A stretch of DNA of 64,000 nt, taken from the IMG/VR virus record IMGVR_UViG_3300047325_000130, positions 1-64,000 of that record. The stretch is one strand, 5' to 3'. The notes under the pieces were generated by a model that did no database searches, was not told the origin of the DNA, and was given only the letters and a program-made list of their open reading frames with translations. A program made the translations under genes and the position numbers. Positions 1 through 64,000 of the stretch are shown here, in pieces. This stretch comes from a virus. Each line of letters starts with the position of its first letter. Within the stretch, counting starts at the first letter, position 1.

Positions 1-91
1 CAAATCAGACATTATTTGATTTGTAGTAATATTTAATAGTTTGAATGCATTAGATATTTTTGATTTATTTGCATATTTCAATCTTAGCTTA

Positions 92-187
92 CTACTTCGG
101 ATCATGTTGTAATCCGCAAGTAGTAAAATGTAGCCAAGCAGTTTTATATGTGATTGAATTTCTCTTAGCATATTCACTTAGTTTCAT
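92..187 (-). mobile_element. Internally deleted IS607-like remnant (TnpA N-terminal HTH fused to a TnpB-like CGxxHD tail), 31 aa
   Basis: Reads MKLSEYAKRNSITYKTAWLHF-TTCGLQHDPK*. The first 21 aa match the MerR-type HTH start of IS607 TnpA (MKLSEYAKxxGIxYxTAW); CGLQHD resembles the TnpB Zn-ribbon end. Confidence 0.5.
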
Positions 188-273
188 ATTGTTATTTATG
201 CCAAAAACAATACTTAGCTATATTTAACTATGATTTTAATGATTAAATATCATACGTTTCCTACTTACATGGT

Positions 274-495
274 TCATTTGTATGCTCGATCTTCATAAGT
301 TAACCTATATTGTACATCATCTATTATTACTATATCATACATATATTTTAGATCAAATACTAATTGAAATGCATGTCGAGTTTTTAAAGAAATCCAGTTA
401 TTATTATCCAACTCTATGATTCTTCCGATATAATTTTCGGTTTGAAACCATTTGTTATATTCAAATGATATACAATCGTATTTTTTTAATTTCAT
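274..495 (-). CDS. Small hypothetical protein of the C-terminal IDDxQYRL motif family
   Basis: 73-aa ORF overlapping the upstream stop (ATGA); ends IIDDVQYRL. Confidence 0.6.
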   Translation of the reverse strand: MKLKKYDCISFEYNKWFQTENYIGRIIELDNNNWISLKTRHAFQLVFDLKYMYDIVIIDDVQYRLTYEDRAYK

Positions 496-716
496 CTTGA
501 TAACATATATTGAATTTGTTCTTCTACGGTAAGAAATACTGCGTTGCTTTTGTTTAGATAAAAATCAAATACCGAATAACTATCGTCGACATATGTTGAC
601 GACGTTTTACTTAGTATGTCGATATCATCCAAATATCGACATACTAAGATTTCCCTATTATAGGACGTAAAACTATCTATTACTTTAGCTAGTTTATTCT
701 CGTTAAGTATTATCAC
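492..716 (-). CDS. Small hypothetical protein (probable GTG start at 716)
   Basis: ORF 492..794 overlaps the upstream gene, so a GTG near its stop is the likelier start; ends VEEQIQYML. Confidence 0.55.
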   Translation of the reverse strand: MIILNENKLAKVIDSFTSYNREILVCRYLDDIDILSKTSSTYVDDSYSVFDFYLNKSNAVFLTVEEQIQYMLSR

Positions 717-1035
717 GAATTTTTGTTTTACGTCCTCTTTTTTTACCTTTTGTCTTATTTTCCCCAGTCTCTTTAATATCATGAGTATCAGCATATCGAC
801 TTGGACTCATACCGTCTATTGCGAGAATTTCAGTATTTAAAGAAACTGTCATAGTAATTTCTCTATCGGTTATAACTAATTTTGGTTCATTATTTTTGTA
901 AACAATCTGTTGTAAAATTAAATCTCTTGGCTGATAAAATTGCGCACCAAACGCCGCAGTTACCGGAACATTTACTCTCATAATTGTACCAGCAGATAGT
1001 AGATCTTTATTAACTAAAGTTTCGATTAAGCTCAT
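703..1035 (-). CDS. Hypothetical jumbo-phage protein with basic KKRGRK tail
   Basis: 110-aa ORF with AAGGA RBS; IDGMxPxR motif and AT-hook-like C-terminus. Confidence 0.7.
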   Translation of the reverse strand: MSLIETLVNKDLLSAGTIMRVNVPVTAAFGAQFYQPRDLILQQIVYKNNEPKLVITDREITMTVSLNTEILAIDGMSPSRYADTHDIKETGENKTKGKKRGRKTKIRDNT

Positions 1036-1206
1036 AGGATTTTTCCTTTATTATTTTTGTAGTATTTTATAGGTAGGTAAGAACGAATTGTGTATTAAGC
1101 TGATCTCTTTATTTTGTATTTTGTATCTATTTTGTTTTGCGGTTGGATCGAAACATACGAGGCATAGTGTTTGATTCCATGCCTTTTCTGCAGAATTGTC
1201 TAAATC

Positions 1207-3972
1207 CTAAGCAGTTATTGACTCCATTTCTATAGTTTCTTCCTTAACTGGTGTCACAATATATTCAAAAGATAATTTATTATCTTCAACATGAATAATT
1301 GCGCCACCGCCATTCTTTAATTGACCAAACAACATTTCCTTACTTAACGGTAATTTGATATGCTTCTGTATTACTCTTGCTAGTGGTCTTGCCCCCATAG
1401 CAGGATCAAATCCTTTTTCAACAAGCCATTTCTTAGCAGCATCATCTAATACCACACTGACAGATTTTTCTGCACTTTGTACGTTCAATTGATTAATATA
1501 CTTGTCAACAATACTGCGCATATTCTCAATGCTTAGTTTATTGAACTTAATTACATCGTCAAGTCTATTACGGAACTCGGGTGCAAAGTGCATATTAACA
1601 GCCTCGCCTGATTGATTCTCTTTGATTTCTCGACCAAAACCAATACCAGCTTTCTCAGAAGCGGCAGCACCGAGATTCGAAGTAAGAATCAAAATGACAT
1701 TTTTAGCGCTGATTGATTTGCCGTCACTATTAGTGATTTTGCCATAATCCATAATCTGCAGAAGAATATTGTAGATTGACGGATGGGCTTTTTCAATTTC
1801 ATCAAGCAATAATACACAATGCGGATGTTGTTCGATTGCATTTACGAGCAAACCAGAACCGGCACCGCCGTTGCTATATCCTACATACCCGGGAGGCGAG
1901 CCAATTAATTTACTAACCGAATGTGCCTCACTATATTCACTACAGTCAAAACGTACGAATCCAATACCTAATGTACTCGCTAATTTTTTACTTAATTCGG
2001 TATTGTGATGAACAAATTTATTACTTGTTTGGTATAAGTGGGTTGGATTAGAAACGGTTAAATCATAAAATAATGTTTCATTACTAATTGAAATGTCAGT
2101 AATTTGATGAATATCGCCGTCTGCATCTTTTACGGTATCACCAACTATTAGTTGGTCCGCAAATATTTCAAGTTTTTTACTATCTTTGATAATTTTGTGC
2201 TTATCGGCGCAGTGTATTGTTTCGTTATTTGAAAATGTAATTAATCTACCATTATCATTTTTAGTGATACCAGCTAATATCGGAGTCCAGTTTGAATTCT
2301 CGTCCTTTATTAAAATTTTTGAATTGATAAATTGTTCCTGACCCGGTTCAAATTTAATTAGTTCATATTCTTGCAATGCATCAAATAATTCGGAGATTGA
2401 AACAGTTGTTTCTATAAGCATGATCGAGTCCTTCTTACATTTTTGAGATCTGTGAGAAAGTATTATCTTATTCAATGCTTCTGGGATCTGAACAGTAATT
2501 TTTTGATCACCTGCCAAGCACTTGCCGCTACCTGTTGGACCAACAAACAAAAAATTACCGATTGGTTTTTCTGGATCGCGAAGACCGCTGCGGCTGATAT
2601 ACATATTGTTTACTAATGCATCAATTGCAACATCTTGACCAAATATTTCTTTCTTAAGAGCTGGCTCCAAATTTGCTAACTTGTCGGTGTCATCCTTGCC
2701 AACCGCATTAACAGGAACTCTTGCTATACGACTAACTTCTTCTTCAATTAGTTTGGCCGTAATTACAGTTTGTCTATCAGCAGACGGTTTAATTGCTTGC
2801 CATGCTGCAACACTATCGATTACGTCAATTGCTTTATCCGGCAAGCAACGATCTTGCACATATCTGGCAGTAAGATCCACTGCGGCATCAATTGCATCTG
2901 GATTATATGTAACGCCATGGAATTTTTCATAATATGGCGCAATACCACGGAGTATTTTCTTACTATCTTCAAGATTTGGTTCAACAATATCAATTTTTTG
3001 AAATCTACGAATAAGTGCTCTATCTTTTTCAATATGCTTACGATACTCCTCATTAGTTGTACTACCAATGCATCGTATCTCGCCCCTGCTCAGAGCAGGC
3101 TTTAACATATTAGCAGCATCAACACCGCCGTTGGCACCGCCAGCATTACCTGCACCCATAATCGAATGAATTTCGTCAATAAACAAAATAACATTTGGTG
3201 TTTTTTGTAAGGCAGTTATGATTTGCTTAACACGTTCTTCAAAGTCACCTCTAAATTTAGTGCCAGCAAGTAAGCTACCGATATCTAAACTATAGATGAT
3301 TTTGTTTAAAAGTTTTTCGGGAACATCGTTATCAACAATACGTTTTGCCAGACCTTCAACAATTATTGTCTTTCCAACGCCAGGGTCGCCTGTCATAATA
3401 ATATTGTTTTTAGTTCTACGGCACAAAATTTGTGCCATTTTTTCTACTTCAATTTCACGACCAATAAGAGGATCAATTTTACCATCTTTTGCTTTAGCAT
3501 TAAGGTTAATGCAGTAGGTATCGAGAATCTCTGCATTAGATTCAGATTCGTTTTCGCCTAATGCAGTATTAATAAGATCATCTCTTTTTGGTCCAAATTT
3601 ATCTAACCAATAGGCAGCGGCAGAATCCGGAGTGCCATAAATTGCTAATAGCAAATCAAGAGATGTAACGTAATCACGCTTATTAAATACTTCTTGGGTC
3701 TTAGCTTTTTTTATAATTGTTTTAAGTAATGAAGTTGCGGCCGGGCGCATACCATAGATTAGTTGTGGATAATTCCCTGGCATATCAAGATATGCAGCAT
3801 TTGCTTCATATAGTTTTTTAAAATCACAATCTGGTATAGAGTTGAATAAGTTTTCAATTGCTGGATCAAGCAAAATAGATGCAAGTAAATGTTCTAATGT
3901 AACAAGTTCATGATTTTTTTGACTAGCAATGTCGTAACTACTTTGTAAAATTTCTTCGAACGTTAACATCAC
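1207..3972 (-). CDS. clpA: ClpA-family AAA+ chaperone/unfoldase, interrupted by an intein
   Basis: Clp N-domain (HELVTLEHLL); D1 Walker A GDPGVGKT and Walker B LFIDEIH; D2 GPTGSGK|T and LLLDEIEKAHP; ClpP-docking IGF loop; GARPL; no ClpB middle domain. Confidence 0.95.
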   Translation of the reverse strand: MMLTFEEILQSSYDIASQKNHELVTLEHLLASILLDPAIENLFNSIPDCDFKKLYEANAAYLDMPGNYPQLIYGMRPAATSLLKTIIKKAKTQEVFNKRDYVTSLDLLLAIYGTPDSAAAYWLDKFGPKRDDLINTALGENESESNAEILDTYCINLNAKAKDGKIDPLIGREIEVEKMAQILCRRTKNNIIMTGDPGVGKTIIVEGLAKRIVDNDVPEKLLNKIIYSLDIGSLLAGTKFRGDFEERVKQIITALQKTPNVILFIDEIHSIMGAGNAGGANGGVDAANMLKPALSRGEIRCIGSTTNEEYRKHIEKDRALIRRFQKIDIVEPNLEDSKKILRGIAPYYEKFHGVTYNPDAIDAAVDLTARYVQDRCLPDKAIDVIDSVAAWQAIKPSADRQTVITAKLIEEEVSRIARVPVNAVGKDDTDKLANLEPALKKEIFGQDVAIDALVNNMYISRSGLRDPEKPIGNFLFVGPTGSGKCLAGDQKITVQIPEALNKIILSHRSQKCKKDSIMLIETTVSISELFDALQEYELIKFEPGQEQFINSKILIKDENSNWTPILAGITKNDNGRLITFSNNETIHCADKHKIIKDSKKLEIFADQLIVGDTVKDADGDIHQITDISISNETLFYDLTVSNPTHLYQTSNKFVHHNTELSKKLASTLGIGFVRFDCSEYSEAHSVSKLIGSPPGYVGYSNGGAGSGLLVNAIEQHPHCVLLLDEIEKAHPSIYNILLQIMDYGKITNSDGKSISAKNVILILTSNLGAAASEKAGIGFGREIKENQSGEAVNMHFAPEFRNRLDDVIKFNKLSIENMRSIVDKYINQLNVQSAEKSVSVVLDDAAKKWLVEKGFDPAMGARPLARVIQKHIKLPLSKEMLFGQLKNGGGAIIHVEDNKLSFEYIVTPVKEETIEMESITA
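2002..2520 (-). mobile_element. 173-aa mini-intein (no homing endonuclease) in the D2 Walker A of ClpA
   Basis: GPTGSGK/CLAGDQ...CADKH...FYDLTV...FVHHN/TELSKKL: Cys1, block B His, block F, terminal HN, +1 Thr. Excision restores GPTGSGKTE. Confidence 0.95.
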
Positions 3973-4460
3973 TTTTTCCTTTTTTCGGCCTTAATAAGTT
4001 TCTTTTTAGCCATCATTAAACTAACCGGGCCTGCTCTATCGCTAAACAATATACCGTTAAGATGGTCATATTCATGCATCCATACAGCCGCCACCTCATC
4101 TTCAAGATTATGATTTTCCCTCAAACCGTCCTGATTAATCCAATTAACATTTATCCATTTAGGCCTTGATATTTTTAAGAATAAACCAGGGAAACTCAAA
4201 CAGCCTTCTGGACTTGTACTAGTATCAACACTTGCCATTGATATTTCCGGATTAATGCACGTTATAAACTGTTCGGTACTATTAAGTACAAATAATCTTA
4301 AGTCAATGCCAATTTGTGGTGCAGCAAGACCAACTGCATTATGTTTTCTAACAAATTGATGCATCTCATCAATGATTGGTTTTAATTCATCTAGTTTATC
4401 TAAATCTACATATTCGCACACCTTACGTAGCAAAGGGTCTTTATTACCAATGAGATGCAT
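3969..4460 (-). CDS. def: Peptide deformylase
   Basis: GLAAPQIG, EGCLS and HEYDH motifs. Confidence 0.95.
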   Translation of the reverse strand: MHLIGNKDPLLRKVCEYVDLDKLDELKPIIDEMHQFVRKHNAVGLAAPQIGIDLRLFVLNSTEQFITCINPEISMASVDTSTSPEGCLSFPGLFLKISRPKWINVNWINQDGLRENHNLEDEVAAVWMHEYDHLNGILFSDRAGPVSLMMAKKKLIKAEKRKK

Positions 4461-5320
4461 TATTTGTTTTCCTCGTATGCGGCCTTAATTGCGTTTCTTA
4501 CTTTTTCTGATAAAGTAGGAACTGTCAAGTTTATTCCGATAATCATATCACCGAAGTTTTTTGAATCATTTAAAAATGGCATACCTTTTTTAGATACATT
4601 TAGATGCGTACCGTGCTGAGTAGCAGGGGGAATTTTAAGTTTAATTTTTGATTTATCTATACACTGTATTTCTACTTCAGTGCCAACCAATGCATCAAAT
4701 GCACTAAGATCTAGAATTTTTAATAGCTTTTCTCCAGATCTTTTAAATTCATCATTATCGGCTACATAAATTTGTACAATTAAATCTCCGGGCAATAATG
4801 CAGTATTGCTTTTATCGCCGTAACCGGCAAATTTAATAGTTTGGCCAGTTGATATGCCAGCTGGGATATCAACTTGAATTGGAGCAGTAGAATTGTTTAT
4901 TTGAATTGGAACCGATTTACCGTAATATGCATCTTCTAAATTAATACTTAATCGAACATGAATATCTCTATTTTTAGTCGGAGCCTGTTGTCTCTGATTA
5001 ATATTATACATGTGATTTAATATGTCATTTAAATCACCGAAATGATGTTGATGAAAACTGAACGAATGTCCTTGCTGTCCATATTTGCGCTGATTATCGT
5101 ATTGTTCACGCTTAGATTGATCACCCAATATATCATATGCTGCATTTATTTCTTTGAATCTTGTTTCAGATTCTTTACTGCCGCCATTTAAGTCAGGATG
5201 GTTTTTCTTTGCTAAGTCTTTGTAAACTTTTTTAATTTCTTCGGCCGTAGCGGTCTCGCTTACGCCTAAAACCGAATAATAATTTATTGCATCCAACTTA
5301 AATTTCTCCAATGATATCAT
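4460..5320 (-). CDS. dnaJ: DnaJ/CbpA-type co-chaperone lacking the Zn finger (true start may be TTG at 5296 after GGAG)
   Basis: J-domain YYSVLG...HPD...FKEINAAY plus DnaJ C-terminal domains. Confidence 0.9.
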   Translation of the reverse strand: MISLEKFKLDAINYYSVLGVSETATAEEIKKVYKDLAKKNHPDLNGGSKESETRFKEINAAYDILGDQSKREQYDNQRKYGQQGHSFSFHQHHFGDLNDILNHMYNINQRQQAPTKNRDIHVRLSINLEDAYYGKSVPIQINNSTAPIQVDIPAGISTGQTIKFAGYGDKSNTALLPGDLIVQIYVADNDEFKRSGEKLLKILDLSAFDALVGTEVEIQCIDKSKIKLKIPPATQHGTHLNVSKKGMPFLNDSKNFGDMIIGINLTVPTLSEKVRNAIKAAYEENK

Positions 5321-5429
5321 TTAATAATATCGTAGAAAGCGTAAAAGTCAACCTTTACATACTCATATAATCGTACTTGATATTAGAATAAATATTAGGA
5401 GATACACCACTTAGCGTAAGAGAACCAGA

Positions 5430-6140
5430 ATGGCTACACACAAATCGCCTCCGCCTAAGATGACAACCATAGAAGCGATTCTGCATTATTTGGTTAATAC
5501 AAAACCTTGGATTTTACTTGTACATTTATTTTATATAATAATGGTATGTATGGCATTAAGTGCAGCATATGTAGTCACATTCCATTGGGGTAGTGTTTTT
5601 GGTATCTACGCACAAGCATATGATTTAAGCAGATTTGGCGATAATTTAAAAACATCTGTACAAGATGATTCTAAAATTAATAGTCAACTAGAAAATGTAT
5701 TAAATGCATCGGGCGGTATAAGAGCTTATATGTATCGTTATCATGATGGTTTAGGTGCGGTCAGTGGCGTACAATTCTTTTTTGAATCAGCAACCGACGA
5801 AGTTATATCTCCGGGTACTACACGATTAATGAATTATCAGCAAAACATTCCAGCAAGTGTTGATTTTACAACCAATAACCAGTTTATACAGAATAAATGC
5901 GCTATCATAACTGATACAACAATTGACCCGCAGAGCCAAAATTATTTCTACTTTCAAAGTAGAGGGGCCAAAGCTATGGTTAGATGTCCGATATATGTTG
6001 ACAATGGCGACTTGTTTGGTTTCGTTGGTATAGATTTTGATCATACTATTACTGTTGCGGAAGCTGATGTTGTAAGCGGATTATTGCAATCGGCTGCACA
6101 ACAAATAGAACCATTATTCTCAACTCAATCTATACAATAG
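5430..6140 (+). CDS. Membrane-anchored GAF-like protein; candidate T4 gp t-type holin
   Basis: One N-terminal TM segment followed by a GAF-like domain (CPI...LFGFVGIDF); TAAATA late promoter at 5389-5394. Confidence 0.5.
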   Translation: MATHKSPPPKMTTIEAILHYLVNTKPWILLVHLFYIIMVCMALSAAYVVTFHWGSVFGIYAQAYDLSRFGDNLKTSVQDDSKINSQLENVLNASGGIRAYMYRYHDGLGAVSGVQFFFESATDEVISPGTTRLMNYQQNIPASVDFTTNNQFIQNKCAIITDTTIDPQSQNYFYFQSRGAKAMVRCPIYVDNGDLFGFVGIDFDHTITVAEADVVSGLLQSAAQQIEPLFSTQSIQ

Positions 6141-6207
6141 ATTGATTATTTTATCATCACATTTATAATAGATTTGATGAACCATTTTAAATCTGGATGT
6201 AAAATAT

Positions 6208-7689
6208 ATGAGAACAAGGTTTGCTCCGTCACCAACAGGCGATCTCCATATCGGGTCCTGTCGTACGGCTCTTTTTAATTTTCTGGCCGCAAAACATGCA
6301 GGCGGAGAGTTTAAGCTTCGTATCGAGGATACCGACAAAGAGCGCAATAGCGAATCTTCATTACAATCTATTAAAGATGGATTAGAATGGCTCGGATTGA
6401 TTCAAGATGGTGATATTGTGATGCAATCATCTGAAATTCAAAATCACCAAGATGCAGTGGTAAAACTAATTGCTACTGGTGCAGCATATCATTGCTATTT
6501 GTCTCAAAACGAAATAGATGCACAAAAGAAGTATTGTGAACAGGTTAAAAAACCTTATAGATATGATATGTCGTGGCGGCCAGACCAGCATGACAATGAA
6601 TTAGAATGGAAACAACACTTAGCTAAAAAAATCAACGATAACGTTCGGTCTGTGGTTCGACTCAAAATGCCGTTAAATGGAACAACTGAATTTGAGGATG
6701 TTATTCGTGGAAAACTCTCAATCAACAATTCCGAATTAGATGATTTTGTGATTTTGCGCGCAGACGGTACTCCGACGTATTTGCTAGCAGCAATTGTTGA
6801 CGATCATAATATGGGTATCACACATGTCATTCGTGGCGAAGACCATATTACCAATACCTTCAAGCAAATACAAATATATAAGGCGTTAGGGTGGGAGATA
6901 CCCACTTTTGCGCATATTTCGCTTATTCACGGAGAGGATGGTGCAAAACTATCAAAGCGGCATATGGCGATGTCGGTATTATCATTGCGTGATAACGGAT
7001 ATTTGCCCGAAGCAGTCAATAGTTATCTTGTCGGTCTTGGATGGGGGCATGCCTCTTCAAATTATTTGACTATGCAAGAAATGATTGAGCAATTTAATAT
7101 TACGCAAGTTGGTAAATCACCAAGTCGCTTAGACTTCGCCAAGCTTGATAATATTAACCATCATTTTCTGCAAAAGAGAGATGACTTTTCACTCAGTGAA
7201 ACGGTTCTTTCTAATTTACTTAGTCAACCGTTTGAGTTCGATACAAAACAATTATCACTTCGAACTGACATTGACTTGTCGTCTGTAGAAAAATTATCTA
7301 GTATGTCAGATGTATCGACACTTGTTTCATTGGCAATGATTTATCAAATGATGCCGCAACTAAAACCAAGAGCAAAAACATTAGTTGAATTAATAGATTC
7401 TGCAAAATATCTTTTCAAATTGCCAGAGTTTGATGATTCTGCCAAAGAAGTATTGACACAGAATTTTAATCTTCTGGGTAAATTACGCATACATTTTCAG
7501 TGTGGCGGCAAAGGCCTATCGGATTTTAATCTCGGTGATTTTAAGATGAAGGATGCTGCAATTACTCTTCGTGCTGCATTGTGCGGCAGTAAAACTTCTT
7601 CTGGTAGTATGGAGTCTATTGTCGAAGTTTTAGGCAAAACTGAGGTAATTTCACGCTTAAATACAACATACCATATTTTTACAAGGTAG
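6208..7689 (+). CDS. gltX: Glutamyl-tRNA synthetase
   Basis: RTRFAPSPTG, HIGS (HIGH), LRIEDTD, VIRGEDH and KLSKR (KMSKS) motifs. Confidence 0.95.
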   Translation: MRTRFAPSPTGDLHIGSCRTALFNFLAAKHAGGEFKLRIEDTDKERNSESSLQSIKDGLEWLGLIQDGDIVMQSSEIQNHQDAVVKLIATGAAYHCYLSQNEIDAQKKYCEQVKKPYRYDMSWRPDQHDNELEWKQHLAKKINDNVRSVVRLKMPLNGTTEFEDVIRGKLSINNSELDDFVILRADGTPTYLLAAIVDDHNMGITHVIRGEDHITNTFKQIQIYKALGWEIPTFAHISLIHGEDGAKLSKRHMAMSVLSLRDNGYLPEAVNSYLVGLGWGHASSNYLTMQEMIEQFNITQVGKSPSRLDFAKLDNINHHFLQKRDDFSLSETVLSNLLSQPFEFDTKQLSLRTDIDLSSVEKLSSMSDVSTLVSLAMIYQMMPQLKPRAKTLVELIDSAKYLFKLPEFDDSAKEVLTQNFNLLGKLRIHFQCGGKGLSDFNLGDFKMKDAAITLRAALCGSKTSSGSMESIVEVLGKTEVISRLNTTYHIFTR

Positions 7690-7835
7690 CAGCAGAAATG
7701 CATAATAGCAGAAAGCTTCGAATGCAAGAGAAAATTCGATATTTAACTTGTGAAGTCGCAAGGCTTTGTTGCTATCCGCTTGTTCAATTTACAAAGCAAA
7801 GTTGGCCAAAATTATTAGTCAAGGATCAGAGTTAA

Positions 7836-8564
7836 ATGTGTCATATCTTAATTCCGATGGGCGGACTTGGCACCAGATTTTCTGTAGCTGGATACGATAA
7901 ACCAAAACCATTGATAGAATTTCTAGGTAAACCAATGATTCGACATGTTGTTGAAAATCTAGGTTTGCATAATCATTACACTATATGTCTTCAACAATCT
8001 GTTTATGAAATGGATAAACCATTATTTGATTATTTGGCAAAACAAGTAAAAAAGATGGAATATGTTTTTATGAACGGACTTAGTGAAGGTCCGGCATCTA
8101 CTTGTCTACTGGCAAAACATTTAATAGACCACAGACAAATGTTAATAATAGCCAATTGTGACCAAATCATGGAATGGAATCAAACCAGGTTTGAAAAATG
8201 GTTTTATAACAAAGATAATTTTTATACTGGCGCGATTTTTACTTTTCCAAATGATGGTAATCATCTCAGTTATGCAGCTATAAATGAAAAAGGTTTAGTT
8301 ACTAAAACAGCTGAAAAAGAAATTATAAGTAAACATGCTACAACTGGCATATATGTGTTTGACCAAGGGCATGATTTTGTTTGGGCAGCAGAGCAAATGA
8401 TAGCTAAAAATATTCGCGCCCCCAATCGAGAATTTTATGTTGCTCCGGTATATAATGAATTAATCGAATGCGGTTTAAGAATTGCAATATATGATGATAT
8501 AAAACATTATCCGATTGGTACCCCAGTAGATCTACAAGAGTTCATTAAGAAAAATACTTTATGA
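7836..8564 (+). CDS. Sugar-phosphate nucleotidyltransferase / GT-A fold protein
   Basis: IPMGGLGTRF..KPKPLI, IANCD, AEK..IS..ATTGIY and EFYVAPVYN motifs. Confidence 0.85.
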   Translation: MCHILIPMGGLGTRFSVAGYDKPKPLIEFLGKPMIRHVVENLGLHNHYTICLQQSVYEMDKPLFDYLAKQVKKMEYVFMNGLSEGPASTCLLAKHLIDHRQMLIIANCDQIMEWNQTRFEKWFYNKDNFYTGAIFTFPNDGNHLSYAAINEKGLVTKTAEKEIISKHATTGIYVFDQGHDFVWAAEQMIAKNIRAPNREFYVAPVYNELIECGLRIAIYDDIKHYPIGTPVDLQEFIKKNTL

Positions 8565-8761
8565 AAATAATACCAACTGTTGGAATGTTTCTAAGTTATA
8601 AATTTGAAGTTATAGAATATGTACAAATTGTTAAAATATCCGACAATCTCTTATATTTTGACGACAACAGCTATCTGCGAATAAATGATTTCAATGATAC
8701 CTATATCGATTATTATGGTGTAACCGAGATAGATGAAATAGAATATAAATTAAGAAAATGA
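8561..8761 (+). CDS. Small hypothetical protein (C-terminal IDEIEYKL)
   Basis: ATGA-coupled ORF in operon. Confidence 0.65.
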   Translation: MKIIPTVGMFLSYKFEVIEYVQIVKISDNLLYFDDNSYLRINDFNDTYIDYYGVTEIDEIEYKLRK

Positions 8762-8967
8762 ACATACATACAGCAGATTTTAAATATATAAAATGCAGAC
8801 AATACAACGACGAAATATTTGTTTATGCAATACTTTTACATAATGAATCAGCTGATCGTATAAGAGTTGATTTTCGTACTTGGAACTGGTATGGTCCATT
8901 ATCTAAATTTCTTTCGAGCTTTGAAATCATATATGTCGACGAAGTTGAATACAAATTAGCATTATGA
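8758..8967 (+). CDS. Small hypothetical protein (C-terminal VDEVEYKL)
   Basis: ATGA-coupled ORF in operon. Confidence 0.65.
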   Translation: MNIHTADFKYIKCRQYNDEIFVYAILLHNESADRIRVDFRTWNWYGPLSKFLSSFEIIYVDEVEYKLAL

Positions 8968-9296
8968 GCTCAGATTTAGGTCGTGTTTTAGAAGAGCTTT
9001 GGATAATATTTGATTCTTACAAAGATAGTAGTGAGAAGGGTATGGTTAAATTAACAGATTTACTGCCCGGTCAATTCTTTAAAGTTTCATCCCTGTTTGG
9101 TAAGGTATTAAAAGTTGATACTCAAATTGAGAAAGCGCCGCTCAATAACACAATATTTATAACTTTTGAATTGTATTTTCGTAATAATTGGGTACTTCAT
9201 ACAATTAATTTGAAATATTTTTCAAATAATGATTTAGAAAAGAATATTTTTCAGATAATTGATGATGAAATGCAATTTAGGTTAATGATACAATGA
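8964..9296 (+). CDS. Small hypothetical protein (C-terminal IDDEMQFRL)
   Basis: ATGA-coupled ORF in operon. Confidence 0.65.
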   Translation: MSSDLGRVLEELWIIFDSYKDSSEKGMVKLTDLLPGQFFKVSSLFGKVLKVDTQIEKAPLNNTIFITFELYFRNNWVLHTINLKYFSNNDLEKNIFQIIDDEMQFRLMIQ

Positions 9297-9526
9297 CACC
9301 AGAAGACCTGGTACAGGGAGATTATATCAGAATTAACTCCGGAGCATATGAAGGTGTTGGAATTTTTTATGCTAATACTTATGATTATGAGTTAGGTTTA
9401 TGTGCGCTAATCAAGGTATACAATAGAAGACATAATGGTTCATTAACATATTTTCCATATCACGAAAATTATACAGACTCGATGGAAGTAATAGACGAAA
9501 TGATGTTTTTGATGTTAAAATACTAA
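9293..9526 (+). CDS. Small hypothetical protein (C-terminal IDEMMFLML)
   Basis: ATGA-coupled ORF; DLVQGDYI SH3/KOW-like start. Confidence 0.65.
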   Translation: MTPEDLVQGDYIRINSGAYEGVGIFYANTYDYELGLCALIKVYNRRHNGSLTYFPYHENYTDSMEVIDEMMFLMLKY

Positions 9527-9566
9527 TCATTAACAATAAATACTTTTAGCCGACCAGGAGAATGTA

Positions 9567-9755
9567 ATGGCAAAAGTAATTGAACAAACCGTAGTAATTA
9601 AATTTAGCCGAATGGTTAAAAACAATAACGATGCTGACACTGTTTTAACAAACGAAGTATTAGCGACATTGCTAGAATCAATACCGGAATTATGCGAGCA
9701 AATTGTAGATGATTCGGCAGTAGTAGTAGAACTTGATTTTGATCCAGCAGAGTAA
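9567..9755 (+). CDS. Hypothetical acidic protein
   Basis: Strong RBS (CAGGAG) and a 62-aa ORF. Confidence 0.7.
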   Translation: MAKVIEQTVVIKFSRMVKNNNDADTVLTNEVLATLLESIPELCEQIVDDSAVVVELDFDPAE

Positions 9756-9929
9756 TGTCTAAGTTTCAAATATTTGTTTATATATGCAGATACAAATGGT
9801 ATTTGTTCACTCATGTACCTGAAATGAGTCTGATACAAGCAATTCGATATTCTACACCTTTTATAGAATATATGGGAGATCCAATAGACGATGCTAAGTC
9901 TGAAATGTCTTATATGGAACCGTAATCAG

Positions 9930-10493
9930 TTAACGACTATTCATATCTGCAACCGGATCAGTAAGAACAACTGTTTTACCGTTACGTAGCATAAAATTAT
10001 GATTATTAAAATCTAAAACTATTCCGCCGCCAACTAAATTTTCATCTATATCTATAATAGTCTTTGTTAGATTTTCGTATGGAGCTATTTGTTTTTGAAG
10101 TTCGGGAGTCAACTCCTTGCCCTGCGTATAATAACCTAACCATACATGTATAATATCCGCTAATTCATTTGTCGGCATTGGTTCTAATTTCTCAATTGGA
10201 ATCATAAAGAATTTATCTTTGCCTTTTCCAAACCAACGAATTTTACTCATTTTTGGTAAATGAGGATTTTTACCATTTTTTGATTCTACATATTTTACAA
10301 ATGTCAAATAAGCAATATCAATCGGTGGCGTATTAATTTTTAATACATAATTGTCGCCCTGCCTACAAAATACATCAGAATGTTTGCCATGTCCTATTCG
10401 TGAGAATCCATATCTTTTAAGCATTTCTTTTAATGCATTAGAGTTTCCAACTTCTGATATTTCGACCGATTCGAATAAATTAGATAATTTCAT
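9930..10493 (-). CDS. Protein-kinase-like fold protein, late expressed
   Basis: Gly loop IGHGKHSDVF, VLKI lysine, catalytic loop DFNNHNFM, metal-binding TDP; TATAAATA at 10499-10506. Confidence 0.7.
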   Translation of the reverse strand: MKLSNLFESVEISEVGNSNALKEMLKRYGFSRIGHGKHSDVFCRQGDNYVLKINTPPIDIAYLTFVKYVESKNGKNPHLPKMSKIRWFGKGKDKFFMIPIEKLEPMPTNELADIIHVWLGYYTQGKELTPELQKQIAPYENLTKTIIDIDENLVGGGIVLDFNNHNFMLRNGKTVVLTDPVADMNSR

Positions 10494-10550
10494 ATCAGTA
10501 TTTATAGAAACCTTACCTACTAAATAGTGTACAATTTTAAGGCAGTTTTT

Positions 10551-11561
10551 ATGTTTAGTGTTGAATTACTTTCAAGTTCGAATGAAAAAATAAATGTTAC
10601 CGGGGCTCCTACTCGCGGTCCCGGATATTCATCAACTATAGGCAATAGTGGTACAGTCTCAATTAGCTTAGCAGATTTTACTGGTAGAATCTACATAGAA
10701 GGAAGTTTAGCAACAGATCCAAAATGGGATGACTGGTTTAGCATCCCCTTAACTGCACAAACAGATTATGTGCAATTCCCCCAAATACCGTTTGCACCAA
10801 CTAGCGGTAATTTAGGAGATAGTGGCAATTATGCTTATACATTTGCTGGTAATTTCGTTTGGATTCGAGCAAGAGTAGATAGAACTTATCTTAATCCTCC
10901 TCCCGGTAACACTGATTATGTCGGAGCGGTAATAAAGATACTTTTAAATTTTGGTGCAGTTAGTGGAACAAGTGCCGTAACATCCGGAGGTACACCCCCA
11001 GGTCCCGGCTTACCTTGGCCACAAGGGCCTAATTGGGCACAATTTGCAAATGATCCGTACGGAAATCAAATTTTGGGAATTACAGGTCCGACTGGGCCGA
11101 TGGCTATTAGTATTATTGGTCCAACTGGTCCGGCTGGCGGCGATGGACCTGCAGGCCCAGCTGGCGGTCCGACTGGACCAACAGGGTCAGGTTTCACTGG
11201 ACCTACCGGCGGCATTGGACCAACAGGTCCGAGTGCATACGGATATCAATTTACATTTACCGTAAATTTTGATATTACTGGAAGTGTTTCATCAGTTGCA
11301 AATTTACCAAATGGATGGGAAGCAACTATACCAACAGCCAGTACTTTACATATAACCGGTGTCACCGGGACGCCAAAACTTTTAGTATCATGGGGCCAGG
11401 CGCAAGTAAACGGTACCATTTATCAAAGTAGAGCAACGAATTCAATATTTTATGCTGCATATGATACAACTGTTCCTGGACAATTTATAATTTATGGGTT
11501 ATCCCCTAATAATGTCGGAACGGTTAACAGCGGTCAGTCTTTACTAACCGTGTCATTTTAA
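10551..11561 (+). CDS. Virion structural protein with short collagen-like segment
   Basis: GPTG repeats; TAAATA promoter at 10521. Confidence 0.7.
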   Translation: MFSVELLSSSNEKINVTGAPTRGPGYSSTIGNSGTVSISLADFTGRIYIEGSLATDPKWDDWFSIPLTAQTDYVQFPQIPFAPTSGNLGDSGNYAYTFAGNFVWIRARVDRTYLNPPPGNTDYVGAVIKILLNFGAVSGTSAVTSGGTPPGPGLPWPQGPNWAQFANDPYGNQILGITGPTGPMAISIIGPTGPAGGDGPAGPAGGPTGPTGSGFTGPTGGIGPTGPSAYGYQFTFTVNFDITGSVSSVANLPNGWEATIPTASTLHITGVTGTPKLLVSWGQAQVNGTIYQSRATNSIFYAAYDTTVPGQFIIYGLSPNNVGTVNSGQSLLTVSF

Positions 11562-11571
11562 GGAAACTTAG

Positions 11572-13146
11572 TTGAGCTTAATACCACTAGTTCCCAAAAG
11601 TTTATTTGTTAGCGTTACAAATATTTCAGTTCATAGTCTATGGAATGATCCTTCAAATCCAAATGATCCTTGGAAAAATTATCCATATCAATGGCAAGTT
11701 AATTTCTCAGTAACACCCCAGTCGCATAGTGATCCAAACAGCCCAAGACCGTATACCTATAATGGTCTTGATATAAACATAGGAGACTGGTTGGTATTTA
11801 CAGCTGACTCTAAATCCGTACAAGTTATTAGTTTTATATCACAAACCGATAGTGAAATTATCGCAATAGTAGAAGATGTTGATAGATATAATTTATATAA
11901 TGACTCTACACAAACCGGTGTAGGCATCGGTTATGTAAGTCAAAATAATTTAGTTATATCGACTGGTCCTGATGGTTTACCTATATTCTCTATACTACCA
12001 GATTACAGTGTTCCTTTTAATCTTATTAGCGACATAACTAATAGATTTATATTTCACAATTCAGTCACCGAATATGTTCCTGTATATCAACAAGATAATA
12101 TATTAGAAGTTGGACAACCATTAGGTCTTAATGCAAATGGATATTTTCCATCAGTTGCTGATACATCTGCATCAGACAGTGTCGTAATAGGTTTTGTTAG
12201 TACAACAAATCAACCCGGGAGTGGTTGGTTTACTTACAGGCCAATTGGTAGATACGTACAAAATATTTCACCTAACTTGCCAGGTGATCCGGGTGATGTA
12301 ATTTATCTAAGCACAATACCAGGGGAGCTAACTGCAACTCAACCAGAGTATGTTAATACAGCAGCCGTTTACATAAAAATAAACAATACCACAGGAATTA
12401 TGATTACTGGCACTGGATCCGGCAGTGGAGGTTTAGGTCCCACCGGACCAATTGGCCCTACTGGGGTACAAGGTCCTACAGGCGTTCCGGGTACTGCAAC
12501 CAATACCGGTGCAACCGGACCCACAGGTATTCAAGGCATAGTAGGTGATACTGGGCCAACCGGTATTGCTGGTGCAACAGGAGTTACAGGACCAACTGGT
12601 ATACAAGGTATTATCGGATATACTGGACCAACAGGCATGCAAGGGGCGACCGGAGTTACCGGGCCAACCGGTACTATAACCGTCAATGATCCTGCCGGAA
12701 GTATACAATTTAATAATGGTAATGACACACTAAACGGTACAAGTAATTTTGTATGGGATAATGTTAATAATCGAATGGGTATTAACAATCCAACTCCTTT
12801 ATCATCAATTCAGATTGAAGATGCTGGTATCGAAGCAACAACAGTATATTCAGCTACAACTTCTCAGATAATTGTAGATCAATTTCCGGTACCGTCATAT
12901 AGATCGGCGCATTATATGGTGCAAATAGTAGATCAATCAAATAGCTATTATCAAGTAAGTCAAATTTCAGTTATACATGATGGTGTTACAGTATTTTTAA
13001 ATGAATATAACGTTTTATCAACAACACCCAATAAGTTAGGACAATTTGACTCAAATATTAATATGGGCAATGTTCAACTATTATTTACTTCTATATCAAC
13101 CGATACAATGAAGCTATCGGTTATACGTTCTACTATAGCACCGTAA
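11572..13146 (+). CDS. Collagen-like fibre/structural protein
   Basis: GPTG/GATG repeats; C-terminal YRSAHYMVQ...IHDG domain; TTG start with AAGGA RBS. Confidence 0.75.
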
Positions 13147-13204
13147 ATATTATTTACGCTAAATACTTAGCGTATAGTAAAAAATAACAAGGTGTTTGAA
13201 ATAC

Positions 13205-15979
13205 ATGGCAACTAATATTGATTTTATTTTAAAACAAGGCCTGCAAGTTACTAATGCAGTAACCGTAGGATCTTATGTAGGATCATATGTTGCTCCTGCA
13301 AATAGTATGATTATTAGTGGATCAGTTGCTATTGGCACACCGACTGCTACAAACTTATTAACAGTTGCAAACGGAAATATTCAGGTTTCGACAGTTGGTT
13401 TTGGTTTAATATTCCCTGATGGTACAAGACAAACTACCGCAGCTACCGGGACGGCAGCACAGGGAACAGTAGGTTCTATTCAGGTTACTAATGGTACAGG
13501 ATCGTTCCAAGGCAATAGTAATTTTGTTTTTGACTCAAATAACGTAAGTGTAGGTATAGGCACAACGTTACCTGTTAATAATGGGTTAACGGTTATAAAT
13601 GCAAACAATCCTGCACTTTTTAGCACTAAAGCAGCTGGTGCAGATAATCAGATCATAGTTGGTAATAGTAGCACTGTTGGGACAGTTCTTGGATATTCTA
13701 CCAGCGGCTATTCATATATAAGAAATACCGGTTCAACATACGGTCTTATAATTGGACCGACTGGTAATATAGGAGTTTCATCTACCCTTGTATCAACATC
13801 AACTACCACAGGCGCATTAACAGTTGCCGGCGGTGTTGGTATTGCAGGAGCATTATATGTAGGCGGTATTTCTAATTTACCTACAATTGTTTCAACAGGC
13901 AGTTCATCACTTGGCGCAGTTACTATAACAGGTCAGTTAAGTAACGCTGGCAATACTTATACCAACGCTCTTTATTCTAATACACTTATAAGTGGTGCTT
14001 CGGTTGTTTCATCAGGTGTCATAACTGGTTCATCGATTGTAAGTAATACATCAGTCACCGGTGCTAATTTAATAGCAACAAGCGGTATTACCACACCTAC
14101 CTTAAGTGCGACTGGTACCATAACTGCAAATTCATTGGTAAGTAATACCGCAGTAACATCACAAACTGGTCAGTTTAATGCTACAACTGCTGCAACCAAT
14201 ACTACTTCTGGTGCATTACAGGTAGTAGGCGGTGCTGGCATTGGCGGTTCATTATATGTAGGCGGCAATTCACAATTCAATGGTAATTTAAGCGTACTTG
14301 GTAATTTACTGGTAAGTGGCAATTCAGTCGTCATCAATACAACTTCGTTGGCAGTTACGGATCCTGTAATTCAAGTAGGTGTTGGTTCAAATGATAGCAT
14401 CTTAACAGTTGATGATGGTCACGATCGCGGTATACTTATTAATTACTTCAATACAACTGCAATTAACGGCGAGTCGCAAGGCGATAATAATGCTTTCTTT
14501 GGTAGACAAGATTCAACCGGTAAACTAGTTTATCTTACTAACGTTTCACCTGGTACAACTAACGTAGCCAATCCTTTCCAAAGCGGTACAACTGTTTGGG
14601 GCGCTGCAGAATTTGGAAGTTTAACGTTAGCTAATGCTGCACCAAGTACAAGCACTGGTACAGGTGCATTAATTGTTACTGGTGGTGCTGGTATTGGCGG
14701 AAATGTATATATTGGCGGCACATTAAATGCAGGCGCAGCAACATTTACAACATTATCAAGCGGCGGCGCTATTACTGCACCTGCATTTATATCAACTGGT
14801 ACATCAACTTTTGCTAATATCGTAAGTAATTCTGGTATTACAACTGGTACATTAAGTGCATCTGGTACAATAACTGGTGCAACACTTGTAAGTAACGGAT
14901 CAGTAACTGGTACACAATTAATTTCATCCGGTGCAATAAACGGGGCCACCTTACAAACTACTGGTACAGCTACAGTCAATGCATTGGTTAGTAACTCATC
15001 TATTAGCGGTACATCACTTTCAATAAATGGTGGCATAGTTGGCACAACAATTAGTACAAGTGGTGCAGCATATCATAGTTCAATTGTAAGTAATTCATCA
15101 ATCAATACGGTTACGTTGATTGCATCTGGTGCAATAACAGGTTCTTCAATTGTAAGTAATTCATCTATCAATACGGTTACGTTGATTGCATCTGGTGCAA
15201 TAACAGGTTCTTCAATTGTAAGTAATTCATCTATCAATGGTGCTACTTTACAAACCACTGGTACAGCTACGGTTAATGCATTGGTAAGTAATGGTTCGAT
15301 AACTGGTACAACATTGCAAACTTCTGGTGCTGCAATTGTCAATAGTTTAGCATCAAACGGTGCAGTAAGTGGTAGCTCGTTATCTACAACAGGTGCGATA
15401 AATGGAGGAACATTACAAACTTCCGGTACAGCTACAGTTAATGCATTGGTTAGTAATACATCTATTACCGCAGCAAGCTTTAATACTGGTACATCGCAAG
15501 TTTCAGGAACAGAAACTGTTAATGCATTAATAGCCAATACTACTATAACAGCAAACAACGTAACGGTTGGCTCTGGAGGTTTAAGTGTAAGCGGACCGGT
15601 CGTTGGTAACGGTTATACCCAAACCGGTAACACATTTACAACAAGCAGTGGTGCAGTGGTAACGGTAGATAGTTGGTTAACGAATCAGTTTAGAACTGTT
15701 CAATATATTGCGCAAGTAACTGATAATACAAGTGGTTCTAATTTGTTTTATAGCACACAATTTATGATTATTCATGATGGTCCGAGCAACCCAGCTACAT
15801 ATATTGCCACAAACGTGTTCAAAACTGAGTATAATATTATGTACTCGGGCGGTGCACAGAATGTTGGAAGTTTTGATGCAACGTTAACAGGCGGCGGAAC
15901 AGTTGTATCAGTAACCTTTACACCATCATCTGCTACTAATAAAACAATACGTGTTGCTAGAACTTGCTTGCCGGTGTAA
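13205..15979 (+). CDS. Long tail/capsid fibre protein
   Basis: GALxVxGGxGI repeats, internal 63-nt tandem repeats (~15080-15237), and a C-terminal IHDG domain like that of the previous gene. Confidence 0.8.
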   Translation: MATNIDFILKQGLQVTNAVTVGSYVGSYVAPANSMIISGSVAIGTPTATNLLTVANGNIQVSTVGFGLIFPDGTRQTTAATGTAAQGTVGSIQVTNGTGSFQGNSNFVFDSNNVSVGIGTTLPVNNGLTVINANNPALFSTKAAGADNQIIVGNSSTVGTVLGYSTSGYSYIRNTGSTYGLIIGPTGNIGVSSTLVSTSTTTGALTVAGGVGIAGALYVGGISNLPTIVSTGSSSLGAVTITGQLSNAGNTYTNALYSNTLISGASVVSSGVITGSSIVSNTSVTGANLIATSGITTPTLSATGTITANSLVSNTAVTSQTGQFNATTAATNTTSGALQVVGGAGIGGSLYVGGNSQFNGNLSVLGNLLVSGNSVVINTTSLAVTDPVIQVGVGSNDSILTVDDGHDRGILINYFNTTAINGESQGDNNAFFGRQDSTGKLVYLTNVSPGTTNVANPFQSGTTVWGAAEFGSLTLANAAPSTSTGTGALIVTGGAGIGGNVYIGGTLNAGAATFTTLSSGGAITAPAFISTGTSTFANIVSNSGITTGTLSASGTITGATLVSNGSVTGTQLISSGAINGATLQTTGTATVNALVSNSSISGTSLSINGGIVGTTISTSGAAYHSSIVSNSSINTVTLIASGAITGSSIVSNSSINTVTLIASGAITGSSIVSNSSINGATLQTTGTATVNALVSNGSITGTTLQTSGAAIVNSLASNGAVSGSSLSTTGAINGGTLQTSGTATVNALVSNTSITAASFNTGTSQVSGTETVNALIANTTITANNVTVGSGGLSVSGPVVGNGYTQTGNTFTTSSGAVVTVDSWLTNQFRTVQYIAQVTDNTSGSNLFYSTQFMIIHDGPSNPATYIATNVFKTEYNIMYSGGAQNVGSFDATLTGGGTVVSVTFTPSSATNKTIRVARTCLPV

Positions 15980-15982
15980 ACA

Positions 15983-16777
15983 TTAGAGAACCATATTCTC
16001 TATAGCCATAACAAACTTTTGCAAATCAATTGCATAGAATCCGCTTGAATTCAAATTGTTAATTTCGATGACCTTATATTCGTCATTTTGTAGATCTGCA
16101 ATGTCAATCACAAATCCTCGGGCCGGACACCAAATATCAATCATTTTTTGCGCAAATGCAATCGCACCATCATCTACTAGAGCTTGATAATTTTGATTTA
16201 AAGCTCTGGCATATCTTTTGCCGTACTGAGACTGTCCAACAATCTTACCATCTACCACAAAAAATCTAAATTCTTTAGAGATGTTTTTGGGTGATGCATA
16301 AGAAACCATTGTATCAGCAGTTAAGCTACCATACGTTTCGCCAAGATTAATAACACGATGCCGCCATTCATCAAAATCATTATAGTCAAATACCGTTCCG
16401 TTGAAAGATTTTGTATCTTCGCAAGGACGAATAAACAAGGTATCCCAATGTTTATCTACCTCTGAGAATTTACAAACTTTAGAATCATAGTTCAAAAGAT
16501 GATCACCGTAATGCTTTAACCAAATTCTATAGTCGTGATTTTCATTCATAAAGGATCCGGGATACCATCCTCGTTGTTTAGCAATTTTTGCTAATGTAAT
16601 CGAACCGCAAACCATAATTGGATTTGTTGGTTCGATATGTGGAATAGTTGGTGGTAAGTCAGCAGAGAAAGGGACTACTTTTACAACTATATATGGTATT
16701 TGAAATTTATCTAATGTATCAACAAGAGCACAATAGCCTTCTTTGTTGAACAAATTATCTTGAATGATCCAATGTAT
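15983..16777 (-). CDS. ATP-grasp protein (R2K/DUF4343-like), probably leaderless with an ATA start
   Basis: FIRP..D.K.F.G, EFRFFVVDG, FVIDIA and VIEIN..NSSGFY motifs. The frame extends upstream to IHWIIQ; TTGACA-N16-TATAAT at 16811-16784. Confidence 0.8.
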   Translation of the reverse strand: MHWIIQDNLFNKEGYCALVDTLDKFQIPYIVVKVVPFSADLPPTIPHIEPTNPIMVCGSITLAKIAKQRGWYPGSFMNENHDYRIWLKHYGDHLLNYDSKVCKFSEVDKHWDTLFIRPCEDTKSFNGTVFDYNDFDEWRHRVINLGETYGSLTADTMVSYASPKNISKEFRFFVVDGKIVGQSQYGKRYARALNQNYQALVDDGAIAFAQKMIDIWCPARGFVIDIADLQNDEYKVIEINNLNSSGFYAIDLQKFVMAIENMVL

Positions 16778-16869
16778 GACATTATTATAATCAAAGTTTG
16801 AATTTTGTCAATTCAATTTCTGCTAAATATAGATACTTAATAATAAGCCAATAGCGGAAAGGGAAGTGA

Positions 16870-19800
16870 ATGGCGTATAATACACCTGACTTTATAGTCA
16901 AGAATGGTCTGCAGGTATCATCCAATATCATTGTAGGATCATATGCAAATAATATAAATGTTCATCCATCTTCCAATGGTATAATCGTAAGTGGGAATGT
17001 TGGTATCGGTACGTCAACACCGACATCGCCATTAACTGTTATTGGTAATATTCAAATAGGTAATACATCGACAATCGGCGGCGTAGTATTTGCAGATTCT
17101 ACATTTCAGTCAACTGCTGGCTTGCCGTTAACAGGCGGTAAAGTAAACGGTAATTTAACAGTTACTGGTATATTAGATGTTTCAAATTCAAGTGTATCAA
17201 CACTTGAAATTAATACAACTGGCTCAAATTCTCCTGCATATTTTTTTACTGTAAATGATTCTTTAAATACGCTTCAGTTATCTAGTAATAGTAGCGGTGG
17301 TATTCTTACTATTGCTAATACAGGGGCTTTAACTTTTACTCATACAATTAATGCAAACTACGGATTCAACGTTCTTGGTAATACCTCTCTTACCAACACT
17401 ACTACAACTAATTTCACTGCAAATAGTGCTAGTATATCAGGCAATCTTTCTGTTAATGGAAATATTACCTCACTTGGTAATATAGGTGTTGGTAGCGGTT
17501 TTGGTGTTGTTTTTGGTGATGGTAGTTATCAAACCACCGCAAGTCAAAACGGCGTTTATGTAGGTAATGTATTATACGGAAATCTGCAAGCTGGAAACAA
17601 TGTCACATTTACAACAGTTGGAAATAATTTACAAATTTCATCTAGCTTAGTTAATGCATCTTCTTCAACTGTTACATCTTCACATGCTGGTGCTTTTTCT
17701 GCTAGAACTCTTGCGTCAATTGAAGGTCAGTTGGTTAACGTAAAAGATTTTGGTGCGGTCGGAGATGGATCTACAGATGATGCTCCATCCATAAACTATG
17801 CTATACAATATGCTAATCCGGGAGATGTGATTTATTTTCCCCCAAGTCAATATGGTTATGCAATAGGTAGTACAATAAATGTTTCATCAAATTTAACATT
17901 TTTTGCATATGCAGGATCAGTTGTGCTTAAACCAACTACAACCAACACATCTGGCGTAATATTATTCGGTGCGGTAGTAATTTCAAATGTTAACGTAATT
18001 GGTATTACATTTGATGGCGGCGGCACAAGTTTTGGTACTTCATATCCTGCTGTACAATGTTATAAATGCGTTAATTTTCAATTTGATAATTGCACATTTC
18101 AAAACATTCGAGGAATTGGATGTAATATGTCTGATAATAATTTTACCGGATTTATAAATTGTAATTTCAATAATATTGGTAATTACTGGCAGATTTCAGG
18201 TAATACTGCTGATAGATATCAAGGTATCGCTTGGTCGTGTGATTCTAATCTTGTCGGTACAGACGGTTTTGGTAATTATGTTTTAAATTCTACATTACAA
18301 AACATTGGGTTAGATGCGATTAGTATTGGATCACAAACTAATTTCATATGTCGATCAAATGAAATGTATCTTAGTAATAATCAAGCGGTCCTACTTGCTA
18401 ATACTGCGTCTGCATTTGGTGCTGGCATATATTCTGGTGGTGCAAATATATTAGTTATAACTGACAATATAATATATGGTGCTAGTGGTAATGGTATTGA
18501 CGTATACGGAGCAACACAATTAACAGTTGCAGAAAATTCTATTACCGCATGTTCACAAACCGGAATCTTAGTAGCTGCTGGTGTATCAGGTATAGCAGTT
18601 ACAGGTGTTACCGTTGTTGGTAACATGGTATCTAATAATAATCAATCAGCGGCATTTTCTACTATTCTAACAGGTGGTATCTGTGTTGTATCTTCTAATA
18701 CTCAATCAGGTATCAACGACGTTGTTATTTCTGCAAATACTTGTATAGATAATCAGGCAACCAAAACTCAGCAATATGGCTTATATATAAGTAGCTATCA
18801 GGCAATTCCGGGTTTATGGATAGATCAAAATAATTATTTTGGGCCAAGTTTATATGCACCATTATATGCAATCGTTAACGGAACTGTTCTTACCTATAAT
18901 CAGTTTAGAAATTCTAACATTGCAATAACCGGAAATAACATAGTATTTTCGAATGGTTCGTATATAAGTACTGCGCCTACACCTGTACTTATTTCAAGTA
19001 ACAGTAATGTTTTTACAACGTCTACATTATCTACATTAATTGTTTCTGGTAATTATACTTTATCATACGGTTCTGGTCCTGCAACCATAGTTCAATCTAA
19101 TGCTATTACAAGTGGTAGCGGAACCAATACGCTAGCAAGTAATGTTAGTATCGGAAATTATATATTCATTGCCAGACCAGTAAATGGAACTTCTCCAACC
19201 ACAGAAGCCGGATATCCTTTACTATCGGTTATTACTACAACAAGCACCAATTATAACGTTGGCGTATATGGCGGGTTTGCTACCTCTACTGCTAAACCAA
19301 GTTATAGTGTTGTAGCTGGTGGTTATATAGCAGAAGTTTCTGGTGTATCAGCGGTAACTACCGAAACATTTAATATCAATGTATCTAATTCAACATATTC
19401 ATTTACAACTAATTTACCAACAGCAAATGATTTGTATTTTTTCATACCCCATATTAATACAAACTATACAAATTCAGCTTCTGGATTCTCACCTTACGGT
19501 GTATCACAAGCAACACCATTTTTAACAACACCTGGCCAAACACCTGGTACATTTTTGGGTGTTGCAGATATAGCTGCAAGTGGCTCTCAAAAAATATCAT
19601 GGGTCGACTCAACAAGAACATATTCTAACGGTCTTGGTATACATTTAATAGGTAATGTAAGCACAACGTTAGGCGGCGGCGGTGTTAATTTTGGTAACGT
19701 GCTGTATCAGAATGTACAAGCTGGCAATAACATTGTTATGACTAATGTCGCTGGTAATTTACAAATTTCTGCAACTATTGCCGCTTCGGTAAATGCATTG

Positions 19801-20619
19801 TCAGGTAATGCTATTTTAAATTTTGGAGCAGGAACTGATACTGCAAACGTAACAGTTTACACAAATAATGTTACCTCAGCTTCGCAGATTCAAGCTTGGG
19901 TAATGGCATCATCTATCAATAATATTAACGGTACCAATGATGCTGATTCACATTTAATTGCATCACAATTTCTTACACTGACCTGCGGCAATATAGTTGC
20001 AGGAAGCAGTTTTACAATATTTGGATTAGTTGATTCCCCGCATGAATTAACAGGAGAAATTGTTGTCCAATGGAGCGGGGCTGGCGTTGGTACAGCAACA
20101 GGTCCTACCGGACCGAGCGGGCCGACAGGCGTTCCTGGATCTGCAACAAATACTGGTGCAACTGGCCCAACTGGTTATACGGGTCCTACTGGTCCAACAG
20201 GGGTCCCTGGTACCGCAACTAATACAGGTGCAACTGGTCCAACTGGCCCATCTGTTGCTAACGTAGCGTTATTAAATACCTTTCAAACTTTTACTGCTAC
20301 TCAAGCATCTACTATTCAAGCTCTTACATATGCAGCAACAGTAACAATTGATTTAACACAGGGAAATGATGCGGCTATTACATTATATGGCAATTGCATT
20401 TTTGCTAACCCATCTACAATGCCTATCGGTACATCAGGTCATATTAAAATTGCTCAAGATAGTACAGGATCAAGAACTATTACTTGGGGAACTTATTGGA
20501 AATTTGGGTCCGCAGGAACGCCTGTATTAAGTAACGCAGCAAATGCAGTCGACGTTTTATTTTATTGGGTAATGGATAGTGTTCATGTCGTCGCAGCATT
20601 GATTAACGGGGTACAATAA
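16870..20619 (+). CDS. Tailspike/fibre with pectate-lyase-like right-handed beta-helix (candidate depolymerase)
   Basis: [17 protein letters not shown] motif, beta-helix repeats, collagen linker and C-terminal [11 protein letters not shown] adaptor domain. Confidence 0.85.
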
Positions 20620-20621
20620 CA

Positions 20622-23600
20622 ATGTTAATGGGATCGGCGTTAATGGGATTTGGCCAAAAAAGTGTTTTAGACAATTTGTCTGTAACGCCGGTCATTGCAT
20701 TTTCAGTTAGAAAAATGACTGTAAATTATACTGGAAAATGTATCAATGTTCGTAGATCAAGTGATAATACAACAATGGATATCGGCTTTATTGGTAGCCA
20801 ATTAGATACCACTACATTATTAAATTTTGTTGGTACTGGTAATGGTTATGTAACAACTTGGTATAATCAAGGTACATATGGGTCATCATGCAATGTCACA
20901 CAAAATAATACATCAAATCAGCCGCAAATTGTATCATCTGGCGTAGTGTTAACTTGTTATGGTGTACCTGCATTACAATTTTTAGCTACAAACAATTGTG
21001 CATTATCTAATAGTGCAGGTTATGCTATGTATAATGCAGGTGCATTTACCTTAAATCTTGTACAAAATACTATTTCAGTACCTACTTCTACATACCCTGC
21101 ATTTGTTACTAATAATTATAACGGCTTCGGCGGCCTGGGTATAGGGCCAGCTCCGGTATCACCATATACATTAGAAATTTGGGAAAATGCACAAGGTAAT
21201 TCTGGGTTTTCATCGGTGTCTAACCTTCAACTAAATGCATCTAGTATTATTAGTATCACATCTGCATTGGGTTTATCGGGTGGATCTCTTACAGCAACAG
21301 CCTACCAAAACAGTGTTAGTGCTGGATCGACAACACTAAATTCTATCGGCAGTCAGGGGCCGGGTTTTGTAATTGGTACGTTTGGCGGCAGCAGCCTGAA
21401 CCCAATCAATGGTTATTTACAAGAAATAACAGTTTTTACTTCAGTTTTATCAACGCAAGATCGCCTGACGTTAGAAGGTAGTCAAACAAATTTTTATCTT
21501 AATAAATTAGTTCTCGATCAATTAACCTCAGGTTTACCAACAGTTGCATATAGTTTAAGACAATTAACAAGTACGTACTCTGGCCCAGCAATTACAGTAA
21601 TAAGATCAAGTGATAATACTACTTCAAATATAAGTTTTTCAAATGGCACACTTAATACCTCTGCACTTCTTAGCTTTGTTGGTAATGCAAATGCATATGT
21701 AACAACTTGGTATAATCAAGGAAGCTTAGGTGGTTCAGCTAATCTTATTCAAACAGTAACTTCTGCCCAGCCTCAAATTGTTATTAACGGATCTATTGTA
21801 ACATTTGGCGGTGAGCCGTCATTATTATTTTCCGGTGCACAAGATTTATATTCTACAGGAACTCCTCAGGTAGTAGCTACAACCGGTGTCTGGACTGTTA
21901 ATGCTGTAACCGGTACTACCAGTTCAACTTCGGTACCTATTATTGCAGCCGATCCTTCTGGTGCAGCTGGCAGTCGTATTTTTTCACTTCGTCTTAGTAC
22001 TGGGGGTCTTTACGCCTTGGCGTTTAATTCTGCAGGAAATTTATTTTCTACAGGATCAACTCTTAGTACTCCGCAGACTGTGGTTACTGCAATACAAAAT
22101 AACACAACACTTGCATCATTTACAAATGGGCGAACTGATGCAACTTCTACAACTGGGACAATGTATGGCGGCGCCGTAACACTTCGAATTGGGTTAGACG
22201 GTGCAGCATCACTTTACTATACTGGGTATATTTCTGAAACAACGGTTTTTGCATCTGCACTTTCTACAGCAGATCGTACAACATTAGAAAACAGTCAGAT
22301 AAATTTCTATCCTCAACTAGTTCTTGATCAATTAGCCTCAGGTCTTCCGCCAGTAGCATATAGTTTACGCCTATTAACAAATACATATGCCGGCCCAGCA
22401 ATTAATGTTGTTCGATCAAGTGATAATACTACTTCAAATATAAGTTTTTCAAATGGCACACTTAATACCTCTGCACTTCTTAGCTTTGTTGGTAATGCAA
22501 ATGCATATGTAACAACTTGGTATAATCAAGGAACTTTGGGTGCAGCAGGAAATGCAGTACAAGCAACTATAGCAAATCAGCCACAAATTGTCATTAATGG
22601 TGTAGTCAAAACCTGGAATGGATTTCCTGCTGTATACTTTGGAGGTTCAAACGTTTTAACATCTATATCAGGAAATGTCCAAGTTGTAAATCCAACTACA
22701 GGAACGATAACTGTTGGTGTAGTAGCAAACACAATAAGTACCGCGCAGCAGGATATATTTGTACAAGATAACGGTACTCGAGTTTTTACAATGAGAACGC
22801 AAGGTTCTAATACCAACACTCCTTACTTTCAAATTTTTAATACAGGTGCTACCGGAACAACCGCTGGCTCGTCAACCTATCCTTATAATATATATGGTGG
22901 TACATTTGATGGAACAAACGTTAAAGTATTTGGTAACGGAATTAATACCGGTATTACTACTTTTTCTGGAAATTTAGAAACTGGTACGCAACACGTATCA
23001 ATTGGTGCGACTCCTAGTAATACCTTATCTTTTATTGGATCGATATCTGAAGCAACTGCGTTCCCGGCTGCATTGTCAACTTCTGACCTTACTACATTAT
23101 TTGGAAATCAACAATCGTATTATCTAACAAATATACTCGATGCATTGAGTGTCGGAGTTCCGGTAATAGCATATAGCTTAAGACAGCTTACTAAGACGTA
23201 TACTGGTCCTGCTATCACTGTTCAACGATCATCAGATAATGCAACATTAAATATTGGTTTTGTTAACGGCCAGTTAGATACAACTACCTTATTAGCATTT
23301 GTTGGCACAGGTACCGGATATGTAACTACGTGGTATAATCAGGGTACATTAGGAAGCATAGCTAATGTTGTAAATACAACGACTGCTAGCCAGCCGCAAA
23401 TCGCGGTAAGTGGTTCTATTAACTCAACTGGAGGTAGACCTTCTTTACTATTCAGCACTTCGTCTGCAACAATTCTCTATACTGTTTCTACCGCAGTGCA
23501 GGTTACTACAACGGGAGCATGGTCAGGTAATATGGTTACGTATTCAAACCTTTCTGGTGCCAATGGCTACAACACACCGCTGTCTGTCAATTTATTAAAC

Positions 23601-23987
23601 GGATCTGTATCAGCTGAATTTTATTTTAGACAATTAGTATCAGGTGGTGCAGGCCGTATTGCTGCTTTTAATTCTAGCGGTAATACCGGAACAATAGCAT
23701 CTAGCAGTAGTGCTCTCCCAACTACGCAAATGATCTGGTCAGCAACACAAAACAATACAACGTTGGCTTCGTTCGTAAACGGATCATCTTACGCTAGCAC
23801 AGGAGTAACCGCTCCATTATCTACCGTACCAACGTCAATTCTTCTTGGTAATGGCGGTGCAGGAATAGGTTATAACTATAACGGTACAATAAGCGAAGTT
23901 ATCTTGTGTGGTACAGCATTATCAACAACAGATCGACAAATACTCGAACATAACCAGGAATATTATTTCTCAATTACTGGGGTATAA
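20622..23987 (+). CDS. Adhesin made of four tandem arabinofuranosidase-B-like / ConA-LamG lectin domains
   Basis: Four ~270-aa repeats, each starting A(F/Y)S(V/L)R..YxGxxIxVxRSSDN...YVTTWYNQG. Confidence 0.75.
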   Translation: MLMGSALMGFGQKSVLDNLSVTPVIAFSVRKMTVNYTGKCINVRRSSDNTTMDIGFIGSQLDTTTLLNFVGTGNGYVTTWYNQGTYGSSCNVTQNNTSNQPQIVSSGVVLTCYGVPALQFLATNNCALSNSAGYAMYNAGAFTLNLVQNTISVPTSTYPAFVTNNYNGFGGLGIGPAPVSPYTLEIWENAQGNSGFSSVSNLQLNASSIISITSALGLSGGSLTATAYQNSVSAGSTTLNSIGSQGPGFVIGTFGGSSLNPINGYLQEITVFTSVLSTQDRLTLEGSQTNFYLNKLVLDQLTSGLPTVAYSLRQLTSTYSGPAITVIRSSDNTTSNISFSNGTLNTSALLSFVGNANAYVTTWYNQGSLGGSANLIQTVTSAQPQIVINGSIVTFGGEPSLLFSGAQDLYSTGTPQVVATTGVWTVNAVTGTTSSTSVPIIAADPSGAAGSRIFSLRLSTGGLYALAFNSAGNLFSTGSTLSTPQTVVTAIQNNTTLASFTNGRTDATSTTGTMYGGAVTLRIGLDGAASLYYTGYISETTVFASALSTADRTTLENSQINFYPQLVLDQLASGLPPVAYSLRLLTNTYAGPAINVVRSSDNTTSNISFSNGTLNTSALLSFVGNANAYVTTWYNQGTLGAAGNAVQATIANQPQIVINGVVKTWNGFPAVYFGGSNVLTSISGNVQVVNPTTGTITVGVVANTISTAQQDIFVQDNGTRVFTMRTQGSNTNTPYFQIFNTGATGTTAGSSTYPYNIYGGTFDGTNVKVFGNGINTGITTFSGNLETGTQHVSIGATPSNTLSFIGSISEATAFPAALSTSDLTTLFGNQQSYYLTNILDALSVGVPVIAYSLRQLTKTYTGPAITVQRSSDNATLNIGFVNGQLDTTTLLAFVGTGTGYVTTWYNQGTLGSIANVVNTTTASQPQIAVSGSINSTGGRPSLLFSTSSATILYTVSTAVQVTTTGAWSGNMVTYSNLSGANGYNTPLSVNLLNGSVSAEFYFRQLVSGGAGRIAAFNSSGNTGTIASSSSALPTTQMIWSATQNNTTLASFVNGSSYASTGVTAPLSTVPTSILLGNGGAGIGYNYNGTISEVILCGTALSTTDRQILEHNQEYYFSITGV

Positions 23988-24025
23988 TTCTATATAAATA
24001 AACAACAATATAATAGGAAGTTTTC

Positions 24026-25480
24026 ATGCCATTTCAAATTGCCAGCGGTAACAATACTGCTAATATAGCTAACGTAGATTCTAACAGCAATTTATTTGTT
24101 AACTTGCCAACGGTTGCAACTCAAGCTGGGTATGTTAAGGCTAATCACGAAGTAGATTCTGGTGCTGTTACTGGTATATCGTTGGTTCGTTCGCCAAAGG
24201 TAACAGTTGGTAGAAATATGCAAGTTGTATCAGAGTCACCTATATTATATGAGTTTTTTAATTATACTGCTGGCCAAAATACCGCAGATTTTAAATACTT
24301 AACAACCACACTTACTGTTGCATTTACGGTAACTGGTGCGCAGTTCAACAGTGGTGCAGTAACTTCTGCAGGCGAAGCACTTTTGCAAAGTTATAGATCT
24401 ATACCTATGTATAGTGATGGTGGCATAACAGCTACATTTAACGCATCTTTATCAATAGCTCCGGTTGCAAACTTTCAGGCAGAATTTGGGTTCTTTTCTC
24501 AAAGCGGTTCAGCCCCATATACTCCAAATGATGGTGCATATTTTCGTTATACTCCAGCTGGTTTAATCGGCGTTGCTAACTTCAACGGTACAGAATCAAC
24601 AACCGGTACATTGATTCCTGCAAGCTCATCTACATTAACTCAGGCTACTACATATCAGATAATTGTATTTCCGACCAAGGTTGAATTTTGGCAGATTGGT
24701 ACATCGGGGTCAATTGCTGCTGTATTATTAGGATCATTGTTCAACGCAACATCGATGCCATTTACATCTGGTGCATTGCCTGTAAGTATCCGACAATTAA
24801 ATACTGCAACCACCTCATCTGCAATACAGTTAAAGGTGGCTTGGTTAGAAGCATCATTTAATGATTTTGAAGCTAACAAGCCCTGGGCTCATGCATTAGC
24901 AGGTGATGGTGCAATGATCTATCAAGGTCAGAACGGCGGATCAATGGGCACAACTGCATTATTTGCAAACTCAAGTAATCCAACCGCAGCCGTGCCGTCA
25001 AATACAACCGCAGCATTAGGTTCTGGTTTGGGTGGCAATTTCTGGTCAACTGCTACAATTGCTGTTAATACAGATGGTATTATTTCAAGTTATCAGAATC
25101 CTCTTGGTTCAACAACTCAGCAACCGAGAGGTATGTATATAACCGCAATAAGAATAGATAGTGCAATTCAAACAACATTAACTGGCGGCCCATTTATTCT
25201 ACAATGGAGTTTAGCATTTGGCCACACCTCAGTTTCTTTGGCAACTGCTGAAGGTGCAGCATCTAAAGCACCCAGACGTATTGCGTTGGGAATACAAACA
25301 TTTTCAACATCACCCGGTCTTACTGCCGGTAATATAGCAGCACCATTATCCAGCACCTTTACTACGCCAATTTATATAAATCCGGGCGAGTTTATTCAAA
25401 CGGTTTATAAGAACATCGGTACTGTTGGTACCGCCGGAACAATTGCGCATTCAATTACATTTGACGGATATTGGGAGTGA
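24026..25480 (+). CDS. Virion structural / lectin-like protein
   Basis: TATAAATA promoter at 23993-24000; DGAYFRY..G ConA-like core; T/S/G-rich. Confidence 0.65.
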   Translation: MPFQIASGNNTANIANVDSNSNLFVNLPTVATQAGYVKANHEVDSGAVTGISLVRSPKVTVGRNMQVVSESPILYEFFNYTAGQNTADFKYLTTTLTVAFTVTGAQFNSGAVTSAGEALLQSYRSIPMYSDGGITATFNASLSIAPVANFQAEFGFFSQSGSAPYTPNDGAYFRYTPAGLIGVANFNGTESTTGTLIPASSSTLTQATTYQIIVFPTKVEFWQIGTSGSIAAVLLGSLFNATSMPFTSGALPVSIRQLNTATTSSAIQLKVAWLEASFNDFEANKPWAHALAGDGAMIYQGQNGGSMGTTALFANSSNPTAAVPSNTTAALGSGLGGNFWSTATIAVNTDGIISSYQNPLGSTTQQPRGMYITAIRIDSAIQTTLTGGPFILQWSLAFGHTSVSLATAEGAASKAPRRIALGIQTFSTSPGLTAGNIAAPLSSTFTTPIYINPGEFIQTVYKNIGTVGTAGTIAHSITFDGYWE

Positions 25481-25532
25481 TACCATATTTTGATTCCAAC
25501 TAAATAAAACAAGTAAGAATTAAAAGGCTTTT

Positions 25533-28500
25533 ATGGTAAAAATTATTTCTGATGATCCATCGTCGGTATTACAAGTTGAAGGTGCAGTTGAATTAGGTGC
25601 TGCGGCATCAGAAGGTATTCTATTTCCTGATGGTACACGACAAATAACAGCAGCTACCGGTTCCGGTGGCGGTGGTGGTGGCAAAAGCGGTACTGGTCCT
25701 ACTGGTCCAAGAGGTGCACCTGGTCCTACTGGTCCTGCCGGAGGTGGTGGTGGTGGCGGAAGTGGTACTGGTCCTACAGGCCCTACTGGTCCGGGAGGAT
25801 CATTGGGCAATGGCGAAGCTGTTTTAATTCAAACAAGCCCCATATTTAATGATAATAACAATGGTGCAATGAACATTGTTCTTACTCAAACACCAGTTGC
25901 AAACAACATAATTCTTGCTGTAGGTGTTTGTGCGGCTGGCGGGTATATAGATGCACCTACTACATTTACCCAAGTGTCACTCGCGGTTCAACCAAATGGC
26001 TTACAAGTATATGTATGGAAAAGACGTGTAGAAATTGGTGATACTACTAATATTGTAACCTTCGCAGCAAGTCATCAATCACAAGCACAAGCATTTGAAT
26101 ATTCGGGTGTAGGCAACTTTCAAGTTAGTATCGCATCAGGTGTTGATACCATCTCACAAGGAAATGTCGGAGTTGTTTTGCCCGGCTATATTGCTAACGT
26201 AAATCTACCAACAAGACTTGTAAGTATATTTGGACCAAATCTTGATAATGCACAACCACAATTATCAACCGGTTTGGAAGTTTTTACCAAACTTTATCTT
26301 ACACAACTATCCGGATTGTTTTCTATTGCACAAATTGAAAATTTAGATACCATTCCAGCTACTGTATCTTTCAATGGTGTAACATCTGGTGGTAATCTTA
26401 TTAATTCCGCTTACCTATGGAAGATGATAATTGATATCGAACCATATGGTACTTCTCTTACAAGTTTAGGCGATGTTGTTCTCCCCCCTAACCCGGCACC
26501 AGGAAACGTATTAGCATTTGGATCAGATCTCAATTGGCATAGTAAATCTTTATCACTAGAAGATGCTAACGATGTCGTAATAAATGATCTTTCAAATGGT
26601 CAAATACTTGCATGGGATGCATCTACAGGTGTGTGGCATAACGTGCCCCCGGTTGGTGCAACTGGTGCACAAGGTGTTACTGGACCAACAGGCGCACAAG
26701 GTACTGCCGGTCCAATGGGTACCCCGGGATCTGCAACTAATACTGGCGCGACCGGGCCGCAAGGTGTTCAAGGTATAGTAGGACCTACGGGACCTACCGG
26801 TGTAGCAGGTACAGCAGTTAATACAGGTGCAACTGGTCCAACTGGATATACTGGTCCTCAAGGTGTTACAGGTCCTCAAGGTGATGACGGACAACCAGGT
26901 ACCGCAGCAAATACAGGTGCAACAGGACCTACCGGACCACAAGGATTTAGCATAACTGGTCCTACAGGTACACCGGGTACGGCTGTTAATACAGGTTCTA
27001 CAGGTGCTATCGGACCTCAAGGGCCAACCGGTAATACTGGACCAACTGGTGCTGCCGGCGCCGCCGCTAACACAGGTTCTACTGGGCCAACCGGACCACA
27101 AGGAAATACTATAATTGGTCCAACTGGTGCACCCGGAACACCCGGTACAGCAGTTAATACAGGCGCAACTGGTCCAACTGGTGCTCCCGGTCAAAATGGA
27201 TCAACTGGACCACAAGGTATACCTGGTACGGCAACTAATACTGGTGCTCAAGGGCCTACTGGTCCTGCAGGCCAAAATGGTATAAATGGTCAGAATGGCG
27301 CTCAAGGGCCTACTGGGTTGCCTGGAACAGCAACTAATACTGGTGCTACAGGAGCAACCGGTCCGCAAGGATTAATTGGGCCAACCGGAGCTACAGGTAT
27401 TCCCGGTACGGCTGTTAATACAGGTGCTACTGGACCAACCGGACCGCTTGGCATACAAGGTAACACAGGACCTGCATCTACAGTAACTGGGCCAACTGGT
27501 ATTCAAGGTGCAACAGGACCTACAGGTACCCAAGGTATACCGGGATATGCAACTAATACCGGTGCGACTGGCCCTACAGGTCTGCAAGGCATTCAGGGAA
27601 ATACTGGACCAACTGGTATTCCCGGTATTGCAACTAATACTGGCGCAACTGGTCCAATAGGCAATACAGGTCCTACTGGTTATACTGGGCCTCTTGGGCC
27701 AACAGGCTTTATCGGAGAAACTGGTGATCGCGGACCAACTGGGTATACCGGTCCAACAGGTGTGCCGGGATCTGCAACTAATACTGGTGCTACCGGTCCT
27801 GTTGGTTCACAAGGTCCTACCGGTTATACCGGTGCCACTGGTGCAGGAGCTACCGGGCCGCAAGGAAATACTGGTCCGACTGGCGTTACAGGACCTCAAG
27901 GTATTGTTGGTGGTATAGGGCAAACCGGTGCAACTGGACCTCAAGGCGCAACTGGTGCAACGGGTTCAGCAGGAACAAATGGTGTTACTGGGCCAACTGG
28001 TGTAGCTGGTACGGCTGTTAATACAGGCGCTACTGGACCAATTGGACGTACCGGTGCTACCGGTGCTGCATCAATAGTAACAGGGCCAACAGGTGTTACA
28101 GGAGCTACTGGACCACAGGGCATTCAAGGTCCTGTTGGTATAGGTATTACTGGTGCGCAAGGATCTCAAGGTGCAACTGGTCCAACTGGTTATAATGGAT
28201 CAGATGGAGCCACAGGTCCTACAGGTGTCCCAGGATCTGCAACTAATACTGGTGCTACCGGGGCAACAGGTGCTACTGGCGCAGCAGGAACAAATGGATA
28301 TACTGGTCCAACTGGTGCGCAAGGTACTCCGGGATCTGCAACTAATACTGGGGCTACTGGCCCTACTGGAACGGCAGGTCAAACTGGAGCCACAGGTCCT
28401 ACAGGTGTCGGGGCTACTGGCGTAACGGGCCCGGCGGGATCACAAGGTACTGCTGGTGTAACAGGTGCAACTGGTCCAACGGGTGTTGCTGGTATTGCAA

Positions 28501-31500
28501 CTAATACCGGTGCAACTGGACCTCAAGGCGCAACTGGTGCAACGGGTTCAGCAGGAACAAATGGTGTTACTGGGCCAACTGGTGTAGCTGGTACGGCTGT
28601 TAATACAGGCGCTACTGGACCTCAAGGCGACATCGGACCTACTGGTACTCAAGGTCCAACTGGGGTCACCGGAGCAGCGTCGACAATAACTGGTCCAACT
28701 GGGGTCACCGGTCCGACAGGTAATGATGGATCTGCAACTAATACAGGTGCGACAGGTCCGCAAGGCGATATCGGGCCAACCGGAGTTACAGGTCCAACTG
28801 GTTCAGCAGGTACCGCAGCAAATACCGGTGCAACTGGGCCAACTGGTGTTACAGGTCCTACGGGAATCGGTGCTACAGGAGCAACTGGCGCACAAAGTAC
28901 AGTTACTGGTCCTACTGGTTATACAGGACCATCTGGGGTACAAGGTCCTACAGGACAAGCCGGAACATTGGGTGTCACGGGTCCTACTGGGTTGCCTGGT
29001 CAAAATGGTATCTTATTAAGTAATGTTCAAATACAAACATTAACAGGTGACGGATCAACTACTACATTTACAATGCCATTCACTCCAGCAAGTGCTAACA
29101 ATCTGTTAGTTGATATTGACGGCCTTGCACAAACTGCAAATGTTGCATTTACTACAAATGCTAATTCGATCACCTTTGCTTCTGCCCCGGCATTAAATTC
29201 AAACATTGCAATAACAAATCTAGTATTAGGCGATGCTGAATCTAATTTTATCGAAGTTCAAGCAAATAACGTTGTTCTTACAAATAACTTATCGGTATTA
29301 AATTTTAGGGATGGTTTCTCAGTAACCAATACAAATGGCGATATAATAATTGATTCATTGGGATCAGGTGGTATATTATATGAACCTGGTATTCCTCTTA
29401 TTAATGCAACATTAGGTACAATTTATAGTAGAACCGATGCTACACCTGGTGCGAGAGTATTTGTTGCTCAATCCGGCGGAACTGCTCCTTTATCTACACT
29501 ACAACAAACAGATGGAGCAGTTCATCTTTACTTGTTAAATGATTCAACTTCTACTGCGGTTGATATAGGAAGTAGTCCTGCTAACGGTACATATGTTAAC
29601 AATTACATACAACATTATCCATCTGTTGTAAAAGATGAAGATTATTGTACATATATGAATAATGGATATGTTGTATTACCATTCTCTAATCCTCCAGTTA
29701 ATGCAACTACCGGTGCATTCACATTTGAATTTGTTTTTAATGCAAATGTATTAGCAAATTCATTTATACTTAACAGTTCTCACACTGACACAACTGGAAC
29801 TGGGTTTAGACTGTATACGAGTGGTTCTTATATAGGTTTCAATCCTGTATTTACAGGCGCGCCGGGCTTCCAGCAACTTGGTGCAAATTATAACGTTAAT
29901 ACTACCTACCATCTGGCAATAACATATGACGGATCTTATTGCAAATTTTATCTAAATGGTATTATGATGCAAGAGGTTCCAATTACTGGTACATTAACCG
30001 GCGGCACCTCTGATATTGGGTTTGGTACTGGTGATACTGTCGGTGTTGGCAATTATCCATTTTATGCGTATGTTCAAAATTTAGCATTTTATAATGTTGC
30101 TTTAACAGCAACACAAGTTAGTAATCACGCGGAATCAGTGACTGAGGCTGGTACACAATGGCAGCCAGTATCATCAATTGATTTACAAATTAATGGTTCT
30201 GATCAAGGTCAAGTAACTGCAATTAATTTCATCGGTACATCTAATATATCAGTATTAGACGGTATTGCTAATGTATCTATAGGAAGCGGTGGTGCCGGTG
30301 CTGCTAATATAACTGTTTCGTCTAACGGAAATGTTCTCACGAATTCAGTTAAAACATTGGATTTCATAAATGGTTTTGATGTTACGACAGACGGCTCAGG
30401 CAATGTTTTTATAAACGCAACGTCGGTTGGAAATTATCAATCACCTGTTACATTAGATGTAAGTGCAAATAGTGGGCAGACTATAGGAAACGGTTTTACA
30501 ACGGTAGGTTTACCAAACGTTAATACTGATACTAATAATGGTTGGAACACTTCTACAAATCTATATACAATTCCGATAACTGGTACATATTTAATTATAT
30601 CTAAATTACGTTTTACAGATGGTGTAACAAGCGGTGTCAGTTATGGTCAAGGTGTAAACAATAATAACAATATAGATGGTTCTTGGTTTCAATGGTTTGA
30701 AACCAATCCGGAAAGAAACGGCAGTCTTAATGTAAGAGTTCTTTATTGCACTGCTGGCGAACAAATTAATATGTATGCATATTCAAATGATTCATTTGAA
30801 ATTTCAGCTGCTGAATTAAACATATTATTAATAGCTTCGTCAGCCGGACTATCAAACATAACAATTGAATCAAATAATAATGTTATTGGATACGCAAATA
30901 CATTTAATTTTGGAAGTGGGTTCAATGTAACAGTTTCAAATAATATTGTAAACGTTAATAGCATCGGCGGCAGTAGCATCGGCTGCGCCGGCGGTGGTAT
31001 TCTAGCAAGCAATAACTTTATCGTTAAACAGCCCAAGGTCGTACAGACCGCGAGCGCCCGTATACTTTCAAATACCCCTACTTGTACTTTTCCAGCAGCT
31101 ACCACTCCGGGTAACATGGTTGTTTGCTTGATTATGTGTGCTAGTGATACCGCTGTATGGAGTCCATATGGCTTTACGGTAGACTATTCAGGAATAGCTG
31201 CTGGTGCTAGTAGTGGCGGCTACTATACGGGTCTGCCGACCTACGCCCAAAATATGTATTTAGGTCACTCCTTTGTTACCAGTACAAATACTCTAATGAG
31301 TGTATCTTCAAATGGTGGGTTTAGTGACTGCGGTTTGATGATTATTGCAGAAGTTGAAAACGCCGTTGGGTTGGATTTCGATGTATTTGCATTTTCATCT
31401 ACTTCTGCTAACACGGCTAGTATAACGGCCGTTGCTAATTCCTATCAGGGCATCGGTGGCGATATTATCATTGGGGCAGAATGGGATACTGCTGTTGCTG

Positions 31501-34500
31501 GAGCTATTTCCACTACAGCTACCAATGCGGTTAATACTATCTACGACGTACCTTCAGGGTCATCCGGAAATCACTTTGGTGTGAGTGCGTATACTACGTT
31601 GCAAGCCGCACAATCTATTCCCATTACTGTAACCACGAACAGTAACGTAGAAGCGCCGTATATGGTAGTGGTAAAGCCTATTCCTGGTTATGGTACTTTA
31701 TCAATAACCCCTACCGGTTTATATAACAGACCTTCTTTGTCTAGTTTTACTTGGTTAAATCAAGGAACGGCTACCGCTGTTGATCATAGCGGAGGTCCGC
31801 TATCTATTCTTGCCCCCTCCGTAGCAGGTCCAAGCTCCAACTACCGCCTATTAATACAACCTATACCCGGCACAATTTTTAGCTTGATTGCAGAAATTGG
31901 GAGTGAGTCTCCCAATATAAGCTATAACGTTAATGGTATTTATATTTATGACTCTAATTCAGGTAAACTCGCGGGCTTAGAATATATTAGAAATGCTGGC
32001 GAGTTTACTATAGAGTATTTAAATAGTGCTACAAGTTATAACTCAGCACCAGCTTCTTTGCTATACAGCAACCAGGAATCATTTTGGTACAAAATTAACT
32101 GTGATGGTACCAATTTGACTTATTGGGTTAGTTCTGATGGTTGGGATTGGTTATTGCTGTATACTTCTTCTATGACAGCTTTTCTACCCGCTATTACGCA
32201 CGTTGGTTTTGGTGGTGATCCTTTTGCTAGCTCTAGTACCTTTGCGCAAGCAAACTATAAACTAAAAAATTGGTCGTTAGCTGCTACGGCAGATCAACCT
32301 AATTATACCCCACCTGTTCCTGGAATTGGCAGCCCGACGAAACTAAATATTCTTCAAAGCCTTGACTTTACTACGGCTACTAGCAATCGCGTACAGGATA
32401 GCGTTCAAAATAACAACGCCTTCATTGTGAACTGGAGTAATAGTGCGCAAACCAGTCTAGGTTACACCACTGATGGTTCAAGTATGTATATTGACCCTGG
32501 TCCGGTCGTAATGGGGCGTTATTTCTTTACAGTAGCTATTCGGTTTAAGACAACTAGCACGACTACCGGTTCCTCCTATTACCAGGATCCCTCGCTTTAT
32601 AACCTCGCCTTGAATGGCTCGGGCTATGATGGTGGGATTACAATTCATAATGGTTATATTGCACACTGGGCTTCACCGGGGGGTGCAGAAGTTAACACTG
32701 ATTTTAGTGCTGTATCTAATATTCTCGTAAATGACGGTAATTTTCATACGGTGGTTTGGATTTGGGATGGCACCAACATCCGGTTGTACATAGATGGAGT
32801 TAATGCAGGGGTTGATTATACTGGAGGTATTACTCTTTGTTATGGCAATCGTCCTGGCTCTGAAGTCGGTTGCAATCCGTGGATGGGCCGTGTTAATCAA
32901 AACGATTTTTCTACTGCAACTGCTGGCGGATTAGCGGCTACTTTTGCTCAGTTAAGAATTTATGATCATGCTTTAAGCCCGGCTGATATCACTAAACTTA
33001 ATCTAACGGTGCCTGCCAATCAACAAAGCTATCTTCCTTCGGCTAATAATGGTAGTGCTGGGATTATTTATGAAGGTACTTCTTATACCACTATTGCAGC
33101 AGGAAATAATGTTACGATTACCCCAAGTGGTGGTACTCTGACGATTAGTTCTACCGGAAGCGGTGGCGGCGGCGGTGGCGGTGGTGGCGGATCAGGTGGT
33201 ATTAGTACTTACTCTGCAGGCTCAAGTGTATCTAAAAGTATTACGGCTGCTACTTCATGGAATCCCGTACCCGATTTAGCTATTACAATTCAGGGTACAG
33301 GAGTTATTCAAAACTTTTTACTGTCATATTCTATTGAGCATAATGGTTCACACGCTAATTTCTTTGGCGTAAGTTTAGATGGTACTGTGGTATACCCACA
33401 AGAATTTGCAAGTAGCGAATATACATTTGTTTCAAATCTTACTTCTGACAGCATGTATGCTTTTGCTCGTAATTCGTTGCCTATTCAAATTCCTGCAGAT
33501 AACGCATCGCATACCGTTAAAATTATAACACAGGTTGCAGATACTGTTTCAAACTACACAATTTTTGAACATTTTATGTCGATGATCTCCTTATTACCAT
33601 CGACAGGAAGTACTTCAGGTACCCCTGTTGTATTTGGAGTTTATCAATCCACAGGTCAAAATATTCCTGCCCAAACCTTTACCAAAGTACTATTGGATAC
33701 AAAGGAATTTGACAACACTAGCTCTTTTAATCTAGCTAATTCAAGATTTCAGCCTAATGTAGCAGGCTATTACCAAATAAATGGTGCGGTAAATTACCCT
33801 TCCTCTGATTCAAATACTCTAGCTACTATCTATAAAAATGGCTCTGAATTTAAGCGAGGTAGCCAAGCTAATGGAACTTATGGTCAGATTGTATCTGCTT
33901 TAGTTTATCTAAATGGCTCAACTGACTACTTGGAACTTTGGACCTACAATGGCAGTGGTGATATTGCACAACCAACGGCCGAACAAACCTATTTTAATGG
34001 GGCATTGCAGGTATCTGGCTCCTCCATTACGTATGGTAATAGTTCAGTAACTTCTATCGTAGCGGGCAACAATACAGAACTATCTTTAACTAATGGTGCT
34101 TTAACAATTAACAGCACCGGATCCGAATCGTTGTTGATTACAAACGGAACAACAAATATTGTTAATCCTGTTACATTAGAATTTACTGGTGCATCTATAC
34201 TTACAGAAGGCATGTTTCCGAGCACTGTAGCTCCGTCATATGTTCAATCAAATACAGGCGGCGGTGATAGCATATCCTCAGGATCAGCTGTAACCATTGG
34301 CAATATTATTGTTGTATCATTTTTAAGTTTAGGTAATATTACTGGTGTAACGGTATCAGATAATCTTGGCAGCGTTTATACATCAGTCGCACAAATTTCA
34401 GAGCAGTCTAATAATTTTAATGTATTTGTCGGAAAAGTTGCTGCATCTGGCATTATAACAATCAGTGTAGCAGGCGGTCCAAATAATTACGATAGAATAG

Positions 34501-37500
34501 CGTTTATGGAGGTGGCAGGTGCCACCTCCATAGTTAATGCTACAGCATCACTATATGGCAACAGTTCGCCGGAATCATTATCAATTACAACTACACAAGA
34601 AAATTGTTTCCTTGTAGCATTGGTAGGCGGCTATCATAATAATAGCAGCTTTTCATTTAATTCACCATTTATATTAACAACTGAATCAAATGGTAGTGAT
34701 GGAAATGGTATAGGTTACGCATCTGCAAATGCTGCAGGAACATATACTCTAACTGCAAACATAGTCGGCAATTCAGATAACTGGCCAATAATAATTATTG
34801 CACTTGAAAATCCTACAACTGTTTCGGCTGTAATTAATATACCCGGTGTGCAGTATAATGGCAATCTTATAACTTCTATCACAAATGGATCTGGTATAGA
34901 TTTATCTATATCAAATAGCAATCTTACCATTAATACAACAAGTTCATTTAACGTAAATGTTAGTTCTTTAACAACTACAGTCAACGACTTAGTAATCGGT
35001 AACGGTATAGAGGCAAACATTGTAGAAACCGTTGCATCATCGCCTATTATTATTCAATCAAACGGTGGGTCAAACACAACATTAACCTTTGCATCATCGC
35101 CTACTATTAGTAACTATGCACTATTCATTGTTTTCTGGGTCCCTGGGGTAGCAGCTAGCGCTCCTGCACCGTCTGCAGGATTAACATTAATTGGTACTGC
35201 TACTATACCAGGAGGACAAGCAAATGTGTATGGCGGAGTAATAACTTCTAATTCAACATCAGCATTATCTGTAAATTACAACGGGTCTGGTTCATGTTTT
35301 GAAATAGAGAATGTAAGAAATGTTACAACTCCAACTGCTGATAATTGGACACAAACAGGCAGTTCGCCGGCGTACACATTAAGTTTTACCATTCCTACAA
35401 ATACACAAAATTCAATAGTGTTCTTTATCGGCGAACTTTATAATGGTAGTCAAGCAGGCAATACTCCTACTATAACAAATCTTCTTCCAATCGGAAGCAC
35501 AATTGATTATAATATATATAACAATTCAAACGAATGCTATCAACAAGGACATACTCCGGTATTAACGAATACCGAAAATGTTATTATTAGTATGATAGAA
35601 AATAATGATATTATGGGTGCAAGCCGGCCGGGAATTATTTACTTTATGGTTGAAGGTGTCACAGTATCAAAAACTGATCTAGAAATTTCTGTACCTTATA
35701 TGACTGCAGAGCAATCAGGTAATTTGTTAGGGTCATTCACAACATTAAACTTAGGAAATCAGTTAACTGGTGCTGTAAATGGTAATGTATTAACGGTTTC
35801 CGGATCTAATCTAACATTAACCGATGGTGTTTTTGATATTGTTAATCCGTCAATACTAACTGTTAAAAACTTAAATCTATCATCTACCTTTATACCAAAA
35901 ACAATTTCAATCGTGCAATCTGCAGGATTGCCATATGGTAGCAGTTCAAGCGGAAGTGTTACATTAGGAACTATTCCTACCGAAAATAATTTGGTTATTA
36001 TGTCGTATATGGGATCTGGTGCGTTTAGTGGATTCTTAGGTACATTACAAGTATCTGGTAGTGATTACGGAATATATACCTGGATAGCCGACGGCGTAAC
36101 AAACCCAACAGCATATGTATCCGGTAGCAATAATGGCGTTATAGCTATAGTAGAAATAGCAAATGCTGGTATAATATCTACTACATCTGGTACAAATACC
36201 AGCTTAGCAGGCGGATCATTGGGTTATGAAAATAATTTCACATTACCTACAACTACATTAGCAAATTCGTTTGTATTATGGTTAGACGGTTTTGCAGAAC
36301 CCGGATTCAATGAAAATGCAACTTCTAATTTATCAAATTCAACTTTGCTTTCTGTAAACGGGCCAGGTAATTATACGGTATTCTCAGCAGGATGTGGATA
36401 TACTAATACAGCCGGTAGTACTGTATTAACACTTTCAACCCAACAAAATGTGACAGGTAATCCGTTTGCTGCAATCGTAATTCAACCTGCATATACTACA
36501 TCATCTGATGTATCAATCGAACCAAATATACCAATTTTACAAAGTGGTAATGTTATTGGTAATGCAACGACATTTGGTACAGGGTACGGTCTTACTGCTA
36601 ATGTGACAAATGGTATTGCTACATTTGCAACCGATCTTCCGACATTAATGGTAACTGACGGCGTTTCAATTCTACCAGATATAACAACTATAAAAGTACA
36701 AAATTTAAATTTAGAGAGTATTGGTACATTACCAGAGATTGTTCAATTAACTGGTGCATCAACCGGAATGTTAACACTTCCATCGACTGCGACAATAGGT
36801 AATTACTTAGTAATTATTATCGCATCTGGTGTTGGCTCAAGTATGCCATCTGTTCCGGCAGCATATCAAAATTTAACGGAATTTGATAATAATTCTCAGG
36901 GAGTATCAATTGCAATATTTGGTGGTATAATTACAGATGATAATACATCAGTTGATTTAGGATCAAATTCTGATTACAGTGCTTCGATATACGAAATTTC
37001 TAATGTAAGTGCAGTTTATGCAACTTCTGGTAACCCGCTATATTCAAACGGCGGATATTCGTTCCCATCTTCAAATTTTACTATGCCCGGTATAGCAATA
37101 TTTGCAACACATATTGCCGGCGGAACGTCGGTATCAAACATAATACCGACCGGCGCAATATCGGATGGATCATGGTTTAATTCGCACTCTAATCAGGAGG
37201 CTTTTCATACCGGAGGAATTACTGGCGGAATTGTAACATTAGGTTATACCGGCAATAACCCAGAAAATATTAATGCGTATGCGCAAATTTCAATTTTTGG
37301 TACATCTGGTGGCGGAGTTCAATTAACTGCACCAAGCTTGTCATTTAATAGTAATGTTTTTCAAAATGTAACAAATATTAACTTTGTAAGTCCCGTTGCG
37401 AATACAGTAGTTATGGAAGGCGGTAATGTAACTGTTAACTTGCCGGCTCCTTTGGCATTTGCTGGGAAATATTCGTCTGACCTTGGGCCAAATGGAGCAA

Positions 37501-38846
37501 ACACTCGAGCAATTGGCACAACCTACACAAACACTACAAGTTCAGCCATTTTTGTTTCTGTTATAGTTAACAATGGTGGTACTATCGGCACCGGCGCCCA
37601 AGTTTCAATAAACGGTGTCGCAATACCGATGCTATGGCAAAGCGAAATAAATTCACCAACATATCGCGGCTCTTTGGTATTTCTGGTTGATCCAAACGAT
37701 GAATATAAAGTTGATGTCGCAGCTGGTTATCCTTCGGGCGTAGTTGTCGAGTCTTGGAGCGAACGCCCTATCTCCAACGGCCTAACCCAGGGCGGTGCAA
37801 TTGAACTTGTTAGCGTGCAAAATATAACCAACGAAGGATCGATTATATTCCCAATTGAGCCCGGATATGATTATAAAATAGTTGGGCATGGTGTAAGTGC
37901 AAGTACAACAAATGTGTTGGCCGTACAAATGGGCAATGGCTCGCCGGTAACATGGGATTCTTCATCTAATTATTACTGGCAAAATACTTCAGCAGGAGGA
38001 TCAGACGGTGGTGGCCCTACCGGAAGTATTGTAATTTCTGGTGCATTTGCTTCTGGGGCCAGTGCTGCTATCTCATTAGACTTCACTGGTTTAAACACCA
38101 ATGCTACTGGCGGATATGACGTTATTATGGATGGTATCTTTTCATTCCAGAGTCATAAAATCACAGGGTATTATAACTGTTCGGTAGGTAGCACGTCAGC
38201 CATACAACTTTATGTATCTGCTGGCACAATCAGCGGCAACTTCTACCTCTATCGCCGCTCGCTTACAAATGTTGTAGCTGGTAATAATTCACCTTACACA
38301 ATGCCTTTATTGGGCAATAATTTCACAATCGCCAATCAACCAGCAGGTGCGACCGCAGCAAACAGTTCGACCGGAATTTCGATGTTTACCCCAACGAACG
38401 GTAGGGCGCTGCTTGCACTTTTAGACAATACTGCGGTTGGTGCGACGGCTACTATTGAGTTAGGAATTAATTTTCAAAATGCCAATAATGATGCAATCAT
38501 GGGACTATATTTAATTGACAGCGACAACAAAGTAATAATTTTTGGTCCAGATAGTAACCCGACTGTAAATTCTTTAGGTCTTGTGGCATATTGGGATGGG
38601 TATTCAAATTATGCTGGAACCATTTCCTTCAGTGCGGGCTCTTACACCGCGCCAACTTTTTTAAAAATTGTGTATAATGGAACTTCGCTAAGTTTTTATG
38701 CCGGTAATGATCTTAACGCAATGCTTCCATTACATACGGAGTCGTCTACCGCGTATCTCGGTACAATTATCGGTTGTGGTATTTTTCAAGAGGCTGAAAG
38801 CGGACCAATTGCCGGTACTGCATTTCATTATAACCATACAAGTTAA
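25533..38846 (+). CDS. Giant 4437-aa mosaic fibre: ~780-aa collagen stalk plus LamG, C1q-like and other beta-sandwich modules
   Basis: Uninterrupted 13.3-kb ORF after TAAATA (25501); Gly-X-Y repeats; LamG motifs ([19 protein letters not shown]); C1q-like motifs ([25 protein letters not shown]). Confidence 0.85.
26655..29003 (+). repeat. Collagen-like Gly-X-Y repeat region with periodic T/SAxNTGAT interruptions
   Basis: GPT/GAT/GPQ triplets; exact 116-bp duplication at 27924-28039 and 28506-28621. Boundaries approximate. Confidence 0.9.
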
Positions 38847-38853
38847 GTTAAAA

Positions 38854-39015
38854 ACGTTGGTTGCGCCGCCTTTTTAAGCGCGCCAACGTCATATAAAATA
38901 CCCGTAGCTTTGCTTCACACTAGCTACAAACGGAACAGTTGAAATTAGTGCGGAATGAAGCCACTATGCCGCACTGTACCAAAGGTACAACCTAAGTTGG
39001 TAACGACGGCGGCAG
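38854..39015. ncRNA. Candidate structured RNA (multi-hairpin intergenic element)
   Basis: Stems ACGTTGG/CCAACGT, GTAGCT/AGCTAC, AGTGCGG/CCGCACT and TGTACC/GGTACA; GCCGCC in the first hairpin can pair with the distal GGCGGC. Confidence 0.4.
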
Positions 39016-39033
39016 TATCTATCAAATTAATTT

Positions 39034-39627
39034 ATGGAAAACAGAATAAATAATAACATGGATCATCCTTTTATAGAACTAATTGTAAAAAATTTATTAG
39101 ACTTGCCGGAAGCAAAACTATGGCAAGATACTGTAGACTCGGCCGCCCCAAGCGGTTTACCGACTTCGATTGAACTTAATAAAAAGAACAGTCGTTTTTA
39201 TAAAATAAAAAGAAAGAAATCATTCGCATATGTAATACCATTAACAAGAGATTTAAACGAGGACGAAGCATTAGCAATTACAAAAGCATGGGTTGCTGCG
39301 TGGGATAACAAAAAAACAGATTTCGTAATTAATTTCAGTACCAAGGGTAAACAAAAAACTCAAATAAAGAAATTTAAAAAATCTAAATTAGATGCTATTG
39401 CTTTAGAGGCTGCTAAATTAAGTCACACAAAATGGTATCAACAACAAGTAGACGATGGTTGGGGTTATGGTCCAAAACTAGATACTACTATACATAAACA
39501 TCCGCTTTTACTTCCGTGGGATCAATTAGCAGAAAAATATAAAACGCAAAGAATTCAACAATTTTTAGATTTAATGGAAGTATTAAATCAAATGAAATTA
39601 GCTATTGTTTACGACGATCAGATCTAG
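39034..39627 (+). CDS. RyR-domain protein
   Basis: SHxxW...GWGYG..D...KHPLLLPWDQL is the RyR repeat signature. Confidence 0.8.
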   Translation: MENRINNNMDHPFIELIVKNLLDLPEAKLWQDTVDSAAPSGLPTSIELNKKNSRFYKIKRKKSFAYVIPLTRDLNEDEALAITKAWVAAWDNKKTDFVINFSTKGKQKTQIKKFKKSKLDAIALEAAKLSHTKWYQQQVDDGWGYGPKLDTTIHKHPLLLPWDQLAEKYKTQRIQQFLDLMEVLNQMKLAIVYDDQI

Positions 39628-39649
39628 AATTTAAGGCAGCATAGATATA

Positions 39650-40192
39650 ATGCATCAAAATTATTGTATTTCATCTGCTATACAACAAGTTGAGAGAACT
39701 GAACTAAATCAGCTCTTAATTAGCGGAAATTGTCAACAATATCAATGGGCTACATTCCTAAATAATCAAAGAGCTTGTCATGCTGCAATTGAAGCAAAAA
39801 AGGTAATAACCCAAGCCGAATTAATGAGAACAGGGCGGTTAAGTCAAGATTTAAGTAAGATGGGATATAACTGCAAAAATCCAAAATTGCCATTAAGTTA
39901 TATTACCCAAGCATTTGTAAATTATGTATCTAGTATTTCGGTTTCAAAACTATGGGCACATATATACTTAAGATATTTAATTGATATCGGAACATCGTCC
40001 CTTATAAAAGTTTCTATTAATTTACCATCCGTATCGTTAGACTTTGACAATAGTGATTTATGTCTTAATTATATAAGAGAACATATGATAGATATAGATG
40101 AAGAAGAGATGAATTCGGCATTAAATTGGTTATTAACTGGATACGATCAATTATATTGGTTAATTAAAAATCCATCGGAAATAACAACATGA
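39650..40192 (+). CDS. Degenerate heme oxygenase-like protein
   Basis: LxRxxxLxxDL and LWAHIYLRY match the HO fold, but the proximal His and the GDLSGG motif are replaced (QQVE, YLIDIG). Confidence 0.6.
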   Translation: MHQNYCISSAIQQVERTELNQLLISGNCQQYQWATFLNNQRACHAAIEAKKVITQAELMRTGRLSQDLSKMGYNCKNPKLPLSYITQAFVNYVSSISVSKLWAHIYLRYLIDIGTSSLIKVSINLPSVSLDFDNSDLCLNYIREHMIDIDEEEMNSALNWLLTGYDQLYWLIKNPSEITT

Positions 40193-40833
40193 CCAGATTT
40201 TTGACTGACGAAGAACAGATAAGAGCTTGGATAAATGTAAATTGTAATGATAGAGCGCAACAAATTCGTCGCGATGATATTGAAATAAAAGATGACTGTG
40301 TCAGGGTCAACTCGACATTAAATATTTCGAATGACAACCTAAAAGAAATACTGGTGCAATTTTCTTTTTCAAAAAATTTTTACTGCTATAATACCAAACT
40401 TACTACATTGGTTGGTTCTCCGATAGTAGTACAAGGAAATTTTGAATGTAGCGATACTGCTATAACATCGTTAAAAGGACCAGAACTAGTATATGGTAAC
40501 TTTATTTGCAAAGGAACAAAAATAACAAATTTTATTGGATGTCCTAATGTTACTGGTTATATAGATGCATATAATAACAAATTAACATCTATAGATGGAC
40601 TTCCATCAAATTTTGATAATATTTCTATTTCATATGATCCAAATCTGGCAGTATTAAAATTTATAAAATTAAACATATCCGAAGTATATCTCATTGTTGG
40701 CAGCATACTTCTTAGTAAAAGTTCTACAATTATTAATAAATATTTACAAAATTATGAGCCACTTAAAAAAAGAATATTAGCTTGTCAAAAAGAACTAATA
40801 GATAATGGCTTTATAGGCAATGCCTTATGGTAA
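40189..40833 (+). CDS. Variable LRR array gene 1 (divergent)
   Basis: Degenerate VxGxFxCxxxxLTSLxG repeats; shared C-cap CQKELIDNGFIGNALW. Confidence 0.8.
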   Translation: MTRFLTDEEQIRAWINVNCNDRAQQIRRDDIEIKDDCVRVNSTLNISNDNLKEILVQFSFSKNFYCYNTKLTTLVGSPIVVQGNFECSDTAITSLKGPELVYGNFICKGTKITNFIGCPNVTGYIDAYNNKLTSIDGLPSNFDNISISYDPNLAVLKFIKLNISEVYLIVGSILLSKSSTIINKYLQNYEPLKKRILACQKELIDNGFIGNALW

Positions 40834-41339
40834 AAATAGAAGAGTATTTTCAAATAGGTGATTATACAATCAAAGATGGATTGATTTCCACTGGTGATAA
40901 TGTCAAATTAATTAAAAAAGTTAAAAAATTACCAGTTCAATTCGGTCATGTTGGTGGTAGTTTTAGTTGTTATAACAATCAACTCACTTCTTTAGTTGGA
41001 TGTCCTGAATCAGTTGGTGATTATTTTAGTTGTGATAAAAATCAACTCATTTCTTTAGAAGGAGCTCCTAAATCAGTTAGTGGTGGTTTTTATTGTGGTA
41101 ATAATAAACTCACTTCTTTAGAAGGTGCACCTAAAGAAGTTGGTGGTTATTTTTATTGTGATTGGACAGAAAATCTACCTTTACTAAGATTGGTAAGATA
41201 TAAAAAAATAGAAACATACAATAATCAAGTGAATACAATTATAAGAAAATATTCCAATCATACTCCATTAAAAGAAGCCATTTTATTATGTCAGAAAGAA
41301 CTGATTGATAACGGCTTTGTAGGAAATGCAGCGTGGTAG
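40827..41339 (+). CDS. Variable LRR array gene 2 (3 repeats)
   Basis: 21-aa repeat VGGxFxCxxNxLTSLxGxPxx; conserved caps. Confidence 0.85.
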   Translation: MVKIEEYFQIGDYTIKDGLISTGDNVKLIKKVKKLPVQFGHVGGSFSCYNNQLTSLVGCPESVGDYFSCDKNQLISLEGAPKSVSGGFYCGNNKLTSLEGAPKEVGGYFYCDWTENLPLLRLVRYKKIETYNNQVNTIIRKYSNHTPLKEAILLCQKELIDNGFVGNAAW

Positions 41340-42037
41340 ATATAAAAGAATATTTTGAAATAAAAAATTACACTATAAAAGATGGATTGATTTCCGTCGA
41401 TGGTAATGTTTCATTAATCAAGAAAGTAAAAAAACTACCTTTTAAATTTGGTCAAATTGGTGGTTATTTTTATTGTTCTGAAAATCAACTAACTTCGTTA
41501 GTTGGGTGTCCAAATGAAGTTGGTGGTGATTTTTATTGTAATAATAATAAACTTACTTCTTTAGTTGAGAGTCCAAATAAAGTTGGAGGTAATTTTGATT
41601 GTTACAATAATAAACTTATGTCTTTAGCCGGAGCTCCAAAATCCGTTGGAGGTTATTTTGATTGTGCTAATAATCAACTCACCTCTTTAGAGGGAGCTCC
41701 GCAATCAGTTGGCGGTTATTTTTATTGTGCTTATAATCAACTCACTTCTTTAGAAGGAGCTCCAAATTCAGTTGGTATTTATTTTGATTGTCGTTATAAT
41801 AAACTCACTTCTTTAGAAGGAGCTCCTAAAGAAGTTGGTGGTAGTTTTTATCTTTCCTGGTCAAAAGATTTACCTTTACTAAGATTGGTAAGATATAAAA
41901 AAGTAGAAACATATAATAATGATCAAGTAAATGATATTATAAACAAATATTCTAATCATAAGCCATTAAAAGAAGCCATCATTGGTTGTCAGAAAGAACT
42001 AATAGATAATGGCTTTATAGGTAATGCAGCATGGTAG
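41333..42037 (+). CDS. Variable LRR array gene 3 (6 repeats; GTG start)
   Basis: Same caps and repeat as gene 2. Confidence 0.85.
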   Translation: MVDIKEYFEIKNYTIKDGLISVDGNVSLIKKVKKLPFKFGQIGGYFYCSENQLTSLVGCPNEVGGDFYCNNNKLTSLVESPNKVGGNFDCYNNKLMSLAGAPKSVGGYFDCANNQLTSLEGAPQSVGGYFYCAYNQLTSLEGAPNSVGIYFDCRYNKLTSLEGAPKEVGGSFYLSWSKDLPLLRLVRYKKVETYNNDQVNDIINKYSNHKPLKEAIIGCQKELIDNGFIGNAAW

Positions 42038-42729
42038 ATATAAAAGAATATTTTAGAATAGATGATTATACAATCAAAGATGGATTAATTTCTACCAATG
42101 ATGATGTTGAATTAATCAAGAAAGTAAAAGAATTACCAGTTCAATTCGGTTATGTTGGCGGTTATTTTTATTGTTATGATAATCAACTCACTTCTTTAGA
42201 AGGATCTCCGGAATCCGTTGGTGACGATTTTTATTGTTCTGAAAATCAACTAACTTCGTTAGTTGGGTGTCCAAATGAAGTTGGCGGCGGTTTTGTTTGT
42301 CGTGATAATCAACTCACTTCTTTGGAAGGATCTCCACAATCGGTAGGTAATGGTTTTTACTGTCATAATAATCAACTCACTTCTTTAGACGGAGCTCCTG
42401 AATCCGTTGACGGTGATTTTGATTGTCGTAATAATCTACTTACTTCTTTAGCTGGATCTCCGCAATCCGTTGGTGGTAGTTTTAATTGTTCTAATAATAA
42501 ACTCACCTCTTTAGAAGGAGCTCCAAAATTCGTTGGCGGTTATTTTTATTGTGGTTGGTCAGAAAATTTACCATTACTAAGATTAGTAAGATATAAAAAA
42601 GTACAAACATATAGTCGAGTAAATGAAATTATAAGAAAATATTCTTATCATAAGCCATTAAAAGAAGCTATATTATTATGTCAGAAAGAACTAATTGATA
42701 ATGGCTTTGTAGGAAACGCAGCATGGTAG
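42031..42729 (+). CDS. Variable LRR array gene 4 (6 repeats)
   Basis: Same caps and repeat as gene 2. Confidence 0.85.
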   Translation: MVDIKEYFRIDDYTIKDGLISTNDDVELIKKVKELPVQFGYVGGYFYCYDNQLTSLEGSPESVGDDFYCSENQLTSLVGCPNEVGGGFVCRDNQLTSLEGSPQSVGNGFYCHNNQLTSLDGAPESVDGDFDCRNNLLTSLAGSPQSVGGSFNCSNNKLTSLEGAPKFVGGYFYCGWSENLPLLRLVRYKKVQTYSRVNEIIRKYSYHKPLKEAILLCQKELIDNGFVGNAAW

Positions 42730-43221
42730 ATATAAAAAATATTTTCAAATAGAAAATTATACCATAAAAGATGGATTAATTTCTACTGATGATGATGTCA
42801 GATTAATCAAGAAAGTTGAAAAATTACCTTTTAAATTCGGTCATATTGGTGGTTATTTTGATTGTCGTAATAATAAACTCATTTCTTTAGAGGGTGCTTC
42901 AAAATACGTTGGCGGCAGTTTTTCTTGCGCTTATAATAAACTCACTTCTTTAGAAGGAGCTCCGCAATCAGTTGGTGTTATGATAATAAACTCACTTCTT
43001 TAGAAGGAGCTCCGCAATCAGTTGGTGGCAGTTTTTATCTTACTTGGTCAGAAAATTTACCATTACTAAGATTGATAATATATCAAACTGTACAAACATT
43101 CAATAGTCAAGTAGATAAAATTATAGGAAAATATTGTAATCATAAACCATTAAAAGAAGCCATATTATTATGTCAGAAAGAACTAATAGATAACGGCTTT
43201 ATAGGGAATGCAGCATGGTAA
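42723..43221 (+). pseudogene. Variable LRR array gene 5, inactivated
   Basis: Same ATGGTAG start and NAAW* end as its paralogs; 1-nt loss in the A-run at 42734-42739 and a 13-nt deletion at ~42977. Confidence 0.85.
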
Positions 43222-43248
43222 AGCCGGGGTTACCCCGGCTTTACTTTT
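43218..43248. terminator. Bidirectional intrinsic terminator
   Basis: GTAAAGCCGGGG-TTA-CCCCGGCTTTAC followed by TTTT, between convergent genes. Confidence 0.85.
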
Positions 43249-43252
43249 AAAC

Positions 43253-43717
43253 TTATTCGCTTTTAGCGATAAGCTCTGGTTCTAATTTAGGTAAAATTTT
43301 TGTTGTATCAATTGGTATCAATCTTGCTTTTCGAGCTTCCGGTATCTCTCTTGTAAGATCAATTGTCAACAAACCATTTGTCAAACTAGCCGAAACAACA
43401 TTTACATGTTGTTCTAGATAGAATGATCGTTTAAACGATCTACCTGCAATACCTCTATACAAGATTTGTTTTGATTCTTCTTCTTTTTTCTTACCTTCTA
43501 TAGTAAGACGATTTTCTTCCTGAGAAACATCAATTTCAGATTCACCAAAACCTGCAACCGCAAGCGTAAGTCTGTATTGATTTTCAGAAACTTCCTCTAA
43601 ATCATAGTGAGGATATGAAGAAGTATCATATCTAAAATTGTTTAGAGCTCGAATTGTTGGTGAGAAACCAATTGCAAAACGATGTAGGTCATCAAATAGT
43701 TCATTAAATGTAGTCAT
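43253..43717 (-). CDS. ibpA: Small heat-shock protein (IbpA/Hsp20)
   Basis: SYPHYD, LAVAGF, YRGIAGRSFKRSF and GLLTIDL..IPE motifs. Confidence 0.95.
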   Translation of the reverse strand: MTTFNELFDDLHRFAIGFSPTIRALNNFRYDTSSYPHYDLEEVSENQYRLTLAVAGFGESEIDVSQEENRLTIEGKKKEEESKQILYRGIAGRSFKRSFYLEQHVNVVSASLTNGLLTIDLTREIPEARKARLIPIDTTKILPKLEPELIAKSE

Positions 43718-43775
43718 TTTATTGTCTCCTTAAAAAGCGAGTTTAGTTTTTAAGACCTCTTATGAGCATCTTATA
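43718..43775 (-). promoter_or_regulatory. ROSE-like RNA thermometer in the hsp20 5'UTR
   Basis: mRNA reads CUCGCU-UUUUA-AGGAG (UYGCU anti-SD facing the SD), preceded by the hairpin UAAGAUGCUC-AUAA-GAGGUCUUA. Confidence 0.7.
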
Positions 43776-43879
43776 ATGACAAGTTTATGTCGTCCAATAT
43801 AAGTTGTCAAGTAACTTGATAAAATTTTTCAATAAATTTAATTTGATTTCTATAAATTAATCATTATAAATATATTTAA

Positions 43880-43950
43880 TGCTCGAAGTGAGCAGGTTAT
43901 GAGGCAGCGAAGACCATTCGGTGATGAGTGGCAGTAAAGACCTCAAAGGA
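43880..43950 (+). promoter_or_regulatory. Structured 5' leader of the vWA operon with a symmetric internal loop
   Basis: TATAAATA at 43865; TGCTC/GAGCA hairpin; then TGAGG-CAGCGAAGA-CCATTC-loop-GAGTGG-CAGTAAAGA-CCTCA directly before the AAGGA RBS. Confidence 0.55.
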
Positions 43951-43957
43951 CAATAGA

Positions 43958-44752
43958 ATGAACAACAATGGTAATCTACCAAATGCGTTTCCTGGCGCGC
44001 CAAATTTAAATTTAAATATTCAGGTAAATCAAAACGTACCAACCGGTACATCAACTACATCAGTACCATATATTGGTTATAAATTTCAAAAAGCAGGAAC
44101 AAATGGCAATTTAATTGCAGTTCTACTTGATGAAAGTGGCAGTATGAATTCTTGTAGACATGCAACCATTGCAGGTTTTAATGAGTTTGTATTAGGACAA
44201 AAATCAGTTTCTAATGCCGGTGCTGCATATCTAACTCTTAATAAATTTGATTCACCCAAAATTACAACTGTTTACGCTGACAGAATTATTTCCGAAGTAC
44301 CAGAATTAACAACATCAACTTATACACCAAACGGTGGTACTAATTTGTATGATGGTATTGGTTATACTATCGAACAAGTAAATAATGCACTTGCAAAAAT
44401 CCCAGAAGATTCTCGTCCAGGTGTAACAATTGTTATTACAACTGATGGACAAGAGAATTCTAGCAATAAATTTACCAGCGCAAAAATTAAAGAAATGGTT
44501 GCTGCTACTGAAGAAGCTGGGTGGAGCTACCTATTTTTAGCTGCTAACCTGGATTCATTTGCAGTTGGGTCTGCATTCGGTATGAATGCAATGAATTCTG
44601 TTAATTATAGCACATCTAAAATGGGTGCAACAATGACTGCATTAAATTCTACTGTAACTAAAATGAGAGTAGCAAAAACAGCTGGTTTAGGTACTGAAGC
44701 AGTATATGCATCTGCTATGTTTACTGACCAAGAACGCAATGATATAGTTTAA
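43958..44752 (+). CDS. von Willebrand factor A (vWA) domain protein
   Basis: MIDAS motif LLDESGSM, TNLYD, ITTDGQEN; ATG 43958 has the RBS. Confidence 0.85.
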   Translation: MNNNGNLPNAFPGAPNLNLNIQVNQNVPTGTSTTSVPYIGYKFQKAGTNGNLIAVLLDESGSMNSCRHATIAGFNEFVLGQKSVSNAGAAYLTLNKFDSPKITTVYADRIISEVPELTTSTYTPNGGTNLYDGIGYTIEQVNNALAKIPEDSRPGVTIVITTDGQENSSNKFTSAKIKEMVAATEEAGWSYLFLAANLDSFAVGSAFGMNAMNSVNYSTSKMGATMTALNSTVTKMRVAKTAGLGTEAVYASAMFTDQERNDIV

Positions 44753-44763
44753 GGAGAAGAAAC

Positions 44764-45561
44764 ATGCAAAGTTCAGATACACTTTACTCACTACAAGTAC
44801 GACCAAATGGTCGTACTATAGCAGACGAATATTTACATCAAAATGCAACATGGATAGAAGGAAGAGATGGGTCAAAATATGATGTCATTATCGGAAATAA
44901 AAGCTCTACCAAAGCGTTATTCATTGTTGCGATCGATGGGTTAGATGTAATAGAAGGCAAACCAGCAGGAACTCAAAGTCAGGGTTATGTTGTTAATCCT
45001 TATAGTACCGTAACTATTCCTGGCTGGAAACTTAATAATCAAGAAGCTGCTGAATTTTATTTCAGCAGGAAATCTGAAAGTTATGTAAATGCAATAGGCG
45101 GCAATACTGCAAATACTGGCGTTATTGGTGCAATGATATTTCGTGAGAAGCAACAACAAACCATTTGGCCTTTTCTCATGAATGGTTATCCTTATTCAAC
45201 AGGAACAGCAGCTAACCCAGGTATATGGCGTTCTTATTCTAATCAAGTAGGATCGGGTGTAAGTTTAAATCAATCTTGTGTTGCTAACTCAATTGCATCA
45301 ATAAGTGCAAATAATGCAGTAACACAAGACGTTGGTACTGGTTTTGGTGAGGCAACAGGATTTAATACTTCTCAAGTATCATTTATCAGAGAGGATGAAA
45401 ATAATCCAACTGCTATTTTAGCAATGTACTACAATACAGCTAAAAACTTGCAGAAAATGGGAATACAATTACGTTCTAAAAACAACGTAGGATATAGTCC
45501 TAATCCTTTCCCGGCGGTTACCGGAACAGGGTGTGTTCCTCCAACAGACTGGGTTAAATAA
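44764..45561 (+). CDS. Hypothetical protein cotranscribed with vWA
   Basis: AAGGAG RBS; AIDGLDVI.GK.A...GYVV.P..V.I.GW and NTGVIG motifs. Confidence 0.75.
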   Translation: MQSSDTLYSLQVRPNGRTIADEYLHQNATWIEGRDGSKYDVIIGNKSSTKALFIVAIDGLDVIEGKPAGTQSQGYVVNPYSTVTIPGWKLNNQEAAEFYFSRKSESYVNAIGGNTANTGVIGAMIFREKQQQTIWPFLMNGYPYSTGTAANPGIWRSYSNQVGSGVSLNQSCVANSIASISANNAVTQDVGTGFGEATGFNTSQVSFIREDENNPTAILAMYYNTAKNLQKMGIQLRSKNNVGYSPNPFPAVTGTGCVPPTDWVK

Positions 45562-45570
45562 CCTTTGTAT

Positions 45571-45599
45571 AGAAAGGGTCTTTTAAGACCCTTTCTTCT
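45571..45599 (+). terminator. Intrinsic terminator
   Basis: AGAAAGGGTCTT-TT-AAGACCCTTTCT. Confidence 0.8.
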
Positions 45600-45622
45600 T
45601 GAATAGTTATTATATTATTAAT

Positions 45623-46013
45623 ATGAAAATCATAATAACATCGCATGATGAAGCTGCAATACATAAATTAAATGCAAATTATATTCTTAGTTTGACAGAA
45701 TATCGACCACTATTTTATAGTGGCGGAGAGCTTATAGACAACGCAGATTGTCTTGCTCCAAATCGAAACTTTGATTGTTCATTGTCACGCAGGTGTCAGT
45801 CGTAGTACCGCAATATCTGTTGCAATTTTAATTCAGGATGGAATGACATACGAAGATGCATTCCATTATGTGATTACAATAAGAAATTCCGCATACCCTA
45901 ATAAAAAATTAGTCGAATTAACTGATAAGCATTTTGGGCTAAACAGCAATTACATTAAGTTTTACAATAAATGGTTGAATACAAATCAAACTGATAAATT
46001 GATCTTGTCATAA
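45623..46013 (+). pseudogene. Tyrosine/dual-specificity phosphatase, frameshifted
   Basis: CX5R motif IVHCHAGVSRS lies in a different frame from the N-terminal MKIIIT...DCLAP; junction at ~45765. Confidence 0.7.
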
Positions 46014-46034
46014 ACCCACTCCGAGTCGAAGTAA

Positions 46035-47033
46035 TTAAACAGCAAATCCATTATGTATAAAACAAGCTATTTGCGTAGAGCTTAATACCGTAAAAGATAA
46101 AATATCAATTGAATTTGATGCTGTACTTAAAATTGGAGTTATCCCACCAGGAAATAGCCAATTTGATCCAAAGGATATAGTCCTATGTCCTGTTGCATCT
46201 TGGGTACAAACTATTTGTCCTGAATTTCCTACGGTAACAGATGTCGGATTCAGTAATGTTACGTTTCCTGTTAAAGTAAAAAAGAAATTACTTGTGTTTG
46301 ATAAATTTAATGATATATTTGATGATGCAGTAATAACATTTGGAACAAGTATACTAGTTGATGCAATAACATTAGATGCATTTACGGTATTAGTTACATT
46401 AACATTCCCACTAAATTGCCCATTAAATGCATTAACAACAAAATTGCCATTTGTAGTAAACGTAACATTTTGTTGAGTCTGAGTGTTACCTGTATAGGTA
46501 AGACCTTGGCTTTCAGCGTCTTCTATATCAAAATTTATATTTCCTGCTTGGAAATATATTCCCGCGCCCGGCAAACTACCAGCGCCAATTTCAACTTCCG
46601 AATAACCAGAATAGATATATTGATCGCCATCTGAACCAGCCCAATAGAATTGACTTGGACTCATAGTTAACATAGTTGTTGTATTTACAAATGAACTACC
46701 TGAGAAATTTTGTGTGCTTACTACCAATCCGTTTGGACCAGTAGTGATAACGCCATTTAGATTTGTGCTATCAGACGAATAAAAAGTTTCAGCTGAATTT
46801 GGAGTGGTTGTTGAACCAATTGCAGGTAGTGATGATGCAGTAAAAAAATTGGGTAACGATACATTGCTCCCGCCATTACTACCAACCACTATACCACCTG
46901 GGGTAATTCCGTCATGAAGTGACAAAGTATTGTTCAATGGATTGATAATTAAAGTTCCATTCTCAGCGACATATGTATTGCCGTTTTCATATATTCTTTT
47001 AGTTACTACTTTATCTACCATATTTTTTACCAA
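46035..47033 (-). CDS. Short fibre protein with QDATGxRTI adaptor domain
   Basis: N-terminal GTL.IN...NTL.LHDGITPGG motif; C-terminus homologous to that of 16870..20619; TAAATA at 47046-47051. Confidence 0.75.
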   Translation of the reverse strand: MVKNMVDKVVTKRIYENGNTYVAENGTLIINPLNNTLSLHDGITPGGIVVGSNGGSNVSLPNFFTASSLPAIGSTTTPNSAETFYSSDSTNLNGVITTGPNGLVVSTQNFSGSSFVNTTTMLTMSPSQFYWAGSDGDQYIYSGYSEVEIGAGSLPGAGIYFQAGNINFDIEDAESQGLTYTGNTQTQQNVTFTTNGNFVVNAFNGQFSGNVNVTNTVNASNVIASTSILVPNVITASSNISLNLSNTSNFFFTLTGNVTLLNPTSVTVGNSGQIVCTQDATGHRTISFGSNWLFPGGITPILSTASNSIDILSFTVLSSTQIACFIHNGFAV

Positions 47034-47647
47034 TTAATTTTAAACTATTTATTTGAATTTGTGACTTAATGATGAAAGGTGTAAACACCTAATTCACTAT
47101 TCGTTTTTCGATAAATCTCAAACTCATACGTTCATTAATTTAGATATAACGATAGTTTTCTTTTTCTTTTTGATATGGAATGGTAGCCATAAGATCCCCG
47201 TTGCCGGGAAATCTTATTTTGTTGGACGTATAGCCTTGGTAATCATATTGTTCATGTGTTCTCTGGCGGTTGTCCGGTACCAGATATCTTATATAAGAAA
47301 ATCATTATTACATGATGCCATATAAGAAATATGTGCTTAGATCTGAGATAAACTCAACAGCGGCAAAATAAACAACATTACCAACAAGTTGTTTATTCCT
47401 GAACAGTGTCATGTCTGACAAGTTCCTTTTGTTTTGAAAATTAAATTTCTTTCGGTTGCGTCATAAGGTGATACATATTGTCCCTTATTGTCCTTCGAGC
47501 TGTCGACAGCCATTCGTGCTTTTTTCGCTTCGCACAATGCATGATTTAATAGTCTAATAAATGTTCTCATCGATCGCAATATCAAAACTAGCAATTGATC
47601 GAATGAAAAAACATTATATCGAGCTTTAATGATAAATAGAATTGAAT

Positions 47648-47842
47648 ATGAAGGCGGCTGCAAATGCAGCATTTGGCGAGATTGCACAATTGTATGAAGA
47701 TGAACAATATAAAATATTGAAGTTATCTGGCATTAAAACTACCGCTTCTGTTGGTGATGTTTCATTGTCTGATAAAGATATTGAAAAAGCTGTATATGCT
47801 CATGCCAGGTTAGAAGCTGCTAGATTAGTTGGTAGCAGATGA
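47648..47842 (+). CDS. Small hypothetical late protein
   Basis: TAAATA at 47633; terminator downstream. Confidence 0.55.
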   Translation: MKAAANAAFGEIAQLYEDEQYKILKLSGIKTTASVGDVSLSDKDIEKAVYAHARLEAARLVGSR

Positions 47843-47880
47843 TATTGGTATAACTATGATCAAAACTTTTGAATTTTAAA

Positions 47881-47914
47881 TAGGATAGGGATACCCATTG
47901 GGTATTCCTATCTA
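47881..47914. terminator. Bidirectional terminator
   Basis: GATAGGGATACCCA-T-TGGGTATTCCTATC hairpin between convergent genes. Confidence 0.7.
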
Positions 47915-47917
47915 TAG

Positions 47918-48272
47918 CTATTTTGGAAATAAATCTTCTAAGATTTCTGGAACTCGATAATTAATACTACCAAAGGCAAGAGCGATCGCTAATATTAGAG
48001 ATTCTGCTTCTTGTTTGGTTAACGGACCTTTGGTAGCCGGCAATAATGCCGCACGCAAAATATCTTCAGCATACTTTGAAGCAGATATTGTAGCGTGTGC
48101 TATATCCTGAAATTTGCCGTAAGTAACTTTGTTGGCTTCGCGTTTTGCGCGTTTTACTAGTTCGGGCTCACATTCTTTACATAGGCGGGGAAAGCCTTGT
48201 CCACCTTCAAGCAAGTTGCCGGCATTGCTCGCACATATCGCCATTCAAAACCATGTCAGAATATTCGCCCAT
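47918..48272 (-). pseudogene. Zn-binding phage protein (MGEYSDM...CxxC...CxxC) with +1 frameshift
   Basis: CAGGAG RBS then MGEYSDMVLNGDMCEQC. An extra C at ~48220 separates this from GNLL..GFPRLCKEC. Confidence 0.65.
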
Positions 48273-48310
48273 TTTACTCTCCTGCCCTATATCATCTAAT
48301 ATCATTTCAA

Positions 48311-48346
48311 AAAGAAATAGTAGGGGTAACCCTACTATTTCTTTCT
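48311..48346 (-). terminator. Terminator of the NAD operon
   Basis: AAGAAATAGTAGGG-GTAA-CCCTACTATTTCTT perfect hairpin. Confidence 0.85.
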
Positions 48347-48352
48347 TGACCG

Positions 48353-49738
48353 TTATACTTGATTAGATCTGGCTCTAACTTCTGCAAAGGTGTGGTCGAC
48401 AAGCAATTCGCCGTTCTTCCAAACCGGCTGCAAGATATCTGCTGCACCGTTCATATCTTCGATCTTGACAGTCTCATACTTATCGTTTTTGCGGATTAAT
48501 GCAAGACGACCCTTTTTGCTGGTCTTACCAGGATCAGTAATCGGGTTCTTAAAGATATCCCGCCATTCACCTTCAATACAAATTGCACTTGCCTTCTGAG
48601 CAAATCTTAGAGTATCTCGATTTACCATTTGGGTAAGTCCGCCGCCCATACCGAGAGCAAGGTTATCGGTAGAGTAGCCCGCATCGTTTAGGTTTTTTAA
48701 AATTACCGGAATGCTTTCTGCTGTAATACCATCACCTTGGATACAACGAACATGGTTAAGTACTTTGTAACCTTTCTTGTTTACAACAGATCCAAACTTG
48801 GCATCTAGTTTGGTAATAACCTCTGTCGGGACAGTATTTGGATCGCCGGAGTCTGGACGTACAACAAGAAGTGCGCCGCTTTCAACAATCTCGGTCTTCA
48901 AACGCTCGCCCCAAATATAATCAATAGCATTCCAAAGGTCGTATGTATCAGACACACATGCTAGCAATGCACCAGGTTTTGCGAATTGATTTAGCATGTT
49001 TTTAAATGCATCAAATTCGCCGTTTCGGCCATAGCTACTAATTGTGCTATGTTCGGAAGCTGGGATAGAAAATCCAGGCATCTCTCCGCCATAGAAGTTC
49101 ATTGCGTACAACAAACCTTCAACAGTATCAGATCCCATGAAGTTTACTAAATGTGCTGCACCACCGATTCCTGCAGACTCGCTACTGGAAACACCACGAG
49201 CACTAAAATCGTGAAGTTTGAAGGCAATCTGCCCTTCTGGATCATCACTGGTTAGCTGCAAACTTTTCATTATCGCTTGTTTGCAAGTCCAACTATTGGT
49301 TGCAACCGTAGTTGGAAACCATACTGCACGCAAAATTGCAGTTTCCATAAAGCTCACTAACCAAGCAAATCCTGGTTCGGTATTAGTGATTTGTACTAAT
49401 ACATTATGACCCGGTATAATAGTACCTTCGGGTACTGCTGTAATAAGCAATGGTAGCTTACCGTTAAGACGTACTGCAATATCCATCCAGCCATCGTAGT
49501 CGAAAATACCCGGACCCATATGACTATCGACAATAAGTTTTGCTTCTTCAACGTCGGCGACCGTAATCGGTGCCATACCTTTTAAAAACATCTGCAGGCC
49601 AAAGAATACAGTGCGGTCCCATTTGCCGCCTCGACTTTCAATATAAGCGGATAGATATTCGGACTTGTTAGGGTACTGCTTGTGATGAGAATATTTGTAA
49701 GAATCTGTCTTCAGAATTGTGTTCTTTAAATTATACAT
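48353..49738 (-). CDS. nadV: Nicotinamide phosphoribosyltransferase (NAMPT)
   Basis: TDSYKYSH, LHDFSARG, IPASEHS, VSDTYD, RPDSGDP, QGDG, K.SKKG motifs. Confidence 0.95.
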   Translation of the reverse strand: MYNLKNTILKTDSYKYSHHKQYPNKSEYLSAYIESRGGKWDRTVFFGLQMFLKGMAPITVADVEEAKLIVDSHMGPGIFDYDGWMDIAVRLNGKLPLLITAVPEGTIIPGHNVLVQITNTEPGFAWLVSFMETAILRAVWFPTTVATNSWTCKQAIMKSLQLTSDDPEGQIAFKLHDFSARGVSSSESAGIGGAAHLVNFMGSDTVEGLLYAMNFYGGEMPGFSIPASEHSTISSYGRNGEFDAFKNMLNQFAKPGALLACVSDTYDLWNAIDYIWGERLKTEIVESGALLVVRPDSGDPNTVPTEVITKLDAKFGSVVNKKGYKVLNHVRCIQGDGITAESIPVILKNLNDAGYSTDNLALGMGGGLTQMVNRDTLRFAQKASAICIEGEWRDIFKNPITDPGKTSKKGRLALIRKNDKYETVKIEDMNGAADILQPVWKNGELLVDHTFAEVRARSNQV

Positions 49739-49739
49739 T

Positions 49740-49784
49740 GCAAAAACTCCTTTTGCGGGTTTATCTTAAGGTCTATCCTTAAGA
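49740..49784 (-). promoter_or_regulatory. Twin-hairpin translational element before NAMPT
   Basis: UCUUAAGG-AUAGA-CCUUAAGA, then GCAAAA-GGAGU-UUUUGC containing the SD. Confidence 0.6.
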
Positions 49785-50876
49785 ATTTATAAAATATTTG
49801 ATTATATCCATATGGTCTTCGAACATCATATCTCGACGAACTTTATGGATAGGAAACCATTTGGCCTTTTCAGCATCATCGCCACCTTTTACGCGAACTA
49901 AGTTTACTTCGTTTGGCAGCTTGATATGAAATGCATGAGTAATAGTTCTACCTCTGGCACTTCGATTTGGCGAATCAAACACGCATTGATTTACAATGCT
50001 TCCACGTAAAACTGGTTCGGGTAATTTAATTGCGGTTTCTTCTCGCAATTCACGCATTGCTGCATCAATAATCCATTCATCCTTATTGATAAATCCTCCG
50101 GGAAGGGCATAAAGTCCTCTGCCCGGAACAGCACGCCGCTTGATAAGTAGAATATGTCCAGACTGTTCTACCAAACAGTCAACAGTTACAAATGTTGGCG
50201 GATAAGGAGAATTAATCCACTGCCGATGATAATCGGTAATGTGTTCATACTCTTCTACAATATATTTGTATCCCTCAGTCTTCATAAACTTTGTGAGAAA
50301 TTCCTTAACACCGGTTGGGATAAGTTTTTGGCAATCCTTATCACCTACATTATGTCCATCAGCGTCTTTTAACCAAAGGTCGCCAATATTGGAGAAATAT
50401 GCCTGACGCATCGGCGTACTGCTGAGTCCGGTTGTATCAGGGACTTCGATATTATCTCCCCATTGCGGGAAGAGTTTTAGGTAATAGCTAGTATGGTCTT
50501 TGCTATGTCCAATAAGAGAAATTTTTGGAAAATTAATCTCATTTTCGCGTTGGTTGTAGATTTTATTGACCGTTTCGTCTACCACTCTTTGAACGGAAGT
50601 AATCCATCCGGTATCATCATATGCGGTATCCTCAACTACTGCAAAATGCACACGATCAAGCTCATCACTACAAAGAGATGATTCAATCATCTTAATTCGT
50701 TCGATTGTGGAAAAAGGATTACGATGGCCTCGTGGCATATTTGCCGAGCCGATGATAATCAATAAATTGTCTGCTTTTTCTAGTGCTCGATGTACAACGC
50801 CGAGATGACCTAAGTGAAAAATTTGAAATCTGCCCATAAACACAGCCAGATCGATAATTTTAACTCGTTTGCTCAT
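49779..50876 (-). CDS. nadM: Bifunctional NMN adenylyltransferase / Nudix ADP-ribose hydrolase (NadM-Nudix, KVP40 NatV-like)
   Basis: GRFQIFHLGH, RNPFS, SST; Nudix box PGG...E....AAMRELREET; GGDDA. Confidence 0.95.
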   Translation of the reverse strand: MSKRVKIIDLAVFMGRFQIFHLGHLGVVHRALEKADNLLIIIGSANMPRGHRNPFSTIERIKMIESSLCSDELDRVHFAVVEDTAYDDTGWITSVQRVVDETVNKIYNQRENEINFPKISLIGHSKDHTSYYLKLFPQWGDNIEVPDTTGLSSTPMRQAYFSNIGDLWLKDADGHNVGDKDCQKLIPTGVKEFLTKFMKTEGYKYIVEEYEHITDYHRQWINSPYPPTFVTVDCLVEQSGHILLIKRRAVPGRGLYALPGGFINKDEWIIDAAMRELREETAIKLPEPVLRGSIVNQCVFDSPNRSARGRTITHAFHIKLPNEVNLVRVKGGDDAEKAKWFPIHKVRRDMMFEDHMDIIKYFINS

Positions 50877-50879
50877 TGT

Positions 50880-50935
50880 AATAGTGCTCCACTATTGATG
50901 TCTAAGAAAGTCTATCTTTCTATGTTGTATTTATA
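50880..50935 (-). promoter_or_regulatory. Late promoter plus twin-hairpin element before NadM-Nudix
   Basis: TATAAATA (50935-50928); AGAAAG-AUAGA-CUUUCU; AAUAGUG-GAG-CACUAUU containing the SD. Confidence 0.6.
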
Positions 50936-51000
50936 GTATCATGTAGCATTAAATGCAAATATAATAAAAAATTATTTTATCTGATTTGATCTGCCTCGGG

Positions 51001-51291
51001 CTATGTCAATGCGGGTTCGCGGGGAATTATGGTAATATCACTCCCCTTATAAGGGCCATCCAGAAGAACTGCCCTGTACCAGTTACACATACGGTCGTGA
51101 AATGTTAGAGGCATGACCCGCACCATGCATCCGTCGAGCGTGTCATATTCCGGCCCCAGCGCGAACTCTTTTCCAACATGATCTTCAGAAACGATGGGCT
51201 CTTCTGGCCACGGCAGGGTGTTGTCTAGCCGCCCGTATTTGTCGATCATGATGTTATCTATGGCACACTTCAGGGACTGTATGATGTTCAT
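51001..51291 (-). CDS. Hypothetical protein (GC-rich island)
   Basis: ORF with GC-rich codons; start uncertain. Confidence 0.5.
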   Translation of the reverse strand: MNIIQSLKCAIDNIMIDKYGRLDNTLPWPEEPIVSEDHVGKEFALGPEYDTLDGCMVRVMPLTFHDRMCNWYRAVLLDGPYKGSDITIIPREPALT

Positions 51292-51311
51292 TTGATCTAT
51301 ATAGCTACTAG

Positions 51312-51631
51312 TTAAGAAAATTCGTATGGGCAAAGATCATATGCGCCTTTGCCCGGCGTCGCCTTATCATCGAAGCCTTCATGGCGTCGCCAGTTTTCGC
51401 CGCGACAAGTGATGACCATAAGCATTTCTTCCGGCCTCACCTCACGGTGGTATTCATCAAGGATTTTTGTGCAGGGTTGCGACCAGGAATACCCAATCCG
51501 AAAGCTCTTTGTGGCGGTTATCAACGTAGGGCAAACGCCCATCCCGCGCTGCTTTTGCCAATATGTTCGCTTGTATCGCCGCGCCCGCAACAGTCGCAGA
51601 CGTTTTCGTGTAGATAGTAATTCGTTCCCAT
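51312..51631 (-). pseudogene. MGTNYY/HIGKSS-type phage protein with two frameshifts
   Basis: MGTNYYLHENVCDCCG..HIGKSSAGWAF, VDNRHKELSDW and KILDEY...GAYDLCPYEFS lie in three successive frames; GGAG RBS. Confidence 0.65.
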
Positions 51632-51659
51632 TTTTGGCTCCGGGGGTTAAGTTGAGTGG

Positions 51660-51878
51660 TTAAGGCAGCAGCCATGAATCATCTGAACCGAGACCCATAG
51701 CAATATTTAATTCAGCTTGGATTGCTCGCTCAGCGAAACTTTCGTCATATTCTCTAGTTGTACGTTGAGGCTCTCCATTTCCACCGTGTTTGGCGTTGAT
51801 GTGTTGCTTGCAGTCGTTAATTTGTTTGAAATATTTTCCGCAGCGGGGGCAGGTACAGGTTTTGTCTGTCTGGCTCAT
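51660..51878 (-). CDS. C2H2 zinc-finger protein
   Basis: CPRCGKYF.....CKQHINAKH. Confidence 0.7.
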   Translation of the reverse strand: MSQTDKTCTCPRCGKYFKQINDCKQHINAKHGGNGEPQRTTREYDESFAERAIQAELNIAMGLGSDDSWLLP

Positions 51879-52123
51879 AGGTCGAGGTCTTCCAGGGTGA
51901 GGTTTGGGTGGATGGTGCGGCCAGTTTTGGTGAAGTGGGAGATTTGGTTAGGGGAATAGGTTGGGAAGCTGGGCGTCGCAGACGCATGGGCTGGAGGTGG
52001 TGGGGTGAGGAGTTTGCGGAGTGTGGCCTCCGCTGTGTCGCGTTTGAGGGAAAGTTCTCGGCCGGATGGGAGGGTTACTACCAGCTCGCCTTGGAGGCCG
52101 AGGGAAACGAGGAGGGCAGTCAT
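51875..52123 (-). CDS. Hypothetical protein of foreign (C-rich) composition
   Basis: CAGGAG RBS; C-ending codons; ATGA coupling to the next gene. Confidence 0.65.
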   Translation of the reverse strand: MTALLVSLGLQGELVVTLPSGRELSLKRDTAEATLRKLLTPPPPAHASATPSFPTYSPNQISHFTKTGRTIHPNLTLEDLDL

Positions 52124-52189
52124 TGGGGTTCTCCTGGTTGATGGTCAAGGAGGTTTTGGAGGAGGTTGGCGATATCGAGGGCGGTGACA

Positions 52190-52519
52190 TTATCTAAATA
52201 AAAAATAATTGTTTAATAGCCCATTGATATTGTCGGCACCTGCGTTATTAGCACTATGTACTTTAAATGAAAAATTATCAGGCATGCTGTTTGTATCAAG
52301 GTCAAGATTAACAAGGTACTTAGCAAAATCAAATCCGCTTGGAACATGACCATTTAAATCTTCGCCCAAATCATGATCAAACGAAACTTCAATTGGCCAA
52401 CCGCGAACAGATATCAATGCCACTGCTTCGTTCATAGACCTGCATACTACCCAATTGATGTCATTTGGATATGTCCATTTTGGATCACGAATATCGTCAA
52501 GAAATAAACGGTAAGTCAT
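52190..52519 (-). CDS. Cyclic-phosphate-processing receiver-like domain protein
   Basis: LFLDDIR.P, SFDHDLG, SGFDFAKYL and VHSAN..G motifs; AAGGAG RBS before ATG 52519. Confidence 0.8.
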   Translation of the reverse strand: MTYRLFLDDIRDPKWTYPNDINWVVCRSMNEAVALISVRGWPIEVSFDHDLGEDLNGHVPSGFDFAKYLVNLDLDTNSMPDNFSFKVHSANNAGADNINGLLNNYFLFR

Positions 52520-52520
52520 A

Positions 52521-52640
52521 TTATCTCCTTTTAGTTTTGCCTTGCAATACAACTTTTGCTACAGTAATTACTATAGACAACGTTGCTAATCCTGCTCCAA
52601 TATATGCATAATTAAGAAGTTCTTGAATTGCCGCCGCCAT
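52521..52640 (-). CDS. 39-aa single-TM peptide (below ORF-track cutoff)
   Basis: AAAGGAG RBS; MAAAIQELLNYAYIGAGLATLSIVITVAKVVLQGKTKRR. Confidence 0.6.
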   Translation of the reverse strand: MAAAIQELLNYAYIGAGLATLSIVITVAKVVLQGKTKRR

Positions 52641-52729
52641 TTAATTCTCCTTTAATTTTTTAACATGTTTTTGGTTCAATTGCAAACAAAATACGTCCTG
52701 TATTTTTATTATGTCTGCGACTTTATTTT

Positions 52730-52942
52730 TCACACTTCACCTACATCGTGCAGCAAACGATCTGAGGCTTGAATTTTGTTTTTAGTTACATTTGCGCGCA
52801 TACGAGAAAGGTCATTGCCCAATGATTTGGCTTCGTCTAAATCTTCCGGCTTCAAACGTCCTCCGAGAGCTTTCAAAATAAGACGAAGCTCGGCAGTATC
52901 AACGTTAAGCGACCAAATCTCTTTCATACCAACTTCAGCCAT
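52730..52942 (-). CDS. Hypothetical protein
   Basis: ORF following the upstream gene in operon. Confidence 0.6.
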   Translation of the reverse strand: MAEVGMKEIWSLNVDTAELRLILKALGGRLKPEDLDEAKSLGNDLSRMRANVTKNKIQASDRLLHDVGEV

Positions 52943-52945
52943 TTC

Positions 52946-54082
52946 CTAAGCCTCCAAAAATTTGCAACGTGTAACCAGCGTGCTTTTTACACCGCGGAAC
53001 TCATCGTGCTTCTTAACCGTACCTTTTAGCACTGCGGTTGTTCCATCCGCCGGCCCATTGGACGTAGTAGCAAACCAAGTCAAAACGTTTTGATTTTCAT
53101 CCTCGAACTTCCAAAGAATGCTTCCGGTGTCGAGAGGTTTACGAAGAAGCACCGTTACTTGTACTTCGATTTTATCACCAATCTTACCAATAAAATCAGA
53201 TACGTTAGTTTGCTTTGGTGCAGCATTTTTCTGGTTCATCATGTAAACGCCTACAATGCTTGCCGCAAGTCCAACTGACCGATTGGTAATAAATTCGGCA
53301 TCAGCAATAACACTGATATTATGCTCATAATCGTTCTTATCTTGTTTATCTGCAATCTGCTGAGCCCATTCAATTGCAGAAGCTGCAACGGCTTGATCTT
53401 CGGGGAGAATCTCTAGTTTAACAAAATCCTCAAATCTAGAATAGTAAAAATCAATTGCCATATCTGAGGTTGAGCGCATTCCGGTTTCAGTAGCCTTTTT
53501 ACGAGAAACCCAACCATATTTGCGGACAATTGCCGCGGTACATGCGGTGAATTTTTCCATATCGATTGTCGGAAAGTTTGGGGTAAAGGACTGTGCTGTA
53601 TGTAGTTTAGAAACGTCCTCCTGCATTTGACTAATAATTACAGCCAAGCGAGCCATTTTAGCAGGATCGTGTCCGGCACCAATAAAATCATTTAAACAAG
53701 TTTTGCCGACCTGTTTATAAGTGGTTTCGTTCCGCAATACATATGTGTTACGGCGAAACCGATTTACATGGCAATGTTCGCATACCGGATCCTCAGTCCG
53801 GAAATTTTCCGGAACGGTTTCGCACGGCATGCACCTGACAATATTACCTGTATCATGTGTATGATCAATTGTTGCAACAAAGTCCCAACCATTAATTTTG
53901 AATGCAGGGGTATCGATGTAAATTTTAAAAAATTCGCCTTTTGCAGGGCTAATTATGCGTGCAGAAACAATATATTGGATGTGATCAAACCCAAGCTTAA
54001 CAGACTTGCGGTCCACTTTAAGCATAAGAGTCTTGAATTTCATCAGATTTGACGCTGGAATTTCAAACTCAAAACGGCTCAT
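52946..54082 (-). CDS. Early protein with Cys/His motif and C-terminal OB-fold
   Basis: CEHC...RR....QVG.TCL; C-terminal KGTVKKH..FRG...TLVTRCK; AGGAG RBS and sigma70 promoter. Confidence 0.7.
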   Translation of the reverse strand: MSRFEFEIPASNLMKFKTLMLKVDRKSVKLGFDHIQYIVSARIISPAKGEFFKIYIDTPAFKINGWDFVATIDHTHDTGNIVRCMPCETVPENFRTEDPVCEHCHVNRFRRNTYVLRNETTYKQVGKTCLNDFIGAGHDPAKMARLAVIISQMQEDVSKLHTAQSFTPNFPTIDMEKFTACTAAIVRKYGWVSRKKATETGMRSTSDMAIDFYYSRFEDFVKLEILPEDQAVAASAIEWAQQIADKQDKNDYEHNISVIADAEFITNRSVGLAASIVGVYMMNQKNAAPKQTNVSDFIGKIGDKIEVQVTVLLRKPLDTGSILWKFEDENQNVLTWFATTSNGPADGTTAVLKGTVKKHDEFRGVKSTLVTRCKFLEA

Positions 54083-54104
54083 TTTCTGCTCCTATATCGT
54101 CCGC

Positions 54105-54139
54105 GTATAATAGCATATTGCAGCCAAAAGTCAACCAAA
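54105..54139 (-). promoter_or_regulatory. Early sigma70-type promoter, near-duplicate of 54852-54887
   Basis: TTTGG-TTGACT-N16(..TGC)-TATTAT. Confidence 0.7.
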
Positions 54140-54158
54140 TTTTGAACTATTTTTAAGC

Positions 54159-54443
54159 CTACAACTGCTTTTTAGGTTCGTATGCTATTGCAAGCTTTCC
54201 GGATTTTGTGCGTTCTGTTCCATAACCAATGATTTCGCCGGTATTACCGCCGATGCGAATTATAACATTGGTATCGGCATGTGCAACGCTAATTACTTGC
54301 GTTTGTCCGGTAATATACGTTCTATTCCCGCTAGCAGTATCAAACTCACGAATTGCCATCGCAACTTTTTTGCCAAAAGTTGGATCTCTCTCGATCTCAT
54401 CGAGGCGATCCAATAGAATAACTAAAGATGCATTAAAACCCAT
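54159..54443 (-). CDS. Hypothetical protein
   Basis: AGGAG RBS; 94-aa ORF. Confidence 0.65.
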   Translation of the reverse strand: MGFNASLVILLDRLDEIERDPTFGKKVAMAIREFDTASGNRTYITGQTQVISVAHADTNVIIRIGGNTGEIIGYGTERTKSGKLAIAYEPKKQL

Positions 54444-54504
54444 TGTAAAACTCCTATTTTATCGCACTTGCGAATTTGGACAATGTTTGAACTTTTTATT
54501 TAGG

Positions 54505-54849
54505 TTATGCTCCGGCCATTTCGCGTATATCGCTATTCAAAGTAGGTTTCAGTTGCGAAATAAGCTGCCGCTCAATTTTATGTGCAGGAGCTTTACCTCT
54601 CACAGTATCAAGTACTACAAAAGTAAAAGCTTCTGGACCATGCTCGCGTATAGCAACGCAAAGAGACCAATTCTTGTCTTCATTTATAGCGCGCCCAACA
54701 TGTTTAGCAAAGCGTCTACGGACACTTGCATCAATGCCGCCGTCTTTATGCGTTATGCCAATATAAAAATCCCCGTTTGGTGCTTCAAGCTGATAGATAA
54801 TGTGGGTTCTATCGGAGCGTTTTTTGCGGGGTTTAGCTTGCTTGTCCAT
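54505..54849 (-). CDS. Small GIY-YIG nuclease-family protein (leaderless)
   Basis: IIYQL...FYIGIT, RR..KH, E..LI....P.LN motifs; ATG 5 nt after the -10 box. Confidence 0.75.
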   Translation of the reverse strand: MDKQAKPRKKRSDRTHIIYQLEAPNGDFYIGITHKDGGIDASVRRRFAKHVGRAINEDKNWSLCVAIREHGPEAFTFVVLDTVRGKAPAHKIERQLISQLKPTLNSDIREMAGA

Positions 54850-54851
54850 TC

Positions 54852-54965
54852 CGTATAATAACATATTGCAGTCAAACGTCAACCAAAAAAACGTCCAATT
54901 TTCTCACAAAATTTCGATATTTTGAATGTTTTTTTGGTTGACAGGACGAAAATCCATGTTAAAAT
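54852..54965. promoter_or_regulatory. Divergent early promoters at the strand-switch point
   Basis: Minus strand: TTGG-TTGACG-N16-TATTAT. Plus strand: TTGG-TTGACA(54938)-N16-TAAAAT. Confidence 0.7.
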
Positions 54966-54986
54966 CCAAGCCTTGGAGAACTAAAA

Positions 54987-55373
54987 ATGCCATCTATTTT
55001 ACGCGATGATCAGCTAATACAAAAGCTTAAAATTCAGTTAAGGGCACAAGATAGTTATATAGCGTTTAAAAGCGCACAGAGCACCGTACAAGTGCGCGAA
55101 GTGCTTTTATGGTATAGTGACTACGCTATTGTTGCAGGTACTGTAGCAGACGATTTTCCAAGTGTTGGACCTGCAAATCCGGACGGTGATTGCTTAATTT
55201 GTGTGCCGTTTATGGATATTTTGACGATTTTAACGTCTATCGAATACAGAAATTTAGTATTGATATATCTGTTGAAACAGCTGAAGAGATTTGCCAAGAG
55301 TTTTGGAAGAGCGAATTATTTTTTAATTTACCGCCTATGCCTTGTGCTAAAGCAGTTCTTCCTCACCTTATAA
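54987..55373 (+). CDS. Hypothetical, possibly chimeric or degraded
   Basis: GGAG RBS. An overlapping frame reads FWKSELFFNLPPMPCA, resembling a 5'(3')-nucleotidase fragment. Confidence 0.4.
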   Translation: MPSILRDDQLIQKLKIQLRAQDSYIAFKSAQSTVQVREVLLWYSDYAIVAGTVADDFPSVGPANPDGDCLICVPFMDILTILTSIEYRNLVLIYLLKQLKRFAKSFGRANYFLIYRLCLVLKQFFLTL

Positions 55374-55380
55374 TGCATTT

Positions 55381-55498
55381 TTTGGTTGACTGTGGACAAA
55401 ATGGTGCTAGTGTCCGAGCGTAATTGAAATAAAAACAAATAACAATTTAGCATTTTGGTTATTTTTTGGTTGACCAATATGTCCAAAACTGCTAAATT
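55381..55498 (+). promoter_or_regulatory. Tandem early promoters
   Basis: TTGG-TTGACT-N16-TAGTGT (55386) and TTGG-TTGACC-N17-TAAATT (55470), both with TGC before the -10 box. Confidence 0.6.
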
Positions 55499-55550
55499 GG
55501 ACTTGTAAGACGTGCTTAAAACTTTCAAAACTTTTAAAAAGGAAAATCAT

Positions 55551-56006
55551 ATGTCGACTGATAAAAAGCTTTTTACGATTGCTGGTACTTCCGTTCATGA
55601 AGGTAAGCTGAGTGTTCGTGTTGCAACCGGTAAGATTTCTGTACGCGAAGGTGTGTTGCGCCGGAATGATCATACCGAAATTAAACTTTTTGAATTGCCG
55701 CAGCCGATGACGCGCGCGGATGCTGCTGCGTATATCGAAACGCTGAATGGTAACTTCCCTGCACCTGCTCCGAAGCCCGCAAAGGCGAAAAAGGAGAAGA
55801 TTGCAAAGGAGAAGAAGGAGAAGCTCGCAAAGCCTGCGAAGATTGAAGCGAAGGCAGTTAAGGCCGAAGTTGTCGAAGCGCCGCCGGCGCCCCTTGCACT
55901 AACTCCGGAGCAGAAGATTGCGGCGAAGCGCGAGCGTGATGCTGCTCGTAAGCGTGAGCAGCGTGCAAAGGCTAAAGAAGCTAAGGCGGAGGCTATTGCT
56001 GCTTAA
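55551..56006 (+). CDS. Highly expressed basic protein with histone-H1-like K/A/P tail
   Basis: AAGGA RBS, strong codon bias, two promoters and a terminator; paralog of 56596..56946. Confidence 0.75.
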   Translation: MSTDKKLFTIAGTSVHEGKLSVRVATGKISVREGVLRRNDHTEIKLFELPQPMTRADAAAYIETLNGNFPAPAPKPAKAKKEKIAKEKKEKLAKPAKIEAKAVKAEVVEAPPAPLALTPEQKIAAKRERDAARKREQRAKAKEAKAEAIAA

Positions 56007-56033
56007 AATACGCAAACAAACCTAAGGTTTTTA

Positions 56034-56063
56034 GAAAATGCTCCGTAATTACGGAGCATTTTC
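56034..56063 (+). terminator. 30-bp perfect palindrome / terminator
   Basis: GAAAATGCTCCGTAATTACGGAGCATTTTC. Confidence 0.75.
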
Positions 56064-56595
56064 ATGAGTAACATAGATTTTACCATGCGTTAACATGTAT
56101 CACCGTGAATTTAATGGGAGTGCGTAACAACCAAAAATCACATAAATTTGGTAAAATCAATTATATTTTTTGATATTTTTTGGTAAGTTTTTAAAATTAA
56201 ACACTATTTAAATAAAAACACAAAATCGTTATAAGCAAAACGAAAATAGATAGTTTGATTTACATTTAGTAAAATAGCAGTTGCTATCTATAAACTTTTA
56301 AAACACGCGAAATTTACATATATATTATTTTTCGCTAATACGAAAAAATTACTGTTTGTCAAACAGTTTGATGAAATATTACAAAATTTTAACTTGGAAA
56401 ATTAATTAAGGCTGTTACTTAAAGAGTATGGCACAGGTGAACCAAATGTTGGTTAGAATTTTGCAATAGACTGTTAAAAAGACTTGATAGTTTAAGTAAA
56501 AGAAACTAATATTTGGTTACTAAATGCTTACAACGATTGTGCATTATATGGTATAATGTACAAGTCAATAACAGACTATATACGGAGTAAGACTT

Positions 56596-56946
56596 ATGGA
56601 AAATACGGAAAATACGGAAAATGCTGAGCGCACCTTCAATGTGGTTGGGACCTCAATGCTCGAACGTCAACGTAAGCTACGGTTTGCGTCTGGTTCGGCA
56701 AGGACCCGTGCAAACATACTGAAGAGACACAATCACCGCGAAGTTCAGCTAATTGAACTTCCGAAGCCGATGACCAAGGCTGAGGCAATTGCGTGGTTGC
56801 AGAATAAAGTTGGTATCAAGCCGGCAGCTGATGTAGCTGATATAGATTTGAAGCAGATAGCTACCGGACTAAAGGAAGTGATGAAGAGCTTGCCGCCGCA
56901 GCAAGCACCAAAACGAGGTCGCCCGGTAAAAGAGACGACCGCGTAA
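56596..56946 (+). CDS. Paralog of 55551..56006 with AT-hook-like KRGRP tail
   Basis: Shared F.V.GTS...RFA.G...L.R..H.E..L.ELP.PMT(K/R)A domain. Confidence 0.75.
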   Translation: MENTENTENAERTFNVVGTSMLERQRKLRFASGSARTRANILKRHNHREVQLIELPKPMTKAEAIAWLQNKVGIKPAADVADIDLKQIATGLKEVMKSLPPQQAPKRGRPVKETTA

Positions 56947-56973
56947 CAGTAGTTACGTGACTTCCGTAAAAGG

Positions 56974-57002
56974 TAGGCGGCTTACTGGCCGCCTATTCTT
57001 TT
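56974..57002 (+). terminator. Intrinsic terminator
   Basis: TAGGCGGC-TTACTG-GCCGCCTA followed by TTCTTTT. Confidence 0.8.
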
Positions 57003-57157
57003 GCCTGAATTTTGAATACAACCATACCGTGTAAAAATTTGAAATACAACCATAAATATATTTGACAACTATTACATGTTAGACTAACTTCTAGTTAAGT
57101 TTGTGTAATTGCAAAAAATTAACAGACCCAACGGTTATAAAAATTGGGGTAGGTTGT

Positions 57158-57421
57158 ATGATTCGAAAATTTTCAACTGCGGTTACTAGCATTCAATATA
57201 ATGATGAAGACTTAACTAGAGTTTATATCGAGCTCTATGATAGAGCATTTACTTTAGAAGGACCGAATGCCGTTGTTCTTTTAAAAGAATGCTTTGTTGC
57301 CGTAAACATGTTTGCACATGGCGGTAATGAAGAATTTGAATTTGAACATGATAACTTTCATAATTGGCTAGACGATACTATTTCGGCATTAGTAGATATG
57401 CCGGCGATTGTTATGCATTGA
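57158..57421 (+). CDS. Hypothetical acidic protein
   Basis: ORF with G-rich RBS. Confidence 0.55.
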   Translation: MIRKFSTAVTSIQYNDEDLTRVYIELYDRAFTLEGPNAVVLLKECFVAVNMFAHGGNEEFEFEHDNFHNWLDDTISALVDMPAIVMH

Positions 57422-57543
57422 ATCTATGAAAGTTACTTCTAATCTTTTGAGGGCCAAATCATCAAAGCCTGACCTGCCATCGATTTACTTATTTGATAAT
57501 TGATCAAATAATAGCAAATATATATTTGATCAGGATTTATTGC

Positions 57544-57783
57544 ATGTTATTGTATTTCTTTTATATTGCTGCATCTGTTGTACTTCTATGGTTTTTTGTA
57601 AAAAACTATTGGTTTTTAATTTTTGGACGAAGAAATTCTGTCAATAAGACTGGGTTACCGGCCCACCAACGATATAGAAATGCTTTGCTAGACGAGGTTG
57701 CTAATGCCATTTCGTCCAAAACAGAATTAATGAATAGTAAATATTTTTCTGATTTTGTCCTGTCATTAAAAGACATTCAATAA
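57544..57783 (+). CDS. Small membrane-anchored hypothetical protein
   Basis: N-terminal hydrophobic helix; AGGA RBS. Confidence 0.5.
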   Translation: MLLYFFYIAASVVLLWFFVKNYWFLIFGRRNSVNKTGLPAHQRYRNALLDEVANAISSKTELMNSKYFSDFVLSLKDIQ

Positions 57784-57821
57784 TTGGTTTACTTTAGTAA
57801 TGTTTTATGCTACATTGTAGT

Positions 57822-58382
57822 ATGAATATTGTTGAAAAAATGGATATATTTGCAACAGCGGCTCATGCTGCTGTTGGACAGGTACGAAAATACACAGGTG
57901 AACCATATATTGTTCATCCAAGACATGTACGAGAAATCTTACTTAAATTTTGTACAAGTGAGGTTACTCCGGAAATGGAAGCAATTGCCCTTGGACATGA
58001 TGTATGCGAAGATACTGATGTAACAATTGAATTGATTGACGAAATTTTTGGAAAAGAAATTGCCGAAGGCATTGGTTGGTTAACTGATGTCAGTAAACCG
58101 AGCGACGGTAATCGAAAAGTACGTAAGGAAATTGATAGGCAGCATACCGTTCAAGCTCCGGTTAGATTCAAAAATATTAAAATATCTGACTTGATCAGTA
58201 ATACGTATAGTATACGCGAGCATGATCCAAATTTTGCCGAAGTGTACTTAAAAGAAAAAGCTGCATTGCTTGCGAGTTGTGATGATGCTGATCCCGGACT
58301 ACTAGCAGAAGCTCATCGAATTTTGACAGAATCGATTTCTATTTTAGAAAACGAGCGGTTACAAGCTTCTCTTAAGAAATAG
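57822..58382 (+). CDS. HD-domain hydrolase, RelA/SpoT (Mesh1/SAH)-like
   Basis: AH..Q.RKY.GEPYIVHP, HDVCEDT, LT, KISDL..N motifs; leaderless promoter. Confidence 0.85.
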   Translation: MNIVEKMDIFATAAHAAVGQVRKYTGEPYIVHPRHVREILLKFCTSEVTPEMEAIALGHDVCEDTDVTIELIDEIFGKEIAEGIGWLTDVSKPSDGNRKVRKEIDRQHTVQAPVRFKNIKISDLISNTYSIREHDPNFAEVYLKEKAALLASCDDADPGLLAEAHRILTESISILENERLQASLKK

Positions 58383-58578
58383 AATCGTAAAATTGTTCGG
58401 CTCTTGCGCGTGTAGCAAAGTTTTTTGTTTCCACATCTCGGTCACTATCCCATGTAACTGAAAAATGAGAACCTTCGTCGGTTAGTTGTTTAACTCCGAT
58501 TCGGCGCATGGTTCTAGTATCGTATAACGGATGTTCCTCTAGAACCGTACCTTCGATTATTAAATCTTTTACTTTCAT
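58372..58578 (-). CDS. Small late protein (MKVKDLIIE start)
   Basis: TAAATA at 58601-58606. Confidence 0.6.
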   Translation of the reverse strand: MKVKDLIIEGTVLEEHPLYDTRTMRRIGVKQLTDEGSHFSVTWDSDRDVETKNFATRARAEQFYDSIS

Positions 58579-58667
58579 ATTTTTATCCAAGTTAAAACTA
58601 TATTTATCTATCCAATAAAAGTTTTGCCTGGTTGATCTTTTATAAAAATTTTGTTAAATATATCGTT

Positions 58668-58832
58668 ATGAGTAAGAAATCGATATCGCGCGAAATTAAA
58701 ATCGCACCTATTCAAAAGCGGCGGCGCGCGATTGAACTCTTTGCGGTTGATTCTCCGTTTCGTGCAAAAATTACACCAGTTAAAAAGCCTTATAAACGTA
58801 AACCAAAGCATCAAAATCAACCTCCGGAGTAG
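58668..58832 (+). CDS. ArfA-like basic peptide (candidate ribosome rescue factor)
   Basis: AIELF..DSPFRAK....KKPYKRKPKH resembles ArfA PLFRQR...KGSYxRKxKH. Confidence 0.45.
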   Translation: MSKKSISREIKIAPIQKRRRAIELFAVDSPFRAKITPVKKPYKRKPKHQNQPPE

Positions 58833-58838
58833 GTAACT

Positions 58839-59066
58839 ATGATACCGATTGACTTGCAAAAAGAGTATTATAACAAAATTCGAAAATTTTGGAACACTGT
58901 CATTCCTGGACTAGAAGATCAAACTCTGGAGTTTGATATAAAAACATCAATTTTTAATGCTCTTCAAAAGCGCGGCCATTATGCTTTAGGTATTTCTGGT
59001 GGTCCGGACGATATACTTAATGCTTTACGTGACGACGGATTTGAAATTACACGTAAAAAGAAATGA
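58839..59066 (+). CDS. Hypothetical protein
   Basis: GGAG/AGG RBS; 75 aa. Confidence 0.55.
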   Translation: MIPIDLQKEYYNKIRKFWNTVIPGLEDQTLEFDIKTSIFNALQKRGHYALGISGGPDDILNALRDDGFEITRKKK

Positions 59067-59137
59067 TCCCGTCAAAGCCTTCTATTGAGGGCGCTTGGGG
59101 TGAGCGTATAAATAGTATATCATTACAAGGATATACT

Positions 59138-59770
59138 ATGTCGCACACCGAAGATATGAGAAAACTAATCAAGTTATTAGAAGCATCTGAACCATATGTC
59201 GGTCCGGACAAATACCTTCTTGACCCTGATGTAGAATATAGTGCAGAAGGTAAGAAAAAAGGCGAAATAAACAAAGTCGTTGCAAGATTAAAAAGTATTG
59301 CAAGCGGACGTTATACTCGTCTTGCAAATAATGTAAGAAGAATCGGTGAACTACAAACAGAGATTGAAAAATTAGATCAAGAAGCTAAAGAAGATGCTCG
59401 CGAAGCAATTGCTGATTTGTTTCATGCTAAAGATAGTATCTATACACGAGTTGTTGAGACTGTGAGTTTTGTAATCAAATTAACCGCTGATCCAAAACCT
59501 ACCACAACAGTAAAATATGAAAAAGTTTTAACTGATTTAGAACAACATTTGACTCCGCAACTACGGGTAATTTTAGAAGATCTTAAAGTCAAATATTCTA
59601 CTGAAACAACTAAAGCGGCTGCGTTAACTATTCAAGGCCCTGGGCCAAAAAAGAAAGTAGAAGAATCTTTTGAAAATGATCCGTTTGCAGCTTATCTTAA
59701 TAAGATTGAAAATTGGGCTAGGAAATATGATCAAGTTTTAGATTCTTTGGAAAACGAAGTCTTCAATTGA
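59138..59770 (+). CDS. Late coiled-coil protein, possibly virion-internal
   Basis: TATAAATA at 59107; AAGGA RBS; MRKLIKLLE N-terminal motif. Confidence 0.7.
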   Translation: MSHTEDMRKLIKLLEASEPYVGPDKYLLDPDVEYSAEGKKKGEINKVVARLKSIASGRYTRLANNVRRIGELQTEIEKLDQEAKEDAREAIADLFHAKDSIYTRVVETVSFVIKLTADPKPTTTVKYEKVLTDLEQHLTPQLRVILEDLKVKYSTETTKAAALTIQGPGPKKKVEESFENDPFAAYLNKIENWARKYDQVLDSLENEVFN

Positions 59771-59801
59771 CATTTTTAAAAGCGTAACATACGCTTTGTA
59801 A

Positions 59802-60245
59802 ATGTTGATATTATTAGTATATGTTTTTTTTATTTTAGCGATTGCATGTTGTAATTATTCAATAATATATAAACGCAATTATCCTGCTCGACAACTCAAA
59901 AAAGATTTAAAATCCGGGCAAGCAAAACATGTAGAATTATTTCATTGGAATGGTAAGATAGTAGCTGTTATTGCATATAAAATTAACAATATATGGGTTG
60001 CACCTTTCACTGACGGAACTTGTTATAAACAGCAGGACCATAAGTTTTTAGTAAAATTAAACGATGATGGCAGTACTGTACCATATACAGGGGAGAAGTT
60101 AGATTTTGTTAAATGTTGGTTACCTGTTGACGATGATGAAAAAATATTGATGTTACTTAAAAATGAAGACTATATAAGAAATCATTTTAAAAATATTGAT
60201 AATTCCTGGCTACACGAATCTTTTAGAAAAAGATATGGTAGATGA
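59802..60245 (+). CDS. Membrane-anchored hypothetical protein (leaderless)
   Basis: TTGACA-N17-TACGCT then ATG; N-terminal TM segment. Confidence 0.65.
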   Translation: MLILLVYVFFILAIACCNYSIIYKRNYPARQLKKDLKSGQAKHVELFHWNGKIVAVIAYKINNIWVAPFTDGTCYKQQDHKFLVKLNDDGSTVPYTGEKLDFVKCWLPVDDDEKILMLLKNEDYIRNHFKNIDNSWLHESFRKRYGR

Positions 60246-60788
60246 AAATTCTATTACTTGAAATATTTAAATTACTATCATCTATAATTATATCTATATT
60301 ATATATTTCATATATGGTATCAACATTACATTCTGGTTTTTATATTGGATGTATTATCACTATTGTATATTCGTTCTTATTGGTTTTTATAAACGTTAAT
60401 ACGTTTAAGAGAGTTAAACGAATTATACGACTTATAAAAGGTATAGAATATCAAGTAATATTGGTCGATTTCGATGGAGACTCGTATCTTGCAAGTGCAG
60501 TAAAAATTAAGGATGATATTTTTGCAAAATATTATTATTACACAGATAGCAATTACTTACGTTTATTAGATGGACGGCACTGTTCTTCACCCGGATTTAG
60601 ATAACCATCATATTAGCTTTTGGGAACCAGGTCATATTAGATTTTGGGAACCAAGTAGTATAGATGATAAAATACAGATGCGGTTAACTGTAGGCAATTA
60701 CATTGGGGATTATCTAATGTCATTAAATGACGGTGGTTACGAAATTAAAAAGAAGAACTTAAAAAAGTACTGCGGAAAAGAGTCCTAA
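60242..60788 (+). pseudogene. Membrane-anchored paralog of 59802, split by a +1 G
   Basis: LLD[G]DGTV at 60572-60573; 24-nt tandem duplication at 60608-60653. Confidence 0.6.
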
Positions 60789-60847
60789 ATTTGGTTGACA
60801 TATAGTTCAATGTATGCTATTGTGAACAACATATAAGGGGTTTAAAT

Positions 60848-62281
60848 ATGAAAACAGCGACCGATGTAATTGCAAAGCTTGAAGCTCATAATGGTAAACT
60901 CGAAAAAGAGCAAATTGTTAAGGATGCATTTGCAGCTGGTATTTTTGAGTTTTTTGAAGCCGCTGCAATGGCATATAATAAACTACGCAGTTTTGGTGTT
61001 AAGCAAGTTCCGCTGATTGAGGATGAGGACGAGCCCGGGTTTGTTTCAACTTTTACTTGGGATCATTTTAAGATACTTGTTGCCAAACTTGAATCTCGCG
61101 AATTGACAGGTAATGCTGCGCGGGATGCGCTTCGTGCCGCAGCCGATAAATGCACTGTTCGTGATTGGAATGGATTTTATCGTCGAGTACTTATCCGTGA
61201 TTTTAAATGTGGTGCGGGTGAGGGTACAATCAATCGTGCTCTTGCGGATTTAATGAAAGCAACAAAAGACAAGAAAATTAAGGCTGAATTGCTTAGGCAC
61301 ATGGTTCCTGAATTTAGTGTGCAACTTGCTAAGAACGGCGACGATCATCCAAAGAAAATGACCGGTATCAAATTGCTTGATCCCAAGTTGGATGGTTGTC
61401 GATTAACTACGATAATTGATATCGTCGATAAAACAGTAACTCAATATACCCGCCATGGAGCAATTAACGATCGCTTCACTAATATTACAACTGCACTTGC
61501 TAAACTAATCCCTCTTCTAAAACGTAGTGTTGTTCTAGACGGCGAAGTAGTTAGTCAAAACTTTCAGCAGATGATGACTCAGCTAAATCGAAAAACTGCT
61601 GACACGCGCGATGCTAAGCTTGCATTGTTTGATATTATCGCATTGGATGATTTTAAAAAGCTTCAAGACCCGGATCCTGAAGTAAAAAGTACTGCAAGCA
61701 AAATTACTCAAACAAAACGTCACGAAGAATTGGTCGAACTTATTCCTTTGTTGCAGCAAGTGTCAGGTGATACAGTTTACGTTATTCCTAAGTTGTCGGT
61801 AGATTTGAATACCGTCGAAGGACAACAGACCTTCAAAGAATTCAATAATACAACGGTCGCTGCTGGGTTTGAAGGTATTATGGTTAAGGATCCGATGGCG
61901 TCATATGAATGTGATCGCACATTTGCTTGGCTAAAAATAAAACCGTTCATTACCGTTGATCTAGAAATTATCGACGTTCTCCCTGGTAACGCAGGCAGTA
62001 AGTATGAAAAGACTTTGGGCCGACTTGTTTGTAAAGGTGAAGAACAAGGAAAGAAAGTCAAAACCAAGTGCGGTGGCGGGTTTAGCGACAAGCAACGTGA
62101 TGAAATTTGGACAGCATTTAAAAAGAATCCAAAGTCGGTTATTGGTTTAATTGTTGAGATCAAGGGAGACTGCTTGACCCTTAGTGCGGATGATGATTTA
62201 GATTTAGCAGAAGACGAATGGAGTGTACGTTTTCCGGTGTTTATGCGGTTCCGTGGGCAAGTACGGGGAGAAAAGATTTGA
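60848..62281 (+). CDS. lig: ATP-dependent DNA ligase
   Basis: KLDG motif I, LDGE, FDI, EGIMVK, WLKIK, OB-fold RFPVF.RFR; TTGACA-N17-TATTGT promoter at 60795. Confidence 0.95.
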   Translation: MKTATDVIAKLEAHNGKLEKEQIVKDAFAAGIFEFFEAAAMAYNKLRSFGVKQVPLIEDEDEPGFVSTFTWDHFKILVAKLESRELTGNAARDALRAAADKCTVRDWNGFYRRVLIRDFKCGAGEGTINRALADLMKATKDKKIKAELLRHMVPEFSVQLAKNGDDHPKKMTGIKLLDPKLDGCRLTTIIDIVDKTVTQYTRHGAINDRFTNITTALAKLIPLLKRSVVLDGEVVSQNFQQMMTQLNRKTADTRDAKLALFDIIALDDFKKLQDPDPEVKSTASKITQTKRHEELVELIPLLQQVSGDTVYVIPKLSVDLNTVEGQQTFKEFNNTTVAAGFEGIMVKDPMASYECDRTFAWLKIKPFITVDLEIIDVLPGNAGSKYEKTLGRLVCKGEEQGKKVKTKCGGGFSDKQRDEIWTAFKKNPKSVIGLIVEIKGDCLTLSADDDLDLAEDEWSVRFPVFMRFRGQVRGEKI

Positions 62282-62283
62282 AC

Positions 62284-62472
62284 ATGAAACTCCGGCATTT
62301 TTTGCAGACGGTTGTAAATCAATTTGAGAGTTATCCTGACGATGAAGTGCTAACGCTGGGTGATTGGCTTGAGTCCAACGACCCTGCCGAGCCGGACCTG
62401 TGTTTCCGGGGTGTTTTCAAAATTAAGGTGGGAGACTTTCGCGCTTGGCTTAATGAAACCAATGATAGTTAG
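62284..62472 (+). CDS. Small hypothetical protein
   Basis: GGAG RBS; operon continuation. Confidence 0.5.
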   Translation: MKLRHFLQTVVNQFESYPDDEVLTLGDWLESNDPAEPDLCFRGVFKIKVGDFRAWLNETNDS

Positions 62473-62802
62473 ATGGCAAGTGCTCGCAGTACCATATCGG
62501 ACCGATCTATGATTCTTTTCAAATTGACTTTAACGAATCCGTTTATTAAAGAGAAATTTATTTCTGGTTGGGATAAATTTTATAAACTTAATAAACATAA
62601 AGTATTTGAGATTGATACTCATTATTATTCTAAATCTTTGTTCGAATTAGATGTAGATTTAAATTGGCTAGGGAGGGATCATGCTGGTCCAGAAATCTCA
62701 ATAGCACTGTTTGGGTTTACTATTCGTTTAGTAATTTATGACATTCGGCATTGGGATTATGATAAAAACACCTGGCTTACGGAGAAGAGTAATGCGTTTT
62801 AA
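62473..62802 (+). CDS. Hypothetical protein (DHAGP...YD.RHW)
   Basis: Operon ORF. Confidence 0.6.
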   Translation: MASARSTISDRSMILFKLTLTNPFIKEKFISGWDKFYKLNKHKVFEIDTHYYSKSLFELDVDLNWLGRDHAGPEISIALFGFTIRLVIYDIRHWDYDKNTWLTEKSNAF

Positions 62803-63070
62803 ACAGTTGTCTCCCAAGTTCTTTCCATTTTTAGGAGCAATAATTTTACTTGTATTTTCAATTAAATGGACTACAAATTGGACACAAGATGAACTTGGTT
62901 GGGTCTGCAGCGGTCTCAAAATGATTTTTCAGCATTTAACAGGTACTCCGTTAATTAACGATACAGTGCATATTTCATTCGTTGTGGCATTGCTCATAAA
63001 TGTATTTACATGCTTTAGTATGTTGGTATTTGATTTTTGGATTTGGGTTGTACATGCAATTTTTGGATAA
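62792..63070 (+). CDS. Small two-TM membrane protein
   Basis: GGAG RBS; two hydrophobic segments. Confidence 0.55.
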   Translation: MRFKQLSPKFFPFLGAIILLVFSIKWTTNWTQDELGWVCSGLKMIFQHLTGTPLINDTVHISFVVALLINVFTCFSMLVFDFWIWVVHAIFG

Positions 63071-63090
63071 AATATCCAAATAAATATTAT

Positions 63091-63217
63091 TGTGGTAAGG
63101 AAAGTCTACCTACCGGTTGGCGCCGACAGAGTAGGTAGAGCAGGGATTGCAACTCTGTAAACGGAGAATGGGAAAACGGAGCGGACTTAACGTAGTTTGA
63201 TACCTCACCGGCCACAT
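63091..63217 (+). ncRNA. Candidate ~125-nt structured late ncRNA
   Basis: TAAATA directly upstream (63081); closing stem TGTGGT/GCCACA; internal stems TCTACCTAC/GTAGGTAGA, CAGGG/CTCTG and AAGTC/GACTT; GC-rich, no ORF. Confidence 0.5.
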
Positions 63218-63249
63218 GTTAAATAAATATAGGATAACTTGGGTATTAT

Positions 63250-64000
63250 ATGAGAATTAGTGACTTAACAGAAAATTTAGTAGAATCGTATAGTTTGAAT
63301 AGTTCTCGTATAGAACATCCGGAAGACCTGGTCTTAGAAGCTGCTGGATCAGGTGCAATCCAAGCGGTTAGAGCATTAGAGTACGCAGTATCAAATCCAG
63401 ATTCAATAACTTTTAAACCAGACGGCAAGCCTGCTATTATTTGGGGGAAAGACGAGAACGGATTTACAATGGGCGACAAATATATGTTCAAAAAACAAAC
63501 AATGCCCAGGTCAGTAACTGAAATCGACGCTATACTATTAAGTCGCCGCGGTGGCGGCCGAGAAGACTTAATTGATATGTATAAAAGACTTTGGCCAATA
63601 TTTGAACAATCACTTAAACCAGAATTTAAAGGTTTTGTGATGGGAGATTTAATGTGGAATAAAACTCCCACCATTGTCAAATCAAATTATGAATTTAAAC
63701 CAAATACGGTAACATATACTGTAGAAGTTAATTCTGAATTAGGGCAAGAAATTAGTAAGAGCATTGCTGGTATTGTCGCTCATAGTTATTTTTCTAGTAT
63801 AGGCGGCACTGGATCACATATTCTTGATTTTAACCAATTGAATACAAATGGTAAATTATTGATAATTAGTGATCATTTTACCAGCTCACCAAACATAGTA
63901 AGACCTATTAAGCTAACTCAATTGGAAGATTTTGTATTGCAACAAAGACCTTTAATCAATGCATTCTTTCAATCCGGTATACAAGATCTCGGCGGAATAT
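63250..64000 (+). CDS. DUF6267-like late protein (partial, runs off window)
   Basis: MRISDLTE...RIEHPEDLV...TFKPDGKPAIIWG; TAAATA at 63224. Confidence 0.7.
   Translation, partial: MRISDLTENLVESYSLNSSRIEHPEDLVLEAAGSGAIQAVRALEYAVSNPDSITFKPDGKPAIIWGKDENGFTMGDKYMFKKQTMPRSVTEIDAILLSRRGGGREDLIDMYKRLWPIFEQSLKPEFKGFVMGDLMWNKTPTIVKSNYEFKPNTVTYTVEVNSELGQEISKSIAGIVAHSYFSSIGGTGSHILDFNQLNTNGKLLIISDHFTSSPNIVRPIKLTQLEDFVLQQRPLINAFFQSGIQDLGGI

What the first reader, a model, noticed from the sequence alone, without database searches (positions are those of the whole stretch)
40189..43221. VLR-like array of variable LRR genes with shuffled 63-bp cassettes and a silent copy
Seen: five head-to-tail paralogs joined by the same 7-nt start/stop overlap ((A/G)TGGTA(A/G)). 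Genes 2-5 share N- and C-caps and carry 3, 6, 6 and ~3 copies of a 21-aa repeat (VGGxFxCxxNxLTSLxGxPxx); gene 1 is divergent. Variation is concentrated at the x positions around F and C, the predicted concave binding face (S/Y/G/D/N/R/H/A/V). An identical 58-bp module is repeat 1 of gene 3 (41466-41523) and repeat 2 of gene 4 (42227-42284). Gene 5 is a doubly inactivated copy with an exact internal duplication. Established: this LRR class occurs in bacteria and phages, and lamprey VLRs use constant caps with a variable number of LRR cassettes. Inference: a recombination/gene-conversion-driven binder repertoire, e.g. against polymorphic host defence proteins, with the pseudogene serving as a cassette donor.
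Basis: partly seen in the sequence, partly recalled or inferred. Interest (0 to 1): 0.8.

Follow-up and report, generated by a model that had tools for sequence, protein, structure and literature searches.

The report
Phage array of variable LRR binders
A fragment of a huge uncultured phage from a moss metagenome carries four intact genes and one broken gene in a row for small leucine-rich-repeat proteins; they share constant ends but differ in repeat number and on the predicted binding face, so they look like an inherited, slowly recombining set of binders with unknown targets, not an antibody-like assembly system.

Summary
Five head-to-tail paralogs (40189-43221) are joined by (A/G)TGGTA(A/G) stop/start overlaps. 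They carry 3, 6, 6 and about 3 copies of a 63-bp (21-aa) repeat. A 58-bp tract is shared exactly by gene 3 repeat 1 and gene 4 repeat 2. Gene 5 is broken twice.

The repeats are 21-residue "cysteine-ladder" LRRs; the best solved match is Listeria InlJ, followed by the IpaH/SspH LRR domains. AlphaFold gives a confident solenoid (pLDDT 92). The variable residues sit on the concave beta-sheet and evolve faster than synonymous sites (about 1.9x), while the caps and scaffold are under purifying selection (0.1-0.4).

A roughly 55-aa C-terminal module ending in GNAxW defines a virus-only family. It has 307 clusters, no Pfam match and no match in 185,579 prokaryote genomes. In other huge-phage contigs it forms arrays of up to 9-10 genes with the same overlap.

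The VLR analogy fails mechanistically. All genes are complete, the units are old (about 76% identical), and only two recent tracts are detectable. The pseudogene is recent and donates nothing. No reverse transcriptase was found, and related arrays are identical across four samples.

This scan has met similar arrays before on other phage DNA. Targets and function are untested.

The parts
38854..38888 (+). Hairpin after the 4437-aa fibre-like gene. It is the likely 5' boundary of the transcription unit that holds the array.
   Evidence: Fold -17 kcal/mol, z -2.6. The boundary role is inferred.
39034..39627 (+). RyR-domain gene, co-oriented and upstream of the array.
   Evidence: Pfam RyR, E 6.4e-11.
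39650..40192 (+). Short heme-oxygenase-like gene. Its stop overlaps the start of gene 1 (ATGA).
   Evidence: Pfam Heme_oxygenase, E 7.3e-6; junction.
40189..40833 (+). Gene 1: a divergent family member with 4-5 degenerate LRR units and the family C-terminal module.
   Evidence: About 40% identical to genes 2-4; the C-terminal motif is conserved.
40827..41339 (+). Gene 2: N-cap, 3 LRR units and the C-terminal module.
   Evidence: Residues 72-170 are identical to metagenomic protein P0076.
41333..42037 (+). Gene 3 (GTG start): N-cap, 6 LRR units and the C-terminal module.
   Evidence: Pfam LRR_4 29.1 bits against a cut-off of 27.
42031..42729 (+). Gene 4: N-cap, 6 LRR units and the C-terminal module.
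   Evidence: LRR_4 32.7 bits; AlphaFold2 pLDDT 92.4.
42723..43221 (+). Gene 5: a recently inactivated copy with two frameshifts, 2 full units, one truncated unit and both caps.
   Evidence: Cap dN/dS 0.16-0.37, like the intact copies.
42737..42738 (+). Lesion 1 of gene 5: one base missing relative to genes 3 and 4 (codon 6).
   Evidence: Cap alignment. A Logan contig covers 42687-42878 with 0 differences.
42933..43027 (+). Lesion 2 of gene 5: an exact 50-bp period, meaning a 63-bp unit that lacks 13 bp and whose 45-bp 3' part is identical to the preceding unit.
   Evidence: TRF: period 50, 1.9 copies, 100% match; unit alignment.
41466..41523 (+). 58-bp tract in gene 3 repeat 1, identical to 42227-42284.
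   Evidence: exceeds all 2000 null shuffles.
42227..42284 (+). 58-bp tract in gene 4 repeat 2, identical to 41466-41523 but one repeat out of register.
43217..43245 (.). 13-bp GC-rich hairpin followed by CUUUU. A terminator-like end of the array, shared with the convergent Hsp20 gene.
   Evidence: Fold -21.6 kcal/mol, z -4.6.

Best explanation
This is a tandem cluster of a virus-specific multigene family of small, signal-less LRR proteins. Each protein has three parts: a beta-rich N-cap; 2-8 cysteine-ladder LRR units whose concave sheet carries the variable, paratope-like residues; and a constant helical C-terminal module of about 55 aa ending in GNAxW. The genes are co-oriented. Each start overlaps the previous stop, and an AGG(A)-type ribosome-binding motif lies inside the conserved Gly-Asn codons of the upstream gene. 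They are therefore probably made together, as a panel, from one transcript that ends at the hairpin at 43217-43245. Diversity is inherited rather than generated on demand. It arises by gene duplication and loss (gene 5 is a fresh loss), by gain or loss of whole 63-bp units, by occasional short exchanges between paralogs, and by selection for change on the binding face. The most likely role (inferred, not shown) is that the proteins bind variable host or competitor proteins inside the infected cell, for example defence proteins. The constant C-terminal module would act as the solenoid cap and possibly as a shared docking handle.
For: Anatomy and junctions. LRR class: the best PDB profile hit is InlJ (E 2.9e-16), then SspH1/2 and IpaH. 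The AlphaFold2 solenoid has pLDDT 92.4, with strands on unit positions 4-6. Foldseek's best hits are the IpaH3 and SspH1 LRR domains, SDS22 and hagfish VLR. Selection: caps dN/dS 0.12-0.44; scaffold 0.20; concave positions 4/6/8 dN / overall dS 1.86 (bootstrap 1.48-2.41); convex variable positions 1.39 (0.91-1.95). Old paralogs: units average 76% identity with no positional orthology, and caps are 76-88% identical. In a cap tree each window gene is nearer to a protein from another contig than to its neighbours. Recent exchange: only the 58-bp tract and the 45-bp tract inside gene 5 stand out from a null with mean 27 and maximum 46. Family: more than 6900 LRR-level hits. The C-terminal module occurs in 307 clusters at 50% identity, always at the extreme C-terminus. 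It has no Pfam match and no match in 185,579 prokaryote genomes. Arrays of 4-9 genes with the same overlap occur in phage contigs of up to 310 kb. Those arrays are stable: 0 differences over 7.8-10.8 kb between contigs from four samples. No reverse transcriptase is present.
Against: No expression, localisation or binding data exist. The dN/dS estimate is a crude Nei-Gojobori count over paralogous repeat units, with codon bias and some saturation. The convex face also evolves near the neutral rate, so relaxed constraint explains part of the signal. The array lies just downstream of tail-fibre genes on the same strand, so a virion-associated role is not excluded. The record is only about 26% of the genome, and the host is unknown. 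The identical arrays across samples come from a different phage lineage and possibly from one study.
Confidence: 0.65

Rival explanations
1. VLR-like or antigenic-variation-like programmed system: silent cassettes, including the pseudogene, are copied into expressed genes to create new binders at high frequency.
For: Constant caps with a variable number of units. One 58-bp tract sits in a different register in two genes. A pseudogene lies at the end of the array.
Against: Four complete, translationally coupled genes and no incomplete acceptor. Pseudogene units match no other gene above 90%, and its caps are still under purifying selection, so it is recent. Units are about 76% identical with synonymous divergence of about 0.46, which indicates old copies rather than fresh ones. 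Related arrays are identical in four samples. No recombinase or reverse transcriptase was seen beside the locus.
Confidence: 0.04
2. Virion-associated host-recognition proteins: the constant C-terminal (or N-terminal) module docks on a fibre or the baseplate, and the variable LRR face binds host surface structures, broadening host range.
For: The array follows tail-fibre and collagen-like genes on the same strand. In L011 family members directly follow a 1139-aa protein that I read as baseplate-like from its sequence; this was not tested. LRR domains on presumed host-recognition fibres are reported for the jumbo phage Goslar (bioRxiv 10.64898/2026.04.21.720040).
Against: A hairpin and a 190-bp spacer separate the array from the fibre gene. 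Its immediate partners are RyR-domain and heme-oxygenase-like genes. Arrays in other phages sit beside Sir2, HNH, ATPase, endolysin, helicase or terminase genes, with no constant structural neighbour. No late-promoter motif (TATAAATA) precedes the array.
Confidence: 0.15
3. Head-packaged internal proteins, injected with the DNA like T4 IPI, that neutralise host defences on entry. The conserved N-terminus would act as a capsid-targeting tag.
For: The N-terminus is conserved and contains an (I/L)-x-E tripeptide. The loci are tandem and plastic, like T-even IP loci. This was a lead from earlier notes of this scan.
Against: The same motif lies 4 to about 130 residues from the N-terminus in other family members, including the sixth copy in this record. 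It is also a confidently folded part of the N-cap. It therefore behaves as a structural element, not a terminal tag. No prohead protease or head genes are available in this record to compare.
Confidence: 0.08
4. Diversity-generating retroelement (DGR) target: adenine mutagenesis of AAY codons created the NNY codons at the variable sites.
For: Within the close subfamily, positions 4, 6 and 8 carry only NNY-encodable residues. An earlier first-reader note made the same point.
Against: No reverse transcriptase is present in the 103-kb record, and there is no template-like copy outside the array. In 707 units of the wider family, 4.5-8.3% of these positions are K, E, Q, M or W. Units also differ at many scaffold and synonymous sites. 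T-ending two-fold codons are expected in a 36% GC genome.
Confidence: 0.02

Closest known systems
Listeria monocytogenes internalin J (InlJ, PDB 3bz5), the 21-residue cysteine-ladder LRR
   Same: It has the same 21-residue period, a Cys in place of the inner hydrophobic residue, and the N-x-L-T-x-L core. It is the best solved-structure sequence match (E 2.9e-16).
   Different: From established knowledge, InlJ is a secreted, cell-wall-anchored virulence protein with further domains. The phage proteins are 150-290 aa, have no signal peptide, and have their own N-cap and a virus-only C-terminal module.
IpaH/SspH (NEL) effector families of Shigella and Salmonella
   Same: Both are paralog families that join a variable bacterial-type LRR target-recognition domain to a constant C-terminal domain. 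Their LRR domains are the best structural matches.
   Different: The constant part here is about 55 aa of helices with no Pfam match, not a roughly 300-aa ubiquitin-ligase domain. No enzymatic role is indicated.
Lamprey/hagfish variable lymphocyte receptors (VLR)
   Same: Both have constant caps, a variable number of LRR modules and variable concave-face residues. Hagfish VLR is among the fold matches.
   Different: VLR genes are assembled somatically from silent cassettes into an incomplete gene. Here every copy is a complete inherited gene, and exchange is rare.
Repeat-protein host-range families of large DNA viruses (poxvirus ankyrin/PRANC; giant-virus ankyrin, FNIP and LRR expansions)
   Same: Both combine a variable repeat domain with a short conserved C-terminal helical module, in multi-copy tandem families in plastic genome regions of large viruses. 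This comparison rests on established knowledge and is an analogy only.
   Different: The repeat type and host domain differ. No similarity of the C-terminal module to an F-box was tested or shown.
LRR gene arrays in other huge phages noted earlier in this scan
   Same: They show the same 21-aa cysteine-ladder unit, tandem arrays, a variable binding face and InlJ as the closest solved relative.
   Different: Those notes are AI notes, not publications. Caps differ between lineages. This array is small (5 genes, plus 1 elsewhere in the record).

Membership tests
LRR superfamily (Pfam LRR_4, PF12799) | Tandem LxxLxLxxNxL-type units | tested here: met
   17 units in the window. The Asn and two Leu are invariant in 79 distinct units.
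LRR superfamily (Pfam LRR_4, PF12799) | Score above Pfam's gathering cut-off | tested here: met
   Gene 3 scores 29.1 bits and gene 4 scores 32.7 bits against a cut-off of 27. Genes 1 and 2 fall below threshold.
LRR superfamily (Pfam LRR_4, PF12799) | Curved solenoid with a parallel sheet on the concave side | tested here: met
   AlphaFold2 pLDDT 92.4 with one short strand per unit. All top Foldseek hits are LRR domains, although E-values are only about 0.01.
InlJ-type cysteine-ladder LRR | 21-residue period with Cys at the inner position | tested here: met
   63-bp period. Cys occurs in 78 of 79 units. The InlJ profile hit has E 2.9e-16.
Internalin family | Signal peptide, inter-repeat Ig-like domain and cell-wall anchor | tested here: not met
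   The proteins are 170-234 aa, start MV(D/K)I(K/E)EYF without a hydrophobic leader, and have no extra domains.
IpaH/SspH NEL effectors | C-terminal NEL ubiquitin-ligase domain | tested here: not met
   The C-terminal part is about 55 aa and matches no Pfam family.
VLR-type assembly system | Incomplete expressed gene flanked by silent partial cassettes that are copied in | tested here: not met
   There are four complete ORFs. The only silent copy is a full-length, recently broken gene whose units match no other gene closely.
VLR-type assembly system | AID/APOBEC-like deaminase | not tested
   No search was run. The record is also only about 26% of the genome.
Diversity-generating retroelement | Reverse transcriptase near the target | tested here: not met
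   No RVT_1 match in the 103,636-bp record; the controls rang.
Diversity-generating retroelement | Template repeat that differs from the variable repeat only at adenines | tested here: not met
   blastn of the array against the record finds only the C-terminal end of the sixth paralog. Units also differ at many non-variable sites.
T4-type internal proteins with capsid-targeting sequence | Conserved tag at the extreme N-terminus, cleaved by the prohead protease | tested here: inconclusive
   The motif is N-terminal in genes 2-5 but internal (up to about residue 130) in other members, and it is predicted to be folded. Cleavage is not testable here.

The most novel reading that the evidence does not exclude
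The constant, virus-only C-terminal module may be a docking handle. Whatever the variable LRR face binds would then be delivered to one shared machine, for instance the phage's own ClpA/Lon-type protease at 1207-3972. Under this reading the array is a set of interchangeable substrate adaptors, a phage counterpart of the poxvirus ankyrin/PRANC or IpaH families. In support, the module also occurs on a few proteins without LRRs (P0130, P0147, P0164), which suggests an autonomous function beyond capping. Nothing tested here shows such binding.
Probability: 0.1. Interest if true: 0.85.

Novelty: new variant of a known kind. Interest (0 to 1): 0.5.

Why it matters
Huge phages repeatedly devote tandem arrays to small LRR proteins with a conserved scaffold and a fast-changing binding face. 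That pattern points to a large, unstudied layer of protein-protein conflict between phages and their hosts. The family offers compact, naturally diversified binder scaffolds, about 150-290 aa, cytosolic and built from modular 21-aa units. Its C-terminal module is undescribed and restricted to viruses. Identifying even one target would show whether these proteins are anti-defence binders, host-takeover factors or adhesins. This particular array is a modest example. Its value is that it clearly shows the mode of evolution: birth and death of genes, gain and loss of units, and rare exchange between paralogs.

Tried and rejected
The DNA of the mosaic proteins P0076, P0005, P0002 and P0015 could therefore not be fetched, and the mosaics rest on protein sequence only. 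Those on short contigs may be assembly chimeras.

2. Searches for the orthologous locus in relatives failed.
- The heme-oxygenase-like and vWA neighbours gave nothing in IMG/VR.
- Gene 1 gave nothing in metagenome contigs.
- The Hsp20 neighbour found only an unrelated contig of 61% GC without LRRs.
The test "is this very locus variable between strains" could therefore not be done.

3. Read laying on four moss-metagenome runs returned only short Logan contigs (100-400 nt) across the array. Summed depth there was 3-15 times that of the unique flank, which means signal from many paralogs.
- The listed joints mostly carry extra letters or short sides and cannot be assigned to this locus.
- One 207-nt contig in X2/X3 (the same data set filed twice) matches 41413-41514 exactly and then repeats a gene-3-repeat-1-like unit. 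This could be a unit-gain allele or another paralog, and it is left as a lead.
- No contig was listed across the second lesion of gene 5.

4. Exact tracts shared with other contigs of sample 3300047325 are at most 45 bp, which is within the null range given the many comparisons.

5. The 274-aa proteins downstream of arrays in L021 and L045 are not homologous to the window's vWA protein, so there is no synteny.

6. TATAAATA is not enriched (7 found against 12 expected) and none precedes the array. The sigma-70 scan found fewer sites than its shuffles. Timing of expression is unknown.

7. The C-terminal module folded alone gave only a two-helix hairpin at pLDDT 71, too small for a meaningful fold search. 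The ESM Atlas gave one unnamed viral cluster at 0.76.

8. Literature searches found no description of this family.

Full report
CONTEXT

The window is the first 64 kb of a 103,636-bp IMG/VR virus record that CheckV rates as 26% complete, which implies a phage of roughly 400 kb. PHROG matches show tail-fibre and virion proteins, a ClpA/Lon-type ATP-dependent protease and NAD-salvage enzymes. A 4437-aa collagen-like protein ends at 38846. Public runs that hold the stretch are moss metagenomes.

THE OBSERVATION

- Five co-oriented genes run from 40189 to 43221.
- Each start overlaps the previous stop in the heptamer (A/G)TGGTA(A/G).
- Genes 2-4 have a 41-aa N-cap, then 3, 6 and 6 units of 63 bp (21 aa), a cap-like half unit and a helical tail of about 55 aa.
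- Gene 1 is a divergent member, about 40% identical, with degenerate units but the same C-terminal motif.
- Gene 5 is broken twice. One base is missing between 42737 and 42738. One unit lacks 13 bp, which produces the exact 50-bp period at 42933-43027.
- A Logan contig of run X1 covers 42687-42878 without a difference, so the first lesion is in the reads; X1 may be the source sample.
- The tract 41466-41523 is identical to 42227-42284.

A 13-bp GC hairpin with a U-rich tail closes the array. A weaker hairpin follows the upstream fibre gene. The likely transcription unit therefore comprises the RyR-domain gene, the heme-oxygenase-like gene and the five LRR genes. This unit is inferred, not shown.

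WHAT THE PROTEINS ARE

Pfam recognises only LRR_4, just above threshold, in genes 3 and 4. A profile of 28 family members finds Listeria InlJ as the best solved relative (E 2.9e-16), followed by the LRR domains of SspH1, SspH2 and IpaH. InlJ is the prototype of the 21-residue cysteine-ladder LRR. The phage units have the same period, and Cys occupies that position in 78 of 79 distinct units.

AlphaFold2 models gene 4 with mean pLDDT 92.4 as a solenoid. It has one short strand per unit on unit positions 4-6 and ends in three helices. Foldseek ranks the IpaH3 and SspH1 LRR domains, SDS22 and a hagfish VLR first, all with weak E-values. There is no signal peptide or membrane segment (sequence).

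In canonical LRR geometry the Phe (position 5) and Cys (position 7) point into the core. Positions 4, 6 and 8 lie on the concave sheet. I inferred this from the DSSP string and the motif, not from coordinates.

VARIABILITY AND SELECTION

In 79 distinct units of the close subfamily, entropy peaks at positions 8, 6 and 4 (3.0, 2.4 and 2.4 bits). The residues there are Y, D, N, S, R, H, G and A. Positions 9, 16, 20 and 21 also vary, but with K, E, Q and S.

I ran a Nei-Gojobori count over 32 units with available DNA, taken from the window and three related loci.

| Site class | dN / overall dS |
|---|---|
| Concave positions 4, 6, 8 | 1.86 (bootstrap 1.48-2.41) |
| Convex variable positions | 1.39 (0.91-1.95) |
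| Scaffold | 0.20 |
| N- and C-caps (gene pairs) | 0.12-0.44 |

The per-site ratios are inflated because the variable codons are two-fold, T-ending codons, so I use the pooled dS. The result points to diversifying selection on the binding face, but the method is crude.

The caps of gene 5 show the same low ratio as those of the intact genes, so its inactivation is recent.

RECOMBINATION

Units average 76% nucleotide identity. Units at the same ordinal position in different genes are no more alike than any other pair. Caps are 76-88% identical.

Against a column-preserving null (longest exact run: mean 27, maximum 46 in 2000 trials), two tracts stand out. The 58-bp tract shared by genes 3 and 4 exceeds every trial; the 45-bp tract between adjacent units of gene 5 lies at the upper edge of the null (maximum 46). 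All other runs are at most 33 bp.

In a tree of the caps, each window gene is closer to a protein from another contig than to its neighbours: gene 2 to P0076 (93%), gene 4 to P0024 (92%), gene 3 to P0015 (84%) and gene 5 to P0067 (82%). Most forks in that tree are weak. This is evolution by birth and death of genes, not concerted evolution.

At the protein level, relatives are mosaics.
- P0076 equals the first 86 residues of P0014 joined to residues 72-170 of gene 2.
- P0005 shares 58 consecutive residues with gene 3.
- P0002 and P0015 appear identical over roughly their first 150 residues (read by eye, not computed) and then diverge.
Some of them sit on contigs of 1-3 kb and could be assembly chimeras.

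THE FAMILY

The LRR part has thousands of metagenomic relatives (6922 with E at most 0.001 among 8000 scored). Full-length close relatives come in 149, 170, 191, 212 and 233 aa, which are steps of one unit.

A profile of the C-terminal module alone finds 307 clusters at 50% identity among 1.84 billion proteins. The module is always at the extreme C-terminus of proteins of about 140-310 aa. A few of these proteins have no LRRs. The module has no Pfam match. No relative was found in one genome each of 185,579 prokaryote species.

In IMG/VR, 44 loci carry the family.
- Arrays of four to nine genes with the same ATGGTA(G/A) overlap occur in contigs of up to 310 kb.
- Their neighbours are Sir2, HNH, ATPase, endolysin, helicase or terminase genes, not a fixed structural partner.
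- Several arrays lie at contig ends, as expected for repeats that break assemblies.
- Arrays in contigs of different length from four samples are identical over 7.8-10.8 kb, so there is no sign of fast shuffling.

The record holds a sixth member at 86898-87983, with an extra N-terminal region. Five other contigs from sample 3300047325, with similar GC, hold at least twelve more. Whether they belong to the same genome is unknown.

The junction is a built-in coupling device. The codons for the conserved Gly-Asn form AGG(A) 8-9 nt before the next start, and the Trp-stop overlaps Met-Val. Each duplicated gene therefore brings the ribosome-binding site for its successor.

ALTERNATIVES TESTED

- DGR. 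There is no reverse transcriptase in the record and no template-like copy. K, E, Q, M or W occupy 4.5-8.3% of the variable sites in 707 units.
- VLR-like assembly. There is no acceptor gene, and no donor role for gene 5.
- Capsid-targeting tag. This was a lead from earlier notes of this scan. The N-terminal motif is internal in several members and is predicted to be folded.
- Virion adhesin. This is not excluded. The evidence for it is that the array lies next to fibre genes; against it are the variable contexts elsewhere.

VERDICT

This is a real but modest example of a widespread, unpublished (as far as my searches reach) family of phage LRR binders. The family has a new constant C-terminal module. 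It evolves by duplication, unit gain and loss, rare exchange between paralogs, and selection on the binding face. The VLR comparison describes the architecture, not the mechanism. Targets and function remain unknown. Similar arrays were noted before in this scan on other phage DNA.

Noticed in passing
window 25533-38846 (+): A 4437-aa ORF with hundreds of collagen-like G-x-T/P triplets punctuated by an NTGATGPTG-type motif, followed by long non-collagen domains. It is probably a giant fibre.
   Followed up: no
window 39034-40192 (+): A RyR-domain protein and a short (180 aa) heme-oxygenase-like protein sit directly upstream of the LRR genes, apparently in the same transcription unit. The stop of the heme-oxygenase-like gene overlaps the start of gene 1.
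   Followed up: partly
G000:C1:86898-87983 (outside the window; loci L008, L010): A sixth family member (about 360 aa) with an extra N-terminal region of about 110 aa, degenerate LRRs and the same C-terminal motif, standing alone.
   Followed up: partly
L011:6705-7202 (+), also P0147 and P0164: Proteins that carry the family's C-terminal module (ending GNAxW) without recognisable LRR units. This suggests that the module is autonomous.
   Followed up: partly
window 40815-40829, 41321-41335, 42019-42033, 42711-42725: The conserved C-terminal Gly-Asn codons of each gene form an AGG(A) ribosome-binding motif 8-9 nt before the next gene's overlapping start. Each duplicated gene therefore carries its successor's translation signals.
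   Followed up: partly
L012:8650-10485 and L013:9549-11618: The replicative helicase and the large terminase in related contigs of the same sample appear to be interrupted by intein-like inserts, judged from their translations.
   Followed up: no
window 38890-39033 (+): A GC-rich leader of about 140 nt lies between the hairpin and the RyR gene in an otherwise AT-rich region. It may be a structured 5' UTR.
   Followed up: no
window 41413-41553, runs X2/X3: A 207-nt Logan contig matches 41413-41514 exactly, then has 5 other letters and a second copy of a gene-3-repeat-1-like unit. This is either a one-unit-longer allele of gene 3 in another moss sample or an unseen paralog.
   Followed up: partly
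L062:4890-5525 (Vibrio phage VB_VaC_SRILMA, PP083314.1): A cultured 196-kb Vibrio phage has a 211-aa protein with eight near-identical units of the same 21-aa LRR type but different caps, next to its DnaB helicase. It could serve as an experimental entry point.
   Followed up: partly
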